From: a virus
Virus record (IMG/VR): IMGVR_UViG_3300037485_001872
Location: 70,123 to 134,122 of that record
Length of the DNA: 64,000 bases
Reading direction: 5' to 3' (one strand)
The notes beneath the pieces are model-generated. The model was given only the letters and a program-made list of their open reading frames with translations. It searched no databases and was not told where the DNA came from. A program made the translations under genes and the position numbers. Of the stretch, positions 1 through 64,000 are shown piece after piece; within the stretch, counting starts at the first letter, position 1, and each line of letters opens with the position of its first letter.

Positions 1-154
1 AAACTTAATTGATAGTGGGGTTATTGACCCCTATAAAGTGACAAGGACAGCTCTAGAGACAGCTTATAGTGTAGCTAGTACAATTCTTGATACAGACTGT
101 GTGATAGCTATTACAGCGAATGAGAAACATGAAAGTACAAATATAAATTTTTAA
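1..154 (+). CDS. groEL: GroEL-like chaperonin, 3' end (5'-partial)
   Basis: Frame from base 2 reads [35 protein letters not shown]..., matching the GroEL C-terminal GIIDPxKVTRxAL..A.SVA...L.T signature. Stop TAA at 152-154. Not in the ORF track. Confidence 0.85.
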
Positions 155-155
155 T

Positions 156-518
156 ATGGAACAAAATAATGTAACAATGAGCGACTTCAGTACCTTTAGA
201 TTTTTTTGGTCAGATGCACCTAATTCGGCTCCCGCAAGTTCAAGCCTTATAACCTTTCCTTTAATTCAAGGTGTTGCTCAATCAACCTCCTCTGATAAAG
301 ACGTTGTAAATCCAGAACATTATAAAAAAGGAAAAGTGGAATGTATTGATGCTATTGAGTCGGCCACCGTTGGTAAGACAGGGATTGAGGCTACTGATAC
401 AGGTAATGTTTTGAAATATTTGTGGAGGTTTGAGAGTAAGAATGGGTTAACAGATGTTAAAAAGGCTTTGTGGTATCTTAATCATTTAATAGCTCATTTA
501 GAAAGTAAAAATGGATAG
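156..518 (+). CDS. DUF3310 (SaV-like) phage protein
   Basis: DVVNPEHY...ECIDAIE...GNVLKYLWR..KNG..D.KKA.WYL motif. Confidence 0.85.
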   Translation: MEQNNVTMSDFSTFRFFWSDAPNSAPASSSLITFPLIQGVAQSTSSDKDVVNPEHYKKGKVECIDAIESATVGKTGIEATDTGNVLKYLWRFESKNGLTDVKKALWYLNHLIAHLESKNG

Positions 519-753
519 ACCTACATATATAAAATACTTAGAAGCAAATGCTGCTGTCAATATTTTATTTGAGTATTCTAATGAATTTGGGAAACGAAAA
601 CTTTCTATAATGGAATTCAATGATAAAGTGAATTTATTTATGCTCATTCCACAATTTCATTTCTTTAAAGATTGGGTGATAAAGCATTATAACAATAAAT
701 TTCATATTAATTTCTTATTTGATGTTACGGGGGGTTTAATAAAGATTTCATGA
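511..753 (+). CDS. hypothetical protein
   Basis: 80-aa ORF overlapping both neighbours in the operon. Confidence 0.6.
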   Translation: MDRPTYIKYLEANAAVNILFEYSNEFGKRKLSIMEFNDKVNLFMLIPQFHFFKDWVIKHYNNKFHINFLFDVTGGLIKIS

Positions 754-1727
754 GTAAAATTAAACAATGGACAGATAGTGTAAATTTAGCAGTTAAAGAA
801 ATAGGTAGATTTCAGTCTGGAGAAAGTAGACCTTTGAGTTGTGGTATACCACATGTTGACATTAATTTAGTAGGTGGGTTACGTGGTAAAACTATTTTTA
901 CTCTTGCTGGGTATACAGGAATGGGAAAAACGTACCTAAGTCAACGTATTATTAATGGAACGATAGAAAATAATCCAAACTCTAAGATAGCCGTGTTAAA
1001 AATGAATTTTGAAATGAGTGTTTCAGAACTTATATTACGTAGGTTACAAATGGAGACCCATCTATCAATTGAAGAAATTTTATTATCTCCACCATCAGAT
1101 GCTGCTCTTTTTAAGTCTATAATTGACAAAGAAAGAGGTTCATCTACAGTACATATTGAACAAGCACTTACCCCAGAAGAATTTGAAAAAGAGTGTAGAA
1201 TATTTTTAGACAGTAATACAGATAAAGATTTAGCTATTATAGAGCTTGACCACTGCTCCCTCGTACAAGGAGAGGATAAAAAAAGAGCTGTGGATAAAAT
1301 GGTGGAGATTTGTATAAAATTAAAGCAAGAATATGATAATTCTTTCTTTTTGCTACTAGCGCAATTAAATCGGTCTTTAGAAGGGCGTACTCTTATAACT
1401 GAGTTAGCTCCTAGGTTATCCGATGTTTATGCTAGTAGTACCATGGGGTTTGCTAGTACTGTTATATTAATAGTACATCAACCTAGTAGAATGGGTATTC
1501 AAAAGTATTTGACACTAAATGTTGAAAAGTATCATTATCTTTCCGATTTTTTCATAGAGGGTAATAGTGATAGGTGGGCTTCTTTAGATACATATAAAAC
1601 AATATTTTATCATTATGTTAAAAATAGGGTGTCTAGTGAAATACCTGATATTTTTGCTGAAAGGTATGGTGTGGCTCCTATAGAGAAGAAATATACAGAT
1701 AGTGTAGAAAAATTAAATGATTTCTAA
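750..1727 (+). CDS. DnaB-like (SF4) replicative helicase, ATPase domain only
   Basis: Walker A AGYTGMGKT, NFEMS, Walker-B-like IIELDH, LAQLNR and PRLSD motifs; no N-terminal DnaB domain. Confidence 0.85.
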   Translation: MSKIKQWTDSVNLAVKEIGRFQSGESRPLSCGIPHVDINLVGGLRGKTIFTLAGYTGMGKTYLSQRIINGTIENNPNSKIAVLKMNFEMSVSELILRRLQMETHLSIEEILLSPPSDAALFKSIIDKERGSSTVHIEQALTPEEFEKECRIFLDSNTDKDLAIIELDHCSLVQGEDKKRAVDKMVEICIKLKQEYDNSFFLLLAQLNRSLEGRTLITELAPRLSDVYASSTMGFASTVILIVHQPSRMGIQKYLTLNVEKYHYLSDFFIEGNSDRWASLDTYKTIFYHYVKNRVSSEIPDIFAERYGVAPIEKKYTDSVEKLNDF

Positions 1728-1728
1728 A

Positions 1729-1795
1729 TTGTAATATTTTTGTCAGGAAAAAATAAAACTATTGTATATTTTAATAATTATTGTATATTTGTATT
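1729..1795 (+). promoter_or_regulatory. Bacteroidetes-type promoter with upstream 18-bp direct-repeat box
   Basis: TTG at 1762-1764, 19-nt spacer, TATATTTG at 1784-1791; box TTGTAATATTTTTGTCAG at 1729-1746; ATG follows at 1796. Confidence 0.75.
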
Positions 1796-2332
1796 ATGAT
1801 TTTTAACGTAGAATTAGTGATTAAATCAGGAGTAAGTGATTCAGAAATAATTACACTCCTAACTATTAAAAACAAGGGTTATGAATACTTAGCCATTCGT
1901 ACTGACCAATTAAATTCTCTCAAAGATAAGGAATTTGTGGAAATGGTGAAAGGTAAGGTTGGAACCCCTACTTATATGAATGCACGTCTTAGTAAAAAAG
2001 GAAAAGACTTTTTAAGGGATATTAGTATTCCTGGCGTTTCTGAAGAAGCAAAACAAGTATTAACTAATGCTTGTTCATCTTATGAATCCAGAGGTTTTGG
2101 AGAAAAAATAGGGAATAAAAAAAGAGCTGTCTCTTTAATATCATGGTTTTTAATTGAAACAAGTTTTTCAGCTGAACAAGTCTGTAAAGCTATTTCGGAT
2201 TATATATGGGGAGTAGGGGAACTTACCTATTGTACTCTTCTACCTAACCTTATATGGAAACCAATGTCTGTATTTGAGACCAAGCCAAATACCGCAGATT
2301 CAAAACTATATAAATTGATGACACAAAAATAA
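1796..2332 (+). CDS. hypothetical protein, possibly replication-related
   Basis: ORF after the helicase. Start moved from TTG 1781, which lies in the promoter, to ATG 1796. Confidence 0.7.
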   Translation: MIFNVELVIKSGVSDSEIITLLTIKNKGYEYLAIRTDQLNSLKDKEFVEMVKGKVGTPTYMNARLSKKGKDFLRDISIPGVSEEAKQVLTNACSSYESRGFGEKIGNKKRAVSLISWFLIETSFSAEQVCKAISDYIWGVGELTYCTLLPNLIWKPMSVFETKPNTADSKLYKLMTQK

Positions 2333-2354
2333 TTCTCGATTCGCAAATCACAAA

Positions 2355-2422
2355 TTGTCATATTTTTGTAACAAAAAAAGAATAAATTTGTTACATTGAA
2401 AAAATTGTTGTATATTTGTAAT
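2355..2422 (+). promoter_or_regulatory. Bacteroidetes-type promoter with upstream 18-bp direct-repeat box
   Basis: TTTG at 2387-2390, 20-nt spacer, TATATTTG at 2411-2418; box TTGTCATATTTTTGTAAC at 2355-2372; ATG at 2423. Confidence 0.75.
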
Positions 2423-2566
2423 ATGGTTTTGAAAGTAAAAAGAAATAGAGAATCAAAATCGGTAAGGAGACAGCGACAATTAATAAGAAGAAAGCTACTT
2501 CAAAGATGTGTGGCCTCTAAGAAAAAGTATAAACGTTCATTTTATAAAAATATTGAGAAGAATTAA
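2423..2566 (+). CDS. 47-aa highly basic micro-protein with an ArfA-like motif
   Basis: MVLKVKRNRESKSVRRQRQLIRRKLLQRCVASKKKYKRSFYKNIEKN*. ATG lies 4 nt after the promoter -7 box, as at the two sibling promoters. Below the ORF-track cutoff. Confidence 0.65.
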   Translation: MVLKVKRNRESKSVRRQRQLIRRKLLQRCVASKKKYKRSFYKNIEKN

Positions 2567-2804
2567 AACACTTCTCAAAAATCGGTACTACTCCTCTGAC
2601 AAAGGAGTGCTAAAAGACCTTATTACAACGTGAATAATAGAAATATTATAGGGCTGGTAGTTTAAGGTAGTACAGTGGAGGTGTCATCTCCTCACGGGAA
2701 AGCACCACTCTGCTTCTGTAATGAGTGAGCTAAAATAAGTCCGAGCATAAATAAGGCATAGCTTTCCTAATTTAAATTTTAGAAATTAAAAACAAAAAAA
2801 ATAT

Positions 2805-3674
2805 ATGAAAAAACTATTAATACTAGCGTTATGCTTAATCGCTTACAATTCAAAAGCAGATAGTGAAAACTGTCCAACCTCTGTCTCTTACAATAGTTCT
2901 AAGAAGCAGTTTACTTTTTATTATGCTGGAGGTATTCCAAAAGATGGTAATGGAAATTCTAACTATGACCGAATACAAATTGAAAATAGTATTGGTCAAG
3001 GAAGTCAATGGTATACAAAAGGAGGGGTTAAAATAAAAATCCTTTCTAAAACCTCCACCACTTTAGTTACAAACAATGCCTCAGATTCTTTAGATGGAAC
3101 CTCAGAAATGTATACATCAGGGAAGCATAAGGATAAGATAACTTATTGGCAGGGGAATGTTGATTTAAAACATGATTATAGTTCTAGTGATAAACGCTTT
3201 ATTAACCATTGTTATTATGATGCCCCACTTCCTGTTAAACTAATTTCTTTCTCCTATAGTAAAGAATTATTTAGTTTTAAATGGGTGACGGCCTCCGAAA
3301 TTGATAATGAAAAATTTATGATTCAGGAGAGTGAAGATTGTACAAATTGGCATACTATACTGGAAATACAATCAAAAAATTCAAATTCTACTTCTAATAC
3401 TTATTATTCATGTATGTACTTACACCCCTCTGGATTTTATAGAATAGTACAGAGAGATTTTAATGGGGTGATGGAAACTTTTCAACCCATTTACTTATAT
3501 AAAGATGCTCCAAATATTTCAATAATAGATGATGTAATAACAACAGGGTCTCTTTCCACTATATTAAATATTGTTGGAGATGTTGTTTTTGAAGGAATTG
3601 GGAGTGTTAGACTTATCCCAGGTTATTATTTTATTCTTTCTGAGGATAAATGGTTTAAAATTCAAATTAAATAA
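2805..3674 (+). CDS. secreted protein with PLPVxL Ig-like domain and T9SS CTD-like tail
   Basis: Signal peptide MKKLLILALCLIAYNSKA; PLPVKLISF..W.TASE.DN..F.IQ.S.D...W...FYRI.Q.DFNG domain; C-terminus NIVG.VV...L.PG.YF......KIQIK. Confidence 0.75.
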   Translation: MKKLLILALCLIAYNSKADSENCPTSVSYNSSKKQFTFYYAGGIPKDGNGNSNYDRIQIENSIGQGSQWYTKGGVKIKILSKTSTTLVTNNASDSLDGTSEMYTSGKHKDKITYWQGNVDLKHDYSSSDKRFINHCYYDAPLPVKLISFSYSKELFSFKWVTASEIDNEKFMIQESEDCTNWHTILEIQSKNSNSTSNTYYSCMYLHPSGFYRIVQRDFNGVMETFQPIYLYKDAPNISIIDDVITTGSLSTILNIVGDVVFEGIGSVRLIPGYYFILSEDKWFKIQIK

Positions 3675-3719
3675 TATGAAATATAAACACGCAGATTACG
3701 AAAATATTTTTGAAGTGCT

Positions 3720-4064
3720 ATGAACGTTCTGTTTATTTGTACCTCAAACAAAGATAGGAGCGTTGCCCTAGAAAACTATTTTGAAGATGTTTTTACCTCC
3801 CATAAGTATAGAAGTGCTGGAATTAACAAATACTTCACAGAGCAGAAGAAAACACACTATTTAACCTATAAGGATATTGAGTGGGCTGATTTTATTGTAT
3901 TTGCAGAGGATATTCATAGAGAGGTGGTGAAACGTGATTTTGGTTATGAATGTATACAGTTTAAGCAATCTGAGATTCTTAATTTAGGTGAATACACTAA
4001 AGGAAATATTGAAGAAGATTATTTGACAAGAGCTGAGTTAAAATTATTTCGTTACTTGTCTTAA
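3720..4064 (+). CDS. low-molecular-weight protein-tyrosine-phosphatase-like protein
   Basis: P-loop LFICTSNKDRS (CX5R), RSAG and WADFI motifs. Confidence 0.8.
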   Translation: MNVLFICTSNKDRSVALENYFEDVFTSHKYRSAGINKYFTEQKKTHYLTYKDIEWADFIVFAEDIHREVVKRDFGYECIQFKQSEILNLGEYTKGNIEEDYLTRAELKLFRYLS

Positions 4065-4175
4065 AGCTATTCCCAGATGGGTGGGAATCTACGTTGATTA
4101 GGAATGCCCCAGGAGTTTATGCTCACTAAGTATTCGCCAGCGCATAAAGGCAAAAAAGCTATTTGTCCCCATACT

Positions 4176-4200
4176 AGCCTCCTTCGGGGGGCTTTTTATT
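4176..4200 (+). terminator. intrinsic terminator
   Basis: AGCCTCC-TTCG-GGGGGCT hairpin followed by a T run. Confidence 0.85.
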
Positions 4201-4201
4201 T

Positions 4202-4268
4202 TTGTCATATTTATGTCAATTGAAAAATTAATGCTTGTTTATCTAACAAAATTTTGTATCTTTGTATC
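4202..4268 (+). promoter_or_regulatory. Bacteroidetes-type promoter with upstream 18-bp direct-repeat box
   Basis: TTG at 4235-4237, 19-nt spacer, TATCTTTG at 4257-4264; box TTGTCATATTTATGTCAA at 4202-4219; ATG at 4269. Confidence 0.75.
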
Positions 4269-4694
4269 ATGAATTTAGGTATAGCGATTGCTCTTGCAGC
4301 AGAGAAATTTAAAAACAAAACAGATAAGGCTGGTCAACCCTACATCCTACACTGCCTTCGGGTTATGAATAAGATGAATCATAATGATTTTGAGCTTATG
4401 TGTATAGCTGTTTTACATGATGTTGTAGAAGATACTGATGTTTCAATATCTAACCTATATGAAATGGGATTTTCAACCAGAATATGTCAAGCTGTTTACG
4501 TATTAACCCATAGTAAAGGAGAATCATATGATACTTATATCAAGTGTGTAGCAACTAATTCTGATGCTGTAAAGGTGAAATTAGCAGACTTAAAAGATAA
4601 TTCTGATATTACACGCCTCAAGGGATTGACCAAAGCAGATTTCGATAGAATGGAAAAGTATCATAGAAGTTTTATTTACCTATCTAAAATATAA
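4269..4694 (+). CDS. HD-domain hydrolase, RelA/SpoT (Mesh1/small alarmone hydrolase)-like
   Basis: DKAGQPYILHCLRV, AVLHDVVEDT and VKLADLKDN motifs; start corrected to ATG 4269. Confidence 0.85.
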   Translation: MNLGIAIALAAEKFKNKTDKAGQPYILHCLRVMNKMNHNDFELMCIAVLHDVVEDTDVSISNLYEMGFSTRICQAVYVLTHSKGESYDTYIKCVATNSDAVKVKLADLKDNSDITRLKGLTKADFDRMEKYHRSFIYLSKI

Positions 4695-4696
4695 TC

Positions 4697-5017
4697 ATGG
4701 GAGAATTTGTAGAGTATAACGAAGCATTAGATTTACAGGAACTAGGAATGACTACAGATTATTTTGCAGTTTATTCTGTAGCTGATAAATCAAGGGTTTA
4801 TGCTCCTGATTATATAAGGGGGGGTGCTATACCTGCCCCACTATACCAACAAGTAGTGGATTGGTTTGAAAAAGAACATCAAATATTCATTGGTAAAACA
4901 GGATATAATGATGGTGTAACTCCTAAACGATTTGTATACCATGTTGACTCTCTATATTGTGATGAACAATCATATGATGGAGCTATTAAAGAAGCAATAA
5001 AAATTATAAAACAATGA
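4697..5017 (+). CDS. hypothetical phage protein
   Basis: 106-aa ORF with a PAPLYQQV.DWF..H motif. Confidence 0.7.
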   Translation: MGEFVEYNEALDLQELGMTTDYFAVYSVADKSRVYAPDYIRGGAIPAPLYQQVVDWFEKEHQIFIGKTGYNDGVTPKRFVYHVDSLYCDEQSYDGAIKEAIKIIKQ

Positions 5018-5166
5018 AAAATAGACGTTTAGAAAGAGAAGCCGATGGTGTTAGTAACATTATAATTGACTTAATTTCAGAGATTAATTCTCTGGAGGAT
5101 GAGATTCAAAATTTAGAAGAGAAAGTTGAACGATTGGAAGATGAGTTGACTGACTTAAAAGCTTAA
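5014..5166 (+). CDS. 50-aa coiled-coil micro-protein
   Basis: ATGA-coupled to the previous gene; MKNRRLEREADGVSNIIIDLISEINSLEDEIQNLEEKVERLEDELTDLKA* shows a heptad pattern; ends just before the terminator. Confidence 0.7.
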   Translation: MKNRRLEREADGVSNIIIDLISEINSLEDEIQNLEEKVERLEDELTDLKA

Positions 5167-5184
5167 CCTTATACCCATTAAATG

Positions 5185-5210
5185 AAAAAAGCCCCTATTT
5201 GGGGCTTTTT
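5185..5210. terminator. bidirectional intrinsic terminator at the strand convergence
   Basis: AAAAAAGCCCC-TATTT-GGGGCTTTTT between convergent gene blocks. Confidence 0.9.
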
Positions 5211-5213
5211 CTT

Positions 5214-5864
5214 TTACATGCTCTCTGGAAAATAATATCGTAAATTACTAGTATTTGGTATTTGTTCCTTTAACATCTGTGTCACATAAAATCTACTACG
5301 GCCATAGTCTTTTGCAGCTAAATTTATAGAAGAGTAAATTTCGTTAGTCTCTATATTAATTACAGGTGTACCTTTTGTTTTAGATATTTTATCTCTACAT
5401 TCTTTTGACTTAGGTATTCCTAATAGACTTTTCAACAATCCTCTTCTTGTTCCTTCTGCCATTTGTTTCCCTCTATTAGATGCTGCTCCTTTTGCTCTTG
5501 CTTCTGGAGTCCTTACTTTTCCAATTTGCCATTCTGACATTTTTCTTCTAGTTTCCTCTGAATATACTGGAGGTAATAAATCTGTGGCAGGTAGTATACA
5601 ATTTAATCCTACTTCTGGGTCTAATACATTATAATACTCTCCCCAATATCTTTCCTTAATAAATCTATTATCAAAATTACATTCTTCAATTATAGTGAAG
5701 ATGTGGTTTTCCCATCCGTATTTTTGAATTGACCTGTATATGATGGTTTGTCCTACAACCTCACTTCTTTTATAGTTACTTTTTCTCTTTGTTATATTTA
5801 AAGTAGAACCAACATAAATCCTTCCAGAAGGACTTGTAATCATATAAATCCATGCTTTTCTCAT
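5214..5864 (-). CDS. GIY-YIG homing endonuclease with NUMOD3/NUMOD1-type repeats
   Basis: WIYMI..PSGRIYVGST...R motif, SEETRRKMS repeats, C-terminal IYSSI..AA. Confidence 0.9.
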   Translation of the reverse strand: MRKAWIYMITSPSGRIYVGSTLNITKRKSNYKRSEVVGQTIIYRSIQKYGWENHIFTIIEECNFDNRFIKERYWGEYYNVLDPEVGLNCILPATDLLPPVYSEETRRKMSEWQIGKVRTPEARAKGAASNRGKQMAEGTRRGLLKSLLGIPKSKECRDKISKTKGTPVINIETNEIYSSINLAAKDYGRSRFYVTQMLKEQIPNTSNLRYYFPESM

Positions 5865-8800
5865 TAGATACCTCCTGTTTTATCAATAGTATTTATGTTA
5901 TTATCTAAGGCTTCTTTTTTAAGTTTTTCCTTTTCTAATTTAGATGGTTTTTGAACTGAAATTAAAACTTCACTATTTAACATACGATAGAAGGAAGTCT
6001 TCTCCCTAACCGCATCTGCGTTTCGTAAGTCCATATAGTGTTTGTAATACGTATTTCTCAATAATAGTCTAGCAACTTTAGGATAACCCTCCCATGTGCC
6101 AGAAGTTACAGGGTCAGAAGTCCAATCTTTCACTGTAAATAGTTGAGACATTGTATTACCAGCCATAATAGGTGATTTTATAATATCTATAACATTCAAG
6201 AATCCTGTTGGAGCCTGTGATGAACCAACTTCCGAAGTAGTTCTAAAGTAAATAAATGAAAGGTATTGGATAGCCCAGTTGTGTTTATTCTTGTCATCAT
6301 CCGCAGCGGCCATCACTAACATTCCTAGCATCGTTAAAATAGTGAATGCGGCAACATCTAAAGCAATTAATTTCAAATTGGCTTGTTCTGTCTTAGATAG
6401 ACTTCTATAGTTAGACTTAATAGACGAAATAGCCTTTGTAAGCCCATCTTTATAGGCTAATGAGGTTAAGTCAGAGATGAAGTGCTTAAATGTAATATAA
6501 TGACCTTCTTCTTCAATTCCTTGGCGTAAATTTAAGTGCTTTCTCTTAAACCTTTTTTGAACTCCTAATGTAAACCAATCCTTGAAGTTTGTAAAGAATT
6601 GCATCATAAAGTGTCGACTTGCTGCACTCTTATCGTCAGCTGAGGTTTTAGAATCTATTGTATTATTAGTAGAAATTATTTTACTCTGTACACGACTTAA
6701 TAAAGCATCTGCATATTCTTTACCTATAGCATTTTCTGTGGCTTCACTTAGTTGCATAATTCCCTCTCTATTTTCTAATAGATTGTACAAGGAATCTTTA
6801 CGAAGTGTGTTCCACTTAAATAATAAAGCCTTACTATCAATATTTGCATTATCTGCTCTAAGCTTAAACTCCTCGTATGTTAAGAACTTATCACCAACAA
6901 GTCTAAAATCATCTAAAACACTAAGCATTACAATATTTGCGTGTGGGGTTGCCGCCATTTCCATAAATGCATATGGACTGTCATTTAATGAACGCAATAT
7001 TCTATTATACCCAGCACTCTTAGTCTTAGTAGCAATTTCATGCACTCCAAAGGTTTCACCTAGTTTGTACAATTTATTTTGTTTGTTAACCTTTCCTATC
7101 TCTGTAGTGTATTCTGGTAATAACTTAGATAGTTCTCCCCCAGCCCATCTACTTGAGTTAGTATTGATATATAAACCGACACGGTTGTAAATAGCAAGTT
7201 GAATGTTAGATACTAAAGCAGAGGTGATGGCAATTGTTGGAGAAAATCCTAATGCCGCTTTCTTAATCAAATTATTAAAATGTACGGCCATTCTTGATAC
7301 ATCCACTTCCTTACCATTTTGTAATGTTATGGATGACTTCGCTGAGAGCCTTCTACCGTAGAAATATGCATCCATGGCTTCTCTATATGCTTCCGCTACA
7401 TTGGTGGACGCTGGAGCCTTCCCTTTGTCAAATTTAGAGTTTAATAACTTATTCTGTATTACAGAAACATCGGCAATAGAGTTAATACGTTGTTCGAAGG
7501 TATTTGCTGCATTTTGTAATACGGCATAAGAATATATGAAATCATTTGAAACATCCTCCATATCATCCAAATCTCTTAAATAGTATTTTGGAATAATACG
7601 TATGTCTGTATCCTGTCCTTCCACTTGCTCTCCATAATCCTTTTCGTCCTCTCTATTATAGATGACATCTTTTACGCTATTTTTAATAGCATCCCAACTT
7701 GCATTTTGAATACGTTCATATTTACCTCTTCTAACCTGTGGAATCTTGTTAATATTTCTTCCCTCTTCCTCATACTTAATGTGAGCATCTTTGGTTACGG
7801 CCTTTAATTTTTGAAGCATTGTAAATTCTTCTAAATTAGTTGTGGCTTGCCCATTAGCATCAGGATTAAATCTACGGAAGTATTCATCATTTCTCCACTT
7901 ACTGATTTTTGGTTGTTTAAATCCAAATTCAGAATCGGTTTTATAATCTGGGTTACGTAAATCTTCTCCCTCTTCCACCCATTCAAATCTAGTTGAAATA
8001 GCCAGGTTATGTAAAATATTAGTTGGAGCATAAGCTGTTGCTTTAGCTGCTTCTAAATCATCCAATAATTTAGTGGTGGAATAGGTTCCGTCTTTTAGGT
8101 TTATTAAAAGCGCATCATATCCCATAGGAGCAAATCTCTTGAAGTAGCTAGTTACACGTTCTCTACTGTAATCGGCCACTAACTCTTCCATCCCTCTATT
8201 TGTTAAAAGACTTCTAACATCGTCTGAAGAATTCACCCCATATTTTCTATCAAAATAGTCTTCATATGCTTTAAGGTTTTCTCCCCCACGTTGTACATTT
8301 TTAAGAGCTGAAGTGAAACGTCTAACCCGTGATTTATTCTCTTCTGTCATATGTAGAAGAAGAAACTCGGATTCTGGTTTACCTGAGTCGGCTAAAGCTT
8401 TAGTATAAGCTTCGTTTGTTGTATTTTCTGAATAGGAGAAAGGGTCTTCAATCTTCTCTTCATACTTACTTAAAATTGTATTAACATCTAGGAATAGTTC
8501 TTGAATACGGTCTTCTTTTTCAATTATATTCTTCTTTGTTAATTCCCCCATTAAATCGTATTCAATCTCCGCTGGCGAGTTAGCCGAAGTGAATTGACGT
8601 AAGATTTCTTTTTTAGAATTAAGAAGCTCTTCCAACTCATCCATACTAGCCTTCATAGTTCTACTATGCTCAGGTGTTATACGGCTATCATTAAGTCTTA
8701 TTGCATCCACTCTATCTACCATTTTGGTAGTGTTAGCAGTTATTGCATTCCAATAAGCATCACTAAAGTTTAATCCACCATTGGCCATTAAGAATTTGAA

Positions 8801-11800
8801 TGCGGCCTGGGAACCATCTGTAGATTCAATATCTCTCACTGCTGAGAAAAACTCATTTTTTATAGTTTTCTTTTTAGCCTCCTGTACTTTAACAACTTCG
8901 CTCGGTCTAAGTTCAGAGAAATTTTTAGAGAATAAACTTTGTGCCACCTTATTATTCATTTTAGTTTGCACAATTTCATCCAGCTTTCTAAGTTGATTTG
9001 CAATCTCTAAATCCACTCCTGTTTTTTCCTCACCTGTTTCCGCATTGAAGAAACTTTTACGAGCTTTTCTGTCAGATACAATTCTACTTAAATTATATTG
9101 GTCTTCCTCTTCAATTTTAGAATAATCCACTGAACCAGAAACACGATATTTTTCTAGTATTTCTGCTTTACGGGAAGCTAAATTAGCTAGGAACACTCTT
9201 AATTCATTTCCAACACCTGCTTCTGTATATAGATTTTCTTTATCTTGATAGTACTTAGCAACCATTGGTCTTTCAAGGTTTTCTTCATACCAATCATTTT
9301 TTGCTTTCAGAAATTTGTCTAATCCCTCATCGGTTAAGTCTGTTTCTACTGGGTATCGTTTTGCTTTTGCAATTTCTTCTTTTTTCTCATCGGTTAAATT
9401 AGCTTCATAAGCATCCTCAATCATTTTCTTTTCTGCATTGTCGAAGTCTTGGCTTCTAATAACAGAAATTAAATAATTGGACACTGAGGATTCTCTTAAA
9501 CTTTTGAAACGAGTTATGTTCCAATTGTTTTTCTCAGCATAAGCTATAAGAGGGTTGATAATTTTTAATGTAGCTAGGTTAGCTAACATATTATTATTGG
9601 CAACAATCTTACCTAATAAATTTAAGAAAATATTTGGAGCATGTTCTAGCTGTCCAAAAACCTTTTGTAGAACATTAACATCTCTTTGTACGGCATCAAA
9701 AGAAGCTTTAATATTCTCCTTAGTTACTACACCACTCTCTGTAGAAGAATCTGGAAGGTTAAGTCCCATTAATGTTCTATCTACTATTTGCTCAACATCC
9801 TTATTTTCTTGTAAGTATGCTTCCCCCTGGATTCTATGTATCTCAATAGTTTGTTGTTCTAGTTGAGCTACAAGTTTATCCTTATTTACATTTGGTTGAT
9901 TTGGGAAGGTTTTAAATAAAGCAATAAGTCTATCTAACTGTGGAAGGGCTACAGTTGTTAAATATCTGTATTGTGATTGGTCTCCAAAGTTAAAAGCGGC
10001 TCCTGGGGTTTTTTTGTAAATACGAAGCTTGTTACTTAAATTGGTAATCTGTGCTTCATTCATACTAGCTATAACTTGAACAGCATGAAATTCATCCACT
10101 TCATTTAAAGAATTATTTAGAGCCTCTAATTTAACCTCCTCTGTTAAAGTATCATCAGCAAAAGCTTTGTTAAGTGTGGCTGTATTGGTTCCTATTTTTG
10201 CTATCGCTGCATTTAACCTACGAATATCTGATTTTAACGTCTGTGCGCCACTATCTTTAAGCTTTTGTAGAATACGTTGGTTACTTTGGATGTGTTGCTT
10301 CGCAACTTCTAATTCACCTAATAAACGTCTACGTGTTACATCTAATGTATTCACTACAGTGTTATTTACACTATATAGCACTAATGAACTTTGCTTTAAT
10401 ACATTTCTATCTAGAAACTCAGAATCCTCATTTAAAGCTATCCTTGTAGCCATATCCATATACTCCTGAAGAGCTGTTCTATGTCCTACATTTAAATGAG
10501 CTTGTATTCTATTAATGAAGGAGTTGATAATAGCAATTAACTTTTGAAATAAGGAGGGGTTCCCTGCTGTGTTAGCAAATCCCTCTAGAATATTATTTAA
10601 AAGAATTTTTCCTAGGATTTCACGTCTAACGGCTTCCTCAAGTTCTTCTCCCTCATACAACTCAGAATACTTTTGATAGTACTCACCACTAAAAGTTTCC
10701 CATTCAGGTGTATTTTCAATTTCTTTTAATAAGTCACGGATTTCTTGTTGGTTTGGGTGCGCTTCTATTATTATATGCGCCACTTCTTCTGTTAAGTCTT
10801 GTAATGTAGCATTATCTGAAAGAGCTACAACACCATTAGCTAAATCTACTAAAGCATTTACCGATAGGTCAGTGCCTGTACGTACTTTATATTTGGCCGT
10901 ATATTCTGTAATACTCACTACAGAAATTCCCATTTTATTAAGTAGGCCAAGTAATTTAGATTTTAGTAAATCCTGCTCCTGTTTTGAAATAGGAACTCCT
11001 TTAAATGGTGTGGACTTTTGATATGACAGGTTAAATAAAACATCATGCACCCCGTCTAAATCTGCATCAATTTTCCCTTTTTCTAAATCAGAGATTGACA
11101 CTTGTTTAACCCCACCATCTTTGGTTGGTATTTCAATAACACTTTCATCTTTTTGATTAAGGGTGAATGTACCATCATTAGAGAGTGTCATTCCTTCTCT
11201 ACCTAAGTCGGCCAGAGCTTCATCAGAAAGGATGGCGGCACTAACAATTGAGTTTATAGCAAGTTCTCCCTTACCAGCTAATTTGAACTCTCCATTTGGC
11301 ATTTGCTTCTTGTTAGGAGCTATTAAACCTTGGCGTAAGTATTTATTTATAAATCCACTAATTGACTTAGGATTACTATTACTGTCAATAGCGGCCACCT
11401 TTAAAAAGCTGTCAGGATTTTCTAACTTGTATTGGTTATTCATCACCACTAAATCAGCAGTGGCTATATCGAATACATCTGGGTTAGTTGTAATCATTAT
11501 ATCGTCTGTAGATATAAATCCCATTTCAATGCTACCAATATTTGTGTTATTTAAAGCATCTGCAAAATTAGTGAACACTTTACCCTCTGGGGTACGATAG
11601 AATAGCTTAGGTTCTCCCCCTTTGTTTACTAGGGGATTTGCTTTTCCACTGATTTTAACCTTTGGATTTTTTATAACCACCTGGGTTTCTCTTTTTCCTG
11701 CGGCATCAAAAGTACTTAGGAATACAACATCTGCTTTGGCTGCATTTATCTCAGTTGTTTCATTTTGTCTAGCTACAGAGAATGGTACATTAGTTTCTAC

Positions 11801-14800
11801 CCTCACTGTCTCTACTTTTGGTGAATCTACTAGGTAGAAATCTACACCACTTCCTCTATCATACTCTTTGGCCATTTCATAAGTTGTGGCCGCAAAAATA
11901 CCCTCTACATCTGGGTGAGCATTAACTCCTGTCTTTCCATCTATTCCCTTAAAGTAAAGAGAAGGTGATTTCATTTTAGCCGCTGTAGATAGTATTAAGG
12001 CTTTTGCTGTAGGGTGTAATTTTTCTACAGGAACATTTTCTAGTTGTTTTTCAATATCTTCATTGGTAGATGGGGTTGTCCAATCTCCAAAGAATTTCTT
12101 AAATTTCTCTGAGAATACATTTTGGAAAATACCATTAGCATCTTCATTACTTTGGATGTGTGGGTTGGCAGCTATTTCTGAGAATAGTTCTGAAGCTACT
12201 TGAGGAGTTGGAGCTATTTTATTAGCATCAATCATATCCTCCACTGTTTTGTACATTTTCTTGAAATATTCAGCATGGAGTTGAGGATTAGAATGAAAAG
12301 ATTTTTCTAACATATTTTCATTTCTATCTGCCTCCACTGTAACATTCATCATATCATCAAGGGCTGTTCCTTCATATACGGCAAGATTATATATATTGGC
12401 GTGAGAAATAACATCAGCATTATCTTTTAAGAATTTAATTGTGTTCTCATACGTTGCTGCTGTTTCTTTTTCAAAACCAATGATTAAATTTGGAATAAAT
12501 TTCATTCCATTTTTTCTAATAATTTGAACGGCTTCTGCATTTAATCTTTCAGAGTTTGGTTTACTCATACCACGCATTACAGAGTCGTTATTAGACTCTA
12601 CACCAATTTCTACTAAAGCTATACCAGCTTTTTGCCAAAATCCTGGATTACTATCAATCTTTTTAACAGTGGCTGAGGTAGTTTGGATAATGAACCCTTT
12701 AAATCCTGGTTGTTGCTCCTTAACTCTTTGGTAAACATCTTCCAAATAAGTATAATTATCTGCCTGGCCAAATGTTTTATCATCTAAGTAGATGTATTTA
12801 GCATTTAATTTTGAAATATTTTCAACTTGCTCATCAATATTCTCCTTTGTTATTTTTTCAATCTTCTTAACAACAGTACAGAAAGCACAATTAAATAAAC
12901 ATCCTTCTGACATTTTTAGACGAGGAATAATTTCCATCCCTTTGAAAACATCATACTTATATCCATCTTTAAAATCATATCCAGCTTCTAACACCCCGTC
13001 TTCCATTGTATCAAAAGTAGAAGCATTTGTAGTGTTAAATTTACTTGAAAGATTAGGAATATAACCTCCTAACATGAAGTTTATTGATGGGTTGTCTTTT
13101 ACAAGTGTTTGAGCTGTAGATAAATTGGCATCTAATACAGAAAGCATTACCTTTTTATACCCTGCTTGTTGAATAAAGTTAAGGGTTTCCTCTGGGTCAC
13201 GCATTACATACATGTCCATATCTTTCCCTACACTATTATTAACAGCTGCTATCCAGAATGGAACCTCCATAAAGTCAACGCTTCTATCATACCCCTCCAC
13301 TTTAGAATACACCTTATCAAAATAATCATCAAAGATTTGTCCTTGTTCTGTAACATTTCCTTCACGTTGTCTATCCAATATGTATTGTGAGCTAACTTGA
13401 ATAGTTAATACCTTATCGGCATTATCTTTTGAAGGATTTTGGTTTACATAAATATTCTTTTGATTTAAACCATCATGTGCTGCTAATGCTTCTGTATATG
13501 TAGGAAACCCTTTAGTATCTTTAAATGTAGATGATGGTGTTAATGATGTATTTTTTTCAAAACTAGAAAGTCCTTCAATTTTAAAATTAGGACGGGTGGT
13601 TTCTTTCGAAAAATATGTGTTTGCTTCTTGTAATTTTTCTCTTACATTATCCCCACGGAACGTATTGAAATAAGCTATTTCTTGTTGCATTGCTTTTACA
13701 TCACCATTCACCACTGCTAATGCTAATTGACGAGCATGCTCTTGCGCAATTGACATTACAGGTTGTGCTTCATAAGCGGCTCTAAACAAGTCAAGGCGGT
13801 CTTGATTCATTGAAGATACTTGTGCATAACTATCTATTGGAGAAAGTCTATCTGAGGTAATTTTTCCTAAGAAATCTTCTATCTTATTTATCTTTTCAAA
13901 TATATAAGACGGGTCTAAAAATGTATTTTTGTATTTTGCAAGTTCTCTTAATACATCTCCTGCATTCTCTATTTTATATTTCCAAACATTTCCACCCTCT
14001 CCTTTAAAAGACACTTCTAAAAGTCTTTCTGCATTAGCATCTTGGTGGTCATATACATCAACTTCTTGTGGGGCTAAATATTGAAAGTATTCTCCTTTAA
14101 GTATAGCTCCTGTAGAACGAGAAATAAATTCTCCTAAAGGCATGTTCGCTAATTCTTCTGATGAAGCATCTTTAAGTCCAAATTGCTTGGCCACCCATTC
14201 ATAAATTGTAGAAAGCCAATCTTTTAGTTGTTGTAGGAAGCCTTTATCATTTGATAAATTGTCAAGTTCTTTTGCTCCATACTTTCCAATTAAGTTAGCT
14301 CTCACCTCATCCACAAGTCTTTCAAGATGTTGCTCAGGAGATTCCTCTGCTGCCCTAGCATAAACAGGGTTGTTTAAATCCATTCCTGTTGCTGTTGCTA
14401 AGTCACTAAGTTGGGTTTGTGAGTTTCTTACAACAAATTGTGTCATAATGTTATGTACATCAGTGTATTCCTTCTTTAATTCTGTATAAGAAATATTAGA
14501 TAGGTCTACCCCTGCAAATTTATGGTTTAAAATATCGGCCACTAATCTGGCTTCTACTTCCCCAAATAATAAAGAATAATTTAAGTATTTGGCATCTGTC
14601 TTATTTGTATTAAAGAAGTAATCTAATTCATATTGTGCAGCACTTAAAATATTACTTTCATTTACTGAAGGAGAGTTATTTTTTAGATAAATAGCAATAG
14701 CATCTCGTACTTCTCCTAATTTATTAGAAGAATTTCCTATTATTTTTTTGGCTTCGTTAAATATTGTATCACTATTTCCTCCTCTTGGAAAATTCTCTAT

Positions 14801-17800
14801 TTCCTGAATAGCATGACTTACTTCATGTATAAGAGTTAAAGCATAATATTTACTCCCATTAAGGTCGCCAGACTCGATATTGTTGATGATATTTCGAACC
14901 TCTCCTCCGTTGTTCCCAACTCCTGATTCTCCAATATTTTGCTCTCGGCTACTAATACGAATAAGTCCATTAGAGTAAGACCCGTTAGCTGTGTCAGCTT
15001 CTGATTTTTTGTAGAAATGTACATTTATATTTTTTAATTGTGGATATAATGTGAATAAACTAGTGTTTTCTAATACTTGGTCTAGGGTGTATTCTTTCCC
15101 TGGAGATGTATCTAGTCCTTTTTTAATATTAAACTCTTGTAATAGTTCATTAGAGAAATATTTCCATTGGCCTTCCTCTTTAAACCATCCTGTTTTATTT
15201 TCTATCTGTTGTGGGGAAGCTCCTTGAATTTCTAACTCCTTTGCCTGATTAAATAAAGAATTTAGCACGTTTAGGTTTTTTGCTCCTTGCTCTCCTACTA
15301 TTTGAAAAAGAGGAATATTGTGTTTACCTCCTAATACCTCTAATAGAATAAGTTGTTGTTCTCTCACAACATCCTCTGTTTTACTAAGTAATCTGTTTCT
15401 TCTAGCTTCGGGTGTAAAAATATTTCTATAAGTTACGTTACGAGCCTCTACTTCTCCTGCTAATTTTTGATATAAATTATATGGGGAAAACTCTGAAATT
15501 CTATCTCTAATAGGATTTAAATATTCATCTAAAGCATAAAGAACATCCATATAATCCTCTCTAGCTGCAATTTCCATCTTAATACGTAGTCTTTCAGGAA
15601 GATTATCCCACTCTTCTTCTATTTGTTTTGCTAACTCTTCGGATATTACTAAATCCTCTTTAATTAAAAAATCAGCCTTAAAGATTTTGTTTAGTTTTTT
15701 TTCTGTAATATCATCTAATAGTTCCACTATATAAGACATTTCCCTTAATACGTTCTCCTGTACTCTTAGATTTTCAATCTCATTTAGTTGTTCCTTGGTA
15801 AATATTTTATTTAAATTTTCTAATACTATTTCTGTGTTTCCACCTTTTGCAAAAAATTCTATAAATTGAATAGCATGTTGAAGCTCATGTATTAAATCTC
15901 CAAATATGAGTCTTTCTTCTTTAACATTTATTTCAATTGAGTTTGTTTCGGGGATATACCATGAATTATTTCTTACACGTGGGTCTATAGATATGGTGAC
16001 TTTCATATCTTTTAGTTGTGGGTATGCTTTAAATAGTTCTGAATTGTTTAACACTTGACTAAGTGTATACTCTCCATTAGTGCTTATTTTTAGGGTTCCA
16101 TCTGCAATTTCATACTTCCACTTTCCTTCTACCCCCTTTTCCCAACCTGTAGCTAAAAGGATTTCTTTAGGTGTCTTACCTAATTCTTCTAATTTTTGTG
16201 CCACACTTAGATTCTCTAACACGGCTGTAGCATTTTCTAGTCCTTTAGCCCCCTTTTCTCCTATAATTTGAAAAAGAGGAATACCTTGCTTTACCTCATT
16301 TTGTAGTTCTGGGGTGATGTCTATTTTATAAATAGATGGACTAATTGAATTTAATTCTTCCACTATCTTAGTAGCTTCATCTTTAGTATATTCTATGTCT
16401 TTTCCATTTTTATTATTCCATTCCCTAGCAATACCATTCCATATAGAAAAATTACCATTTGGTTTTTCCTCTATATATGATGCTGCAAGTAGTGCATTAT
16501 CGTCTTCAAACTTAGTAGTGGTTGGGGTTTGTTTAAAAACACTCTTAGCGACCTCCCCAACAGTGCCTAATGTTCCTTTAACAGGATTTCCGTAAAAGGC
16601 ATTCATCCCTTCTCTACGTGGCATAGAAACACCTGATTCCTCAGTTTGCATTCTATTCCATAACCTGTCAATTAATTTTTGTTTTTGTGCCTCGTTACGT
16701 TCTCTACTTAACACTTTATCAACAACTGCTGCAAGTTGTTCTTTAGTTTTAACTACAACATTATTAGCAGAAAGCATTAAATTATCAACATCTGTATTTT
16801 CAAATGCTGTTCCTCCCACTTGTTCTTTGATATTAATACTCCACCCCTCTAAAGGAGTGTATTTTGGTTTATCATTTATTGATGAATACTGGGCTCTCTC
16901 TTCAGGAGTTAATTTATCCTCCCATCCATTTCCATATTTGTTATAAAGGTCATTAACTAAAGTTTGTCTTTCTTCATTCCTTTCTTTGTTTCTTTCTGTA
17001 GCTTTTTGCCATTGGATTTTTTCACTTCCCCAACGTTCAAATTGTTGTTCACCATTTGTCCAAGAAATACTATCAACACCTTGTTTTACGGCTTCCTTTA
17101 AAGCAACTTTAAAGGCAAGTTTCACCCATTGTGGGGTACTTGTTATGAAAGGAGCTGTTGGTATTTTTGATTTAATGTTAAAATTATTATCAAATAAAGC
17201 ATTGTAATCCTCCTTATTTTGATTAAAATTTAATATGGCTTCGCTATTAACATTTAATTGTCTTTCATATGCAATTATTTCTGCCTTTATGAGTGTATCA
17301 GCAAATGCTTGTCTAGATGTATGATTAAAAAAGTGTGCATCATCTTTTCTATTATTAAAATCCAACATTTTTTCGTCATGTCTTTGTTGAATCATCTCTA
17401 ATCTAGTAGCAAGTGAGGTTTCAGAAAGTACTTTTATTCTATCTTCTGTTGCACTACTATTTAAATATTCAGATAGGTTTATTAATTTTGCATATTCCTT
17501 TTGACTATCTTCCCATCTAGTACGAATTTCTGATAGTTGTTCGGGGGATAATGCTGCTTTATCTGCTGTTATATTTTGAGCATTATATTTCTGACCCCAA
17601 TCGCTCTGAAGCTCTTCGAGAAATAACGTAGATGCACCATTTATATCTGTACGGGTATCCATACGTAAATGTACTAATACGTTGGGTTCATCCCAATGTG
17701 CTGAAGAGAAGTTTTTTGATTTTGAAATATCTGTTCCTATGTCCTCTAAATATTTATTATACTCTTCTTCAACTCTCTCTGGACTCCCAAATAATATACC

Positions 17801-20788
17801 ATTATTATTAGAGGCTACCATAAATTCATTTCGAGTCATTGGGGCTTGTTTTGGAAGCACCACTAATATTTCCCTATAATTCTGTCTGGCTCCTTTTTCA
17901 GTATGTGCTCCCCACTTTACTTCTTTTTGTTCCTTAAAATACTCTGTAATTTGGTCTTTTGCTTCTGTGAGTGTTTCTGGATACAATCGCATATCCAATT
18001 TCATTCCCCCTGGTTTATAAACATGGAAATCCTTATCCCCTCTTTTTTCAATTCTCCACCCTGCATTTTTAAATTCAACAATATTTCCTATAGGAGATGT
18101 TCGTTCACTTCTTACCCAAGCTTCAGTGTCTAATTCATTACCTGATATTTTAGCATCAAGTTCTTCCAGTTTTTTATAAATATCACCAAATTCTTGTTGG
18201 TATGTAGCCTCCATTTCTTCTCCTGCCTCTCTTAGGTCTTCTCCTAATTGTGCATATCCACTTTGAGAATAACTTCCAGTCCACTCATCCATTTCCCTTC
18301 GTATTCTTGTAACTTTTTCTTGTATTGCCTCTGCCGCTGGAGATACTCTATCCCTTATTTGTTGTTGCAGAGCTGCTTTTTGCTTATTGAATTCTTCTGC
18401 TTCTTTTAGTGTTAAACTACCCTTCACAACCTCAACCACCTGTACACGATTGTCCTTTAAGAATTGTTGTATTTCGGCTTTTGTAACACTTCTATTTTGT
18501 TCTTTCAACCAGGCGTTTAACCCAACCCATTCTGCTTCTGACCCTTTTCCAAATTTATCCAACCATTGTTTTGCTGGAATTTTTTCCACCTTACTTTCAG
18601 AAATTAGTTTTTCTAATGGTGAATAAAAACCATTAACTACTTCTGCCGCAATTGGGCGTACTTCTGTCGGTACTCCTCCAATATTCATGGTGATAGTACT
18701 ACCTACAGCTTCTGCATATTTTTCATCTAAAGCATTTTGCCATTGTTGGGCTATTGGTGTTAATAATTCATTCCCTCTTTCTAAAATAGCTTGTGCTTGT
18801 TTATTTCCATCTTTTGCTGCTTCTTTTAATAGGGCTTGGTGAAGATGCGCCACCTCATGAAGCGTAGTTTCATTAGATAGTTTTTCAGGATTTAAATAAA
18901 TCTTTCCGTCAAAATACATTCCATAAACAACCCCTACTGGAGTTTTTAATTCATATGTATCAAACTTTCTATCAAAGTTTAACTTAGTTACTACAGGAAT
19001 ACCCATAGCTTCTGCTTGTGCTTTTAGCTTATTAAAAACAGACGGCTCCATCTTAGTAGCATCTAGTTGTATACTTTTAATATACACCAAAGTATTCTCA
19101 ATTCCTGCGTCTCCTCCTATTTTAAGTTCCTGTTCTCCTATAAAGGTTCCTATTTCTTCACTACCTTTTTCAATTTTAGTATTTTCTTTTAACTTTTGTA
19201 AGTCTAAATCAATTCTAACTCCTCCATCTGCAAATGTTACAGGAGACCCATCAGGTAGATACCAACGAGTAGTGGTAAGTTCTGGATGGTCAAATTGGTC
19301 AGAGGTAGTTGTAGATACTCCTGGATACTCTCCTTCATCTCCTACGATGATATTACTGTCAAGTATTGAAGCTAAATTCTTAGTTGTAGTGTAATGGTAA
19401 GTAGTGGGTGCATTAATATCTCCCTCAAGACCATATGGATTATCTTGAACATTTAATAGCTTATGAAAAGCCATTTGCTCTGTTCTAAGTGGTTTTGCAA
19501 ACTCTCCTTTTCCAGGTTCCACTTGGTCATATGTAAGTTCTTTATTTTGCCATCTATCATAAAGCTTATTTTGTTCCCTTGTAAAATTCTCATCTACAAC
19601 ATTTCTTAAATCAATTAAATCTGATGGTGATAATTTTACTCCTTGTTTTAAAGCATCAATGTATTGTCTAAAATTTTCTAAAGTGATGCGTTCTCCTCCA
19701 AAAGTTGAGGGGGCATTAAATTTTAGTTGCTCTTTAATAGTGATGGCTTTATCATCAAATACAACGTAATTGCGTTCTTTAGAAATATTATCTGTAACTC
19801 CTGTTCCTAAACTATCAGGTGGGTATTGTATTCCATCAATTCCAGCTCTTAATAAAAATTCTGAGGCAGCTTTTGCTGAACCATCAAGACCTCTAAATTG
19901 TTTTTGTAGTTCTGAATATATTTCTGCGGCTGTATATTGAGGAGAAGCTAAACCTGATGTATTAATTCCTTCTTTTTTCCCTTGTTTTGCTATCTTTGCA
20001 GCTTGTGTTGGGGTTAGTTTTTGATACCAATCTAAGAAGTCATATTGGTCTGGTGTTTTTCCTTCATGTAACGCCACTTTATAAACCACCCCAGAATTTG
20101 TTAATTTTGTCTTTATAGTTTCATTTAACAATGTTTGGGCTTCATCAATGGCTTTCTGTTGATACTCAACATCATTTCCATATTCTAATTCCTTTTGAGA
20201 GTCCTTAATAAAATCACGGATGATATTTTTTATTTCTTCTTTAACAGATGCATTTTTATTAAATTCATTTTTTAAATCTATTTCTGCTATTGTAAGCTCA
20301 TCTACAAGTCTTCTTTGAGTTTCATTTTTGGCATTTTTATATCCAACTACAACACCTTTTTCATAGATTTTCCACTTTCCAATAGAAATATCCTGAATCT
20401 CAGTGTCGGCCATTTCCTTTGCATAATTGTCTGCAATATTTTTAAGAGAAGTGAAATAAATTCCATGCCCAAATACGCTTCCACCTTGACCTTCTCCAAC
20501 TTTTGACATATCAAAATTATCGAAAGTACGACCAGTACCATGAAATGCTTCCACCTGTGCTAGATAAGCTGAATGTTCCGCAATAATACGGTTCATCTCA
20601 TTCACATCTGTAGAAATGACTTCATTCGGGGTGAACTTTTTGAAAAGGTCTTTGAAGTAGTTTATAAGTACCTCTGGAGAAGTTGATTCCGCTGTTGGTG
20701 TAGCTTGAAAACTAGGAATTTGTGCACTTAAATAGTTGTACACTTTACTAATAACACCTTTCTTGTCTCTTTTTATTATGCAAGTCAT
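5864..20788 (-). CDS. giant (4974 aa) polyvalent putative virion cargo protein: three ART-like domains, zincin peptidases, two LPD23-like units, B12-binding-like radical SAM, helical C-terminal body
   Basis: AFHGT..F..F...G.G....G.GIYFT (ART); HEVAH, HELQH, HEVSH; IPLFQI.GE.GAK...TGW....G.WKY twice; CLFNCAFC; hydrophobic segment near the C-terminus; last gene of the cargo block. Confidence 0.85.
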   Translation of the reverse strand: MTCIIKRDKKGVISKVYNYLSAQIPSFQATPTAESTSPEVLINYFKDLFKKFTPNEVISTDVNEMNRIIAEHSAYLAQVEAFHGTGRTFDNFDMSKVGEGQGGSVFGHGIYFTSLKNIADNYAKEMADTEIQDISIGKWKIYEKGVVVGYKNAKNETQRRLVDELTIAEIDLKNEFNKNASVKEEIKNIIRDFIKDSQKELEYGNDVEYQQKAIDEAQTLLNETIKTKLTNSGVVYKVALHEGKTPDQYDFLDWYQKLTPTQAAKIAKQGKKEGINTSGLASPQYTAAEIYSELQKQFRGLDGSAKAASEFLLRAGIDGIQYPPDSLGTGVTDNISKERNYVVFDDKAITIKEQLKFNAPSTFGGERITLENFRQYIDALKQGVKLSPSDLIDLRNVVDENFTREQNKLYDRWQNKELTYDQVEPGKGEFAKPLRTEQMAFHKLLNVQDNPYGLEGDINAPTTYHYTTTKNLASILDSNIIVGDEGEYPGVSTTTSDQFDHPELTTTRWYLPDGSPVTFADGGVRIDLDLQKLKENTKIEKGSEEIGTFIGEQELKIGGDAGIENTLVYIKSIQLDATKMEPSVFNKLKAQAEAMGIPVVTKLNFDRKFDTYELKTPVGVVYGMYFDGKIYLNPEKLSNETTLHEVAHLHQALLKEAAKDGNKQAQAILERGNELLTPIAQQWQNALDEKYAEAVGSTITMNIGGVPTEVRPIAAEVVNGFYSPLEKLISESKVEKIPAKQWLDKFGKGSEAEWVGLNAWLKEQNRSVTKAEIQQFLKDNRVQVVEVVKGSLTLKEAEEFNKQKAALQQQIRDRVSPAAEAIQEKVTRIRREMDEWTGSYSQSGYAQLGEDLREAGEEMEATYQQEFGDIYKKLEELDAKISGNELDTEAWVRSERTSPIGNIVEFKNAGWRIEKRGDKDFHVYKPGGMKLDMRLYPETLTEAKDQITEYFKEQKEVKWGAHTEKGARQNYREILVVLPKQAPMTRNEFMVASNNNGILFGSPERVEEEYNKYLEDIGTDISKSKNFSSAHWDEPNVLVHLRMDTRTDINGASTLFLEELQSDWGQKYNAQNITADKAALSPEQLSEIRTRWEDSQKEYAKLINLSEYLNSSATEDRIKVLSETSLATRLEMIQQRHDEKMLDFNNRKDDAHFFNHTSRQAFADTLIKAEIIAYERQLNVNSEAILNFNQNKEDYNALFDNNFNIKSKIPTAPFITSTPQWVKLAFKVALKEAVKQGVDSISWTNGEQQFERWGSEKIQWQKATERNKERNEERQTLVNDLYNKYGNGWEDKLTPEERAQYSSINDKPKYTPLEGWSINIKEQVGGTAFENTDVDNLMLSANNVVVKTKEQLAAVVDKVLSRERNEAQKQKLIDRLWNRMQTEESGVSMPRREGMNAFYGNPVKGTLGTVGEVAKSVFKQTPTTTKFEDDNALLAASYIEEKPNGNFSIWNGIAREWNNKNGKDIEYTKDEATKIVEELNSISPSIYKIDITPELQNEVKQGIPLFQIIGEKGAKGLENATAVLENLSVAQKLEELGKTPKEILLATGWEKGVEGKWKYEIADGTLKISTNGEYTLSQVLNNSELFKAYPQLKDMKVTISIDPRVRNNSWYIPETNSIEINVKEERLIFGDLIHELQHAIQFIEFFAKGGNTEIVLENLNKIFTKEQLNEIENLRVQENVLREMSYIVELLDDITEKKLNKIFKADFLIKEDLVISEELAKQIEEEWDNLPERLRIKMEIAAREDYMDVLYALDEYLNPIRDRISEFSPYNLYQKLAGEVEARNVTYRNIFTPEARRNRLLSKTEDVVREQQLILLEVLGGKHNIPLFQIVGEQGAKNLNVLNSLFNQAKELEIQGASPQQIENKTGWFKEEGQWKYFSNELLQEFNIKKGLDTSPGKEYTLDQVLENTSLFTLYPQLKNINVHFYKKSEADTANGSYSNGLIRISSREQNIGESGVGNNGGEVRNIINNIESGDLNGSKYYALTLIHEVSHAIQEIENFPRGGNSDTIFNEAKKIIGNSSNKLGEVRDAIAIYLKNNSPSVNESNILSAAQYELDYFFNTNKTDAKYLNYSLLFGEVEARLVADILNHKFAGVDLSNISYTELKKEYTDVHNIMTQFVVRNSQTQLSDLATATGMDLNNPVYARAAEESPEQHLERLVDEVRANLIGKYGAKELDNLSNDKGFLQQLKDWLSTIYEWVAKQFGLKDASSEELANMPLGEFISRSTGAILKGEYFQYLAPQEVDVYDHQDANAERLLEVSFKGEGGNVWKYKIENAGDVLRELAKYKNTFLDPSYIFEKINKIEDFLGKITSDRLSPIDSYAQVSSMNQDRLDLFRAAYEAQPVMSIAQEHARQLALAVVNGDVKAMQQEIAYFNTFRGDNVREKLQEANTYFSKETTRPNFKIEGLSSFEKNTSLTPSSTFKDTKGFPTYTEALAAHDGLNQKNIYVNQNPSKDNADKVLTIQVSSQYILDRQREGNVTEQGQIFDDYFDKVYSKVEGYDRSVDFMEVPFWIAAVNNSVGKDMDMYVMRDPEETLNFIQQAGYKKVMLSVLDANLSTAQTLVKDNPSINFMLGGYIPNLSSKFNTTNASTFDTMEDGVLEAGYDFKDGYKYDVFKGMEIIPRLKMSEGCLFNCAFCTVVKKIEKITKENIDEQVENISKLNAKYIYLDDKTFGQADNYTYLEDVYQRVKEQQPGFKGFIIQTTSATVKKIDSNPGFWQKAGIALVEIGVESNNDSVMRGMSKPNSERLNAEAVQIIRKNGMKFIPNLIIGFEKETAATYENTIKFLKDNADVISHANIYNLAVYEGTALDDMMNVTVEADRNENMLEKSFHSNPQLHAEYFKKMYKTVEDMIDANKIAPTPQVASELFSEIAANPHIQSNEDANGIFQNVFSEKFKKFFGDWTTPSTNEDIEKQLENVPVEKLHPTAKALILSTAAKMKSPSLYFKGIDGKTGVNAHPDVEGIFAATTYEMAKEYDRGSGVDFYLVDSPKVETVRVETNVPFSVARQNETTEINAAKADVVFLSTFDAAGKRETQVVIKNPKVKISGKANPLVNKGGEPKLFYRTPEGKVFTNFADALNNTNIGSIEMGFISTDDIMITTNPDVFDIATADLVVMNNQYKLENPDSFLKVAAIDSNSNPKSISGFINKYLRQGLIAPNKKQMPNGEFKLAGKGELAINSIVSAAILSDEALADLGREGMTLSNDGTFTLNQKDESVIEIPTKDGGVKQVSISDLEKGKIDADLDGVHDVLFNLSYQKSTPFKGVPISKQEQDLLKSKLLGLLNKMGISVVSITEYTAKYKVRTGTDLSVNALVDLANGVVALSDNATLQDLTEEVAHIIIEAHPNQQEIRDLLKEIENTPEWETFSGEYYQKYSELYEGEELEEAVRREILGKILLNNILEGFANTAGNPSLFQKLIAIINSFINRIQAHLNVGHRTALQEYMDMATRIALNEDSEFLDRNVLKQSSLVLYSVNNTVVNTLDVTRRRLLGELEVAKQHIQSNQRILQKLKDSGAQTLKSDIRRLNAAIAKIGTNTATLNKAFADDTLTEEVKLEALNNSLNEVDEFHAVQVIASMNEAQITNLSNKLRIYKKTPGAAFNFGDQSQYRYLTTVALPQLDRLIALFKTFPNQPNVNKDKLVAQLEQQTIEIHRIQGEAYLQENKDVEQIVDRTLMGLNLPDSSTESGVVTKENIKASFDAVQRDVNVLQKVFGQLEHAPNIFLNLLGKIVANNNMLANLATLKIINPLIAYAEKNNWNITRFKSLRESSVSNYLISVIRSQDFDNAEKKMIEDAYEANLTDEKKEEIAKAKRYPVETDLTDEGLDKFLKAKNDWYEENLERPMVAKYYQDKENLYTEAGVGNELRVFLANLASRKAEILEKYRVSGSVDYSKIEEEDQYNLSRIVSDRKARKSFFNAETGEEKTGVDLEIANQLRKLDEIVQTKMNNKVAQSLFSKNFSELRPSEVVKVQEAKKKTIKNEFFSAVRDIESTDGSQAAFKFLMANGGLNFSDAYWNAITANTTKMVDRVDAIRLNDSRITPEHSRTMKASMDELEELLNSKKEILRQFTSANSPAEIEYDLMGELTKKNIIEKEDRIQELFLDVNTILSKYEEKIEDPFSYSENTTNEAYTKALADSGKPESEFLLLHMTEENKSRVRRFTSALKNVQRGGENLKAYEDYFDRKYGVNSSDDVRSLLTNRGMEELVADYSRERVTSYFKRFAPMGYDALLINLKDGTYSTTKLLDDLEAAKATAYAPTNILHNLAISTRFEWVEEGEDLRNPDYKTDSEFGFKQPKISKWRNDEYFRRFNPDANGQATTNLEEFTMLQKLKAVTKDAHIKYEEEGRNINKIPQVRRGKYERIQNASWDAIKNSVKDVIYNREDEKDYGEQVEGQDTDIRIIPKYYLRDLDDMEDVSNDFIYSYAVLQNAANTFEQRINSIADVSVIQNKLLNSKFDKGKAPASTNVAEAYREAMDAYFYGRRLSAKSSITLQNGKEVDVSRMAVHFNNLIKKAALGFSPTIAITSALVSNIQLAIYNRVGLYINTNSSRWAGGELSKLLPEYTTEIGKVNKQNKLYKLGETFGVHEIATKTKSAGYNRILRSLNDSPYAFMEMAATPHANIVMLSVLDDFRLVGDKFLTYEEFKLRADNANIDSKALLFKWNTLRKDSLYNLLENREGIMQLSEATENAIGKEYADALLSRVQSKIISTNNTIDSKTSADDKSAASRHFMMQFFTNFKDWFTLGVQKRFKRKHLNLRQGIEEEGHYITFKHFISDLTSLAYKDGLTKAISSIKSNYRSLSKTEQANLKLIALDVAAFTILTMLGMLVMAAADDDKNKHNWAIQYLSFIYFRTTSEVGSSQAPTGFLNVIDIIKSPIMAGNTMSQLFTVKDWTSDPVTSGTWEGYPKVARLLLRNTYYKHYMDLRNADAVREKTSFYRMLNSEVLISVQKPSKLEKEKLKKEALDNNINTIDKTGGI

Positions 20789-20795
20789 ATATTTT

Positions 20796-21122
20796 TTAAC
20801 ATGTTGAACATTCTTCCTGAGTGAAGCCTGTAATTACCACTGTATTTCCCTTAATTAGGGCATTTAAATCTAAATCAATAATATTGTGTCCATCAAGACG
20901 TTTAACTTCAAACACCTTACTACGGCCTGAATGACCCATCCATTTAGCTATATAATATTGTTCTGCGGATTTTTTTAGGATGATGAAAACATCCCCCACT
21001 CCCCAAAACTCATTAATTTCAATAATTGTTTTATTGTTTTTTTGAAGAGCTGAAGCAGTTATCTTCGCTCTTTTAGCTCCATTATAAGAAGGAGAACTAC
21101 TATCAGGCCAAATCCAATCCAT
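20796..21122 (-). CDS. hypothetical protein
   Basis: 108-aa ORF between its own promoter and the giant gene. Confidence 0.65.
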   Translation of the reverse strand: MDWIWPDSSSPSYNGAKRAKITASALQKNNKTIIEINEFWGVGDVFIILKKSAEQYYIAKWMGHSGRSKVFEVKRLDGHNIIDLDLNALIKGNTVVITGFTQEECSTC

Positions 21123-21128
21123 TATATT

Positions 21129-21150
21129 TTTTACAAATATACGAAAATTT
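21129..21150 (-). promoter_or_regulatory. Bacteroidetes-type -7 promoter element
   Basis: Minus strand reads TTTCGTATATTTGTAAAA (TATATTTG at 21134-21141); same string as at 32903-32920. Confidence 0.65.
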
Positions 21151-21181
21151 TATGAAAGTTCCTAGATAATAAAAGTAAATA

Positions 21182-23329
21182 TTATCCGCAGTGGTCTATT
21201 GTTTGTTCAATATTTTGACGCTCTGTTTCTGTGTAAAGTGGTGTACTTTTAAAAGAGGAAAATGCAGAGGATTTTAATGTGGCATCTTTGGCAGAATAGT
21301 CTTCATTAACAGATACATTTTTATCAATAACGTTATATGTAGAATCATTGATACCAACTAATGGGGTGTAATGTGCTATATTAGCTGTAGTTTCTATCTT
21401 CTCATAAACCCTACCATCAAGTCTTACAAAATCATCTTGTATATTCTCTATATTAATAATAGGGCTACCTATGGTTCCAGAAAATTTTCCTTTATATTCT
21501 CTCACTAGTTTTGGGTTATTTACATAGAATGAACGTAAAAATGGTGTTGTTGGACTCGCTGCTATTTCCTTTGGCTCAAAGATGTTTTCCAGATTTTTAT
21601 TTATTATACTATAATTTTTTAAATCATTTAAATCAGAAACGGTTTTTATTTCTGCTATTGTAATGGGGTCATTATTTTTTAATACAATCTCACCATTTTC
21701 AATTTCAAATGCTTTACTTAAAATATCATTCCCCACCATTCTTTGGTAGAAGTCTGAAATAAATTCTCCTGTTAAATATGTTACATCCCCAGTAAATTCT
21801 GAATAGTTATTAAATTCTTGCTTAACATCCACTTTATTTTGGGTGCTACTAAGTGGGTGGCCAAATAAAAGTTTATATATCACCATCTCAGGGGTGATGT
21901 TATTTAAAGAGGCTTTTTCATTTAAATACCTCTTAACATCTTCTCCTGCATTTTTTGCCTTATTTGGTCTAAATGTATTTGTACCGTCATAAGCTGTTGG
22001 GTAGTATGCTACATCTGGTAGGATTGATGGGTCTTCTTCCACCATCACCATTAATTCATTAAATAACTCTTCTTGAGGTATTCTATCAATGAGTTGATAC
22101 ACATCATCTTTCACCTGTAGAAGGGAAGATATTTCAAATGTTTCTATGGCCGACTCTGTAGTTTTATTTACCACTAAAGATAGGTCTGATGTTTCTATCA
22201 CCTTTGTCTTTTCTACAGGAGAAATAGAGAAGTACTCGTCATATATTTGACTAAAATTGTCAACATCTTCACTTGTAGGGGCTACACTTAAATTGGTTGT
22301 AAATTCAACTAGGGCATTTAAAAACTCTAAGGTTTGTGGTTGTGTTTTAGACTCCTGTACTTCTACTAAGTCAGAAAGGTTTATTCCCATTAGAAGAGAC
22401 TCTTTGGAAATGTCTTCTAATATGGTGGCCACTTCCTTTGGATATGCATCCCACACTTCTGGTGATATTCTTAATAAGGTGTTAAAGTGTTTAATAATCA
22501 TAGCATTACTCATGCCTGTCTTTAAAACACTCTCCAATAGATTACGGGTACTATCCACCACTTGTTTTTCATTTATTAAATAAGGAACCTTTTGTAGCTT
22601 TGAGTATTTCTCATATAATGATTTTGCATATGTAGCATCGGAATTATACTTATCTATTATAGATTGAAATGGGAGTGTTTGCACTACATCGCTGAATTGT
22701 TCTTCAGTTACACCTATTAAATAATTTTCTAGTTCCTTTTCTACTAAATAAGGATTTAAATGAGTTGTCTTACCAATGGGTGAAACTGAGTCTGTAGTGC
22801 TTAATACTTCTAATGAAGGTGAAAATTGGATATTAGGTGTCCTATCTAATTTTTTAATGACATTATAAATCTGTTCCCGTAAAGTTGGTGTAGTGATAAT
22901 AACATCAATTTCACTATTGGTGTAAAGTTTAGATGCTATTAAGCTTTGTTTAGTGGGTTTAAAAACACCATTTGAAATAAAAGCTGTTTTAAGTAGTGTG
23001 GAAAGCTGTGATAGGGATGTGATGGGAAGTCCTAAAACACTATTCTGTACCTCCACTATTTCTTTACTAGAAAGTCCTTGTTTTGCTGAGGAATTTTGTA
23101 CATAATCTAACACTGTTTGGGCGTAATATTCCCCATTAGCATCTTTTTGTACATTATTATGAATAGTGGTAAATTCTGGGGTGTAGGAAATAGCAAAGTA
23201 TTCGAGTGCTTTTTCTTCCTCACCCAATATGCTGAGTAAGTTTTTATATAATAAGGAATCTTCTCCATTTGGGGCATCTACGGATGTTATTTTTCCATCC
23301 ACTCGCATTATCTGACAACTTATTGACAT
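21182..23329 (-). CDS. putative virion cargo protein (715 aa)
   Basis: In the cargo block; N-terminal CQI.R.DG.I..V.APNG..S.LY...DANGE motif resembles segments of the giant protein. Confidence 0.65.
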   Translation of the reverse strand: MSISCQIMRVDGKITSVDAPNGEDSLLYKNLLSILGEEEKALEYFAISYTPEFTTIHNNVQKDANGEYYAQTVLDYVQNSSAKQGLSSKEIVEVQNSVLGLPITSLSQLSTLLKTAFISNGVFKPTKQSLIASKLYTNSEIDVIITTPTLREQIYNVIKKLDRTPNIQFSPSLEVLSTTDSVSPIGKTTHLNPYLVEKELENYLIGVTEEQFSDVVQTLPFQSIIDKYNSDATYAKSLYEKYSKLQKVPYLINEKQVVDSTRNLLESVLKTGMSNAMIIKHFNTLLRISPEVWDAYPKEVATILEDISKESLLMGINLSDLVEVQESKTQPQTLEFLNALVEFTTNLSVAPTSEDVDNFSQIYDEYFSISPVEKTKVIETSDLSLVVNKTTESAIETFEISSLLQVKDDVYQLIDRIPQEELFNELMVMVEEDPSILPDVAYYPTAYDGTNTFRPNKAKNAGEDVKRYLNEKASLNNITPEMVIYKLLFGHPLSSTQNKVDVKQEFNNYSEFTGDVTYLTGEFISDFYQRMVGNDILSKAFEIENGEIVLKNNDPITIAEIKTVSDLNDLKNYSIINKNLENIFEPKEIAASPTTPFLRSFYVNNPKLVREYKGKFSGTIGSPIINIENIQDDFVRLDGRVYEKIETTANIAHYTPLVGINDSTYNVIDKNVSVNEDYSAKDATLKSSAFSSFKSTPLYTETERQNIEQTIDHCG

Positions 23330-23333
23330 ATTG

Positions 23334-26300
23334 TTATTTCTTTTTACGTGTTTTACATTTTTTACTCAACTCTTCATTTGCGGCCTTAGTATTCTCTTGT
23401 GTTGGAGTTGACACTACATCGGGAGCTACATCTACAATTGATGGTTTCATTTTTCCAATGTAGTCCATTGAAAGTCCTCCAAAAATAGGAATTGTTTTGT
23501 CTATGTTCATGAATTTATCTAGAACGTCTTTAGAGTTCACAAATCCTCCTATGGTGTTTTCTCCTTCTGAGCTTCTAATTATTATAGTGGCATTTAGTTT
23601 TGCTGTTTTCTTGATTTGCTCGAAAATAGCTTCTTTTTGTTCCACTGTAACTCCCGCTTCTAAACTAACTATTATAGTGTCGTGAGATGAATAATCATAA
23701 TCTTCCCCTCTGGCTGTCACTAAATTAACTTTAGAACCCACTGCATCTAGAACTTTTTGTCCTAAAGCATTAGCTTCCTGTGAAATATCTACACCAGTTA
23801 CTTTATGTTGTTTTTTCTCAATTAGTATTGGAGAAAGTGGAATGGCTCCTGAACCTATAAATACAACATTACCTTTCATAAAACGGGTTTCTTTTTGTAA
23901 AGTTTCTACATAGTCAGCATAATATTCAAAATCTTCTAGTGTTTTAGTTCCCGCAATTATTTCATTTGCAAAAGCTACTTCTCTATCATAGTCTTCTTGG
24001 TTTAGGTTTTGTAATAATTGGGGTGTTTCTTTGAGGGATTGTTCTACTGCCTTAACTTTCTTAAAAGCCAATATCTTTTTGCGACCTAATTCAACGTGTG
24101 ATGCCATTCTATGTTGTCCATCATGGAAAAATCCGCTATAAATTACAGGTGGCAATTCTTCCCCTCTTTTTAATAGTTTCACCATATCATTGACTCTATC
24201 CATGTGTTCTAAATCACCATCGTAATCATCAACTAATTTATCTTTGTCGATTTTAGTATTGACAGAAACATAAGTTAATTCATATTGACCACTAAATTTA
24301 TTAGAGCTGTTATCAGCATAAGCCCCCATTCTGTCGTATATTTTAGTCAAATCTTCCGCAGAAACAACTTCACCTAATTTAATGCCACCCCATTCGCTTC
24401 TAATATCTTCCTTCACATCTCCTACACCAACACCAACACTACCTGCTTGGGGTGTTTCTTTGAGGGATTGTTCTAAAATTACATCAACTTGTTCACCTCC
24501 GACTACAAGTGTAGCTACTTTTTTACCATAAAAAGGAGATGACTTATCTGTTCCTTCACGAATTTCAGTAACTCTTACTGGAATATTTTCCTTTCCTTGT
24601 GATTCTTTTATTGCTTGTATTAACTCTAATGCACTTTCATTTTCTTCGGATTTTAAATCTATGCCTAAATTTTCTACTGCTTCTTCAAACGTGTTAAAAC
24701 CCTTATCATTTTGTTCTCTACTCTCTCCTTGTTTATTTGTAGTTTGTGTTTTAAATTTAGTTGTTTTTACACCATTTTTTTCTGTTGTAGTTACAACCAC
24801 CTTAACCATTTTACCCGAGCCATCATTTACAGTTTTATATGGTTTTTCCAATTTACTTCCCACATCTCCCCCTACACCAACACTACCTACTTCTTCTTCG
24901 GTTTTACCTTGTTCTTTGGGTAACAGTAAATCTTCTACAGTTTTTACTAATTCAGGATTAGTGTCGTCTAATTTTGCTTTGTGGTATGCTTCCGAAACAT
25001 CTCTTGCAGATTTATATTCATCTCCAAATTTATCTTGAAAATCATCAAACCAAGCAATATCTAAATTACCTAATGCAGTCCCTGTACTTTCAATATCTTT
25101 TAATGTATTATTAGATACCTCATTTGTAGTAGCATCTTCTCCCCCTACACCTACACTCCCTGCTTTTGGTAAAGCTGTTGCTTGACTTTTTGGGGCTTCA
25201 AGTAAAGGTGTAGCTTGACTTTTTAGTTGAGAAAGTATAGATAATTCGTTGCTGTACTTAGTAATTTCATCAAATGCTCTTTTGGGTTGTTCAAGTAATA
25301 ATGTAAGTGTATCTCCTAAGTTATTTGTACCTCTTAACCAACCTATATAAGTACCTTTATCTAAATTTTCAGTAAATTTGGGAATACCTACCACCTCTGC
25401 AAAATAATCTAATATAATTTGAGTTGCTGTAGTTCTTGTATTAACTTGGGAATCAGGTAGTGAATTTCTTCTTATATCTACATCGGATACTTTTACTTCT
25501 TGGGTAGGGACTACTGGTTGAGCTTCTTCATCCACTCCTTCAAATAGTTCCACCTCCTCATTCGGCTCCCCAAAATCTAGTACAACCTTTGGTGAATGAA
25601 AAACATCCCCACGTAAATCTAAATGTATACTTGCATTTTCAATTAAAGTTTGTTCCATATCTGTTTCTGGTAAAAGCCAGTCCGACAAAGATACGAATTT
25701 ATTTACATTAGACAATAAAGATTTTATTTTATCAATCTTTGCTTTATTAAGGTTTCCTGAAGTGATTTGTAGGGGCTGAACATCAATACCATTTCTCATT
25801 AATAAGAGATTTAGATTAGATGCTTTTTCAGCCTCTTCCACTTGTGTATTCATAATAGCATCCACTTCTCCTGAAACATCTATCACTGTAGGTATTAGAT
25901 TAACAGGGTAGGCTACATTCATTCCATTAAATGTAAACACAATAATGGCCACTCTTTTATTATCATATTTACCTTTCTTATTAGCTTGCACAGATTTTAT
26001 AAAAGAGGAAACATCTACTTTTGAATCATTTTTTAGATGTACTTTTCCATTCTCAATAAACCCTATATCTACAACATTTTTTACAGTGTCCTGAGTGAAG
26101 GGGTTATTTTGAATAGTTAACGTTCCGTCCTGATTAATTGTAGCATCTAATACAGGGTGTCCTATATACACATGTTGTACTGTGACTGTAGTGTTTAAGT
26201 CCACCATATCTCCATTACTTGCAAGGAAGGCTTCTGCGGCCTTTTTTCTTATCTCTGATACTCTTTTAAACACCTCACCATTTTTCGCTCCCTGAAGCTC

Positions 26301-29300
26301 TCTCTCGGCTTTTAGCACCCCTATTTCATTTGTACCATCTACAGAACGTATTACTAAGTTTTTAGCAAGGGTGATTAAGGCTTTTGCTTTATCCTTTGCT
26401 TTCTTATAATCGGCCAGAAGTGATTGATTGAATTTATTATTTGGAACCTCTAAAGAGAGTGGTGCGCCTGGGGCTAAATTCTGTATCTCAGCTACATCGA
26501 AGTTTCTATCGGCATCACGTTCAAAATCTGTGGGTACAGGGATTGCTTTTCCATCTACATTCATTAACAAAGTGTTGTAACTAGTTGGAAGTCTCATATT
26601 ATCCGTAGCTGTCCTAGTGATTAATATTGTACCTAGTGCGTTAATAGCATCCTTGGAAGCTTTATCAATTTTTAGATTGCGGGCATCATTGTCTTTAATA
26701 GTGAATCTAACTCCGTCATTTTCTATAACAATTGATTCATTTCTTTTTAGGGTGATAGTGGAAACATCAACCTCTACACCATTAACTTTTGCAGATTGTG
26801 GTGCTCCTCCATTAAATAAAATACGTAAAAACTCTTTTAAAGAAACGTTTGAGATTTCATAATGAACTTTCTTCTTTTCGTTCTCTACACGTTTAAACAT
26901 AGCCTTATCATAGGTTTGTAAAACATCGTATGGAATTTTGTCTGAGCTTTCCTCTTCGGCCTCAGACATAGTTTCAGTTAGCGGAATACTTTGGTGCTCA
27001 TCTGTCACTACTTCTTGCTTACTCTGTTCAATTGTAAATAACTGAGCATATAATTCTCCGAGTTTATACTTACCAGAAAAAGTTCCTTCTATGGCTCCCC
27101 ATTTATTAATCTTTTCCTTTAACTCATTATATCTTTGTTGTAACTTGGCTGAAAGAGGTTTTTTGGCTTTCTTATCCTCTAACTTATTAATTTCTCTAAA
27201 ATCCTCTTCTGTTGGTACTTCCTCTTCGGTTAAATGGTTTACATCAAGTCCTTGAAGGTAATTTTTAGAAGCCATAATGTCAGAGATGAGTTTACGTAAT
27301 CCAGCTGTAGTGTTTAAAGAAGTGTCCATTACAGGTTTCACTACCTTTCTGGCTTTTCTAATTGAATCCCCTTTTGTTTTCTTTAGAAGTTTTACAGCAT
27401 CATCTATAGCATTCTTTTCAGTGTCATAAATTCTTTCTTCCCTTCTAGATAGAGGGGTGTTATTAAACAGTTTTTCAGCTATACTATTTTTAAGCTCATC
27501 GGACACTGTATTGGAGCTCACAAACTCATTCCATACATTCTCTTCAATTGGGTCTGAGAAATCAATTAGGGTGGCATCCTTTACAGTGTATAGTGCATTC
27601 GAAAGGTCTGCTAATAGTCTAATATTAAAAGCATCATACTCAGAAAGAGAACTAGCTTTTATGTATTCTTCAATAGCTACTTTATGTTGTTCATCCTCTG
27701 TTAAAGGAATTCCCTTCTCAATTTTAGCATCAAATCTGGCCTGGTCTGCCGCAGAAACTAATGGAGTTTTAAATCTTTCCTTTGTATTAAATACTCCTAA
27801 TATTCCTTTATAACTACTAAAGTTATGTCTTTGGTCGGCCAATTTATCATAAACATTGTTGAAGCCTACAAAAGCAGTTTGATTAGCTTTGTATTCTCCT
27901 AATAAATGTTCAACTACTTGAGCTTCCTTTGGGTTTCTTTTTTTAAGCTCTGCTAAGTATCCATCAAAATTATCTAACTCATCTAAAGCTGTAAGGAGGT
28001 CATCAATTGAAGGAGAGGTTTTAGTCTTTGAAATTGAGTTAAATGCTAGGTCTTTAAATAAAGGACTTTCTGCTGCGGAAGCTTTTAGTTCATCTAATTC
28101 TTTTTGTCTTTCCTGAAGTACTCCTAATGTCTTCGCTGCCTTTCTTCTATTTGCTTCTAGTTTTTGGGCATGTTGATTATTCTCTGTTGTACGAGGTGCT
28201 GTTTCTTGAAGGGTACTAAAATCTTGTTGTAGAGCTATATACTCCTCATCTAGTGCTTTAACTCTTTTTGAAGCTAAACGAATGGCTTCTAATGAATTTT
28301 TACGTTCTTTAGAGATGTTATTATATAACTCAATATTACTAGCAATACCATTTTTTCCTGTCATTGCTTCTATGGTGTTTGCTAAATCTACACTTCTATC
28401 TTGAGCTTTAAGTCCTAAGAATATGTTGGCCGTTAACTCAGAAGTATAATCCTGCAACTTACCATCTTTTGTTTTGATTGGTGTAGCGTGAGTTTCAGCA
28501 GAAGCTCTTGCTAATTTAAATATCTTTACATTAGTTGCATATTCATCCTTTAAGGCTTGTTTTGTTTCATTAACTTTTGCTGTAATTTCCTCTTCAGACT
28601 GACCATCAATTTTAAATTCCTCAATAAGAGAAGCAGTGTCCATACTATCTAATGATTTATTAAATGTATCTACACTCTCTCCTAACTTTCCATTTCTATG
28701 CTCAAGTTCCATTTTGGCTAATTGAGATTGATTGAAAGCTATAGAGGCTGGGGTTAAATCTCCATTTCCTGCTAGTTTATTTGATTTTGCTGCGGTTGCT
28801 TGTAGTTGAGCAACACTTAACATATTCTTTAAAGCATTAGCTCCTGCATTTGTAGTTTTATTCCAGGCATCTTGTAATGCTGCTGCTTGAGGTGCTTGGT
28901 CTTTTAATGCTTTATTGTATCCTTTAACTGCTCCTCTACTTCCACCAAAAGCTCCAATTATCATACCAATTCCCACTTGTTTCATTCCCTCATTGGTTCC
29001 ATATGAGTAAGCCATGGCATCATAGAAAGCATCCATCATGTCATAGTTTTTCTTTAAGGAGCTGGGGTCATATTTAGCGGCTAAATAATTTTGAGAAGAT
29101 TGTGAAATTACAGATTGAAGTCCTTCCTCCCACACACCCTCTGTTAATGGTTTACTTAATGCGTGAGCTACTCTCCCTGTGTTTTTCCACATTTTAGTTG
29201 GTTCAAGAGCTTTATAAACTACCTTACCTCCCTCATCAATTGTATTTATTCCTACACCAAATGTTCTTCCTATTCCTTCAGAAATTGATTTAGACATTCC

Positions 29301-30398
29301 TTTACCAATTCCGAACATGCCTCCAAACATTATAACGTTGGACACTGCTAATAAAGGAGCATTTGTTAAAAAAACATTATTTGCTTTACTGACGGCATCT
29401 GGAATAAACTTTTGATATTCCTCCATTGTTGGATTACGACCATAGGCTTTTTGTATAGCGTCTTGGTAGTTAGCAATACTTTCGTCTAATGATTGTCTTG
29501 CTTCCACCCCTGCTTCAAACCCTACAGAAGTTGCTGTAAAACGTAATAAATTTGCAGCTTCTCCTACTTTTCCATACTTCACTGAAGAAGCTAATGCTCC
29601 TGCTTTCCCTGAATCCACTCCTAGTTCTGCTAATTTTCGCATAGCTCTTGTAGTGGCTCCAAGTTCCTCTGCTGCTCTTCCTGCTCTAAGACCCCATTTA
29701 GCCGTTGCTAACCCAATACTACTTCCTCCTGTAGCTGCTGCCCAAACTGCTTCACCACCTATAGCTCCTGCCATAAACGCAACACCTCCTAAAACATCAT
29801 TAAACCAGAAGTTGGTGTTTAGACCAGCCATTGCTTTAACCCAGCTCATGTTTTTTTCATGCTCTGTTACATAGTTTGGAAGTTTATAATCCAGCCTCTT
29901 ATTTTGTTCTTCAATCCATTTAGAAAAATCGTTGTTATAAAAAGCACTAAGTTTTCCTTCTTCAATGGCATTTACGGTTCCTGCAACAAATCCAATTGTT
30001 GAGTCTAAAGCATACCCTACAGCTTTTATAGCATTTTTACCTACACCATAAGCCATCTGTTCCCATCCAGATTGTTGTTTTGCATTTATCTCCTCATTAT
30101 TATACCCACTTAAATATTTTTCATACCGTGGTACATACTTTCCTGGGGCTACTTCAGCATATGCAACATCTATAGGTTTTGTATAACTAAATTCATTTGG
30201 CTGTTTTTTTTCAGATTGTATGAATGGATTATTAGCATGGGACTGATTAATAGTTAAAATCTTATCAAGAGCTGTCTTTGGAGGAGCTACAGCTTGATTT
30301 TGGATATTAGTTACAATAGTATTTAACTCTTCCTTATTAGCTATGGGAAGTGTTGGATTTTTTACAATGCTTGGGTCTACGTATGTTAGCTTATCCAT
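23334..30398 (-). CDS. large putative virion cargo protein (2354 aa) with C-terminal ParB/Srx-like and nicotianamine-synthase-like modules
   Basis: Gly/Ala-rich hydrophobic N-terminal region with EGVWEEGLQ; LPPVI....HDGQHR (ParB-like); FEYYADY..L..E....VVFIGSGAIPLS...VDIS..AN...IIIRSSEG (NAS-like). Confidence 0.8.
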   Translation of the reverse strand: MDKLTYVDPSIVKNPTLPIANKEELNTIVTNIQNQAVAPPKTALDKILTINQSHANNPFIQSEKKQPNEFSYTKPIDVAYAEVAPGKYVPRYEKYLSGYNNEEINAKQQSGWEQMAYGVGKNAIKAVGYALDSTIGFVAGTVNAIEEGKLSAFYNNDFSKWIEEQNKRLDYKLPNYVTEHEKNMSWVKAMAGLNTNFWFNDVLGGVAFMAGAIGGEAVWAAATGGSSIGLATAKWGLRAGRAAEELGATTRAMRKLAELGVDSGKAGALASSVKYGKVGEAANLLRFTATSVGFEAGVEARQSLDESIANYQDAIQKAYGRNPTMEEYQKFIPDAVSKANNVFLTNAPLLAVSNVIMFGGMFGIGKGMSKSISEGIGRTFGVGINTIDEGGKVVYKALEPTKMWKNTGRVAHALSKPLTEGVWEEGLQSVISQSSQNYLAAKYDPSSLKKNYDMMDAFYDAMAYSYGTNEGMKQVGIGMIIGAFGGSRGAVKGYNKALKDQAPQAAALQDAWNKTTNAGANALKNMLSVAQLQATAAKSNKLAGNGDLTPASIAFNQSQLAKMELEHRNGKLGESVDTFNKSLDSMDTASLIEEFKIDGQSEEEITAKVNETKQALKDEYATNVKIFKLARASAETHATPIKTKDGKLQDYTSELTANIFLGLKAQDRSVDLANTIEAMTGKNGIASNIELYNNISKERKNSLEAIRLASKRVKALDEEYIALQQDFSTLQETAPRTTENNQHAQKLEANRRKAAKTLGVLQERQKELDELKASAAESPLFKDLAFNSISKTKTSPSIDDLLTALDELDNFDGYLAELKKRNPKEAQVVEHLLGEYKANQTAFVGFNNVYDKLADQRHNFSSYKGILGVFNTKERFKTPLVSAADQARFDAKIEKGIPLTEDEQHKVAIEEYIKASSLSEYDAFNIRLLADLSNALYTVKDATLIDFSDPIEENVWNEFVSSNTVSDELKNSIAEKLFNNTPLSRREERIYDTEKNAIDDAVKLLKKTKGDSIRKARKVVKPVMDTSLNTTAGLRKLISDIMASKNYLQGLDVNHLTEEEVPTEEDFREINKLEDKKAKKPLSAKLQQRYNELKEKINKWGAIEGTFSGKYKLGELYAQLFTIEQSKQEVVTDEHQSIPLTETMSEAEEESSDKIPYDVLQTYDKAMFKRVENEKKKVHYEISNVSLKEFLRILFNGGAPQSAKVNGVEVDVSTITLKRNESIVIENDGVRFTIKDNDARNLKIDKASKDAINALGTILITRTATDNMRLPTSYNTLLMNVDGKAIPVPTDFERDADRNFDVAEIQNLAPGAPLSLEVPNNKFNQSLLADYKKAKDKAKALITLAKNLVIRSVDGTNEIGVLKAERELQGAKNGEVFKRVSEIRKKAAEAFLASNGDMVDLNTTVTVQHVYIGHPVLDATINQDGTLTIQNNPFTQDTVKNVVDIGFIENGKVHLKNDSKVDVSSFIKSVQANKKGKYDNKRVAIIVFTFNGMNVAYPVNLIPTVIDVSGEVDAIMNTQVEEAEKASNLNLLLMRNGIDVQPLQITSGNLNKAKIDKIKSLLSNVNKFVSLSDWLLPETDMEQTLIENASIHLDLRGDVFHSPKVVLDFGEPNEEVELFEGVDEEAQPVVPTQEVKVSDVDIRRNSLPDSQVNTRTTATQIILDYFAEVVGIPKFTENLDKGTYIGWLRGTNNLGDTLTLLLEQPKRAFDEITKYSNELSILSQLKSQATPLLEAPKSQATALPKAGSVGVGGEDATTNEVSNNTLKDIESTGTALGNLDIAWFDDFQDKFGDEYKSARDVSEAYHKAKLDDTNPELVKTVEDLLLPKEQGKTEEEVGSVGVGGDVGSKLEKPYKTVNDGSGKMVKVVVTTTEKNGVKTTKFKTQTTNKQGESREQNDKGFNTFEEAVENLGIDLKSEENESALELIQAIKESQGKENIPVRVTEIREGTDKSSPFYGKKVATLVVGGEQVDVILEQSLKETPQAGSVGVGVGDVKEDIRSEWGGIKLGEVVSAEDLTKIYDRMGAYADNSSNKFSGQYELTYVSVNTKIDKDKLVDDYDGDLEHMDRVNDMVKLLKRGEELPPVIYSGFFHDGQHRMASHVELGRKKILAFKKVKAVEQSLKETPQLLQNLNQEDYDREVAFANEIIAGTKTLEDFEYYADYVETLQKETRFMKGNVVFIGSGAIPLSPILIEKKQHKVTGVDISQEANALGQKVLDAVGSKVNLVTARGEDYDYSSHDTIIVSLEAGVTVEQKEAIFEQIKKTAKLNATIIIRSSEGENTIGGFVNSKDVLDKFMNIDKTIPIFGGLSMDYIGKMKPSIVDVAPDVVSTPTQENTKAANEELSKKCKTRKKK
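24018..24475. repeat. perfect 29-bp direct repeat flanking the ParB-like module
   Basis: TTGGGGTGTTTCTTTGAGGGATTGTTCTA at 24018-24046 and 24447-24475, encoding EQSLKETPQ. Confidence 0.9.
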
Positions 30399-30399
30399 A

Positions 30400-32895
30400 T
30401 TATTTGATTAGTATATTAGCAGATTTAATGCCACTAGGTATTTCTTTATTTTCTGATAATAATAATTCATCTTGTAAAATTTGAGATAGTAATATTTGAG
30501 GGTTAATGCGCCCAGCTTCTATAATATTATTATAATCCCCTATATCCATTATTGTACTACCTATCATGTTTTTTCCTATATATGCTGCTACTTTAACTCC
30601 TCCTGATTTTGTTGCTTCCTGCACTGTACTTATTCTAATTTTTGATGCATTATTAACAATTTTATTAATAGCAGTTGTAAGTTCGTTTTTATCAATACCT
30701 TGGTTTACACCTACTTGTATAAGTGTACTTTTAGTAGTTGACGCTAGTACTTTTGAGCTCTTTGCTGGGTCTCCACCCATTAACGCTAATACATCTCTAG
30801 TATCTCCATCTGAATAATAACTAGGTACTGGAGTTGAAATTGGTGAAAACTTAGTATTTTTTTCTTTATTTGCCTTAACTATTAATGTTGGGGCTTCTCT
30901 TTCAAAAGTCTCTTTTGTAACATTTACTGAACGTGTAACTGGAGTACCATTTTCACCCGTCCCTTTAGTTGGGGTTTGGGAGATAGTATAACCATTATCC
31001 GTTTTTTCAAATGTTATATCCAACTTCGGGTCAACATCAAAAGGTGAACTTCCAGATTGAGTTAACCTATATAATATTTGATATTCTGGGTTTATTTGCT
31101 TTCCTTTTTCTATTACAGGAGTTACTAAAAATTTATTTTTTTCTCCAAAATTACCATGTACTTCCTTTAACTCATCTAGTAAACTATAATCCATCTTTAT
31201 ATCTGGATTCCTAACTGAGACAATGTATTGTGAAAATTGTTTTTTACTATTAGGATTTTGTATAAACCAATCCCCTACTCTTTTAGCTATTACAGCATCG
31301 TCTTCGGTTGTTTTATTTCCTTTTAATAAATCTTTAACAATATTATCATTTGGATTTACTTTTAAGTAATACTCTAAAGCTGGAGTACCTGCTCCTGGAA
31401 GAGCTAATTCATCTCTTACTAATTTTTCTGGATTTAGATTTGCTATCTCTGGTAATTTACTTAGTTTTTTACCAATAGTACTATATTTTTCTTTTACAGA
31501 TAGTAAACTTGAAAAACTATTTAAATCAACATTTTTTTTCAATCCTGCATGTTGTTTATTTAGTTCTTCAAAAACTAATCTATGATAATCTTGTTTTGAT
31601 GTTTCTGCTCTAGCTTGTATAGCTGCTTTTACATTATCCCATTCAGAACCCCATTGTACTTTTCCAAAAGCGTCTGATTTTACATCTAATTCATTCTGCG
31701 TAGAACTAATAGTAGAAAGTGCTTCATTTAATAAGTCTAATTCTGGTAGGTCATCATTCCCATTTAACACTGGAATTATTCTAGTATCTGCCGCAGTCGT
31801 TATTAACTTTTCTTCAGCTTCTTGTTTTCTTACATCTAAATTGTATTTTAAAACATCTAAGTTATAATTTTGGTTTTCCCAAAAAAGGTCATCCTTTCCA
31901 TAAGTTTCACTTTTTATATGATAGTTGTGTAAGGTTTGGATTCCTCCAATAAGCTTCTCTCTTTCTAAATATCCTCCAATTTCTTCGGCTGTTCTTTTCT
32001 TTATATCATCATCTGGAATATTATAAGAAGATTTTAGTGTTTTTAAATTATCTATTTCTTCTTTTTTATCTTTATATTCGGGGGTTCCAACTGTTAATTT
32101 ACCTAAATCTGCTTCTGCTAAAGTAATATCTCCTGCTACTTCAGACTTAGCTCTTGTAACATGTTCTTTATATTTACTTTGTGCGTAAGTATCATTTCCT
32201 TGTCCCATATTATACCAACCATTAATATTAAGTTGTTGTTGTTCTTGGGGTGTCATCATTTGTTCTACAACCGTTCTAATTTCTGCTGGTTTTAATCCAT
32301 TATATGTAGTTTTTTTAATTCCCCCTTTTCCATCTTTAATTTCTATTACATCATCACCATGTTGCGTGGCCATTTTATCAAACCTATCATATACATCTTT
32401 AAAATTAGTAAAAGGTGTATAAGAGGTTCCTGAAAATTCACTTCCTACTTTACCATCATTTAACCAGGTGTAAATTGGTTTGAAACCATAAGCTTCATTA
32501 ACACTACTATATTTATCTGGATGTTTTTCCTTTACATTAGCTACCTCTGCTTGATAGCTTCTCATCTTTTTAGTTCCCTCTATTGCATTCACAACATTAT
32601 CATCCACAGCTTGTTTGATGTGAGTTGAAATTTGACGTGTTAAACCATTTGAGGACATATCTAATGGGTACTGATTGATTTGCTTTATAAGCTCATTAGT
32701 ACGGTCATAGAGGTATTTTTTATCAGAATCCTTTACAATATCTAGGTTAGAAATTGCTTCAATTTGTCCTAAAGTGGATTCCCAATTTTTATCAAATTTT
32801 TGTTGGGTATTTGCCATGGCTTGAACCATGAATGAAAGGTCAATAGGCTCCACAAATTTATTGTACTGCCTAGAAATTGAATATGCTGATGCCAT
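30400..32895 (-). CDS. putative virion cargo protein (831 aa)
   Basis: N-terminus MASAYS...FVEPIDL.FM.QAM...QQKFD resembles crAss-like internal proteins; position in cargo block. Confidence 0.65.
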   Translation of the reverse strand: MASAYSISRQYNKFVEPIDLSFMVQAMANTQQKFDKNWESTLGQIEAISNLDIVKDSDKKYLYDRTNELIKQINQYPLDMSSNGLTRQISTHIKQAVDDNVVNAIEGTKKMRSYQAEVANVKEKHPDKYSSVNEAYGFKPIYTWLNDGKVGSEFSGTSYTPFTNFKDVYDRFDKMATQHGDDVIEIKDGKGGIKKTTYNGLKPAEIRTVVEQMMTPQEQQQLNINGWYNMGQGNDTYAQSKYKEHVTRAKSEVAGDITLAEADLGKLTVGTPEYKDKKEEIDNLKTLKSSYNIPDDDIKKRTAEEIGGYLEREKLIGGIQTLHNYHIKSETYGKDDLFWENQNYNLDVLKYNLDVRKQEAEEKLITTAADTRIIPVLNGNDDLPELDLLNEALSTISSTQNELDVKSDAFGKVQWGSEWDNVKAAIQARAETSKQDYHRLVFEELNKQHAGLKKNVDLNSFSSLLSVKEKYSTIGKKLSKLPEIANLNPEKLVRDELALPGAGTPALEYYLKVNPNDNIVKDLLKGNKTTEDDAVIAKRVGDWFIQNPNSKKQFSQYIVSVRNPDIKMDYSLLDELKEVHGNFGEKNKFLVTPVIEKGKQINPEYQILYRLTQSGSSPFDVDPKLDITFEKTDNGYTISQTPTKGTGENGTPVTRSVNVTKETFEREAPTLIVKANKEKNTKFSPISTPVPSYYSDGDTRDVLALMGGDPAKSSKVLASTTKSTLIQVGVNQGIDKNELTTAINKIVNNASKIRISTVQEATKSGGVKVAAYIGKNMIGSTIMDIGDYNNIIEAGRINPQILLSQILQDELLLSENKEIPSGIKSANILIK

Positions 32896-32902
32896 TATTT
32901 TA

Positions 32903-32922
32903 TTTTACAAATATACGAAATT
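32903..32922 (-). promoter_or_regulatory. Bacteroidetes-type -7 promoter element
   Basis: TTTCGTATATTTGTAAAA on the minus strand (TATATTTG at 32908-32915), just upstream of ATG 32895. Confidence 0.65.
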
Positions 32923-32930
32923 TTTTTGAC

Positions 32931-35900
32931 TTATCCTACTTTATTTTGTAAATAAGGAAGTTTTGGTATTGTATTTTTATCCACTGTTGGTCTACCGAAT
33001 GGGTCTGTAGTTACATTTTCAAATAGAGTCTGAGCGATATTATACTTAGTTAAGTAGTTATACTTTGCCATTTCATTCTGTTGATTAGCATTAAACCAGT
33101 TGTAAACGTCATTTTGAGTATTAGCCTGTGCCATCAATTGTCTTTCTTCATAATCTAATGCTGCATTATTATTTGTAATTTGTTCATTAGTGTTTTGTTG
33201 AATATTGAAAGCTTGTGCGTTATACTGTTGCTGGGCGTTAAACGAATTAACGTCTCCCACTCCTTTGTTTATAGCCTCATAAGCATTTGCATCTGAGTTA
33301 GCATAAATACTGGCTTGCTGTGCATAAGGCATTTGTGCTATTTGCTGATTGGTGAAGTTTTGTGCTGCAAATATTTGTTGAGCTTGTGGTTCCCAGGTTT
33401 TAGCAATTGGGTTTAAGAATTGATTATGTTGTTGCGTTTTTAAATGCGCAGACATCCCTGTTGGAGGAAGATTATATTGGGAAGGCATTAAAGGTATAGA
33501 AAAAGCTTTCTGATACATATTTGGATTAAAAGCCTCAGTTGTTCCTGTTGTTGTTTCCTCTACTTTTGCTTTCGGAGTAGTTGCTGGTGGTTGTTTAGTT
33601 GCTGGTGGTTGTTTAGTTGCTAAAGCTGCTTTTGCTGCAATCACCCATCTTTCTCCTAACTTATCATCAAACATACCTCCTACAGGCATACCAAATTTTG
33701 TATGCTGTGCATCAATTGCTGCTTTATACTTAGGGTTGTTATATAACTCTTGTTGTATTTTTTTATTGCTTTGGTTTGGATTTATACCTAGTTCTTTTAA
33801 TGCTGCTGTCCATGTTGGTTTATCCCACACACTAGCGTGTAGTTTATCTGTTCCATATGCATATGGTTCCATGGTTTGAGTAGTTGTAGGAGAAGTTGGT
33901 GCTAGGGGTGTTCTTAATGCTTTAACACTAGGGTGCTCTGGATTTATATCTAACAGTTTTATACTTTCATTTGTTACGGGACTATCCTTTGGCATATTTA
34001 TACCTAAGTCATCTATTTCTTTTTGTGTTAAATAAGGACTTTTATCAGGATAGTTTTCTGCCATATATTGTGACCAAACTTTTGGTTCTGGAGTAGTCCC
34101 TCCTGGAGCATACTTCTGTACCCCGCCCATCGCCATCATTCCTTCTTCAGGAGTCATGCCGTGTTTTTTACATAGAGCTCTAAAAGCTGCATCATGCATC
34201 ATACCACCATCTTCAAACTTTGTAACTTCATCTGATTTTGGTTTACTCTCTTCTTGCTTATTGAAAATATAAGAAACAAAAGCACTACGGTTTTCTAATA
34301 GAGGAGCACGTTCTGCTTCCAATTCCATTATTTCCTTTTCTAGAAAATCAAGGTTCATATTTCTTGTCACCTCATCTTTAATATCATCTTGTTTCTTTAC
34401 TTGCTTATAAAGTTCTTCAAGTTCCTCGTTCATTTCATCTAACCCAATGCTATGAGCATATTTATCAATTACGGATGCATATGTATCTGAAGTTTTAACC
34501 TTTAACCCATATTGAGAGTTGATTTCTTTAATTTGCGTAGAAAGCACTTTCAAATTATCTGAAACTATTTTAGTATTAGGTTCTAGTATTACTTTTTCAC
34601 CACCTTGTTCGTGGGTGTTACCTAATACTTTTTGTACAGAGTTATCTGGGTGTTGAATGTACTCGTCCACCTCTACCTCCGAATTAGCCGTATCTTCCAT
34701 GATTTCTGGCATACCTGAAATATATTCATTGGTAGCCACTTTTTCATAAGGAATATCTAACATACCACCGTCTTTAAAGTATTGATATTGTTGTTCTCTT
34801 TGTTTTTTATAGTAGTCGGCTAACACTTGTTGATTTTGTTCTTGAAGTCCCATACCACTTCCAATTGTACGTGCAAGTCCTAAAGCTAAGGAACCTCCTG
34901 CACCAATACCTCTTAAAAGATTAGCTGTTTTTGCTTTTCCTTGTAGTTCTGCTGGTACATTTGTTGGGTCATATGCAATACTTTGTCCTAGTGCAAATCC
35001 TCTACTAGCTAAATCCACACCTTGGCCAAGCATTGGGTTATTAAATAATGTGGCTGCGAAAGAAGGGGGTGTTTTTTTAGGTAATGGTTTATCTGGGGTT
35101 GTATTTGTTACATCTTGTTCCTCTATTTTATAAAGTTCTGGCGTTTGCTTATCCCAATAATTTTCAGGAGGGGTTTGGAATGGTTGTGTTTCCACTGGGG
35201 TATTCCAATTATAATGCTGATTTTTTTGATTTACATCTATGTTGGTATTATACCTAGGTGTACCTGCAAGTGATGTACTATTAACCTCTGTGGCTGGTTG
35301 AGTTGGATTAGTTATAAGATTTCTTCCTAAACTTATTTCATTAGTGGCGGGTACGTCTGGAAAATTAAAGGGTGTATTTATAGGAACCTGCGAAATAGTA
35401 TTAATATTGGATGGGGTTTGATTAATAGAATTATTTAATCCTGTAACATCAATATTACCTGCTAAAGTATTAGATGGGGTTGGATTAGTTATAAGATTTC
35501 TTCCTAAACTTACTTCATTAGTAGTTGGTATATCGGGAAAAGTAAATGGTAAACTATTAGGTGGGGTTGCTGTATTTATTGGTGTGGGATTTCCTATATT
35601 ATTAACAGGAGGTGTATAACTAAAAGGAAGTGTATTCATATTAATCTCCTGGTAATTGGTTGGATTAACTGGGGATGTAGCTCCTTGTTCATACCCAAAC
35701 ATTGGAAATAAGTTAGCCTCTTGTTTATATTGGTCAGTTGTTAAGTCCACTGGAGGAAACTCAAAAGGTGTTGGTGAATTAGTAGGATTAAACCCTATTG
35801 GTTTATTAGAACTATGTACGATGTTATTATTCGTAGGTGGTACATACCCCATATCTCCTTTAAAGTTAGGAACCCCTGGTATTGGGGTATAAGTAGTTGT

Positions 35901-36041
35901 TTCAGGGATTTTTTCCCATTTCGTAGTATAACTACCATCTCCATTAGGATACTTCACCATCTTATATCCTTTATATGGTTTATCTTGGGTCATACCTGCA
36001 TCTCCATAAACTGGAAGAGGATTTTTTAATACTAATTTCAT
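32931..36041 (-). CDS. putative virion cargo protein (1036 aa) with P/T/N-rich N-terminus and xxGG motifs
   Basis: NSEVEVDEYI..P....VLGNTHEQGGE motif; FKDGG, FEDGG, MAMGG, YAPGG; Q/N-rich C-terminus. Confidence 0.7.
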   Translation of the reverse strand: MKLVLKNPLPVYGDAGMTQDKPYKGYKMVKYPNGDGSYTTKWEKIPETTTYTPIPGVPNFKGDMGYVPPTNNNIVHSSNKPIGFNPTNSPTPFEFPPVDLTTDQYKQEANLFPMFGYEQGATSPVNPTNYQEINMNTLPFSYTPPVNNIGNPTPINTATPPNSLPFTFPDIPTTNEVSLGRNLITNPTPSNTLAGNIDVTGLNNSINQTPSNINTISQVPINTPFNFPDVPATNEISLGRNLITNPTQPATEVNSTSLAGTPRYNTNIDVNQKNQHYNWNTPVETQPFQTPPENYWDKQTPELYKIEEQDVTNTTPDKPLPKKTPPSFAATLFNNPMLGQGVDLASRGFALGQSIAYDPTNVPAELQGKAKTANLLRGIGAGGSLALGLARTIGSGMGLQEQNQQVLADYYKKQREQQYQYFKDGGMLDIPYEKVATNEYISGMPEIMEDTANSEVEVDEYIQHPDNSVQKVLGNTHEQGGEKVILEPNTKIVSDNLKVLSTQIKEINSQYGLKVKTSDTYASVIDKYAHSIGLDEMNEELEELYKQVKKQDDIKDEVTRNMNLDFLEKEIMELEAERAPLLENRSAFVSYIFNKQEESKPKSDEVTKFEDGGMMHDAAFRALCKKHGMTPEEGMMAMGGVQKYAPGGTTPEPKVWSQYMAENYPDKSPYLTQKEIDDLGINMPKDSPVTNESIKLLDINPEHPSVKALRTPLAPTSPTTTQTMEPYAYGTDKLHASVWDKPTWTAALKELGINPNQSNKKIQQELYNNPKYKAAIDAQHTKFGMPVGGMFDDKLGERWVIAAKAALATKQPPATKQPPATTPKAKVEETTTGTTEAFNPNMYQKAFSIPLMPSQYNLPPTGMSAHLKTQQHNQFLNPIAKTWEPQAQQIFAAQNFTNQQIAQMPYAQQASIYANSDANAYEAINKGVGDVNSFNAQQQYNAQAFNIQQNTNEQITNNNAALDYEERQLMAQANTQNDVYNWFNANQQNEMAKYNYLTKYNIAQTLFENVTTDPFGRPTVDKNTIPKLPYLQNKVG
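35302..35522. repeat. 44-bp intragenic direct repeat with one mismatch
   Basis: GTTGGATTAGTTATAAGATTTCTTCCTAAACTTAyTTCATTAGT at 35302-35345 and 35479-35522 (TNExSLGRNLITNPT). Confidence 0.85.
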
Positions 36042-36044
36042 TTC

Positions 36045-36170
36045 TTATTTTTTAACTTTACCGCCACATTTCATTTTAGGAACTTTACCACCATTATTCA
36101 TCTTGGTTTTACCTCCACATTTCATTTTTGGCATTGAACATTCCATTTTCTTTGTTGTTTTCTTTTTCAT
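36045..36170 (-). CDS. 41-aa basic micro-protein made of MxxGGK repeats
   Basis: MKKKTTKKMECSMPKMKCGGKTKMNNGGKVPKMKCGGKVKK*; fills the gap between two cargo genes almost exactly; not in the ORF track. Confidence 0.75.
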   Translation of the reverse strand: MKKKTTKKMECSMPKMKCGGKTKMNNGGKVPKMKCGGKVKK

Positions 36171-36174
36171 AATA

Positions 36175-38259
36175 TTAATTTTTAACTTTACCGCCTAATT
36201 TAAATACCTTCTTACCTGTTTTCTTATCCATCAATACATCTCCTTGCCAATACAAAGAACTGTTAAATCTACTAATAGTATAGTCTTTAGAACTACCCTT
36301 TTGAGTTGGTTTGTAAGATTCAAATAATTTTAGTTCTGCTTCCGAGTTATAGGGTACTTCTCTACCCTCAATATTTATACTTCCTATTGGTGTTTTTGGA
36401 GTTGTAATAGTTTCTTGTTGAGGTACAACAGGTGTAATTGGAGTTTCTTTTTTTTGTCTTAATGCCATTTTTCCATTAGGTGCTTTAAACATTTCTAAAT
36501 CCCATTGATTATTTGGGTCAATTACTTTTTTAAGTTTATCGTGTGTTTCATTATACTTATCATCCTCTATTATACCTTCTTTTATTTTATCTTTTTGTTT
36601 TATAATAGGAACTTCTTTTTTTACTACTTTAGGTTTTGGTTGGTATACTACTGGTTGTACTGGTTTTTTAGGAACTAATTCAAACTTATTACCAATTCTA
36701 TAAATATCATATTTATTTGTATCTGCATTTCTAACTTTTATCTCCTCATCTCCGTAATTATTAGTATTAATATCTTGCCAATCTTTTGCTGTAATAAGAT
36801 GTCTTTGTTGTGAGTTTTGATATACTACTGGTTGTATTGGTTCTTTATATACAGGTACAGAAGCTCTATCTGCTGTAAATTTTCCATGTGGATAGTTGTA
36901 GTTATTATAACTAGTTGGTTTTACTTCTACCTCCCTTGCGTTGTAATTTTGTACTAGCTCTCCATCATAATACCCTTTTCTATTTCTTAATTTAAGAATT
37001 GCGTTTTCAGAAAAAAATTTATCATCAGCTAAGAATGAATTATATACCTTTGTACTATCCTGAAAAGCCTTTAATTTTGGGTCATTTAAATCTGTTACTA
37101 TAATAGGTTTTCTATCCTGAGGTTCTCCACCATCTTCCAAGTTTCTCATCATTGGGGCTACTTCTTTATAGTGTTCTGCAAAATAAGCAGCCTCTTCTGG
37201 GGAATTAAAGTGCATTGCCTCTCTATCCGTTGGGGACGCATTTATATTATATTGTAACCCATTGGTTCCTTCTTGAATAAGTGGAACAGCTGAGTTATCC
37301 TGATTACTCATAAAATGTGTACCTGATGCTCCTTCTGGGGGTTGTATATAAAAGGGCTCTCCTTCTTTTCCTGTAAAGGTATATGTTGGAGGATTTGGAC
37401 TCACCATTCTTTTTGCAGAGGGATTACCCATAGCATCTTCCCATGCAATTTTACTCTTAATCATACCTATCATTCCCTTATTATCCCCACCATCTTCAAA
37501 ATATCCTCCATCCTCAGCTACAGAATATTCTGGATTTTGTACTGGGGCTCCTCTTTTCATAGAAACAAATTCTAAATTAAAATCATTTAAAAAATTCATT
37601 TTTCTAGTGTTTTCTTCTTGTTTTGCTAAAAGAATATTTTGGGCTTCTTGTACCTTTATATTCTCTGCTAATTTTTTCTCTGCTTCTACTGTTTGAAGCT
37701 TAGTAGCTTCCATTTGTGCTTTATAATCTGCTAGAAAGGCTGAGTTATCTACTTCTGGAATTGATGGTGTAACTGATGGTGTAATTGATGGAGTAATTGA
37801 GGGAGTATTTGAAAAATATTTTGTTTTTCTACCTGCAAGATTTTTTGCAACCGCATCAACCCCTTCTTCCCAACTTTTAAATCCTCTTGTTGCTCCGTCA
37901 TCTGTATTTCCAACATTACCTGGATTTAATGTTCTTACTGCTTTACCCTTAGTTCCCATACTACTATCTGCGGCCATTATTGATAAAATAACTTCAGGAG
38001 ACACTCCATGTTTTATACTACTATTTATTACCATTTCTCCAGATATTGGAGAATTTGGATATTTAATATTAATAAAAGAAGTTATCTCTTCAGGGTTTGA
38101 AAAGGGATTTAAAGAAGATAAAATAGTACTAACAATTCTTTCATGTTGTGGATTAGTTGCATAAGATTTAATATCATAACCTACTCCTCTACTTACCAAA
38201 ATATTTGGATTTGTAGATGGTATTGCTGCTTTTTCGTTTGCTCCCTTAAACTCTCCCAT
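36175..38259 (-). CDS. putative virion cargo protein (694 aa) with lysozyme-fold (GH73/SLT-like) peptidoglycan hydrolase domain
   Basis: SPISG.M.....KHGVSP..ILSIMAADSSMGT.G......NPGNVG......F.SWEEG.DA; several EDGG motifs. Confidence 0.7.
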   Translation of the reverse strand: MGEFKGANEKAAIPSTNPNILVSRGVGYDIKSYATNPQHERIVSTILSSLNPFSNPEEITSFINIKYPNSPISGEMVINSSIKHGVSPEVILSIMAADSSMGTKGKAVRTLNPGNVGNTDDGATRGFKSWEEGVDAVAKNLAGRKTKYFSNTPSITPSITPSVTPSIPEVDNSAFLADYKAQMEATKLQTVEAEKKLAENIKVQEAQNILLAKQEENTRKMNFLNDFNLEFVSMKRGAPVQNPEYSVAEDGGYFEDGGDNKGMIGMIKSKIAWEDAMGNPSAKRMVSPNPPTYTFTGKEGEPFYIQPPEGASGTHFMSNQDNSAVPLIQEGTNGLQYNINASPTDREAMHFNSPEEAAYFAEHYKEVAPMMRNLEDGGEPQDRKPIIVTDLNDPKLKAFQDSTKVYNSFLADDKFFSENAILKLRNRKGYYDGELVQNYNAREVEVKPTSYNNYNYPHGKFTADRASVPVYKEPIQPVVYQNSQQRHLITAKDWQDINTNNYGDEEIKVRNADTNKYDIYRIGNKFELVPKKPVQPVVYQPKPKVVKKEVPIIKQKDKIKEGIIEDDKYNETHDKLKKVIDPNNQWDLEMFKAPNGKMALRQKKETPITPVVPQQETITTPKTPIGSINIEGREVPYNSEAELKLFESYKPTQKGSSKDYTISRFNSSLYWQGDVLMDKKTGKKVFKLGGKVKN

Positions 38260-41200
38260 TATCTTGTTATATTAGAATTTTCTTGTCCCCATCTGTAAAT
38301 CATCTTGTATTGTGACGTGTAATCTTGAGTTAGGCGAATAGAAAACCAATCTCCCCTCATCCTATCCTGCCATGTTGGTAGATAATTTAAAGCTGAATTA
38401 TTTAATGTTTTTAATATTTGATTACTATCATTTATCCATATAGGGTTGTTAGAAATATCATTTTTAACTCTATTGAACACCATATTAAAATTCCACTTGT
38501 TTTCATTTTCTGTAGTTAAAATATCAGTACTAGTTGTGTTAAATATCGGATATTGCGTATTTTGATATGCGTTATTCTTTTGTGCCACTACTAAATTCAT
38601 ATCCCCACTATTATTATTTTGGTTATACACTACGGCTTTATTAAACCCTATTAACCTGGCTGGGGCATAGTCATTGTTGTAATTTTTATATCTTCTACTA
38701 TCCATCCAATAATTATAAGAAGTAAATACTTTTTGTGAGTATTTTGTAGCAGACCCTATATCAATAATCCATGGATATAATTGATAATTAAATACTTGGA
38801 ATGATGTATTATTTAAAAGATGGTGGCTGTATAAACTACCTGTTGTATTATTATAACCTGATTGGAAGTAATTAGAATAACTAAGATAGAAATTTGGTTT
38901 ATAACTATGGTAACTTACAAAACTATCTTTTAAAACGTCATATGAAATAGTCCAACTTACATTTTCAAAATATGTAGTGTCATCTATACTTATTTTAGTT
39001 AACACTTCCTCTAAATCATCATTCAAAATAGATGTGTAAAATTCTCTATCAATATACTTAATAGTTGCTTCCACAGAGTCCTTTAATTGTCTATCCTGTT
39101 TAGTAATAATAAGTCTACGTAATAGATTATCAAACACCATTGAGATTCCCACACCATTAAATGCATTATCACAATCTAAATCTGTAATACCTTGTACATT
39201 TTTTAGTATCTTGAATGGAAGATGCTTTTTAAACCATTGTCTCATTCCTGAAGACTCTCCTCCTCTTTTAAATGCAGAAATTTCTGTCATTTTTTGTCCC
39301 CCAGCGGCTATTTCAAAAATCCCACCTCTTTTAGCATCAAGGGTGTATAATCCATATTCAGACTTAGTTGAACAATAGTTTTGAGTTCCGAGAAAGCCTG
39401 TGCTTGATATGTTGAATTCTACGGGGCGGGCATTATTAAAAATACCTGTTCCCAATAAATAGTTTTGTTCTGTAAGTCTATCCTTTATATAATCATTAGT
39501 GCTGTTAACTACTGTCAGTTGGTTAGTGAATCTGGCCAATAATTGTTGTGATTCTATTGGGGTGAGGGCTATAAGTTTTCCGTAAGAGCTTGGGAAGTTA
39601 TAAAAATCTAAAGGTTTGTAATTTAAAAACGGATTACTAAAACTATTTTCATTTAAAAATTGCTGAGAAGCTATTACACCATTTGGATATTTAAATCTAT
39701 TAGCCCATGAAGCGGCTGAATAAGTTGATGGAAGAATTCTATATCCACCACCTTGTGGATTCATTGAATATCCTAAGTTATAGAAATAAGTGTTATCCCT
39801 ACCGATAGGTACATTTTTTTGTTGTGTCCACCATACATAATCTCCAGCCTGTGGATAGAACCAATTTTCTGGGGTTGGTTGTGCTGTACGGTAGTTACAA
39901 TTTATTTCTGACTCTACTAAGAATTGAGGAATACCATATGAGTATAAATAAAACTTAGAAGGTTTTCTAATATAGAAATGATTTTCATAACAGTCGAAAT
40001 TATATGTACTTCCTATATCTGGCCAAATTGTACTTAATACACCATTTCCTATCCCTGTACCTGAGTCTAAATCAATATCAAAATTGGCAAACTTATTTAC
40101 ATTTCCTATGTTGTTATACAAACTGTATGCAAATGGAGTTTGATTAGCAAGTCCCATAGCATCCGTTGTAAAAAATGGAAGTTTTCTTTTTAGGGAGAAG
40201 CGGCTTATTTTTGTATCTCCCCCAAATATTATAGTGCTATCACATGCTGAGTTATCTACTGTTAGGTCTCCGCAATAAGATGTTGGTAGCCATTTAATAT
40301 CATCTATATCACCGTATTGCGCAGGAGAATAATTTCCTATTGAAACATACTGTGAGGCAATATTACTGTCTATCTCTTTTTTACTATCACAAACATCTGC
40401 TTCATAGGCTGTTCTTCTACTAGCATTATCTCTATTAGTTGTAACATTATCATAATACCTGTAATCATCTGAGTAAGTTAAAGTAAGTGAGTCTTTAACT
40501 AATTGTGATGTAAAAGGGTCATTTAGTAGGGTATCATTAGCAATAGATAAAAATACAGAACTTTCTCTATCAACATTGTTTATTCTTATCTGAGTAGCAT
40601 CTGGTTCAACTACATTGTATCTCCCCTGCTTTAAATAACGTGATGCTGAAATTCCTCTTAAATAATTTCCTTCAATACTTTGTGCTGTAAAATAGTTATA
40701 CCATCCTGTTGAGGTGTAATAATATGCAAAATTATTTGACTTATCTCCATTTTGTCTGAAAATTGTAAGCCACTCATATCTATATTTTCCTGCTTTATAG
40801 GCTCCTGCCGCTATTGCTTGTGCTATTGATATTGAAGCTACAAACGCTCCACCAATAAGAATACCTTGTAAGTTGGCTCCATTATCTACACCTACTTGAG
40901 TATAAAAAACATTAACATAGTCTAAAAATGCTTGTCCTATTATCAATGCACTTTCTAAGGCTGCCTCGGCCACACCTAGGATTGTCGCTAAATGAAATGC
41001 ATCGGTTCCTAAGATTACATATTTTGGATGGTCTCCCACCTCTCTGAATGTTCCTCTACTCTTACCAAATTGGTATCCTTCGAAAGTTATCTCTGAAGGA
41101 AGTGTTGGTGTACGGAAATGAGTATCAGGACTATGAAATGTCCATCTATTATTTTTATCTCCTCCCTCGTTATTTGTATTGAAAGGGTGGTTTATATATG

Positions 41201-44200
41201 TATTTCTATTTGAATTTGTAAAGTTAAATTGGTCTAGTCCTAAACTATTATAAGGATAGTTTGAGTGGTATACACTTACATCCTCACTACCGTTTTCCTC
41301 TACATTATGATAAACATCATATAGAAGTCCTTTAGCTACAATACTCTTATTTAATGTACGGTCTCCTCTAACTATTTCATAACGTGTTATTTTATCTCTT
41401 AACTCTTGTGTAATTAAAGAGTTTGTAACGGCAATATCTAAGAAGGCATTTATAATAGAATTATCAATGTAAATTCCTAGTGGAAAAATAATACTTTCAT
41501 TAAACCTAACATTCACGGGTGTCATAAACGGTGAAGTTGCATTAGACGGCATTTTATAATGTCGAATAGGGGTGTTATCTAACTTTGCATTTTTTAGAAT
41601 ATAATTACCATCCCCATCTAGGCCATCTTTGAAATATGTTTCAAACTCGTCAGAAAATCCAGATACTTGTGTTGGATTAATTACTAAACCACTACTATCA
41701 TAAAGTTCTTGATTACATGGGTACTTTTCTGTAGACTCTACATATCCAAATTTTCCATATTCAAATGGAATCACTGTACATGGACTTGGTGTAGGAATTG
41801 TAACGTTACATGCCACTTCATATTTAGTAACTTTGTTAAATATAACATCTGCATATGCTATGGAGGATGTTGTGTATTCAATTGGTCTTTGTAGTACGCC
41901 AAAACATCCGCAAGGAGGGTCTATGTAGTATTCTGTGGGGCTCACCGATACATATCTAGAGTCAATTGCTACATATACTATATCTTGACCAAAGTCGGCT
42001 CTAGTTAATGAGATTAAAGCTCCTGTATCTAGGTTTACTAATTGTGAAGGAATGCTAGGTGCTCCTATTACACATGATGTATAAAAAGAAATCCTTACAT
42101 CTCTACTACTTCCTAATGTTTCACTTCCACTTCCACAGACTGTTCCTGATGTAATCTCTAAAATTTTATCTAAATCTGTACCAAAATCGAATTTAAACCA
42201 AATTGCTTTTTTATGTAGATTTGGTGCGAAAAACCCTGGAGTGGCTGTAGCTGTTCTTGAAATATCAGATATACTTAATATATCGGTTCCTTGTAAGTAA
42301 TTTGTATAATATCCTTGGGGGCTAGTAAGTTGTAATGGAACTGCTGTGCTACAAGATTCATTTATAGGAGTATATCTATAATAGGCTGCTCCTGATGTGA
42401 AAGAAGTATCATCCACCTGCGCTGTAGTTCCTGGTTGATAAATATTACAAACAGCGGGTGCTGCTGAAATATTATAATCTGCTAGTACTTTTGTTGTACG
42501 CTCCACCACCTCTTCATTTGGTGGGTCTATATACACCACATCTGCTATAATATGTCTATCTCCTACTATCTCTGCTCCTCTTGTGCAACCTGTTGGTAAT
42601 AAGTTTTCACATGGGGTGATGTCAGCTAGGGCTGCTTGAATTGCTAGTGATAATTGAAGGTTATAATAAATACTAATAGGGTTATTTATATCAGACCAAT
42701 ACTGATTAATAAATTCTTCTAAGTTAGTATATGTTATTGGTAGATTTGCAATATACACACCACTTCCTGCACTATAGTCTGTTTCACTAATACATTCAAT
42801 TGTAGAATTTTCAACTATTACAGTACCTCCTACGGTATTACAACTATCTATATGTGTTGCTGTATCATATAATTGCCATCTTTTATTTCTTTCATTTTCA
42901 ACACATTGTGGGGAAAATTCTGTAAGAGATTGTATATCTTCATTGGTAGTTATTTCTTCAACTTCAGATAGTGTGGCTGGTCTATTTACTAATGAAAATA
43001 CGGCTGACTCATAATCATCATCTGTAAATACACGTATACCAAATGGGTACACTTCATTACGCATGAATCCAGAATATAATGAATCTGCTATTCCATCTTT
43101 ATATAAATCTTCGTTGGCTGCTCCAGATTTCCATCTCAAGAAAGCCCCCATTAAACTAAATACAGGTTGTAAGTTTATTTCTGGTTGAGCTGTTAACCCA
43201 TGGTGAAATAAGTATCCATTATTAAGTACAACACTCTCAGAGGTTAACCACTTAGTTTTTTTAGAAAGTAATTGTAGAAGGGTTGTTCTCTTTTCATTAT
43301 TCTCTGTTGAATAAACTACAGTGGAATCGCTAATTGGATGTACTCCCTCTATGTAATATGTGTTCTCTCCGTTTAAATTAGTATTCTGAATAACGGCAAC
43401 TTTATAATAACCATATGTAACATCTCTATGCTCTACTAATAATTTTATTGCATAATTAGTTTGTGCATTTTGGTCTGGCTGTAATTGAACAATATGTCCT
43501 GTATCAAAAATATTGATGGGTTGTGTGATGCCAAAGTAATCTGAAAGCTCGTTACCTGCCGCATCACAATAAGCTGCTAAAAATGAATAACTTCCTTTTT
43601 TTAATGTGCCGCCATATATAATTTCTTGTGGAGTTATGCATAGTCTTTCTGAATTTTTAAAGATGAGCATCTTCTCGCAGTTTATACACTCTGTACAGTC
43701 TTCGCATTCCTCATCACATCTATCATCCCCTTCACATTGTGTTACATCTCCATCACAGGTTGATGCGAAAATATTATATTGTTCTAAATTTTTAGTATCA
43801 ATAAATCTAGGAGAACTTAAAGCATCTGAGAAATAAAGAACACCATTATGTATTTCAATGTTCTTGATTGGGTAACGGACATCAAATCCTAAACATTTAT
43901 TGCATGTATCAACTATTATTGGATAATAAATACATGTTGCCACTGGGGTTTGTAATTCTAGTGGTGTGTTTAAAATTTCTGTAGTGTTACATCCACATTC
44001 TTCTGGAATATCTTCTAAGCTATTTACTCCCTGGTTCCCAGAAATATATCCCACTTGAGAAACCCTTGTAGTTGGGTGGGTTAAAAGAAAATATGTCTTA
44101 TCCTCCACTATATCGGTTCCAACTCCCACCACTTTAAATCCTGTTGGAAAACTAGCACATAAAATATTAGATGGTTCATTTTGTAAATTTGGCGAATTTC

Positions 44201-44315
44201 CGTCAACACTATCACTTACGGTGTTTAGTGCAAAAGAATATTCATGGTCAGAAAGCGTGTTTGCTTCCCGATTCATACCAATTCTGGCCAGATTTATTTG
44301 TTTGTTATTTTCCAA
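38259..44315 (-). CDS. crAss-like tail stabilisation/muzzle protein (2018 aa), TTG start
   Basis: GMN.......EY.FALN...LQNEPSN..C N-terminus; FMRNEVYPFGI, IRHYKMP, VRGDRT.NKSIVAKGL, TFHSPDTHF, FGGDT.I, SWTISY....FVSYHSY.P. Confidence 0.75.
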   Translation of the reverse strand: MENNKQINLARIGMNREANTLSDHEYSFALNTVSDSVDGNSPNLQNEPSNILCASFPTGFKVVGVGTDIVEDKTYFLLTHPTTRVSQVGYISGNQGVNSLEDIPEECGCNTTEILNTPLELQTPVATCIYYPIIVDTCNKCLGFDVRYPIKNIEIHNGVLYFSDALSSPRFIDTKNLEQYNIFASTCDGDVTQCEGDDRCDEECEDCTECINCEKMLIFKNSERLCITPQEIIYGGTLKKGSYSFLAAYCDAAGNELSDYFGITQPINIFDTGHIVQLQPDQNAQTNYAIKLLVEHRDVTYGYYKVAVIQNTNLNGENTYYIEGVHPISDSTVVYSTENNEKRTTLLQLLSKKTKWLTSESVVLNNGYLFHHGLTAQPEINLQPVFSLMGAFLRWKSGAANEDLYKDGIADSLYSGFMRNEVYPFGIRVFTDDDYESAVFSLVNRPATLSEVEEITTNEDIQSLTEFSPQCVENERNKRWQLYDTATHIDSCNTVGGTVIVENSTIECISETDYSAGSGVYIANLPITYTNLEEFINQYWSDINNPISIYYNLQLSLAIQAALADITPCENLLPTGCTRGAEIVGDRHIIADVVYIDPPNEEVVERTTKVLADYNISAAPAVCNIYQPGTTAQVDDTSFTSGAAYYRYTPINESCSTAVPLQLTSPQGYYTNYLQGTDILSISDISRTATATPGFFAPNLHKKAIWFKFDFGTDLDKILEITSGTVCGSGSETLGSSRDVRISFYTSCVIGAPSIPSQLVNLDTGALISLTRADFGQDIVYVAIDSRYVSVSPTEYYIDPPCGCFGVLQRPIEYTTSSIAYADVIFNKVTKYEVACNVTIPTPSPCTVIPFEYGKFGYVESTEKYPCNQELYDSSGLVINPTQVSGFSDEFETYFKDGLDGDGNYILKNAKLDNTPIRHYKMPSNATSPFMTPVNVRFNESIIFPLGIYIDNSIINAFLDIAVTNSLITQELRDKITRYEIVRGDRTLNKSIVAKGLLYDVYHNVEENGSEDVSVYHSNYPYNSLGLDQFNFTNSNRNTYINHPFNTNNEGGDKNNRWTFHSPDTHFRTPTLPSEITFEGYQFGKSRGTFREVGDHPKYVILGTDAFHLATILGVAEAALESALIIGQAFLDYVNVFYTQVGVDNGANLQGILIGGAFVASISIAQAIAAGAYKAGKYRYEWLTIFRQNGDKSNNFAYYYTSTGWYNYFTAQSIEGNYLRGISASRYLKQGRYNVVEPDATQIRINNVDRESSVFLSIANDTLLNDPFTSQLVKDSLTLTYSDDYRYYDNVTTNRDNASRRTAYEADVCDSKKEIDSNIASQYVSIGNYSPAQYGDIDDIKWLPTSYCGDLTVDNSACDSTIIFGGDTKISRFSLKRKLPFFTTDAMGLANQTPFAYSLYNNIGNVNKFANFDIDLDSGTGIGNGVLSTIWPDIGSTYNFDCYENHFYIRKPSKFYLYSYGIPQFLVESEINCNYRTAQPTPENWFYPQAGDYVWWTQQKNVPIGRDNTYFYNLGYSMNPQGGGYRILPSTYSAASWANRFKYPNGVIASQQFLNENSFSNPFLNYKPLDFYNFPSSYGKLIALTPIESQQLLARFTNQLTVVNSTNDYIKDRLTEQNYLLGTGIFNNARPVEFNISSTGFLGTQNYCSTKSEYGLYTLDAKRGGIFEIAAGGQKMTEISAFKRGGESSGMRQWFKKHLPFKILKNVQGITDLDCDNAFNGVGISMVFDNLLRRLIITKQDRQLKDSVEATIKYIDREFYTSILNDDLEEVLTKISIDDTTYFENVSWTISYDVLKDSFVSYHSYKPNFYLSYSNYFQSGYNNTTGSLYSHHLLNNTSFQVFNYQLYPWIIDIGSATKYSQKVFTSYNYWMDSRRYKNYNNDYAPARLIGFNKAVVYNQNNNSGDMNLVVAQKNNAYQNTQYPIFNTTSTDILTTENENKWNFNMVFNRVKNDISNNPIWINDSNQILKTLNNSALNYLPTWQDRMRGDWFSIRLTQDYTSQYKMIYRWGQENSNITR

Positions 44316-44318
44316 GAT

Positions 44319-45179
44319 TTAAAATTTTGGTAGTAGGTAGGCTATGTTTGCCATGTGACTCCTATTGGCTTGTGTTAATCTTCTATATGATGATGGTTTA
44401 AGAGTAGACATTTTTGCATCGGCCATTGCTAATCCATATTGTACTTTCTCTTTTCCATTGTAATACTGTAAAAGGGTTGCTAAATTAGGGTCATCACCGT
44501 TAGTAAGTAATTTCTCAATTAGACGTTGTTTAAGCGCATATTCTATGTAAGTGGCAAGTTCACCTCTATCTGTTTCTGGAATCACTATATCACCGTCCTC
44601 TGTATGTGGTATGCCATAATATTGCATATATACGGTTCCTTCTGCGAAGTTAGTGTATAAGGTATTATTATTTATTATAATTTCGTGTGGGCAATCATAC
44701 ACTACTAAATTTCTACAATTCTTTGAGCATCTATCTCTTTTCATTCCTTTTCCTAGTTTTAACATCATAGGTGAAGAATAGAATAAACTAACTTGTTTAC
44801 CATTTATATAGACATTCTCTGTAATAGTTTTTTCTTCAGTGGTGGTGCAGCATGGTGTACATGAAAGTCCTGTAACTTTTCTTTCCACTTTTTCTTTCCA
44901 CATTAATGTATTTTGAATAAGAGGAATATCTTCATCTTTACAATAGTAAGAAGATAGGTCACATTTTGCGGCCAGTTCTAAAGAATGGAATCCTTGTGGG
45001 AGTTGTGCTTCTCCAGCTTTTACAGTGATTGTAGTTTCTGTTAGTTCACAAATACTTTGCCCAAACTTTTTTAAATTTAAATATGCCCAACGATACATTG
45101 AGGATTTATCAATCAGTCCACTAGCTTTATACGCTTCAAAGTCTGATTCAATTTCTGCAATTATGTTATCTAAGGTCAT
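44319..45179 (-). CDS. crAss-like tail ring/tubular protein
   Basis: I...TLYTNF.EG.VYMQY.G.P..EDG...IPE motif; lies next to the muzzle-like gene. Confidence 0.65.
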   Translation of the reverse strand: MTLDNIIAEIESDFEAYKASGLIDKSSMYRWAYLNLKKFGQSICELTETTITVKAGEAQLPQGFHSLELAAKCDLSSYYCKDEDIPLIQNTLMWKEKVERKVTGLSCTPCCTTTEEKTITENVYINGKQVSLFYSSPMMLKLGKGMKRDRCSKNCRNLVVYDCPHEIIINNNTLYTNFAEGTVYMQYYGIPHTEDGDIVIPETDRGELATYIEYALKQRLIEKLLTNGDDPNLATLLQYYNGKEKVQYGLAMADAKMSTLKPSSYRRLTQANRSHMANIAYLLPKF

Positions 45180-45643
45180 AGGTCTTTCTTTTTTCTTAAA
45201 ATTTGTTTTAACTCTGTTAGATGTAATTTATACTTTTTACCAGCAAAAATATGTTTAGATACTTCTAGTGCTAGGGGAGATACGAACTCTCTATCCATTG
45301 TATAATATCTCATAGCTTTGTTTTTAGATAGTTCTGTAAATAAACCAATATGGTATATATAGGAATCAGAGTGATGATTATATGTTACTTTACTTTGTCC
45401 ATTGGGGCGTATTAACCTGATTTTTTTCTTACATGGAGTCATCCACACTGCAAAATAGCCTAATCTTGGTATAAACACTCCTGCATCTTTCTCTGCTATT
45501 CCCTTTGCTATTTCTTTAAAAAGGTCTTCCACTATATTCATATATACATCTCTATGTAATACTTTGGTGTCACCTCTTTCTAAGCATTTAGCTCTAAAAC
45601 GTTTATACGCTTCTCTATTTCTTAAACTTACGGCTGGTATCAA
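45176..45643 (-). CDS. IHF/HU-like DNA-binding protein of the tail module
   Basis: Basic protein with GVFIPRLGYFAV (HU/IHF-like V.l..lG.F); lies between ring-like genes as in crAss-like phages. Confidence 0.6.
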   Translation of the reverse strand: MIPAVSLRNREAYKRFRAKCLERGDTKVLHRDVYMNIVEDLFKEIAKGIAEKDAGVFIPRLGYFAVWMTPCKKKIRLIRPNGQSKVTYNHHSDSYIYHIGLFTELSKNKAMRYYTMDREFVSPLALEVSKHIFAGKKYKLHLTELKQILRKKKDL

Positions 45644-46323
45644 ACTGTTTTAGATTTTATGTTAGAATCCATATCTGGGTTTTCATCTGTAGGAATCTTC
45701 CTCCAAGTAGAGGCCACCTCATTTATAGTTTCTGCCATTATGGGTTCTAACAACTTATCTGGGCATATAAAACTATAGTCCCATACAGATGTACATTTAT
45801 TTTTACAATCACATTCTGCTTCTACAGCTTCCTTTTCATCTATTGTTAAAATAGAAAGACTTACGGCTTCTACATCTGAATCTGGGAGGTATAAATATCC
45901 ATTTTTTATTAAATACTTATTTCCAACACTACCAAACTCTCGTCTACTTCTATTTGTGAAATTTTGTAAAGAAATATAGTCAAATTCTTTCTCTCCGTCT
46001 ATTGATGTTACTAATAAAAGACTACTACCATACTTACTAAAAATCATCGCAGGGAGTTTTTGTCTAGATTTCATTAGGTGTTTACATTTACGGAACTCTA
46101 CTATTTTACATTTCACCATGTCCTCTTTTTTCATTTCAAAGCAAGTGATGGGTCTGTATAAATTGTCTTCTCTGTAAAGAGTCCTATCTGCTAGTTTTTG
46201 GCTTATGTAGGTGATTGTTTTAGAACGTAAAATTCCAAGGACGTACCTTTTAGAAATTCGGTCATCTTTTGTGATTGCTTTTACACCGCTTATTGTACGT
46301 GCAACTACTTCTCCGTTGGTCAT
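45640..46323 (-). CDS. crAss-like tail ring protein
   Basis: K....DDRIS.RY...I, C..LMKS..KLP, VTSIDG, YLI.NGYLY, D.F.CP motifs; start corrected to ATG 46323. Confidence 0.65.
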   Translation of the reverse strand: MTNGEVVARTISGVKAITKDDRISKRYVLGILRSKTITYISQKLADRTLYREDNLYRPITCFEMKKEDMVKCKIVEFRKCKHLMKSRQKLPAMIFSKYGSSLLLVTSIDGEKEFDYISLQNFTNRSRREFGSVGNKYLIKNGYLYLPDSDVEAVSLSILTIDEKEAVEAECDCKNKCTSVWDYSFICPDKLLEPIMAETINEVASTWRKIPTDENPDMDSNIKSKTV

Positions 46324-46330
46324 TATTTTA

Positions 46331-46361
46331 CAAATATACACAATTTTATTAATATTTCAAA
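46331..46361 (-). promoter_or_regulatory. Bacteroidetes-type promoter
   Basis: TTTG (46358-46361), 19-nt spacer, TATATTTG (46331-46338) on the minus strand. Confidence 0.75.
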
Positions 46362-46387
46362 GGTAATAAAATTAGATGTTATTATAC

Positions 46388-46416
46388 AAAAAAGGACGAC
46401 CTTTTGAGCCGTCCTT
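46388..46416 (-). terminator. intrinsic terminator
   Basis: Minus strand AAGGACG...CGTCCTT hairpin followed by a T run. Confidence 0.75.
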
Positions 46417-46437
46417 CAATAAATGGTTTAGTATGTG

Positions 46438-47025
46438 TTATTTAACGTCTTTTTGTAAAATGAATAGTTCCCTCTTAGCTTCTGAAGATACTGTATCTGT
46501 AAACATTCTTATAGCATTTAATAATGTATCAAGTCCTTTCCATAAACCGTAGGCTACTGCTTGATTTGTAACCCAACTATCATATACTCCACTCATACCT
46601 AATACGTCACGGAGTCCTGATAATGATTTTGTTTTAAAATCCTTTTGAAATTCTTCATTATCTTTTAAGTCTTTCATTGCATTTCCCCGTGCCAAGGTTT
46701 TACCTTCCTTATAATATAAATATAATTTACCAATCTCAAAAGAAAGCGCATCTGAACAATCCCTATATAGAAAATTAAGATTAGTTCTTATATTTGATAG
46801 CTCTTCATAACTTATTGGACTTTCTAATTCTCTGTAGGAATTAATTATTTCACCGTATTCCTTAGAATACCCATCCATAATATCTTTTAGTTCAACTAAT
46901 CTTAGATAGTTTGTTGTTAAATGTAAGCTTTCTAATACATTATTTAAAACCTTAATGGCTTCCTCTTTTGTTGTTGCGGCTACCATTGCTTCTACTAATG
47001 GTAATGATTTTTTATTACTACTCAT
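46438..47025 (-). CDS. hypothetical helical protein
   Basis: 195-aa ORF overlapping the upstream endonuclease gene. Confidence 0.65.
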   Translation of the reverse strand: MSSNKKSLPLVEAMVAATTKEEAIKVLNNVLESLHLTTNYLRLVELKDIMDGYSKEYGEIINSYRELESPISYEELSNIRTNLNFLYRDCSDALSFEIGKLYLYYKEGKTLARGNAMKDLKDNEEFQKDFKTKSLSGLRDVLGMSGVYDSWVTNQAVAYGLWKGLDTLLNAIRMFTDTVSSEAKRELFILQKDVK

Positions 47026-47680
47026 ATAAATATTTTAAATTAGTTTTATTATTATAAAGTCCATTTAAATAATCTCGTAATGTATTATGTGAAATATTAA
47101 TATCTTTAGCAGCTTGAGTGACTGTGGGATATATAATACCTGTTACGGTATCTATAACCTTTCTTCCTATACCTTTTGAAATACTAACGGGTTCATATTG
47201 TTTATCTAATAATCTAAATGAAGTATTATTATTGTAATTGCCGTTTAGTTTTTTTGATAAGGATTTAATATTAAATAAATTTATAACACTTTGTATAGTG
47301 GGGTATGTATTTCCTAACATTCTAATTCTTTGGTTTTCTAACTCTACATCTGATTTTATACGTCCTGATGTTCCTTCTCCTCCCATTGTTAAATTCACTA
47401 ACGCTCCTACTCCTAAATTTCTTCTACCATAGTTATAAATTAAAAGTTTTTCTAAATCTAAAGCAGCGGTGTTTGATAAATTAAACTCATAAATTTCATA
47501 TATAAATCCGTGTTTCTTTACTATATTTAACCAAAATATATTACGTTGTCCTTTATGTCTAGTTTTAGCTCTTTTAAAATTATCAAAGTCTCCTAATCCA
47601 CCAACCCCTACATAAAAAATCTCATTAGTATCTAATGTTTTATGAATATACACATAAGCTGTATTATTTTCTGGGGTCAT
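47018..47680 (-). CDS. GIY-YIG-like homing endonuclease with NUMOD1-type C-terminus
   Basis: YVYIH......IFYVGVG....RA, A..LE..LI..YGR.....G.LVNLT.GGEG, IYPTVTQAA. Confidence 0.85.
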   Translation of the reverse strand: MTPENNTAYVYIHKTLDTNEIFYVGVGGLGDFDNFKRAKTRHKGQRNIFWLNIVKKHGFIYEIYEFNLSNTAALDLEKLLIYNYGRRNLGVGALVNLTMGGEGTSGRIKSDVELENQRIRMLGNTYPTIQSVINLFNIKSLSKKLNGNYNNNTSFRLLDKQYEPVSISKGIGRKVIDTVTGIIYPTVTQAAKDINISHNTLRDYLNGLYNNKTNLKYLYE

Positions 47681-47693
47681 TTTTATTTATAAC

Positions 47694-49253
47694 TTAATCT
47701 AAAAAAGTTGTGAATTTATTATTAATAAAAATTAATTGTTGTGCTCGACCATTATCATGTAATATAACGTGGGCGTGTAACCAACTGCTGGCTCCTTTAT
47801 TATATCCTGGACGTAAAATAGTGGATGTACCTACAGAGATTGCATTATCTCTTCTCATAGGTGTGTGAGAGTGACCTGTTATTACAGGGTAATTTAGCTT
47901 TCTATATTGTTCAAAAGAACCTCTACTACCATTACTTCCTAAATGCCCATGGACTCCTAATTCGTGAGAGGCTACTATGAAGCTATCATTTTCTCCTAGT
48001 GTTATTATCTGATTACCAAACTCCTCCTCTAGTATATGTGCTATAAGTCCCTTTGGTGCATTACCTTCTAATAATACTTGAGCATACTTCATATAAACTA
48101 ATGAGTTTGCAATATCTTTTCTCCAATCCTCGTTTATATACTTGGTCAACCATTCATTATGATTTGAATTTACAATTACAGGATGGTATTTTAATTTATT
48201 TGCTACCCAGCGTTTCATTTCATTTAATTCCACTTCTATTAAATGATTACCCTCATCATACCTTTTAAATTGTGCTATGGGGTCTTTTACCAAATGTCGG
48301 TTACACGAAATCCCATTAAAAATATCATGGAGTATTAAATAGTCAGGAGTGCAACAGTTTAATAAGTGTTCTGTTTCTAAATTAACTTCTTCATCAATTT
48401 CAGAAACGTGTACATCTCCCATAACAATTGCTGCACATTTATCTATCTTCCTAATTGCACCATTTTCCACTTCATAAATTAAGTCTATAAAACTACCGTC
48501 TTCTGCTGCTTCACATTGTCTAATATAAAACTCCTCCTTACTATTTATCTCCACTATTACAAATCCATTTTTGTGATGGTTCTCTCCCTTCTTTCCTGCC
48601 TTTGAATCTGTATAGTTTGGAATGGAAACACTCCCTGTAGTTAGTATTATTTTTTTAGGGTGTCCCTCTAATACTGGAAGTGCCTGTAAATGGAGTTTTG
48701 GGTGGCCTATGACAGCACTTTTTGACCCGCTTATATCTTCCATACCTGAGAGTGGTAGAACTGCTGTAGGTTGTGTTTTTACGTCTGCTAAAATTGTTAG
48801 GTATTTATGGATGTCATGTCTGGCCGCATCTAAATATTCTTTAGTTTGTGGAGACCAATTCTCATGAATTTTTTCTTTGTAAACAGATGTTGGGTTTTTA
48901 TACCGCAACGGAATCACTGAAAGTTCTGCTTTTAAAAATTCTTTATAAGCTAATAAATTATTCCAAAATTTTTGATGAAGAGGTGTCTCGTTCATCTCAG
49001 ATGTGATTATATAAAAGGAGGAAGGATTTAACTTCCTAGTCTGTGCTATCTTAAAATCATCAGATTGTTCTGCTGTTTTTATATTAGAGGTTAACTTTTC
49101 TCTCTCTAATAACTTTGATATACTTCTTCTCACGGTATCTGAAAAAGGTATACCCCAGTGCTTGGCATACTCTTGACTAAACTCATTAATTGTGTTGTAC
49201 TTTGGAAAATTTAAATTAACGTAGTTTTTTTGTTCTTCGGTGAATCTACTCAT
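47694..49253 (-). CDS. calcineurin-like metallophosphoesterase with N-terminal extension
   Basis: MGDVH, LHDIFNG, NSNHNE, HGH and GHSHTP metal-binding motifs. Confidence 0.75.
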   Translation of the reverse strand: MSRFTEEQKNYVNLNFPKYNTINEFSQEYAKHWGIPFSDTVRRSISKLLEREKLTSNIKTAEQSDDFKIAQTRKLNPSSFYIITSEMNETPLHQKFWNNLLAYKEFLKAELSVIPLRYKNPTSVYKEKIHENWSPQTKEYLDAARHDIHKYLTILADVKTQPTAVLPLSGMEDISGSKSAVIGHPKLHLQALPVLEGHPKKIILTTGSVSIPNYTDSKAGKKGENHHKNGFVIVEINSKEEFYIRQCEAAEDGSFIDLIYEVENGAIRKIDKCAAIVMGDVHVSEIDEEVNLETEHLLNCCTPDYLILHDIFNGISCNRHLVKDPIAQFKRYDEGNHLIEVELNEMKRWVANKLKYHPVIVNSNHNEWLTKYINEDWRKDIANSLVYMKYAQVLLEGNAPKGLIAHILEEEFGNQIITLGENDSFIVASHELGVHGHLGSNGSRGSFEQYRKLNYPVITGHSHTPMRRDNAISVGTSTILRPGYNKGASSWLHAHVILHDNGRAQQLIFINNKFTTFLD

Positions 49254-49271
49254 TGATTAACTTTGATGGTG

Positions 49272-49302
49272 CAAATATACATATAAAATTTGATATAACA
49301 AA
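49272..49302 (-). promoter_or_regulatory. Bacteroidetes-type promoter
   Basis: TTTG (49299-49302), 19-nt spacer, TATATTTG (49272-49279) on the minus strand. Confidence 0.7.
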
Positions 49303-49311
49303 ATTTATTTT

Positions 49312-49341
49312 AAAAACTAAGGGAGGCTATTACACCTCCCC
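49312..49341 (-). terminator. probable intrinsic terminator
   Basis: Minus strand GGGAGG-TGTAATAG-CCTCCC followed by TTAGTTTTT. Confidence 0.6.
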
Positions 49342-49387
49342 ATGCTAAAATTAGAGAAAAAAACCACTAAATACTCTAATCAATGTT

Positions 49388-49789
49388 TTAATAAACTATC
49401 ATTAAAACACCAGTTGCCGTTTGATAAAGTTGTCCTGCTGTAAGTCCCCCTACAATTGCAGCAGCATTGTTTGCATAAGTTCCACCTGTTGTTAAAATTG
49501 GTGTGTTTATTGTGGGAGATGTGAGTGTTTTATTTGTAGCTGTCTGTGTTCCTGTAAGGGTAAGATATGAAGCTTCACGAGTATTAATAGCGGATATAGC
49601 TGCTGACTTAGCAACAAGTATTGCCACTAATTTTGTAAATGCTGACTCAAGAGATTCTCCATCTATAGTTGCTAAATATTCATTGGCTTCCGTTGATACA
49701 CAATTCCAATCTACATATCCACATTCGTCACATACTGATGTAGTGTTGTCCACGGTTGGAACAGTTACGTTATAACAGTTTTTTGTCAT
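49388..49789 (-). CDS. short tail fibre-like protein
   Basis: Cys-rich N-terminus, TLTGTQT.TNKTLTSP fibre-type repeat, C-terminal YANNAAA..GGL..G.LY. Confidence 0.6.
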   Translation of the reverse strand: MTKNCYNVTVPTVDNTTSVCDECGYVDWNCVSTEANEYLATIDGESLESAFTKLVAILVAKSAAISAINTREASYLTLTGTQTATNKTLTSPTINTPILTTGGTYANNAAAIVGGLTAGQLYQTATGVLMIVY

Positions 49790-49801
49790 TTTTTGTTTGT
49801 T

Positions 49802-50740
49802 TTATATTAAAGTTCCCATTATTGGGAGGTTTTGTCTACTTGATATTGGATTGGCCATACTATACTGAGCCATTTTTGAGTCTACTATTGATTGATATTT
49901 TTCTTCGAAGAGGTGTTCTTTATTATAGGTTCTCTTATGACAAGTTGTACATAGTGTTATTCCATTATCCTCATCCATAAATTTTTCTTCATTAATTCTT
50001 AGGGGTATTATATGATGTACTTCTAGTGGATTATCTCTGCTTCCACACTCTTGACAAATATAATTATCTCTTATTAAAATTTGCTTTCTCCATTTATGTG
50101 TTATACCTCTTTTTCTTATTCTAAGAAGTCTTGCTTTCTCTGAATCATCATCTACATATTTATCTTTATTATAACATTCTCTACTACAAAACTTTCTAGT
50201 TTCCCATGCTTTTAGGCCATGGGAAGGATTTCGCTTAAATACTATATTACACTCCATACAGCTTTTCGTTTCAATAGTTTCTCTATCTAACCATCCTGGG
50301 TGATTTTCCTTACTTACCTTTTTACTGTGAGCTTCTCTTTCTTCTATTGTTTTAATCCTACCAAGATTATATTTATTTCCCTTTAAAACTTCATGTTTAG
50401 AACAGTCTAAACTACAGTATTTTCTAGTTTCCCAATATGCTTGTGTTTCCCCTGTTGTTTTTTGGTAACTTTTACCACATTTTATGCATTCTTTCTTTGG
50501 TAATGAATCTCTATTTACCCAATTATGATTTTTATCACCTCGTATAGCATCTCCTTGTTTCTTCTTTGACTCTTCTGTTCGTTTTTGTCCTGTAGTACTC
50601 TTATTTCCTATATGACCTATATCTGAGCACTCTGTAGAGCAATATTTCCTATTATCCCAATTACATAAACTAGCTTTACTTTTTTTATGAAAAGGGTTTT
50701 TACAGTTGAGACACTCTTTTATGGGTTGTGATTTACACAT
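49802..50740 (-). CDS. HNH homing endonuclease with repeated Zn-finger/NUMOD-type modules
   Basis: Three CxxC...RK(Y/F)CS..C repeats; WR..I..RDNYICQECG....LEVHHI.P...NGITLC..CH; probable ATG at 50740 (TAATG coupling). Confidence 0.85.
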   Translation of the reverse strand: MCKSQPIKECLNCKNPFHKKSKASLCNWDNRKYCSTECSDIGHIGNKSTTGQKRTEESKKKQGDAIRGDKNHNWVNRDSLPKKECIKCGKSYQKTTGETQAYWETRKYCSLDCSKHEVLKGNKYNLGRIKTIEEREAHSKKVSKENHPGWLDRETIETKSCMECNIVFKRNPSHGLKAWETRKFCSRECYNKDKYVDDDSEKARLLRIRKRGITHKWRKQILIRDNYICQECGSRDNPLEVHHIIPLRINEEKFMDEDNGITLCTTCHKRTYNKEHLFEEKYQSIVDSKMAQYSMANPISSRQNLPIMGTLI

Positions 50741-51894
50741 TAAATAACTATCATTACTTGACAATCTGAACCAGAAACTTTTTTATATAAATCATTGGCT
50801 ACTAGTCCTCCAGTAATGGCCGCAGCATTTGTTGCGAATGTTGGTAAAGCTGTACTCCAAGTTCCTTTTGTATTATTATATTGTAATTTTATACTACCTG
50901 CTCCTGTGGCAAGGATAATAGAATTAGCTAAAGTGGCAGAAAGCCCTGTTACACCCGCTCCAATAATTGTATTATAACTTCCTGTAGTTAATCCAGTACC
51001 TGACCCTGCACCTAAAATAGTATTAGAGGCTCCTGTAGTTATATTAATTCCGCTGTTATATCCAATTGCTGTGTTAGAAGCTCCTGTAGTATTGGCTGTT
51101 AAAGACCTGGCTCCAACTGCTGTATTATTATTTGCTGTTAGGTTTACTGATAGTGCATTATAGCCTATTGCGATGTTGAAGCTTCCACTAGTATTTAATG
51201 TTAATGCTGAATTACCTATTCCAACGTTCTGTGCTCCACTTAGGTTGTTATTCATTGAATAGTACCCACTAGCTACGTTTCCTGTTCCTGTTGTATTAGA
51301 GATTAAACTTCTAACACCATAAGCTACGTTTGTATCAATACCTCCTCCACCTAGTCCAACTGTAACCCCAATTCCGAGAGCACCGTTTACATAAATATCT
51401 TCTAGTGTGTAATCACCTGATTGGCGACTAAGTTCCAACGAACAGCATGAGGCTTCCGTTTGTATAGCACATACTTGATTTATTAAAAGTTGAAGAGTTG
51501 ATGAGAGTTTAGTTATAGGAATACCACAAGCATCTTCCAAGCATAAAAAGTTGATTCCCCAGGTTGTAATAACTAGGTCATTCGGAATATCTGTAGGAAG
51601 TGGGCATTTTAAAGCTGCCACCTCTCTGATTAAAGTTGTTATTGCTGTGGCCGCTGTTATTTCATTAGTAGCTGTAGTATCTATATCAAAACATGTTGTT
51701 GCAAGAGTAGATACATCAATAGCTATTCTAATATCAGAAAGTTCAGAATATACTTCTGCATTTATTTCTGATTGTACAACACAGCTTTCTGCATATAAGG
51801 TGCTCCAAGATGGAAAATCCATCTCTTCAAACACGCATGTTGAGTACATTTTTTTGCCTCCGCAGGTAGATTTTATTTTGTTTTGACAAGTCAT
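50740..51894 (-). CDS. tail fibre/spike-like protein
   Basis: Cys-rich N-terminus; NxAxGxxAL..NTTG beta-helix-like repeats; C-terminal FATNAAA..GGL...DLY. Confidence 0.65.
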   Translation of the reverse strand: MTCQNKIKSTCGGKKMYSTCVFEEMDFPSWSTLYAESCVVQSEINAEVYSELSDIRIAIDVSTLATTCFDIDTTATNEITAATAITTLIREVAALKCPLPTDIPNDLVITTWGINFLCLEDACGIPITKLSSTLQLLINQVCAIQTEASCCSLELSRQSGDYTLEDIYVNGALGIGVTVGLGGGGIDTNVAYGVRSLISNTTGTGNVASGYYSMNNNLSGAQNVGIGNSALTLNTSGSFNIAIGYNALSVNLTANNNTAVGARSLTANTTGASNTAIGYNSGINITTGASNTILGAGSGTGLTTGSYNTIIGAGVTGLSATLANSIILATGAGSIKLQYNNTKGTWSTALPTFATNAAAITGGLVANDLYKKVSGSDCQVMIVI

Positions 51895-51918
51895 TTTATA
51901 TTATATTATTTAATTATA

Positions 51919-52590
51919 TTAAGCATAGATAAAATAACTTTTATTTTTTCTATAGCCTGTTAACCATGTTGATAGTGTAGTTTGTTTAATATTTAAAGAT
52001 TCTGCGGCTAGTTTTATACTATCATAATAAATTCCTGTTTGAGTATTCAATATAATTTTTCTCATACCATTATTTTGACTCATATTTCTACAACTTTCTT
52101 CAGAATGTTTATATCCTAAGCAATACTTTTTACCTATTCTTGCTTTACTCATTTTTTCTTTAGTTTTATTAGATAATTTAATACCTATTCTTGCTTTGCT
52201 CATATTTCTACAACGTTCTTCAGAAAACACTTTACCAGTAAGTAGTTTACTCATATTATCCTTCCATTCCTGTGGATGTTTAAATCCTAGTCTACTTTGT
52301 GCATGTCTACAAATATTAAACCAACCAAAATAATAATCTAAATAATGTTGCTCTCTAATAATTAGTTTAGTAACATCGTCTACTAGCTCAACTATATCAA
52401 ATACTAAATCTTGTTCTCCATATTTATTAAAATGATTCTGTAGAAAATTATTACTATGTTTATTATTCCTTAAATACCAAATATGGTTATCTTTTCTGCC
52501 ATATAAATTTACTGTACTTCCATAATACCACTTTTCAGGATGAATAATTGAAGAAATACGATATATACAACTTATCTTTTCCCTCCCCAT
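51919..52590 (-). CDS. GIY-YIG homing endonuclease with NUMOD3 repeats
   Basis: CIYRI.......YYGST....R...H...L....H.N..LQ; HSEE...NMS repeats; YYDSI..AA. Confidence 0.9.
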   Translation of the reverse strand: MGREKISCIYRISSIIHPEKWYYGSTVNLYGRKDNHIWYLRNNKHSNNFLQNHFNKYGEQDLVFDIVELVDDVTKLIIREQHYLDYYFGWFNICRHAQSRLGFKHPQEWKDNMSKLLTGKVFSEERCRNMSKARIGIKLSNKTKEKMSKARIGKKYCLGYKHSEESCRNMSQNNGMRKIILNTQTGIYYDSIKLAAESLNIKQTTLSTWLTGYRKNKSYFIYA

Positions 52591-52835
52591 TAGTATAAAT
52601 TTAATATTTTATTTAAAGTTTCTTTTACATCCTCTATTCTACAAGAGGTATGACATTCATTATTTTGTATTATTCTGTTCAACCATTTTATATCATCTAC
52701 ATCATCTATATTTGGTTTCTTACCCACTTGAAATCTAGCATTCATAATATATCTATCCCCAAGGCATATTAGTGCTGCATCAGATTTTTCACTTAATCCA
52801 GTTGCTGTTGTATATTCAATTGTATACGCACTCAT
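52590..52835 (-). CDS. hypothetical tail-associated protein
   Basis: 81-aa ORF translationally coupled within the tail cluster. Confidence 0.55.
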   Translation of the reverse strand: MSAYTIEYTTATGLSEKSDAALICLGDRYIMNARFQVGKKPNIDDVDDIKWLNRIIQNNECHTSCRIEDVKETLNKILNLY

Positions 52836-53371
52836 TAAAAGCAGTTATTACATTTTTTTACTTCTTCTATTAAGTCTTGCGCTTTGCAAAATAGTTCCTG
52901 AGCTGTAGCAAAATTGTTTGCCCGAAGGTTAGCTTCTGAACAACTAATTAACATTTCAATTTCCTTTATTCTGCGCCACTTATCCTCATTAATCCTATCA
53001 CATTCCAACTTCATATCAATTTTTAGAATATCTAGTTCTAGATTAAATTGAGCTGTTTGTAGAAATGTTTTTTCACAATAAAAGGTATCGGGGCTTGCCT
53101 TCACTTTAAAGATGTAAATACCATCTGGTAAATACTCATGAGCTGGTTCACAGCAATCCTCACAATTGAGATTTAAATTAGCTGTTGTAAAAATATTAAC
53201 TTTTTGCTTTCCCCAATAATGTGTAATAGGTGTAGATGCCCCAGGAGTTGTAATTTCTACAATAGAGGGTTTGTTTAATGCTACCCCCCATTCTGAAGTG
53301 TCAACTACAGCAATTATACGTGGGTCTTCAACTTTCTGAAAGAAAAAAGAAATATCTATGTTATGGCTCAT
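52835..53371 (-). CDS. crAss-like tail protein, possibly a hub component
   Basis: D.S.W.....P.IVEIT.PG...LPDGIY...ASP motif, helical C-terminus with terminal CxxC. Confidence 0.55.
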   Translation of the reverse strand: MSHNIDISFFFQKVEDPRIIAVVDTSEWGVALNKPSIVEITTPGASTPITHYWGKQKVNIFTTANLNLNCEDCCEPAHEYLPDGIYIFKVKASPDTFYCEKTFLQTAQFNLELDILKIDMKLECDRINEDKWRRIKEIEMLISCSEANLRANNFATAQELFCKAQDLIEEVKKCNNCF

Positions 53372-53913
53372 TTTGTACGTTTTTGAAATAAAGCATAGTT
53401 TACACTTACTTTAAATGCAGATTTATCAGGAGAATTTCCACCAAATCTTTCATTAAATTTTATAAAATATAAATATTCTACCGTCACTGAAACTTTATTA
53501 TCCTTAAATGGATGTGTAGTAATAAATAATGCAAAAGGACTATTGTACCCTTCATTATTTTTTGCTATTATTGAATCTGTAGGTCTTGGTAAAAATGCAT
53601 TTAAATACATAAAATATGTGCCCACCTCTAGTTTTTTATTTATGTGATTTGAAATTCCCATTTGTAAAATAAAAAAACTGTTTTTAGCAATTATTGGACT
53701 TAACCAAACCACAGGTCTTAAAACAATATCTAAATTCGTTCTAGTTATTGGAACTCTTCTTTCCCCTACTATTGATAAGTATGGAGATTTATAACATGTT
53801 ATTGCCACACCCTCTATATAAATATTATCAGAATGAGGAATAGCACTATCTCTTTGAGATGTTGCTAGTAGAGTTGTAAATAAAAATAGACAAAATAAGA
53901 TTATTTTTTTCAT
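53368..53913 (-). CDS. exported protein, possible small outer-membrane beta-barrel
   Basis: Probable start MKKIILFCLFLFTTLLATSQ (signal peptide, TAATG-coupled at 53913); amphipathic beta-strands; C-terminal AFKVSVNYALF. Confidence 0.55.
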   Translation of the reverse strand: MKKIILFCLFLFTTLLATSQRDSAIPHSDNIYIEGVAITCYKSPYLSIVGERRVPITRTNLDIVLRPVVWLSPIIAKNSFFILQMGISNHINKKLEVGTYFMYLNAFLPRPTDSIIAKNNEGYNSPFALFITTHPFKDNKVSVTVEYLYFIKFNERFGGNSPDKSAFKVSVNYALFQKRTK

Positions 53914-56900
53914 TATACTACATATATTAATGTTAATGCATGGTAGTGTCCACTTGTATTTGCTGATTGATAGTCGCACTGGCCTAAACTACTTCCTACA
54001 GCTGTTATTCCTATACTACCTAATGCGCTACTTATATGTCCTGCACCACCTGTAGCTGAAACATAAGGTATTGGTAATGTAAAATCAAAATCTGTGGTTC
54101 CTGTTCCTGTTGTAGATATTAATATAAAACCCGAAATAGTTACAACATTTCCAACACGATTCCATTGAAATACTCCTGGTGTGGTGGAAACTATATTATT
54201 AGTATTTGAAACGGTTGGTGTATATGTACCTGATGCTATATATTGATTTACGACCCCTGTAACAGCTCCAGCATTGTTATGTAGTGCCGTTCCATATAAT
54301 CTTCCATCATCTGTTAAAATTAAACGAGATGTGCCAGCATTTTTAAAGTTAAATATCGCTGCTAGAGTTGGGGTACTTCCTGCAAATGTGGTATCTACAG
54401 TTAACCCGTTTAATGATTGTGTTCCTACAGATGCTGTTAAGGTTTGTTTAAGGTATGTACCTGCTAAAGTTTGTGTGGCTGCTGCACCTGTAAGACCTGT
54501 GGTTACATACAACCCTGCAATTATATCAGAAGCTGTTGCTCTAGCTGTTAGTAATCCTGTTAAAGTTACTGCTGCTGTAGTTGCTGTAGTTGCTGTAAAG
54601 GTTGCTGTTTGTGCAAGTTTACCCTCACTAGTTAAATTTAAGTGAGAAACAGAGGAAGTTTGTAAATCTAATAAATATTTTGTAGCAGAGAAAGCATCTG
54701 TAAATGTAGCATTAATTTTTAAAGCATTAAGAATTTGTGTTGCTGCCGCACTTACTAATGTTGGATTTAAAAGTATACCATTTATTGTATCACTAGCTGT
54801 TGCTCTTGCTGTAGCTGTTCCTAATAAAGTTATTCCTGATTCATTATTACTTATAGCTGTAAAACCATAAGTGTTTATTTCCTTTGTACTAAATAAATTT
54901 AAAGGAGTTGAACTATTACCAAGTTCATTTGAGGAGTCTGTAAGTTTTAAAAGTTGTGTAGATGTACTTGTTTCAAAAAGCACTGTAGTTGCTGCGGCTG
55001 TACCTTTCACTTGAAGTTTAGCTGTAGCTGTAGCATTTGTTCCTAAACTTAAGTTTCCTGTAGAAGAATAATATAATTTACTTCCATAAGCGGCTCCATT
55101 TATAGAAGACTGAAGAATCCAATCTGCTGTTGGTGCTGTTCCTTGAATTGGTAAAACATACGCTGTATAATCAATTGTTTGTGCTGCACTTCCTGTAGTT
55201 CCCCAACCAGATGCACTCCATCTTACTGGGTTAGAAACTTCCTGAGCTCCAACTGTTGCTACGGCTCCTGTTGTTAAAGAAAGACCTGCTAAATTTAAAT
55301 TAGCCAATGAAGGTGCTGCACCAAGTCCACTTCTATTTGTAATAGTTAGTGTAGATGTTGGAGAGGTTGTACCTCCCATTGCTATTAAACCTGTAGCTCC
55401 TTTTAAATAGAAAATTGGGTATGTTGTAGCAGAAGCTACAGACCCGCCAATACTAAAATCAAAAGCTCCTGTATATAAATATCTGTTAGCTGTAAAATCT
55501 GCGCTACCAGTACCTGCTGTACTAAGTCCTAATTGTAAAACACCAGCACTATAGCTTACACCATTATTTGCTGAAGCTAATTGTTGGTCTAATTGGTAAC
55601 GTGTTGCACCTATAGTAAAATATAAATGGCTTGTATGATACTCTAATGCACCATTTTCTGGAGTTGTTAAAGCTGTTCCTGTATTTAGTTTTAAAGGAGC
55701 TGTTGACGCTGCTGCGGTTCCTGCTGCTAAATGTAATCTTGCTGTTGGGCTTATTTCTCCTATACCAATATTTCCTGGAGATATACTTGTACCTGTTCCT
55801 GAAAGATTTGTTCCAAATATTAAATTACCTATTGAAAGTTGATAGTTTGTAGTTGCAACTGGAGCATCAATATCATATCCTATTATAATATTTGTACTTC
55901 CTGTTGTTAAATTATTTCCTGCATTATACCCTATATAAATATTATTAGCACCACTACCTGAACCATTACTTCCTGCTCCATAACCTAAAGCTGTATTATT
56001 ATTACCACTACCATTATTAGACATTGCTTCTCTACCAATGGCTGTGTTACCCGATGATGAGCCTGTTAAGCCTCCTAATGCTGCTGCACCTATTGCTGTA
56101 TTATAAAAACCCGTAGTTACACTGTTTAAAGCTTTATACCCTAGTCCTACATTTGCACTTCCTGTAGTAATTACTTTTAGGGCTTCATAGCCTATAGCTG
56201 TATTTACATTTCCTGTTGTATTTGCATTTAAAGCAGTTACCCCAAGAGCTGTATTAGTAGCTATACTACTGTTACCAAGTCCTAATGCTAATGTGTTTAT
56301 TAAAGCATCACTTCCAACTAATGTTATTCCTTTTGTTGGAGATGTTGTTCCAATTCCAAGTCTATTATTTACTTCATCATACGCAGATGTTCCAAAAATT
56401 ATTTTACCCTTGGTTGCATGTGATGTGGAGTAAATTGTTAAATTATTCCCACTGGCCGTTCCTCCATAAATAGATTGCCCTCCAGATACACCTGTGCTTA
56501 TATTTGCACTAATTGTACCTGTAGTGTTGGTTAACCCTGTACCTATAGCTAAAGATGCTATTGTTGCATTTATTGTGCGGAAATCTTCTACCCAAGCTGA
56601 ACCTGAGTAAGTATACCAAACTGTGTGTGTAGCATATTTTGTAATATATGTATCTCCTAGTTGTAAACCTGAAGAAGGATTTGTTCCTCCTGGATTTGGT
56701 GGGTCAGCACTAGTTGCTGGAACGTCAAATCCTGAGTTATCTTCGAAGAACGTATTATAGTTTTCAGAGTTAGAGTCTTGGTATGTTAATACCCAACTAC
56801 CACCTGTACGAGTCCAAAAGTTTGTATAATCATTATACCTTTGTATAATATTATCTCCATTTGTTGGAGAGGAAGGTGGAGTACCTGGACTTGCTGGGGC

Positions 56901-57233
56901 TACTCCCGAATCACCGCTTCTTAGTTGAAATGTTGTAAGATTTCCTGTACCTACTCCTGTAGCTACATTTCCTAATGCTGTCCAACTATAAGTGGTACTA
57001 TCACAAGAGGTTTGCTGAAAGAATCCTAATCCATTATCCCAAATTTCTATAATAAGAGCTCCTTCTGCTATATTATCTGGTACTGTTCCTACAGGCTCTT
57101 CATATGTTGATGAAGGCATATCTGCTCCAGTACTATCAATGACAGCTGTAACCCCTTTTAGTCGTAATTTATCATCACAATACCAAGAACAACTTGATAG
57201 GTCAGATACTAATACTTTATTTCGTGTTCCCAT
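53913..57233 (-). CDS. long tail fibre protein (1106 aa)
   Basis: G/T/S/A-rich; NRLGIGT.SP, NTA.G..AL repeats, two ATARATASD-like repeats, C-terminal SGTYTPT...W.RVGNVVT.SG. Confidence 0.75.
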   Translation of the reverse strand: MGTRNKVLVSDLSSCSWYCDDKLRLKGVTAVIDSTGADMPSSTYEEPVGTVPDNIAEGALIIEIWDNGLGFFQQTSCDSTTYSWTALGNVATGVGTGNLTTFQLRSGDSGVAPASPGTPPSSPTNGDNIIQRYNDYTNFWTRTGGSWVLTYQDSNSENYNTFFEDNSGFDVPATSADPPNPGGTNPSSGLQLGDTYITKYATHTVWYTYSGSAWVEDFRTINATIASLAIGTGLTNTTGTISANISTGVSGGQSIYGGTASGNNLTIYSTSHATKGKIIFGTSAYDEVNNRLGIGTTSPTKGITLVGSDALINTLALGLGNSSIATNTALGVTALNANTTGNVNTAIGYEALKVITTGSANVGLGYKALNSVTTGFYNTAIGAAALGGLTGSSSGNTAIGREAMSNNGSGNNNTALGYGAGSNGSGSGANNIYIGYNAGNNLTTGSTNIIIGYDIDAPVATTNYQLSIGNLIFGTNLSGTGTSISPGNIGIGEISPTARLHLAAGTAAASTAPLKLNTGTALTTPENGALEYHTSHLYFTIGATRYQLDQQLASANNGVSYSAGVLQLGLSTAGTGSADFTANRYLYTGAFDFSIGGSVASATTYPIFYLKGATGLIAMGGTTSPTSTLTITNRSGLGAAPSLANLNLAGLSLTTGAVATVGAQEVSNPVRWSASGWGTTGSAAQTIDYTAYVLPIQGTAPTADWILQSSINGAAYGSKLYYSSTGNLSLGTNATATAKLQVKGTAAATTVLFETSTSTQLLKLTDSSNELGNSSTPLNLFSTKEINTYGFTAISNNESGITLLGTATARATASDTINGILLNPTLVSAAATQILNALKINATFTDAFSATKYLLDLQTSSVSHLNLTSEGKLAQTATFTATTATTAAVTLTGLLTARATASDIIAGLYVTTGLTGAAATQTLAGTYLKQTLTASVGTQSLNGLTVDTTFAGSTPTLAAIFNFKNAGTSRLILTDDGRLYGTALHNNAGAVTGVVNQYIASGTYTPTVSNTNNIVSTTPGVFQWNRVGNVVTISGFILISTTGTGTTDFDFTLPIPYVSATGGAGHISSALGSIGITAVGSSLGQCDYQSANTSGHYHALTLIYVV

Positions 57234-57249
57234 TTATTATATTATTGGA

Positions 57250-57510
57250 TTATGGTGTTAGTAATGTACAATCTAAGAAACCATCATCACAACATTCCGC
57301 TAAATCGGTTTGCAGAGTACAAATGGCTGTATTAATCTTGCCAAGAATAGTGTTTCCATCATCTCCCGCTATAATACCTGTGCAGGATAGAGTTGTACTA
57401 TCATACACTAAACATGTTGTATATGTAGGTGTTTCACAAGTACAGATTTCTGGTTCTGTACAAGAACATGGAGAAGGGGTTATACTTTCTTGGCAAGATT
57501 TACAGGTCAT
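57250..57510 (-). CDS. small Cys-rich tail/fibre-associated protein
   Basis: Cys-rich; TTCLVY....L.C.GI..GD....IL.KI..AIC motif. Confidence 0.55.
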   Translation of the reverse strand: MTCKSCQESITPSPCSCTEPEICTCETPTYTTCLVYDSTTLSCTGIIAGDDGNTILGKINTAICTLQTDLAECCDDGFLDCTLLTP

Positions 57511-57511
57511 T

Positions 57512-57814
57512 TTATTTCTTATTTTCTAGAATATCCCACACTTGACCATATATCAAGATGGGGTATACTTCATTGGCTAGAGATTTTAAATCGGAAACTT
57601 GTTCTGAACTAAGTTCGATTTCTTTTTCGGCTTTTTTAATGTCTGTTAAAAGACAATACCTTGCATACTTTTTAGTGGAGTCTTCCTCTTTTCTTCCTCC
57701 TCCTAATAGAGAAGTTAATAGTGTGTCCTTAATTGTCACTCCTTTTAGAGGGTTTCCTTCAGAAATTTGTACTCCTTCTAAATCTACGATTGGGGTTGTT
57801 AAAATTACTTTCAT
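57512..57814 (-). CDS. hypothetical protein, possibly a tail fibre chaperone
   Basis: K..RY.L...I......IELSSEQV..LK......YP.LIYGQV..ILE pattern; adjacent to fibre genes. Confidence 0.55.
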   Translation of the reverse strand: MKVILTTPIVDLEGVQISEGNPLKGVTIKDTLLTSLLGGGRKEEDSTKKYARYCLLTDIKKAEKEIELSSEQVSDLKSLANEVYPILIYGQVWDILENKK

Positions 57815-57836
57815 TTTTGGTTTTTATTTTGTTTTA

Positions 57837-57867
57837 CAAATATATGACTTTTTTGTGACTTTTCAAA
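57837..57867 (-). promoter_or_regulatory. Bacteroidetes-type promoter
   Basis: TTTG (57864-57867), 19-nt spacer, TATATTTG (57837-57844) on the minus strand. Confidence 0.7.
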
Positions 57868-57887
57868 GCTAATAAAATGATATATTA

Positions 57888-58511
57888 TTAGATTTTTGGA
57901 ATTGTTAAAAGAACTACAAGAACTCCTACCGCTGTAACTAATACTTTGGTTACAATTTTTCTTCTCTTCACTTGCTTCTTTAGCTTTTTGATTTCCTTTT
58001 TATTATTGGCTATTTCAGAGGTCTTAATTATATCTAACACTTTATCATTTTTAATTGTTGTTTTTAGTGCTCCAATTATTGTATCTTTTTGTACAATAGT
58101 TTCAGTGTAGGTATAGGTTCTCTCTATGCAGCCATATAAATCTATCTCACATGTTTTCAAATCTGTAAAAATCTGTGCTAAACCTGTAGTGTCAAACTTC
58201 TTGTATCTCTCTGTTAAACTATCTACCTTTTGTTTATTTGTCATTTTATGAACTACGGCTTTCTTATTTTCCTGTTCATTTAAACTAATGGTTTTTAATA
58301 GAAGAAGAGAATCCACTTTATCTTCTGCTTGTTCTACAATAATTTGTAATCCTGCATTTTCCACTCTTAAACTATCCTCAATAGCAGAATTTACTATAGG
58401 GGCTTTCATCTTACTCATACTTAATAATATCACAGCTAAGGATAATATTACAATCACTAGGTTTTTAATTTGTTCCTTCTTCATTATTTGGTATATTATT
58501 TTTATTTCCAT
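57888..58511 (-). CDS. membrane-anchored coiled-coil protein, spanin-like
   Basis: N- and C-terminal hydrophobic segments around a coiled coil; follows endolysin and holin; start may be ATG 58484. Confidence 0.55.
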   Translation of the reverse strand: MEIKIIYQIMKKEQIKNLVIVILSLAVILLSMSKMKAPIVNSAIEDSLRVENAGLQIIVEQAEDKVDSLLLLKTISLNEQENKKAVVHKMTNKQKVDSLTERYKKFDTTGLAQIFTDLKTCEIDLYGCIERTYTYTETIVQKDTIIGALKTTIKNDKVLDIIKTSEIANNKKEIKKLKKQVKRRKIVTKVLVTAVGVLVVLLTIPKI

Positions 58512-58740
58512 TTTTTAATTCTATAATTTGGGCTCCTGTAATTAATGCTAAACATAATGCCGAGTATATTAACCATATTGATACTATGATTGATAGTGTT
58601 GAGCTATTAGTAAAAATAAAAGATAATTTTGCTGCAATACCCACTGCAAGAAAAGACATCCATTTCCGCATTGACCCCCCTGTTGAGTGATTATCAAAAG
58701 GAGAAATGAGCCAAAGTATTATTTTTTTTATTGTTTCCAT
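58465..58740 (-). CDS. putative holin
   Basis: 91 aa, two hydrophobic segments, polar C-terminus, coupled to the endolysin. Confidence 0.55.
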   Translation of the reverse strand: METIKKIILWLISPFDNHSTGGSMRKWMSFLAVGIAAKLSFIFTNSSTLSIIVSIWLIYSALCLALITGAQIIELKNGNKNNIPNNEEGTN

Positions 58741-59231
58741 TAAATTTCTTTTAAATAAGTTGTTCCAGAAATAAAGTCTTTTGCATTATATTTTGCTAAT
58801 AACTGTTGCCACGTATATTTAGATTTTTCCACATGGGGCAGGTCTACAAAGCTTCGAAACTCCCCTCCCCATTTCCATCCGTACTTTTTAAACACCTTTA
58901 CAACTTCCATCCAATCTGACACTTTATCCCCATCAAAATCTGTTTTTGTATCCCATGATGCTACCTTACCATCTATTATTAGTACAAAATCAATTGCTGC
59001 ACCAAAGCAATGAAAACTTTGACCAAATTTACACTTAGTTACTATTTTTCCAGGCGTTGTTCTTCCTTGTGCATATAAATCATTTTGCTCTTTTTCTGTT
59101 CGTAATGCTTGCGCTATACGTACTTTAGCCCTACCTGTTAGTAAAACATCACACTCGTTAATTATTTTAATTACCTCTTCTCTTAAAGAAGGGTGCAGTG
59201 TTTGTATTTTTTGTTCCGTTACTTTATCCAT
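58740..59231 (-). CDS. endolysin, peptidase M15 (L-Ala-D-Glu endopeptidase-like)
   Basis: LRT..EQ..LYAQGRT.PG.IVT....GQS.H.FG.A.D, WGG.F....D.PH.E; start corrected to MDKVTEQK at 59231. Confidence 0.9.
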   Translation of the reverse strand: MDKVTEQKIQTLHPSLREEVIKIINECDVLLTGRAKVRIAQALRTEKEQNDLYAQGRTTPGKIVTKCKFGQSFHCFGAAIDFVLIIDGKVASWDTKTDFDGDKVSDWMEVVKVFKKYGWKWGGEFRSFVDLPHVEKSKYTWQQLLAKYNAKDFISGTTYLKEI

Positions 59232-59602
59232 TATAATATTATTATTATAAGTGCTGTTATTGCAATTGCTTTTAAAATAATTTCGTATATTTCTACATGG
59301 GTTCCGAAAAGCCAAGTTCTAAACCTATCACTTACACTCCCTGTTTTACTTACATAGAACATTCTATGTTTACGGAGTTTGTTTAATATAGGTTCATATA
59401 GAATATAAAAAGCTAAATAAAACTGTGCTAGTTCTTTTGTAAAATTAAATATTAATATTCCTACTAATATCACTATACAATATTGAACTTTATGCCAAGC
59501 GTCTTTATAAGTTTTATTCCAAACACCTTTATAGCTTTTAATAACTAGAGCGTTAAATACCGCAAATAATATTATTAAAACTATAGAAAGTATATTAGTC
59601 AT
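59231..59602 (-). CDS. membrane protein
   Basis: Several hydrophobic segments; in the lysis region. Confidence 0.6.
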   Translation of the reverse strand: MTNILSIVLIILFAVFNALVIKSYKGVWNKTYKDAWHKVQYCIVILVGILIFNFTKELAQFYLAFYILYEPILNKLRKHRMFYVSKTGSVSDRFRTWLFGTHVEIYEIILKAIAITALIIIIL

Positions 59603-59795
59603 TCTTTCTTGAAAATATATATATTCCTAATGTTAATAAAACTGGTACAGCAAATGTTAATACTGTATCTACTCCTTTTGATATAATACCTCTCTCATGA
59701 AGGTTGGTAAACCATATCATCAATCCTGATACTACAAACACTGTAGCTATCATTAAAAAATTGTTAAATTCGAAACTTTTTTTATCTATGCTCAT
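59595..59795 (-). CDS. small two-TM membrane protein
   Basis: 66 aa, two hydrophobic helices. Confidence 0.55.
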   Translation of the reverse strand: MSIDKKSFEFNNFLMIATVFVVSGLMIWFTNLHERGIISKGVDTVLTFAVPVLLTLGIYIFSRKND

Positions 59796-59796
59796 T

Positions 59797-59985
59797 TTAT
59801 AAGTATTTATTTATTAATTCATTACTCCAGTGTAATATTACGCTTCCAAAGAGAATTGTTTCTAAAAGTGTAAACGTGTCATGGTTTATTATTTTACAAG
59901 AAAGAATTGAGTCTATATATATGTACCCCACTATTAATATTGTGAATGATATTAATATTTTTATATATGTAGGTACACGGGACAC
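59797..59985 (-). CDS. small membrane protein
   Basis: 62 aa, hydrophobic, in-operon spacing. Confidence 0.5.
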   Translation of the reverse strand: MSRVPTYIKILISFTILIVGYIYIDSILSCKIINHDTFTLLETILFGSVILHWSNELINKYL

Positions 59986-59991
59986 TTTTCA

Positions 59992-60576
59992 TTACTTTAC
60001 TTTTAATAACATTTCTATCTTAACTAGTTTATCTTGTATTGCTGATATTTCTTCTTGTGTTAAATCTTTTACTTCATGATGATAAGTAATTGATAAACTT
60101 CCATTAGAAATATTATCTCCAATTCTAAATTTATAACAATCTTTTACACCAAAACTTCTATGAAGTCTACCTATCACTGAGTCTTCTTTTTCTAAAATAC
60201 GGACAACAGCATTTTGTTGTATGCGGTTTATTAGTTCCCAATATGTTCCACAAGGCACAACTTGATTCTCTTTAATTATGGGTACTATTTCATCTCCTAC
60301 AGATTCTGCAATCATTGATAGGTATTTAAAACTAACTCCGTTAAACCCTATTGTTCCATTATGATAACCAAAAATATGAACACGGTCTGCTCCAGTTTTT
60401 ATTCTAATTTCATCAAGACATCTATTTATTTTTAAACCTATATCAATAGACTTTTCCAACTTTTTACTATCCTTTGCTTTTGCAAATTTAGTCTCAATGA
60501 ACTTTACAAATCTGTTTCCAAGTACTAGGATTATGGACGCTGCAATAATTCCTAAATTTGTAAGAATACTCTGCAT
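59992..60576 (-). CDS. membrane-anchored protein with GAF-like domain, possible holin or lysis regulator
   Basis: N-terminal TM, then ADRV.IF.YHNG......F...S...E motif; in the lysis region. Confidence 0.5.
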   Translation of the reverse strand: MQSILTNLGIIAASIILVLGNRFVKFIETKFAKAKDSKKLEKSIDIGLKINRCLDEIRIKTGADRVHIFGYHNGTIGFNGVSFKYLSMIAESVGDEIVPIIKENQVVPCGTYWELINRIQQNAVVRILEKEDSVIGRLHRSFGVKDCYKFRIGDNISNGSLSITYHHEVKDLTQEEISAIQDKLVKIEMLLKVK

Positions 60577-60579
60577 GAC

Positions 60580-60957
60580 CTACTCCCAATCTTGTCCTGT
60601 TAAACCAAACATTGATTCTGCATTTATAATATACTGTAAACCTTTTTCTAATTCTGTTGTTCTTCTTGTAAAGAATGGTGTAGCATCAGTATGTTTTACA
60701 TTTAATGCAAAAAATAACTGATTAACTTCTTCAACAGTAAATTCTTTGGAAAACTGTTTAACAATTGTTTCTGAATAGGTTTGTTCATCTTCTTCATTAA
60801 CTTTAGGAATTTCAGTTTTATAAATGTATTTACCATTTACTCTAATACCATTTTCATCTAATTGAAATAAGTCAATTTGACAAAAAATTGTGTTTTTTAC
60901 ATCAGGATTCATAATATCCGTTGATACTTGTTTTGTGCTTTTTAATTGTGTTATCAT
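60580..60957 (-). CDS. hypothetical protein
   Basis: 125-aa ORF ending FGLT..DWE. Confidence 0.6.
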   Translation of the reverse strand: MITQLKSTKQVSTDIMNPDVKNTIFCQIDLFQLDENGIRVNGKYIYKTEIPKVNEEDEQTYSETIVKQFSKEFTVEEVNQLFFALNVKHTDATPFFTRRTTELEKGLQYIINAESMFGLTGQDWE

Positions 60958-60967
60958 TTTTTATTTT

Positions 60968-61363
60968 TTATAAGTTATTATTTTGGTTGTTATTGGCAGC
61001 TCTTAAACAATGGTTTTTACCATCTCCAAATAAATATGCGAAGAAATCTATTACTTTAGATACTCCAATACCAAAAGGGTAGAGTGTATTGTTTTTTAAA
61101 TTTGTTCCTAATACAAAAGAGATTGTTTGGTCAACTGAACTTCCCATTCTATGTCCATTAGGGTGTATCCACCAATCATTAAAGATATCTTGGCAGATTA
61201 TATTTCCTAATTGGTCTAAACTAAATGCAATCTTATAAAAATATTTAGAAAGCTCTCCATGTTTTATACTACGGATTGCAGTATAAATAAAAGCAGGTAC
61301 TAATAATATTATTGCCAATACTATTGTAAGAACTAAAAGAAGGAATGTTAATAGTGTTTTCAT
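60968..61363 (-). CDS. phage membrane protein
   Basis: TM segment, then A.SLDQLGN......N...G..D.TIS..LG.N...HC motif. Confidence 0.65.
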   Translation of the reverse strand: MKTLLTFLLLVLTIVLAIILLVPAFIYTAIRSIKHGELSKYFYKIAFSLDQLGNIICQDIFNDWWIHPNGHRMGSSVDQTISFVLGTNLKNNTLYPFGIGVSKVIDFFAYLFGDGKNHCLRAANNNQNNNL

Positions 61364-61366
61364 TGT

Positions 61367-62578
61367 TTAGTATTCTTTCCAGTTAAGTGCTCCATTTAAA
61401 GTTATATTCGCTGTTAATGGTGTAACCACCAACACTATTTCATCCATTACATTGTCAATTGTACAACCAAGAAAACTAAAAAAATCTTTTTCTAGTAATC
61501 CGTAAGGAATTGGTTGCCCTTGTACTAAAAATCCTCCAAGTAAAGCTCGTCCACCAGTGGCAGTTATACTTATAGCAGTTACAGCACCAGCAACACCTAT
61601 TTCACAACATGAATTAGCAATTGATGTATATGTCAATGGAGTTGAAAGAGTTGGATTAAGAACTACTTCATAATGAATATAATCATTCCCACTTTGTACA
61701 ATAAGGTCTCCATTTGTAACTTTTACTGCATTATCCCTGTGAGTGGACTTCTTTCTTATACCACAAACAGCATAAGACGTACCTATTGTAGCCACAGTTT
61801 GACTTGGTACACCCGCTGTCAATAAACTATGACCACCATTATTAAAACCACCTTCATCTATACTTCCTTCAGTTGATGCTTGACTACATATATACCTAAG
61901 AGAGCCTGTTCCTGTTGAACTTCTTATTTCGTATCTTAACGGTTGATTAGGAGATTTAATAAATGTATCCGTAGCTGTTCCTGAATAATTAAATATGTGC
62001 GCTAATACAAATCCATTTGATGTTTTAACATACATACGTAAAACAGCTCCACCTAACCAAAGGAAATCAAATTCAACTACTGTAAAATTACCCCAGTTAG
62101 CTACGTTTTGATATTCTGCTAAATTGGCATATCCACTCCATGATGTAATAGCAACTGATAAAGTTTCTGTACCAGCTCTTGCACATTTTAAAGTTATAGT
62201 TGTTCCGTTGTTTTCTAACCAAAAACCATCATAAGAACTATCATAGACTCCTGTAGCTATACTTGAAAAGTACCCAACTCTTTTTGTAACATCGGCCTCT
62301 GCTGCAAATCCATCAAAAGTAACTTGTATTTGCTGAGATGTACCTGATGAATAAGAAGAAAACCTTTTAGTTTGTCTAATAAGATATTGCGCAGATGTTA
62401 CAGACATATTGTATTTATTATTTGAATAAGCTCCTGTGCCTGTACCTTTGGTATCAAACATTAAAGAACTATCTGCGTTTAATAATTTACCGTCATGTAG
62501 CTTAGTTGATTGAGACACCCTCATTCTAGCGGATGCATCATAACTAATATTTTTATGGTCTAGTCCAAATACTGACAT
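61367..62578 (-). CDS. beta-rich, probably virion-associated protein
   Basis: DA..R.RVS...L.D N-terminus, RQT.R...Y..G, F.WLG.., P..PLRYEI, ICS...EG motifs; lies next to a fibre gene. Confidence 0.55.
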   Translation of the reverse strand: MSVFGLDHKNISYDASARMRVSQSTKLHDGKLLNADSSLMFDTKGTGTGAYSNNKYNMSVTSAQYLIRQTKRFSSYSSGTSQQIQVTFDGFAAEADVTKRVGYFSSIATGVYDSSYDGFWLENNGTTITLKCARAGTETLSVAITSWSGYANLAEYQNVANWGNFTVVEFDFLWLGGAVLRMYVKTSNGFVLAHIFNYSGTATDTFIKSPNQPLRYEIRSSTGTGSLRYICSQASTEGSIDEGGFNNGGHSLLTAGVPSQTVATIGTSYAVCGIRKKSTHRDNAVKVTNGDLIVQSGNDYIHYEVVLNPTLSTPLTYTSIANSCCEIGVAGAVTAISITATGGRALLGGFLVQGQPIPYGLLEKDFFSFLGCTIDNVMDEIVLVVTPLTANITLNGALNWKEY

Positions 62579-62603
62579 TATATTTATTTTTTATATTTTA
62601 TTT

Positions 62604-64000
62604 TTATGCTATTACTCTCCATTTTGCATTTGTACTCTGAAGATTAAGTACTTCACCTGCGTTTAAGGTTTTAGTAGTTGTTTCTGAAAGAATACCACTT
62701 ACACCATTACCTATAACTTGACTTGAAGTGGTTGCAATTGTTATTGTACCTTCACCACTATTTACTATATTATAAAGTCTACCAGAACATCCTACTGCGG
62801 TAGGTAGTGTAACCGTAAAAGTACCACTTGTGCAATCTATTGTATAATCATTATTTAATATTGCGTATGTTGCTGTTACTGCTCTATATGGGAAACTTAC
62901 AGAACCATTTGCAACTTCTATGCCCCTAAAATCTGCTGCTGCTGTTAAAGTTGGATTAATGTATAGGCCACGAGTTATTCCATTTGCCCCACCTGTTTGG
63001 TTAATAGTAGGTGCTATCAACGTATTATTTAATACACCCGTACCACTTGTAGGTGCAAAACCTATTAAATTTTGTATTCCATATTTAGTTCCTGAAGTGT
63101 GGTCATATTGATTACCATAAAATAACCCAAAAACATGTCCTTGTGCGTAGCTTGCTGCTCCAAAATAACCGACACCATGTCCTGATGCTTTTCCTTCTGC
63201 TGTCCTAACAACTTGACCTACATTAGCCGTTAATACAAATCCTAGGTCATAATGAGTATAAGTAGTACCATTAACAGTTATATCACCATTTATTGTAGTA
63301 GTACCAGATGCTGTGGTTTTTATTCTGCTTACTCCACCTACTTGTAAGTTCATCAAATCACTTGTACTTCCACTTGCTGCATTCCCTGCTATTAAAGTTC
63401 CTGCGGCTGCACCTGTAAAAAATCCTGCTGTTGCTCCATTAAATGCTCCACTACCTAATGATACAAGACCGTAGTTTGCAGAGGCTGTTGGGGCTACGGG
63501 GATAGTTAGCATTCCTTTACCTGCCGCAAAAGTTCCTATATTTACCTTTTGGTCAAATGTAAAACCTACTGTTGATGGATGTGACCATCCACATAAATTA
63601 GGTATAGCACCATTTGTTCCATATAGTACCTGATATAAGACACCCCCATTTCCAGCCCTCATTTGTAAACTCGCATATCCAGCATCATCTAAATTCTGAG
63701 TATATATCCCTTTCTGTGAGCTTGTACCTGCACTTCCGCTATAATGAACGTGTAGAGATGTTGCGGGGCTCGCTATCCCAATCCCCACATTTCCATTATT
63801 CAAAATAGTCATTGCCTCCGTAGCACCGTTGTTACCTACAAGGAAGTGCATATCAGCACCTGTTGTTCCTACTCCTGATGTTGTTTTGAATGTTAATGGT
63901 GAAGTTGTCGTTGTTCCACCTACTATTAAGGGAGTAGTTAAAGATGTTACTAATGTACTTGCGCCTGAATTATCCACCTTAAACTTACTAACTCCCCCTA
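62604..64000 (-). CDS. tail fibre protein (5'-partial, open to the window edge)
   Basis: GNVGIG..SP...LHV repeat; C-terminal Y.I...DYTI.C..G..TVTLP.A....GR.Y.I.N domain; frame stays open past 63977. Confidence 0.7.
   Translation of the reverse strand, partial: GGVSKFKVDNSGASTLVTSLTTPLIVGGTTTTSPLTFKTTSGVGTTGADMHFLVGNNGATEAMTILNNGNVGIGIASPATSLHVHYSGSAGTSSQKGIYTQNLDDAGYASLQMRAGNGGVLYQVLYGTNGAIPNLCGWSHPSTVGFTFDQKVNIGTFAAGKGMLTIPVAPTASANYGLVSLGSGAFNGATAGFFTGAAAGTLIAGNAASGSTSDLMNLQVGGVSRIKTTASGTTTINGDITVNGTTYTHYDLGFVLTANVGQVVRTAEGKASGHGVGYFGAASYAQGHVFGLFYGNQYDHTSGTKYGIQNLIGFAPTSGTGVLNNTLIAPTINQTGGANGITRGLYINPTLTAAADFRGIEVANGSVSFPYRAVTATYAILNNDYTIDCTSGTFTVTLPTAVGCSGRLYNIVNSGEGTITIATTSSQVIGNGVSGILSETTTKTLNAGEVLNLQSTNAKWRVIA

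Follow-up and report, generated by a model that had tools for sequence, protein, structure and literature searches.

The late gene block and its giant proteins

The window, that is, the whole analysed stretch of 64,000 nucleotides (positions 70,123 to 134,122 of the IMG/VR record IMGVR_UViG_3300037485_001872), comes from an uncultured phage of marine type and contains a late gene block syntenic with gp035-gp042 of the Cellulophaga phage phi4:1. Two giant open reading frames of this block, P0001 and P0002, are the orthologues of phi4:1 gp035 and gp038, and between them lies P0003, a gp037-like gene with no match in Pfam or PHROG. The products gp035, gp037 and gp038 are annotated in the phi4:1 record as virion or structural proteins from MS/MS. 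The features of the block are given below by window position.

5864..20788, minus strand: P0001, 4974 aa, putative polyvalent virion protein (open reading frame list and translation)
20384..20545, minus strand: ART-PolyVal-like stretch, P0001 aa 82-135 (Pfam score below the cut-off; tentative assignment)
12878..12901, minus strand: CxxxCxxC motif, C2630/C2634/C2637, predicted [4Fe-4S] ligands (translation, family alignment)
12194..13459, minus strand: radical SAM cassette, P0001 aa 2444-2865, Rossmann-like front domain and barrel (family HMM, model)
5867..11407, minus strand: gp035-like scaffold, P0001 aa 3128-4974 (BLASTP to phi4:1 gp035)
21182..23329, minus strand: P0003, 715 aa, gp037-like virion protein (BLASTP to gp037, E 2.7e-18)
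23334..30398, minus strand: P0002, 2354 aa, virion protein (open reading frame list, translation, gp038 homology)
24047..24446, minus strand: ParB/Srx-like domain, P0002 aa ~1985-2117, with DGQHR at aa 2093 (motif in translation)
23337..24017, minus strand: short NAS-like cassette, P0002 aa 2128-2354, ~227 aa, C-terminal (Pfam NAS, profile, model)

In P0001, about 3100 aa of N-terminal enzyme modules precede the C-terminal gp035-like scaffold, which is matched by PHROG 37651 'virion structural protein' (aa 3128-4937, E 5e-99), aligns from aa 3128 to ~4940 with phi4:1 gp035 from its residue 96 on (BLASTP, E 3e-107) and has a hydrophobic segment near aa 4805. The N-terminal part includes LPD23 (Pfam, 68 bits), the ART-PolyVal-like stretch, which at 29.3 bits is slightly below the cut-off of 31.2, and three HExxH motifs (aa 644, 1634 and 1988). 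P0002 is laid out in the reverse manner, with a gp038-like N-terminal part of ~1540 aa (PHROG 32390 at aa 32-868, E 7e-93; BLASTP matches to gp038 at aa 52-847 and 1080-1539, E 1e-69 and 5e-19) followed by a string of cassettes to the C-terminus. A perfect 29-bp direct repeat (24018-24046 and 24447-24475) brackets a region of P0002 that gave no Pfam match and that we tentatively take to be ParB/Srx-like from the DGQHR motif, and the NAS-like module begins immediately beyond the repeated linker. The cysteine content of both giants is extremely low, with four residues in the 4974 aa of P0001 and one in the 2354 aa of P0002.

By sequence, P0001 and P0002 are both built like polyvalent proteins of the Aravind type, and in P0001 LPD23, the ART-PolyVal-like stretch and Radical_SAM stand in one chain together with the HExxH motifs. 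The polyvalent proteins from phages and conjugative elements described in the main text of PMC5512222 (Iyer, Burroughs, Anand, de Souza and Aravind, 2017) are likewise giant chains joining unrelated enzymes and are encoded beside virion genes. Domains of the LPD and ART-PolyVal types, metallopeptidase motifs, a ParB-like domain and modules that also occur as solo genes are common to both, whereas the scaffold is here the Lightbulbvirus gp035/gp038 pair. The terms 'radical', 'nicotianamine' and 'S-adenosyl' are absent from that main text, outside of which the full domain list sits, and neither module was found described in the literature searched.

The radical SAM and NAS-like modules

The preliminary description had reported a B12-type radical-SAM domain in the larger giant and an NAS-like domain in the smaller one, both as apparent insertions within one late gene block. 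The insertions are borne out by the gp035-gp042 synteny and by the absence of both modules from phi4:1 gp035 and gp038; moreover, neither module had a tblastn match in 50,697 phage records.

The radical SAM assignment also holds, with Radical_SAM of Pfam at aa 2626-2787 of P0001 (39.9 bits, cut-off 29.5) and the CxxxCxxC motif, while the 'B12-type' attribute is retained at the level of predicted architecture only, since the Pfam B12-binding domain was found neither in the P0001 module nor in 100 of the 104 listed relatives. A family HMM built on 26 members spans aa 2444-2865 (~420 aa, E 1e-151); the family is viral, measures ~400 aa and is marked by the motifs FWEIPxW, DKTFGQ and GFIIQTT. The AlphaFold model (mean pLDDT 88.7) places a Rossmann-like domain in front of the radical SAM barrel, and the top Foldseek matches were AprD4, CysS, TokK, RimO, MgmA, MiaB, OxsB and TsrM. 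The class B look-alikes among them, AprD4 (6fd2), CysS (9n1d), TokK (7kdx), MgmA (9ccb), OxsB and TsrM, have the same front Rossmann-like domain and CxxxCxxC motif, but the class-B-like chains listed are no more than 8-16% identical to the module, and the leading NCBIfam matches (PhpK, BchE, MiaB/RimO) all score well under their cut-offs. AprD4 is not known to bind cobalamin. A similar two-domain layout is found in MiaB and RimO (fold matches 4jc0 and 7mjz), and some sources label relatives 'MiaB'; unlike these enzymes, the family lacks a second cysteine set for an auxiliary cluster, the three cysteines of CxxxCxxC being its only invariant ones.

The NAS-like domain of P0002 is likewise upheld by Pfam NAS at aa 2116-2281 (40.7 bits, cut-off 27.1) and by the match to thermonicotianamine synthase MtNAS (3fpe) among PDB sequences, at 1e-7 with the single sequence and 4e-16 with the family profile; the same profile matched the staphylopine enzyme CntL (7c7m) at 3e-11. 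MtNAS and CntL are thus the best matches in both sequence and fold, with MtNAS chains leading the Foldseek list for the model (pLDDT 85.8). Shared with them are the FIGSGPxPL-type SAM loop and the invariant E and Y, which in the profile alignment correspond to MtNAS E81 and Y107; PDB titles record an E81Q mutant of MtNAS and an E84Q mutant of CntL. The differences are in length, ~190-227 aa against the 264-298 aa of the solved chains, with the profile alignment beginning at MtNAS chain residue 78 and most of the N-terminal helical domain missing, and in setting, which is viral, often inside giants, and offers neither an opine dehydrogenase nor a metallophore context. We predict the cassette to be a SAM 3-amino-3-carboxypropyl transferase.

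Both modules are complete, with 26 of 26 invariant columns retained in the radical SAM module and all the invariant family residues in the NAS-like one. Three of the four cysteines of P0001 form the CxxxCxxC motif, so that the cluster is apparently under selection. Giant proteins of this type are mosaic and diverge rapidly, and the two domains might accordingly be inactive remnants within fast-evolving genes; we regard such decay as highly improbable in view of the retained invariant columns, the cluster cysteines kept in a nearly cysteine-free protein, and the confident models for both modules.

Distribution of the modules and their partners

When P0001 and P0002 were compared by BLAST with a set of giants (the long open reading frames from the radical SAM loci and from L081/L082, and the 19 long proteins of the NAS search), P0001 aa ~2400-2900 was shared with 52 subjects and P0002 aa ~2100-2354 with 21, while other stretches were shared with at most three each, except for the 100 aa directly before the radical SAM module (seven subjects). 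Sharing falls steeply at both edges of the radical SAM cassette, and the closest relatives, P0257 for radical SAM (58% identity) and P0108 for NAS (54%), have the module alone in common with P0001 and P0002, respectively. The radical SAM family occupies 78 IMG/VR loci, 51 of them in open reading frames of at least 1000 aa, three in frames of 528-713 aa and 24 as stand-alone genes. Among 49 non-self matches of the NAS-short family (E up to 1e-10), 19 were long proteins (687-3842 aa) and the rest mostly ~190-300 aa, with stand-alone members of ~190-215 aa. Each module is thus, on sequence comparison, a mobile cassette that occurs alone or inside otherwise unrelated giant proteins. PHROG scans of ten genes adjoining four further radical SAM giants yielded no structural annotation, and the name 'virion protein' is therefore supported for the phi4:1-like scaffold rather than for the whole class.

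The central proposal of the preliminary description, that the two SAM enzymes form one system, was not confirmed by their co-occurrence. No solid NAS match was found within ±10 kb of the 78 radical SAM loci. Searched over their full length, the 78 IMG/VR records likewise gave none, apart from a single partial match of 18 bits, and this includes the 23 with a completeness of 90% or more; the positive controls of the record searches gave the expected matches. The radical SAM family was present in one of 149 listed proteins of the NAS search and absent from 18 of its 19 long (>600 aa) members, Pfam NAS was present in one of 40 long radical SAM proteins, and none of the 104 listed radical SAM family proteins carried NAS. 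The modules thus travel separately, in line with the reservation of the same description that they might be paired by coincidence. The opposite extreme, that the domains never meet elsewhere, does not hold either, the single exception in both searches being P0143, which unites radical SAM (aa 1-387), NAS (615-789) and DUF7178 (1022-1279) in one chain. Its radical SAM and NAS modules lie ~230 aa apart and the remainder has no similarity to P0001 or P0002, so that the pair, being fused there on a different scaffold, has arisen at least twice, and P0143 leaves room for a loose link between the two modules.

DUF7178, which we interpret as a DNA glycosylase fold of the Ogg-like kind, is a far commoner partner of each module than the other module is: it is found with the radical SAM family at 31 of 78 loci and occurs in 9-10 of the 19 long NAS-search proteins, together with LPD38, LPD22, ART-PolyVal, SLT, NUDIX, GNAT, GGDEF and ParB_N. 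In the radical SAM giants, 15 of 51 of which were scanned, the partners were ART-PolyVal (7), DUF7178 (5), GNAT (3), LPD38 (2), InPase, RadC and LPD23. The genome under study has a stand-alone DUF7178 gene at G000:C1:35004-35645 in addition to radical SAM and NAS; since DUF7178 partners both modules and all three are present here, there is room for a common theme.

Such a theme could be a coupled pathway, in which the radical SAM and NAS-like enzymes, perhaps with DUF7178, would act sequentially on one substrate as a joint DNA-modification toolkit, for example on a base of incoming or host DNA that is flipped out, radical-modified and then aminocarboxypropylated. Their fusion with DUF7178 in P0143, their presence in neighbouring late genes of this genome, and the frequency of DUF7178 beside either of them are consistent with it. 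However, the co-occurrence counts above speak against this pathway, as does the identity of the window's modules to their P0143 counterparts (38% and 33%), which is lower than that to the best single-module proteins, and we consider it distinctly unlikely. The analogy with wybutosine synthesis likewise found no support, as neither model had TYW1 or TYW2 in its Foldseek list, which was read down to rank 50 at most.

Candidate roles of the two cassettes

The explanation that we find probable is that the radical SAM and NAS-like cassettes were acquired separately on virion scaffolds and act independently as low-copy, virion-delivered effectors. The gp035-like and gp038-like scaffolds, onto which the enzyme cassettes would have been added, would bring P0001 and P0002 into the particle, from which they may pass into the host along with the DNA. 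Cleavage of the P0001 chain may be the task of the three HExxH modules, and each cassette might then act on one particular macromolecular target for a small number of turnovers. For the NAS-like cassette the predicted reaction is transfer of the 3-amino-3-carboxypropyl group of SAM to an amine with the release of MTA, and the radical SAM cassette may carry out class-B-like radical chemistry, possibly methylation, on a target that is probably DNA-linked, since the Ogg-like DUF7178 is the commonest partner domain.

A different use of SAM by the same cargo was suggested in the form of a drain, whereby the injected modules would use up the host SAM before expression of any phage gene and disarm type I restriction and BREX. 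Both modules use SAM, and MTA is a product of NAS-type enzymes and of the phage T3 SAM lyase alike; the T3 enzyme, a small, abundant, early-expressed protein and not a virion cargo, is another phage SAM consumer, likened here by role alone. A precedent is reported in 10.1101/2023.02.27.530186, in which type I restriction and BREX are both countered by the T3 SAMase. The short NAS, devoid of most of the MtNAS N-terminal domain, might also cleave SAM without a large acceptor. Nevertheless, virion cargo proteins would be few in copy and radical SAM and NAS/CntL enzymes slow, so that a SAM pool of some 10^5 molecules per cell could probably not be emptied in time, and a drain is kinetically unlikely. 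Moreover, the E and Y that activate the acceptor do not vary within the short family and point to a real amine acceptor. The modules are almost never found together, so that no dual-drain payload is conserved, and destroying SAM by means of a radical SAM domain would be expensive. The drain is accordingly held to be very improbable.

As to the site of action, radical SAM chemistry requires SAM, an electron donor and a cluster that is intact and reduced, all of which the cytoplasm offers and the particle does not. An oxygen-labile [4Fe-4S] enzyme is awkward in the particle and the tail channel, and this favours action in the virion-making cell, where phage DNA or components of the virion would be the targets during particle assembly, with the scaffold fusion only positioning the cassettes and the HExxH modules possibly clipping them before or after packaging. 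The three HExxH motifs of P0001 and the processed P1 DdrB reported in heads in the main text of PMC5512222 fit such a producer-cell function; however, cysteine is nearly absent from both giants and also from many of their giant relatives, which suits life in the particle, and the polyvalent-protein model of the same text is injection with the DNA. We consider this function unlikely beside the preferred delivery of independent effectors.

For the latter, known examples of enzymes carried in the virion are at hand. T4 Alt is a head-packaged enzyme acting at DNA entry. P1 DarB and DdrB are also packaged in the head and act at DNA entry, as described in the main text of PMC5512222. Their chemistries, namely methylase/helicase, ParB and ADP-ribosyltransferase, differ from the radical SAM and aminocarboxypropyl-transfer reactions predicted for the cassettes of P0001 and P0002.

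Polyvalent virion proteins and their phi4:1 counterparts

The linear virus record from which the window is taken has 134,122 bp and an estimated completeness of 88%, the window being its second half. Between about 5.2 kb and the window end, all the ORFs with a length of 150 aa or more, except one, are located on the minus strand. The 2018-aa ORF at 38259-44315 shares 39% identity over 92% of its length with a virion structural protein of the phages phi4:1 and phi17:2 (Lightbulbvirus), and the gene order of the block is that of Cellulophaga phage phi4:1 from gp042 to gp035, each of which, apart from the small gp036, is annotated in the phi4:1 record as structural from MS/MS proteomics. The block includes the following ORFs:

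5864-20788, minus strand: P0001, giant protein of 4974 aa
21182-23329, minus strand: P0003, 715 aa, between P0001 and P0002, aligning with gp037
23334-30398, minus strand: P0002, giant protein of 2354 aa

The residues from 3128 to about 4940 of P0001 are aligned to gp035, beginning with residue 96 of the latter (E 3e-107), and the residues 52-847 and 1080-1539 of P0002 to gp038 (E 1e-69 and 5e-19). Nothing in phi4:1 corresponds to about 3100 N-terminal residues of P0001 and about 800 residues at the C-terminus of P0002. It is these parts that bear the radical SAM module of P0001 and the nicotianamine synthase (NAS)-like module of P0002, so that both modules, described preliminarily as apparent insertions, are add-ons to orthologues of virion proteins. 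The residues 4-50 of gp035 weakly match P0001 at 2844-2892 (E 0.005). A similar short N-terminal motif (M-S/T-C/…-I/V-…-R-…-K-…-I-T/S-K/S-V) was noticed in P0001 (20732-20788), P0003 (23270-23329) and gp035 (L087:6598-12342, the phi4:1 locus); it may represent a particle-targeting leader, split in P0001 by an effector insertion of about 2800 aa.

In P0001, LPD23 (68 bits), Radical_SAM, an ART-PolyVal-like stretch scoring just below the cut-off (29.3 bits) and three HExxH motifs were identified; thus, at least two unrelated enzymatic domains and LPD-type domains are combined in one chain. The location among the virion genes and in the particle follows from synteny and homology to the MS/MS-annotated gp035, gp037 and gp038, the presence in the particle being that of the homologues and not of this phage's own proteins. 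Polyvalent virion proteins are a known kind and are thought to be the first weapons that a phage brings into the cell. P0001 and P0002 have the build that Iyer et al. 2017 (PMC5512222) set out for such proteins in their main text. The terms 'radical', 'nicotianamine' and 'S-adenosyl' have no mention in that main text, with the full domain catalogue in the supplements or on FTP possibly listing more. No description of radical SAM or NAS-like modules in polyvalent phage proteins was found in the literature searched, where PMC13434306 mentions radical SAM in passing only, with regard to an HExxH motif. What the two giants add is the recurrence, as cassettes in such proteins, of two chemistries: iron-sulfur radical SAM and aminocarboxypropyl transfer from SAM.

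The HExxH motifs of P0001 are situated at aa 644, 1634 and 1988 (window 14819-18859, aa 644-1992), the last two in near-repeat contexts, LIHELQHAIQ and LIHEVSHAIQ, near the LPD23 matches, and may belong to self-processing metallopeptidases. In the window, the orthologue of gp035 itself contains the ART-like stretch, whereas in phi4:1 a PARP-like gene, gp031 (L087:3908-5059), stands alone, separated from gp035 by a few genes in the downstream direction; it is labelled 'polymerase' from PF00644. The start of the 216-aa ORF at 5214-5864 (minus strand) overlaps the P0001 stop. This ORF has matches to PHROGs of homing endonucleases (phrog_314, E 2e-24, and a GIY-YIG family) and, judged from them, encodes a mobile endonuclease bordering on the end of the P0001 gene.

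Chemistry predicted for the two modules

Both domains named in the preliminary description, radical SAM in the 4974-aa protein and NAS-like in the 2354-aa protein, were confirmed by Pfam: Radical_SAM (PF04055) at aa 2626-2787 of P0001, with 39.9 bits against a cut-off of 29.5, and NAS (PF03059) at aa 2116-2281 of P0002, with 40.7 bits against 27.1. The radical SAM family is well conserved over about 400 aa, with 104 proteins at E ≤0.001 in the word-index search, about 100 of which show 29-49% identity (E 1e-26 to 6e-89). The family HMM of 26 members spans aa 2444-2865 of P0001 (E 1e-151), and the module keeps 26 of 26 invariant family columns, including the CxxxCxxC cluster motif C2630/C2634/C2637; the reading of the modules as decayed relics is regarded as hardly credible. 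P0001 is depleted of cysteine, with 4 Cys in 4974 aa (positions 3, 2630, 2634 and 2637), as is P0002 (1 Cys in 2354 aa), and many related long NAS-search and giant proteins contain none in 1400-3800 aa. As exactly the three cluster-ligand cysteines survive in the nearly cysteine-free P0001, the cluster probably matters.

In the predicted structure of the radical SAM module (pLDDT 88.7), a Rossmann-like front domain of five strands is joined to a radical SAM barrel. It gave 254 PDB fold matches at E ≤0.001, every match listed being a radical SAM enzyme, the best of them AprD4, CysS, TokK, RimO, MgmA, MiaB, OxsB and TsrM. Thus, the cluster motif, the Pfam score and the partial TIM-barrel fold all place the module in the radical SAM superfamily. 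The designation 'B12-type' used earlier holds for the architecture of the model, with the Rossmann-like front domain and class-B-like, full-length fold matches to TokK, CysS, OxsB and TsrM. Pfam gave no B12-binding match, and the top fold match, AprD4, is a class B look-alike that is not known to bind cobalamin. A methylthiotransferase of the MiaB/RimO type was considered and rejected because there are no cysteines for the auxiliary [4Fe-4S] cluster: unlike MiaB and RimO, with three extra cysteines for a second cluster in the N-terminal domain, the module has none of these, only C191/C195/C198 of the fragment being invariant among cysteines and P0001 containing four in total.

For the NAS-like module, 1.84 billion representatives were searched exhaustively with HMMER, with 262 proteins at E ≤0.001 and 50 at E ≤1e-10. 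The nearest matches of this shortened family (NAS-short) are of about 190-215 aa, while the proteins of the classical NAS/CntL size (about 250-290 aa) appear at weaker E-values only; PF03059 is also matched by all 19 long NAS-search proteins. The family profile matches MtNAS (3fpe, 4e-16) and CntL (3e-11), far ahead of any methyltransferase, and the model of the module (pLDDT 85.8) has MtNAS chains at Foldseek ranks 1-4. The invariant E56 and Y79 (numbering of the larger alignment, A2) align to E81 and Y107 of MtNAS in 3fpe, where Y107 is presumably a catalytic residue; E81Q (MtNAS) and E84Q (CntL) mutants are named in the titles of PDB entries. A generic methyltransferase (Methyltransf_25, 26.1 bits, below the cut-off) was rejected, since sequence and fold alike give NAS/CntL as the best matches and neither of the catalytic residues, E and Y, is lost; metallophore synthesis was discarded as well, there being no such gene context. 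In contrast to MtNAS with its full N-terminal helical domain, which closes the substrate cavity, the module of 227 aa (stand-alone members, about 190-215 aa) lacks most of this domain, the profile alignment beginning at residue 78 of the 298-aa 3fpe chain. Therefore, it is not to be filed as nicotianamine synthase proper and is probably a shortened NAS relative, with a predicted 3-amino-3-carboxypropyl transfer and MTA release.

Mobility and co-occurrence of the modules

P0001 and P0002 were compared with a set of giants made up of long ORFs from the radical SAM loci and from the NAS loci L081 and L082, and of the 19 long NAS-search proteins. Two stretches were widely shared, aa ~2400-2900 of P0001 (52 subjects) and aa ~2100-2354 of P0002 (21 subjects), and no others: any other stretch had at most three subjects, save the 100 aa directly preceding the radical SAM module, which had seven, and the scaffold past about aa 3000 of P0001 matched no subject in this set. 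The nearest radical SAM relative, P0257 (58% identity), has the module alone in common with P0001, and the nearest NAS relative, P0108 (54% identity), the module alone in common with P0002. Both modules are mobile cassettes. The domains that accompany them are those of polyvalent proteins: in 15 of the 51 radical SAM giant ORFs scanned by Pfam, picked as non-redundant and within the size limit, these were ART-PolyVal (7), DUF7178 (5), GNAT (3) and LPD38 (2), also InPase, RadC and LPD23, and in the 19 long NAS-search proteins they were DUF7178 (9), with LPD38, LPD22, ART-PolyVal, SLT, NUDIX, GNAT, GGDEF and ParB_N in at least one each. Ten genes adjacent to four further radical SAM giant ORFs were scanned with PHROG, which produced one weak match, to a family without assigned function, and no other.

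A perfect 29-bp direct repeat (24018-24046 and 24447-24475), encoding EQSLKETPQ, flanks the ParB-like domain of P0002 in frame, and the NAS module starts directly after 24018-24046, the second copy along the gene; a 27-nt repeat (GSVGVG linker) occurs three times in P0002 (24422-24448, 24866-24892 and 25139-25165). Both repeats look like recombination handles for cassette swapping. Megablast of 12000-24100 against phage records, tblastn of each module against 50,697 phage records, single-module scans of IMG/VR and IMG/VR scans with P0257 and P0108 all gave no matches.

The suggestion that the two SAM-using enzymes form one co-delivered system was followed through the check proposed along with it, their co-occurrence, which showed no conserved pairing across phages and one other protein with both modules. 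Because A2 was too diverse for pattern scans, a smaller alignment, A3, was used to locate NAS-short and led to no more than two IMG/VR loci, one metagenome locus and one GTDB locus. As the modules lie about 10.5 kb apart in the window, whole records were searched besides the ±10 kb surroundings. NAS-short was absent within ±10 kb of all 78 radical SAM loci, and a solid NAS match was found in none of the 78 whole records, including the 23 that are at least 90% complete; the sole match was an 18-bit, 54-residue partial one in a 373-kb record. This search recovered both of its positive controls, the window's own record and an independent NAS record outside the query alignment (E 6e-55). Among the long (808-2305 aa) radical SAM family proteins, precomputed Pfam assigned NAS to 1 of 40, and the 104 relatives from the word-index search contained none. 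On the NAS side, tested mainly on protein sequences without genomic context, the radical SAM HMM matched 1 of the 149 NAS-search proteins listed (19 of them longer than 600 aa); no radical SAM gene was found within ±10 kb of the four NAS loci L081, L082, L083 and L088 or in the whole records of L081 and L082, and no longer NAS proteins came up in a word-index search directed at them, which is weak evidence. All these figures are raw counts set against no background frequency, and a weak association of the two families may exist.

The single exception on both sides is P0143, a 1332-aa protein encoded on a contig of 8620 bp, which carries radical SAM (1-387), NAS (615-789) and DUF7178 (1022-1279) in one chain. 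Its modules are 38% (radical SAM) and 33% (NAS) identical to those of the window, and the rest of the protein is unlike P0001 and P0002; thus, the pair was formed at least twice, yet is not conserved. A coupled pathway, possibly including DUF7178, as this chain might suggest, is quite unlikely, considering 0/78 loci, 0/78 records with a solid match, 1/149 and 1/40. Neither TYW1 nor TYW2, the radical SAM enzyme and the acp-transferase of the wybutosine-type pair, is present among the Foldseek matches listed (ranks up to 50) of both models. Accordingly, the useful result on the pairing is negative, and each cassette is to be treated on its own, the DUF7178 link first.

Partnership with DUF7178 and possible action in the cell

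Each module has a stronger partner in DUF7178, the commonest one of both cassettes, than in the other module. DUF7178 is the sole conserved neighbour of stand-alone radical SAM genes (9 of 24 loci by clustering, 11 of 24 by HMM), is found by HMM inside the same ORF in 19 of 51 giant-ORF loci and, overall, in 31 of 78 radical SAM loci, and is present in 10 of the 19 long NAS-search proteins and, among the 40 long members of the radical SAM family, in 7. By HMM, no copy lies inside the window. Copies were located as follows:

G000:C1:35004-35645 (= L086:1486-2124), plus strand: stand-alone DUF7178 amid small genes of that strand in the window's own record, outside the window (HMM E 3.8e-31)
L054:1463-2110, L062:11700-12338, and others: further DUF7178 copies

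The DUF7178 profile, built from ten members, matches N-glycosylase/DNA lyases of the Ogg2 type (3fhf at 2.4e-4, also 3knt), and the Lys and Asp that are invariant in the family coincide in the alignment with those of the helix-hairpin-helix/GPD motif, which we take to be the catalytic residues. Thus, DUF7178, for which nothing relevant was found in the literature searched, looks like an HhH-GPD DNA glycosylase/lyase of the Ogg2 type, and the partnership suggests, by way of a lead rather than a result, that DNA is where the radical SAM module, at any rate, acts.

It is established that the modules are intact and mobile, that the build is polyvalent and that the scaffold is homologous to MS-annotated virion proteins. 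Proceeding from this, we consider it fairly probable that P0001 and P0002 carry two independent cassettes on virion scaffold proteins, brought in by the particle or, at the least, put together with it, each performing a few turnovers on a specific target. The cassette-bearing proteins would be ejected with the phage DNA, the HExxH modules would process the giant chain, and each cassette, through its predicted chemistry, would act a few times on one putative target. T4 Alt is an injected virion enzyme of the same logic. The P1 proteins DarB and DdrB, injected virion enzymes as well according to the main text of PMC5512222, are the likeness proposed for both cassettes.

The radical SAM family resides in ORFs of at least 1000 aa at 51 of the 78 IMG/VR loci, in ORFs of 528-713 aa at 3 and as stand-alone genes at 24, which raises the question of the use and target of an oxygen-sensitive cluster enzyme in a particle. 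A radical SAM enzyme requires a reduced cluster and a reductant, which the particle cannot supply; this speaks for a role of the cassettes in the producer cell, an explanation that is nevertheless unlikely. The draining of SAM has a real precedent in the T3 SAMase, which counters type I restriction and BREX according to 10.1101/2023.02.27.530186, but few copies of slow enzymes would, from general considerations, hardly be able to empty the cellular SAM pool, and the invariant acceptor-activating residues of NAS-short argue for a real acceptor; such a drain is therefore very unlikely.

In a bolder reading, to which we give little credence, the radical SAM and NAS-like cassettes and the Ogg-like DUF7178 would form a joint DNA base-editing kit, acting on the entering phage genome or the host DNA seconds after infection and before transcription. 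The glycosylase-fold domain would flip a base out, whereupon this base would be alkylated by the radical SAM module and/or receive a 3-amino-3-carboxypropyl group from the NAS-like module. If true, this would be an undescribed kind of DNA hypermodification, with immediate protection against restriction.

Around the stand-alone NAS gene of L088, Pfam matched a UvrD helicase, a TrmB regulator and LRR in the adjacent genes, with no clue to the function of the NAS gene. In L083, the stand-alone NAS-short gene (1585-2238) is followed by a GT8 glycosyltransferase (2237-3190), a PIG-L-type de-N-acetylase (3076-3828) and a PcfJ-like protein (3963-5147), and a deacetylated amino sugar would plausibly serve this NAS-short enzyme as amine acceptor.

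Follow-up and report, generated by a model that had tools for sequence, protein, structure and literature searches.

To our knowledge, the only role recorded so far for enzymes of the nicotianamine synthase (NAS) family is the synthesis of small metal chelators, by plants, fungi, archaea and a few bacteria, and we know of no macromolecular acceptor for any of them. NAS and CntL enzymes transfer the 3-amino-3-carboxypropyl (ACP) group of S-adenosylmethionine (SAM). The member closest to the phage domain analyzed here, by sequence as well as by structure, is MtNAS, the thermonicotianamine synthase of Methanothermobacter thermautotrophicus (PDB 3FPE, 3FPF, 3FPG, 3FPJ), which is a free enzyme of ~265 aa, whereas the phage domain is a module of a 2354-aa protein. 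The CntL proteins (staphylopine, pseudopaline and yersinopine aminobutanoyltransferases; PDB 7C7M, 7C9M, 8ZX0) belong to the same family and have the same fold, and their mechanism is reported to be analogous to that of MtNAS (PMC10491745); a structure entry of a catalytic-Glu mutant of CntL, E84Q according to the structure titles, also exists. The core domain of plant and fungal NAS comprises ~280 aa, and the phage domain is ~90 residues shorter. In AtNAS1, E77 and Y106 are given as essential (PMC10248798), and these correspond, via MtNAS, to residues kept in the phage domain. The word "virus" occurs 0 times in the 186-protein NAS phylogeny of the same paper (PMC10248798).

Polyvalent proteins of phages and conjugative elements are described by Iyer et al. 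2017 (PMC5512222) as giant proteins combining multiple unrelated enzyme domains that are thought to be injected together with DNA. The main text of that paper contains neither "nicotianamine", "aminocarboxypropyl" and "S-adenosylmethionine" nor "SAM" as a whole word, although its supplementary tables might use another name, and a literature search for nicotianamine (synthase) combined with phages or polyvalent proteins gave no phage NAS among the matches listed, judged by title. The SAM lyase of phage T3 and Svi3-3 breaks SAM with release of 5'-methylthioadenosine (MTA), but is described as unrelated to NAS in fold and family (PMC11794875); the likeness is one of function only and concerns SAM removal.

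The carrier protein and its genomic context

The module is encoded by an uncultured crAss-type phage, represented by a 134-kb record estimated to be 88% complete, from which the window (the whole stretch analyzed, 64,000 nucleotides) is taken; all features described below are on the minus strand. One ORF (23334–30398, stop included) encodes the 2354-aa carrier, which is a cargo/virion protein of the crAss type, extended at its C terminus in a lineage-specific way. Its conserved N-terminal core, residues 32–868 (27795–30305), matches phrog_32390 with an E-value of 7e-93, and BLASTP aligns residues 52–847 with gp038 of Cellulophaga phage phi4:1 at 29% identity (E 1e-69). A second conserved block, residues 1080–1539 (25782–27161), aligns with the same protein at 24% identity (BLASTP, E 5e-19). 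The annotation of gp038 is a structural protein from MS/MS, and by these alignments the N-terminal ~1540 aa of the carrier are orthologous to a virion protein of phi4:1 confirmed by mass spectrometry. Residues ~74–488 of the core resemble genes labelled "RNA-polymerase subunit" in crAss-like phage records; in PhiCrAss001, RNA-polymerase-associated proteins are described among the virion cargo proteins, with an estimate of ~6 copies of each large cargo protein (PMC10172136). The genes adjoining the ORF match virion-protein PHROGs. The preliminary description had located the NAS-like domain at the C terminus of a cargo protein, and this location is borne out by the orthology of the core. The phi4:1 ortholog has no NAS-like module, and it is by homology to this domain-less protein that the 2354-aa protein is probably packaged in the virion of its own phage.

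The single ORF combines the conserved cargo core, a ParB/sulfiredoxin (Srx)-like cassette and the NAS-like cassette and, as in the multi-domain definition of polyvalent proteins, its product is a very large chain of unrelated domains whose gene lies in the midst of virion genes. A Pfam scan of the protein found no LPD, ART-PolyVal, MuF or other polyvalent marker domains. A 4974-aa polyvalent protein encoded two genes downstream (5864–20788) is given here as context only; in it LPD23 scores 68 bits, Radical_SAM 39.9 bits and ART-PolyVal 29.3 bits, the last being below the Pfam cut-off of 31.2.

Linker repeats and the ParB-like cassette

Three GSVGVG(G/V) linkers, at residues 1747–1752, 1838–1843 and 1986–1991, are encoded in the region 24422–25165 by a 27-nt repeat family with copies at 24422, 24866 and 25139 (81–100% identity). 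A 29-nt direct repeat encoding EQSLKETPQ is present in two copies, the first at 24447–24475 (residues 1976–1984) and the second at 24018–24046 (residues 2119–2127), immediately before the NAS-like module. The copies are 100% identical and spaced by 429 nt, which equals 143 codons. The preliminary description had set the edge of its domain at 24017, the base directly before this perfect linker repeat, and thus at a module boundary.

Between both 29-nt repeats (24047–24446) lies a probable ParB/sulfiredoxin-like module, with the sequence HDGQHR (DGxHR) at residues 2092–2097; the F-x-DG-x-HR motif and a later GR are invariant in all seven sequences compared. The AF2 model of the cassette has a pLDDT of 74.8. 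Its structural matches are weak and include sulfiredoxin, ParB-N, Noc, PadC, free serine kinase and 1vk1: the best Foldseek match is a ParB-N domain at E 0.24, with none at E ≤0.001, and the best VIA match is sulfiredoxin at a Z-score of only 5.5 (rmsd 4.2, 71 residues aligned). The cassette has no match in Pfam, PDB sequences or PHROGs. A word-indexed protein search with the 278-aa C-terminus returned a single protein, matching the ParB-like part, and a distant ParB_N match in the carrier P0027 is sub-threshold. A conserved pairing of ParB-like and NAS-like modules was considered and rejected, since the cassette is directly upstream of the module in this protein only. From the arrangement of repeats and domains, the NAS-like module is the last of several linker-joined cassettes by which a conserved crAss-type cargo protein has been lengthened at its C-terminus.

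Assignment of the C-terminal domain to the NAS/CntL family

Residues 2132–2319 (23442–24005) are confirmed as a domain of the NAS/CntL family and not a generic methyltransferase. The domain comprises two helices followed by a Rossmann fold, a layout that equals that of MtNAS from residue ~60 on, and it is followed by a low-confidence C-terminal tail, residues 2320–2354 (23337–23441; pLDDT 49–65), with a basic run at its end. The span of 23450–24017 originally proposed for it covers residues 2128–2316, and the motifs quoted in that proposal (FEYYADYVETLQKE, VVFIGSGAIPLSPI, VDISQEAN, YDYSSHDTIIV and IIIRSSEG) are real, being present in the minus-strand translation at residues ~2157–2279. The Pfam NAS model (PF03059), which we take to be built largely on plant NAS, matches the 278-aa C-terminus far beyond chance at 45 bits (E 1.2e-11; gathering cut-off 27.1) over profile positions 50–235 of 276, and scores 40.7 bits on the whole protein and 44.5 bits in a six-frame search of the phage record. 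The comparison of PF03059 with methyltransferase models, suggested at the outset as a check, left NAS as the only one above its cut-off: no generic methyltransferase Pfam model reaches its own cut-off on the C-terminus, with Methyltransf_25 at 24.8–26.1 bits (cut-off 27), Methyltransf_11 at 16.7 (21.2), Methyltransf_12 at 15.4 (30) and Methyltransf_23 at 11.7 (27). The CntL equivalog model NCBIfam NF033601 is likewise missed, with 29 bits against a cut-off of 350.

The closest PDB entry by sequence is MtNAS (E 5.7e-8; 22–25% identity), followed by CntL (E 4e-4). With a profile of the 42-sequence family the E-values become 4.1e-34 for MtNAS, 7e-21 for CntL and 3.3e-4 for the best methyltransferase. 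The AF2 model of the domain (pLDDT 88.2, pTM 0.80) has alternating strands and helices, with pLDDT values of 91–99 in the core blocks. Foldseek ranks MtNAS first (E 5.9e-13, TM 0.67/0.62) and places the leading methyltransferase at 6e-10. VIA-align gave Z-scores of 21.0–21.3 for MtNAS (rmsd 3.0–3.2, 193–201 residues aligned), 19.4 for a methyltransferase and 18.2 for CntL, the CntL structures as a group giving values of 16–18. The structural lead of MtNAS over ordinary methyltransferases is modest (Z 21 versus 19.4). The phage domain differs from CntL in its shortened N-terminal domain, and genes for CntM, CntK or a transporter were not found in its context.

Catalytic residues and the N-terminal truncation

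The equivalent of MtNAS Glu81 is Glu2140 (codon 23979–23981), at an alignment column (E29) that shows Glu in all 42 aligned sequences. The matching residue of 3fpe is the E of "KLEME"; in 3fpg, 3fph and 3fpj it is Q, and the titles of 3fpg and 3fpj read "E81Q mutant". Tyr2163 (codon 23910–23912) is the equivalent of MtNAS Tyr107; in 3fpe the aligned residue is the Y of "PRY", at chain position 107. All 42 clade members have Tyr here, as do 95% of the 81 canonical-type proteins. Catalytic roles of this Glu and Tyr in the NAS family are described in PMC10491745 and PMC10248798. The Gly-rich SAM-binding motif FIGSGAIPLS, residues 2180–2189 (23832–23861), has invariant G, G and P, and Arg2275 (codon 23574–23576) is invariant both in the short clade and in canonical NAS/CntL-like proteins. 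MtNAS and the phage domain thus have both catalytic residues in common, together with the Gly-rich motif and the invariant Lys and Arg. The two differ in motif IV, which reads LEAG in the phage domain and A-A-L-A in MtNAS, and in the C-terminal "N-S/T" motif of MtNAS, which is replaced by F-x-G-L-S. LEAG, residues 2246–2249 (23652–23663), is located right after strand beta4 (model residues 130–133) and is the signature of a clade; canonical proteins read A-L-(V/A)-G at this site, and the L and E of LEAG are found in 42 of 42 clade members, a set that was picked on that E. Across these 42 proteins, selected on the motif Glu and ~25–53% identical to the phage domain, there is no variation (100% conservation) in the catalytic E and Y, in the second E, or in G, G, P, K and R.

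In the trimmed VIA rows, the alignment of the model with MtNAS begins only at residue ~59–60. Profile matches start at positions 11–45 in the short clade compared with 5–10 for most canonical proteins, and the solo members of the clade start 2–20 residues ahead of the Glu helix. The N-terminal helical domain, which shuts the reaction chamber in canonical enzymes, is incomplete in the module. The earlier impression that most of this domain has been lost holds for the first ~60 residues, the N-terminal helices of MtNAS, but not for its last helix, which is kept together with the catalytic Glu, so the shortening of the N-domain does not mean that catalytic residues are lost. The core of the domain is acidic, with a pI of 4.8 and a net charge of −9 (clade median pI 5.2). 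The module is apparently an N-terminally shortened but catalytically intact member of the NAS/CntL family.

Distribution of the LEAG clade

The clade comprises 45 of 123 domain-covering cluster representatives, with a FastTree support of 1.0. It contains 25 solo proteins of 186–382 aa and 20 domains within proteins of 687–3842 aa, and the solo and embedded members interleave in the tree. NAS is matched by 24 of the 25 clade members scanned, compared with at most four for any methyltransferase model, and is above cut-off in 10/10 giant carriers scanned. The relatives of the module adjoin ART-PolyVal (P0038), LPD22 (P0011), LPD38 (P0021), Radical_SAM (P0039) and NUDIX (P0027) domains, and additional methyltransferase domains are found in P0004 and P0038; LPD22, LPD38 or ART-PolyVal is present in three of the ten scanned carriers. 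The flanks of the domain vary between proteins, with no constant DNA-binding partner across the 22 carriers examined. P0003, a candidate close relative, was set aside, since over 2354 aa it is identical to the carrier and turned out to be the same protein. By phylogeny and domain architecture, the LEAG-clade domain is a separate branch, found both as solo proteins and as swappable modules of giant phage polyvalent proteins.

A tblastn search of 50,697 GenBank phage records, a set that may not include the record of this phage, gave no match to the 328-aa C-terminus or to the solo homologs P0007 and P0029, none of four NAS-like queries matched any family in PHROGs v4, and IMG/VR viral contigs gave no match with the single domain, a 7-sequence subfamily alignment or the N-terminal 999 aa. 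One solo locus was found in genome contigs, on a 176-kb contig labelled as a Saccharibacteria MAG, where a Pfam scan of nine neighbor proteins gave no informative domain (TrmB and LRR only). Three short solo loci come from metagenome contigs; four of ten scanned neighbors match PHROGs, and those of the locus L006 include a DNA polymerase and its exonuclease subunit. The neighborhoods of these four solo loci are thin. The existence of solo forms shows that a virion carrier is not required, and the role of the domain is therefore not necessarily tied to ejection.

Proposed function

The position of an intact-looking NAS relative at the tail of a probable virion protein suggests that the phage may use an unusual SAM reaction early in infection. 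We assign a probability of about one-half to the reading that the module is an ejected SAM-dependent aminocarboxypropyltransferase effector with a non-canonical amine acceptor. The protein would be packaged and then ejected into the host together with the DNA, after which the module would refold and take up SAM in the Rossmann domain. An amine, deprotonated by Glu2140 and Tyr2163, would then attack Cγ of SAM, moving the ACP group to the acceptor and releasing MTA. The biological role would be that of an early host-takeover or counter-defense effector and not metallophore synthesis. The missing lid helices, the acidic core and the extra invariant Glu at motif IV point to an acceptor other than the canonical buried amino acid, and most likely to a cationic amine, which may be a protein amine, a polyamine or another abundant amine. 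Nucleic acid was considered as the direct acceptor and is less likely, given the low pI of the core and the varying partners of the 22 carriers. Conceivable macromolecular targets are host proteins of defense or transcription and proteins, of the virion or of the host, that associate with nucleic acid. Extended to the clade, with short LEAG modules seen as ejected enzymes that modify macromolecular amines with the ACP group soon after infection starts, the proposal is doubtful and is put forward tentatively.

SAM depletion, plain methyl transfer and metallophore synthesis all appear less likely than ACP transfer to an amine acceptor. The best of these is a SAM sink, which we regard as possible though rather unlikely: the module would turn over SAM only, by ACP oligomerization as in plant NAS or by cyclization to azetidine-2-carboxylate or homoserine lactone, and release MTA. 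Loss of SAM would starve defenses that depend on it, type I/III restriction and BREX among them, in the manner of the SAM lyase of phage T3. The T3 enzyme is reportedly an early expressed protein and not a virion module. Precedents for such chemistry are plant and fungal NAS, described as using SAM alone and releasing three MTA (PMC10248798), and SAM-cyclizing enzymes with a methyltransferase fold such as AzeJ and VioH, along with the phage SAM lyase itself (PMC11794875, PMC10491745); the reading of polyvalent proteins as injected counter-defense effectors (PMC5512222) also fits. The activities reported for fungal and moss NAS are, however, 0.2–0.8 nkat per mg, with strong inhibition by MTA (PMC10248798). 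For a ~33-kDa enzyme, such a rate would correspond to about 0.03 per second or less. The SAM pool of a cell is roughly 1e5 molecules, which a few ejected copies working at this slow rate would not drain unless the enzyme were >1000-fold faster. The module is, moreover, fused to or delivered with enzymes that themselves need SAM (methyltransferases in P0004 and P0038, radical SAM in P0039 and the 4974-aa protein), and the phage record has no MTA nucleosidase (PF01048; control positive in 14/14 genomes), for which a host enzyme could substitute. These indirect arguments weigh against a SAM sink for the few copies brought in by the virion, one of the two roles raised at the outset, and are not decisive either way for the other, the modification of a macromolecule.

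That the module is non-catalytic, and senses SAM by binding it, acts as a decoy or only adds packing or structural bulk to the cargo protein, is improbable. With part of the N-domain gone, the acceptor could no longer be bound productively, but the complete conservation of Glu, Tyr, Gly-rich motif, Lys and Arg across 42 diverse members, together with the clade's own invariant LEAG motif, is a pattern typical of an active enzyme. It is very unlikely that the domain is an ordinary class I SAM-dependent methyltransferase merely resembling NAS. Its fold is the common Rossmann fold, for which many methyltransferases give Z-scores of 16–19, Methyltransf_25 falls just below its cut-off, and the source name of P0004 is "SAM-dependent methyltransferase"; P0004, however, also contains a second, true methyltransferase domain, the Pfam and profile searches single out NAS in the phage domain and throughout its clade, and the NAS-specific Glu and Tyr, which are outside the Rossmann core, are retained. 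A genuine metallophore or opine-type enzyme supplying the phage or infected cell with a metal chelator has the least to recommend it, for although all characterized relatives (NAS, MtNAS, CntL) are described as yielding metal-chelator precursors (PMC10248798, PMC10491745), the CntL equivalog score is far below its cut-off, the canonical acceptor chamber has lost its lid, the clade partners are polyvalent effector domains and not transport or dehydrogenase genes, and opine dehydrogenase (PF10100) has no match in the 134-kb, ~88% complete record, a weak argument with the control positive in 0/14 genomes.

The LEAG clade thus represents a branch of its own within the NAS family, shortened and, it appears, active, that is used as a swappable module in giant phage polyvalent and cargo proteins, and whose solo members are small proteins on contigs, some with phage-like neighbors. 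This suggests an as yet unstudied use of SAM, other than as a methyl donor, when infection begins. If the module has a macromolecular acceptor or removes SAM, it would represent a new effector class in phage counter-defense, whereas a small-molecule product would mean a new route to ACP-containing metabolites. Transfer to a macromolecular amine, if true, would be an undescribed modification in phage–host conflict, parallel to those of injected ADP-ribosyltransferases and DarB-type methylases.

Family assignment and predicted structure

The C-terminal module of the 2354-aa protein (residues 2132–2319; window 23442–24005, minus strand) had been described preliminarily as a nicotianamine synthase (NAS)-like domain, and all the motifs quoted in that description are present in the translation. 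The Pfam NAS model (PF03059) matches with 45 bits (E 1.2e-11, cut-off 27.1) over profile positions 50–235 of 276, and the generic methyltransferase models all stay below their cut-offs. The best solved structures by sequence alone are the Methanothermobacter thermautotrophicus enzyme MtNAS (E 5.7e-8) and CntL, a metallophore-pathway relative (E approximately 4e-4). With the CntL equivalog model of NCBIfam, whose cut-off is 350, the score is no higher than 29 bits; the window domain is family-level kin and not a CntL. A profile from an alignment of 42 sequences (24 short-form proteins, 17 canonical ones and the window domain itself) matched MtNAS with E 4.1e-34, CntL with 7e-21 and the best methyltransferase with 3.3e-4. 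When members of the short-form (LEAG) clade were scanned singly, Pfam NAS was matched by 24 of 25 (E ≤ 0.001), compared with at most 4 for any one methyltransferase model.

AlphaFold2 was run on the 42-sequence alignment and gave a model with a pLDDT of 88.2 and a pTM of 0.80; model residues 21–208 (protein 2132–2319) reach 91–99, with low values for the first 20 and last 35 residues. In the predicted fold a Rossmann sandwich comes after two helices, of which the first bears the catalytic Glu and the second the Tyr. In Foldseek against the PDB the top four hits were MtNAS chains (E 5.9e-13 to 3.1e-11, TM 0.67/0.62, 198–206 columns), followed by methyltransferases and CntL from 6e-10, and VIA-align gave Z-scores of 21.0–21.3 for MtNAS (rmsd 3.0–3.2, 193–201 aligned), 19.4 for the methyltransferase PH0226, 18.2 for CntL and at most 17.6 for the remainder. 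MtNAS, and not an ordinary methyltransferase, is the best structural match by both methods; the structural margin is modest, and the weight of the NAS-like assignment is borne by the sequence evidence.

Catalytic residues and N-terminal shortening

Six columns are invariant in the 42-sequence alignment (Glu2140, Glu2170, Gly2182, Gly2184, Pro2187, and Arg2275), and conservation is 90% or more at Tyr2163, Ala2209, and Lys2255. The invariant catalytic Glu column corresponds to residue 81 of chain 3fpe_A, a position occupied by Glu in 3fpe and 3fpf and by Gln in 3fpg, 3fph, 3fpj, and 3o31, and the titles of 3fpg and 3fpj read "E81Q mutant of MtNAS". The Tyr column corresponds to residue 107 of the MtNAS chain, so the module has both of the catalytic residues that define the family. 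Glu81 and Tyr107 of MtNAS are reported to deprotonate the acceptor amine (PMC10491745), and the corresponding E77 and Y106 of AtNAS1 are reported to be essential (PMC10248798).

The module was also thought to be mostly without the N-terminal helical domain. MtNAS is aligned only from residue ~59–60 in the VIA-align rows, from which low-confidence stretches were trimmed; matches to the HMM from the 42-sequence alignment start at positions 11–45 in short-form proteins and at 5–10 in most canonical ones; and the solo members, small free-standing proteins, start 2–20 residues ahead of the Glu helix. The module thus lacks some 60 residues from the start of the canonical N-terminal domain, as had been supposed, but it retains the helix carrying the catalytic Glu.

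The carrier protein and its genomic setting

The source, an IMG/VR virus record, is linear, 134,122 bases long and an estimated 88% complete, and the window is its 3' part (bases 70123–134122), with a G+C content of 29–37%, nearly all long ORFs on the minus strand and no tRNA genes found when these were searched for. The ORF holding the module (23334–30398, minus strand) is adjoined by genes matching virion-protein families of PHROG. One neighbor, a 2018-aa protein, matches phrog_37948; among annotated proteins it is closest to structural proteins from Cellulophaga phages phi17:2 and phi4:1 (40% identity) and from the gut crAss-type phage csAssE-Sib. Two genes downstream, a 4974-aa protein (5864–20788, minus strand) is itself polyvalent, with matches to LPD23 (68 bits) and Radical_SAM (39.9 bits) and a sub-threshold ART-PolyVal match (29.3 bits). 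LPD23 occurs there in two stretches and the radical SAM domain at residues 2626–2787, together with a putative metallopeptidase.

Residues 32–868 of the 2354-aa carrier match phrog_32390 (E 7e-93). The phi4:1 protein gp038 (1957 aa, annotated as structural by MS/MS proteomics and lying in the same gene order) matches residues 52–847 (29% identity, E 1e-69) and 1080–1539 (24%, E 5e-19), and residues ~74–488 are similar to genes of crAss-like phage records that carry an RNA-polymerase subunit annotation. No Pfam domains were found in gp038 and the C-terminal 328 aa of the carrier had no match among annotated phages, so the last ~800 residues are lineage-specific.

This C-terminal extension contains in-frame repeats. 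A perfect 29-nt direct repeat encoding EQSLKETPQ (24018–24046 and 24447–24475, 143 codons apart) brackets one cassette and ends exactly at the start of the NAS-like module, and a 27-nt repeat encoding GSVGVG(G/V) is present in three copies (24422–24448, 24866–24892, and 25139–25165). Both could be recombination joints or processing sites. The bracketed 143-codon cassette, upstream of the module (24047–24446, minus strand), has solo homologs of 179–197 aa (representatives P0002 and P0157–P0159) and the invariant pattern DLEHxDRVN...PP(V/I)I...F-x-DG-x-HR...GR(K/R)(K/R)IL(A/V)F; representative P0093 seems to hold a second DG-x-HR-like element. The cassette had no match in Pfam, PDB sequences or PHROG. 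Its model (pLDDT 74.8) weakly matches sulfiredoxin, ParB/Noc N-domains, PadC, free serine kinase, and 1vk1, at best with a Foldseek E of 0.24 and a Z of 5.5 (rmsd 4.2, 71 aligned), and with reserve we describe the cassette as ParB/Srx-like.

Relatives of the module

When 1.84 billion cluster representatives were scanned in full with HMMER, 264 proteins matched at E ≤ 0.001 and 50 at ≤ 1e-10. The top match, P0003, is identical over 2354 aa to the window's own protein and was set aside as a relative. The next ~45 matches have two forms, solo proteins of ~186–290 aa and internal or terminal modules in proteins of 687–3842 aa, and the canonical NAS/CntL-like proteins of 240–320 aa rank below them. 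Among 148 HMM-matched representatives the domain was covered in 123, of which 45 form a single clade with local support 1.0 (FastTree LG+gamma, core columns), made up of all 44 with L-(E/D) after strand β4 and one with LGAG. Proteins of 687–3842 aa, the window protein included, account for 20 of the 45 and those of 186–382 aa for 25; solo and embedded forms are intermixed across the tree, a pattern suggestive of repeated fusion and release.

Among the 42 members chosen for having Glu at this motif position, L-E-A-G is 95–100% conserved; canonical proteins have A-L-(V/A)-G there. The motif is placed after strand β4 in the AlphaFold2 model, a site corresponding to the motif IV position of class I methyltransferases, beside the transferred group. 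Further positions set the clade apart: Thr follows the catalytic Tyr, and close to the C terminus F-x-G stands where canonical proteins have Asn. One solo subfamily (P0026, P0029, P0032, P0033, P0035, P0036, P0040, P0042, and P0043) shares a basic motif at the N terminus, approximately M-x-x-(I/V)-(P/A)-K-M-x-A-K-(K/P)-K, which might serve in targeting or packaging or might reflect mis-called starts.

At the sensitivities used, the LEAG clade was not found in 50,697 GenBank phage records, PHROGs or IMG/VR scans, and no publication on an NAS-like enzyme of a phage turned up in a literature search. The ESM Atlas contains clusters of ~188–215-aa proteins, mostly assigned to Bacillota and Thermoplasmatota, with Pfam NAS in part of the members; one such cluster is named "nicotianamine synthase family protein", and one all-viral cluster is without a common Pfam family. 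Four homolog loci were obtained, with thin context. The solo homolog P0007 (locus L003, 7995–8576) was located on a contig of 176 kb whose label is Candidatus Saccharibacteria MAG, among neighbors mostly without Pfam domains, one with TrmB and one with LRR repeats.

Pfam NAS scored above its cut-off in all 10 giant carriers scanned; the carriers known here also include the 2091-aa P0019. The domains accompanying the module in the scanned carriers include ART-PolyVal (P0038), LPD22 and GGDEF (P0011), LPD38 (P0021), Radical_SAM (P0039), NUDIX with a sub-threshold ParB_N (P0027), further methyltransferase domains (P0004 and P0038), DUF7178 (P0013, P0038, and P0039), and DUF3293 (P0013). In P0004 the module is directly followed by a linker and a true class I methyltransferase domain by Pfam, forming a tandem of two SAM-using transferases; P0008 shows a similar linker and a similar downstream stretch. 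Mixed domains and flanks that vary from carrier to carrier match the pattern of the polyvalent proteins of Iyer et al. 2017 (PMC5512222), a paper whose main text does not use "nicotianamine", "aminocarboxypropyl", "S-adenosylmethionine", or the whole word "SAM".

Proposed function

We favor, with a probability of roughly 0.5, an ejected 3-amino-3-carboxypropyl (ACP) transferase effector acting on an amine acceptor. The residues common to the module and the characterised enzymes would confer the same chemistry, in which the Glu/Tyr pair would deprotonate an amine that would then attack Cγ of SAM, with transfer of the ACP group and departure of MTA. Three features suggest a cationic amine as acceptor in place of the canonical buried amino acid: the lid helices are missing, the core is acidic (pI 4.8 and net charge −9, the clade median pI being 5.2), and motif IV has an additional invariant Glu. 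A nucleic acid as direct acceptor is disfavored by the acidic surface and the lack of a constant DNA-binding partner.

A role as a SAM sink is possible but doubtful. NAS enzymes are slow (0.2–0.8 nkat per mg) and inhibited by MTA (PMC10248798); the rate converts to ~0.03 per second or less, ejected copies would number a handful, and SAM-requiring enzymes recur as fusion partners of the module or are delivered together with it. A non-catalytic module is quite improbable, given the conserved Glu and Tyr, and a methyltransferase slightly more so. Metallophore synthesis is the least credible reading, since the CntL model failed and the module keeps effector-type company; opine dehydrogenase had no match, in a search whose control was silent as well. 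As an ACP-transferase effector or otherwise, the module is a shortened member of a known enzyme family, NAS, in a biological setting that is new for it.
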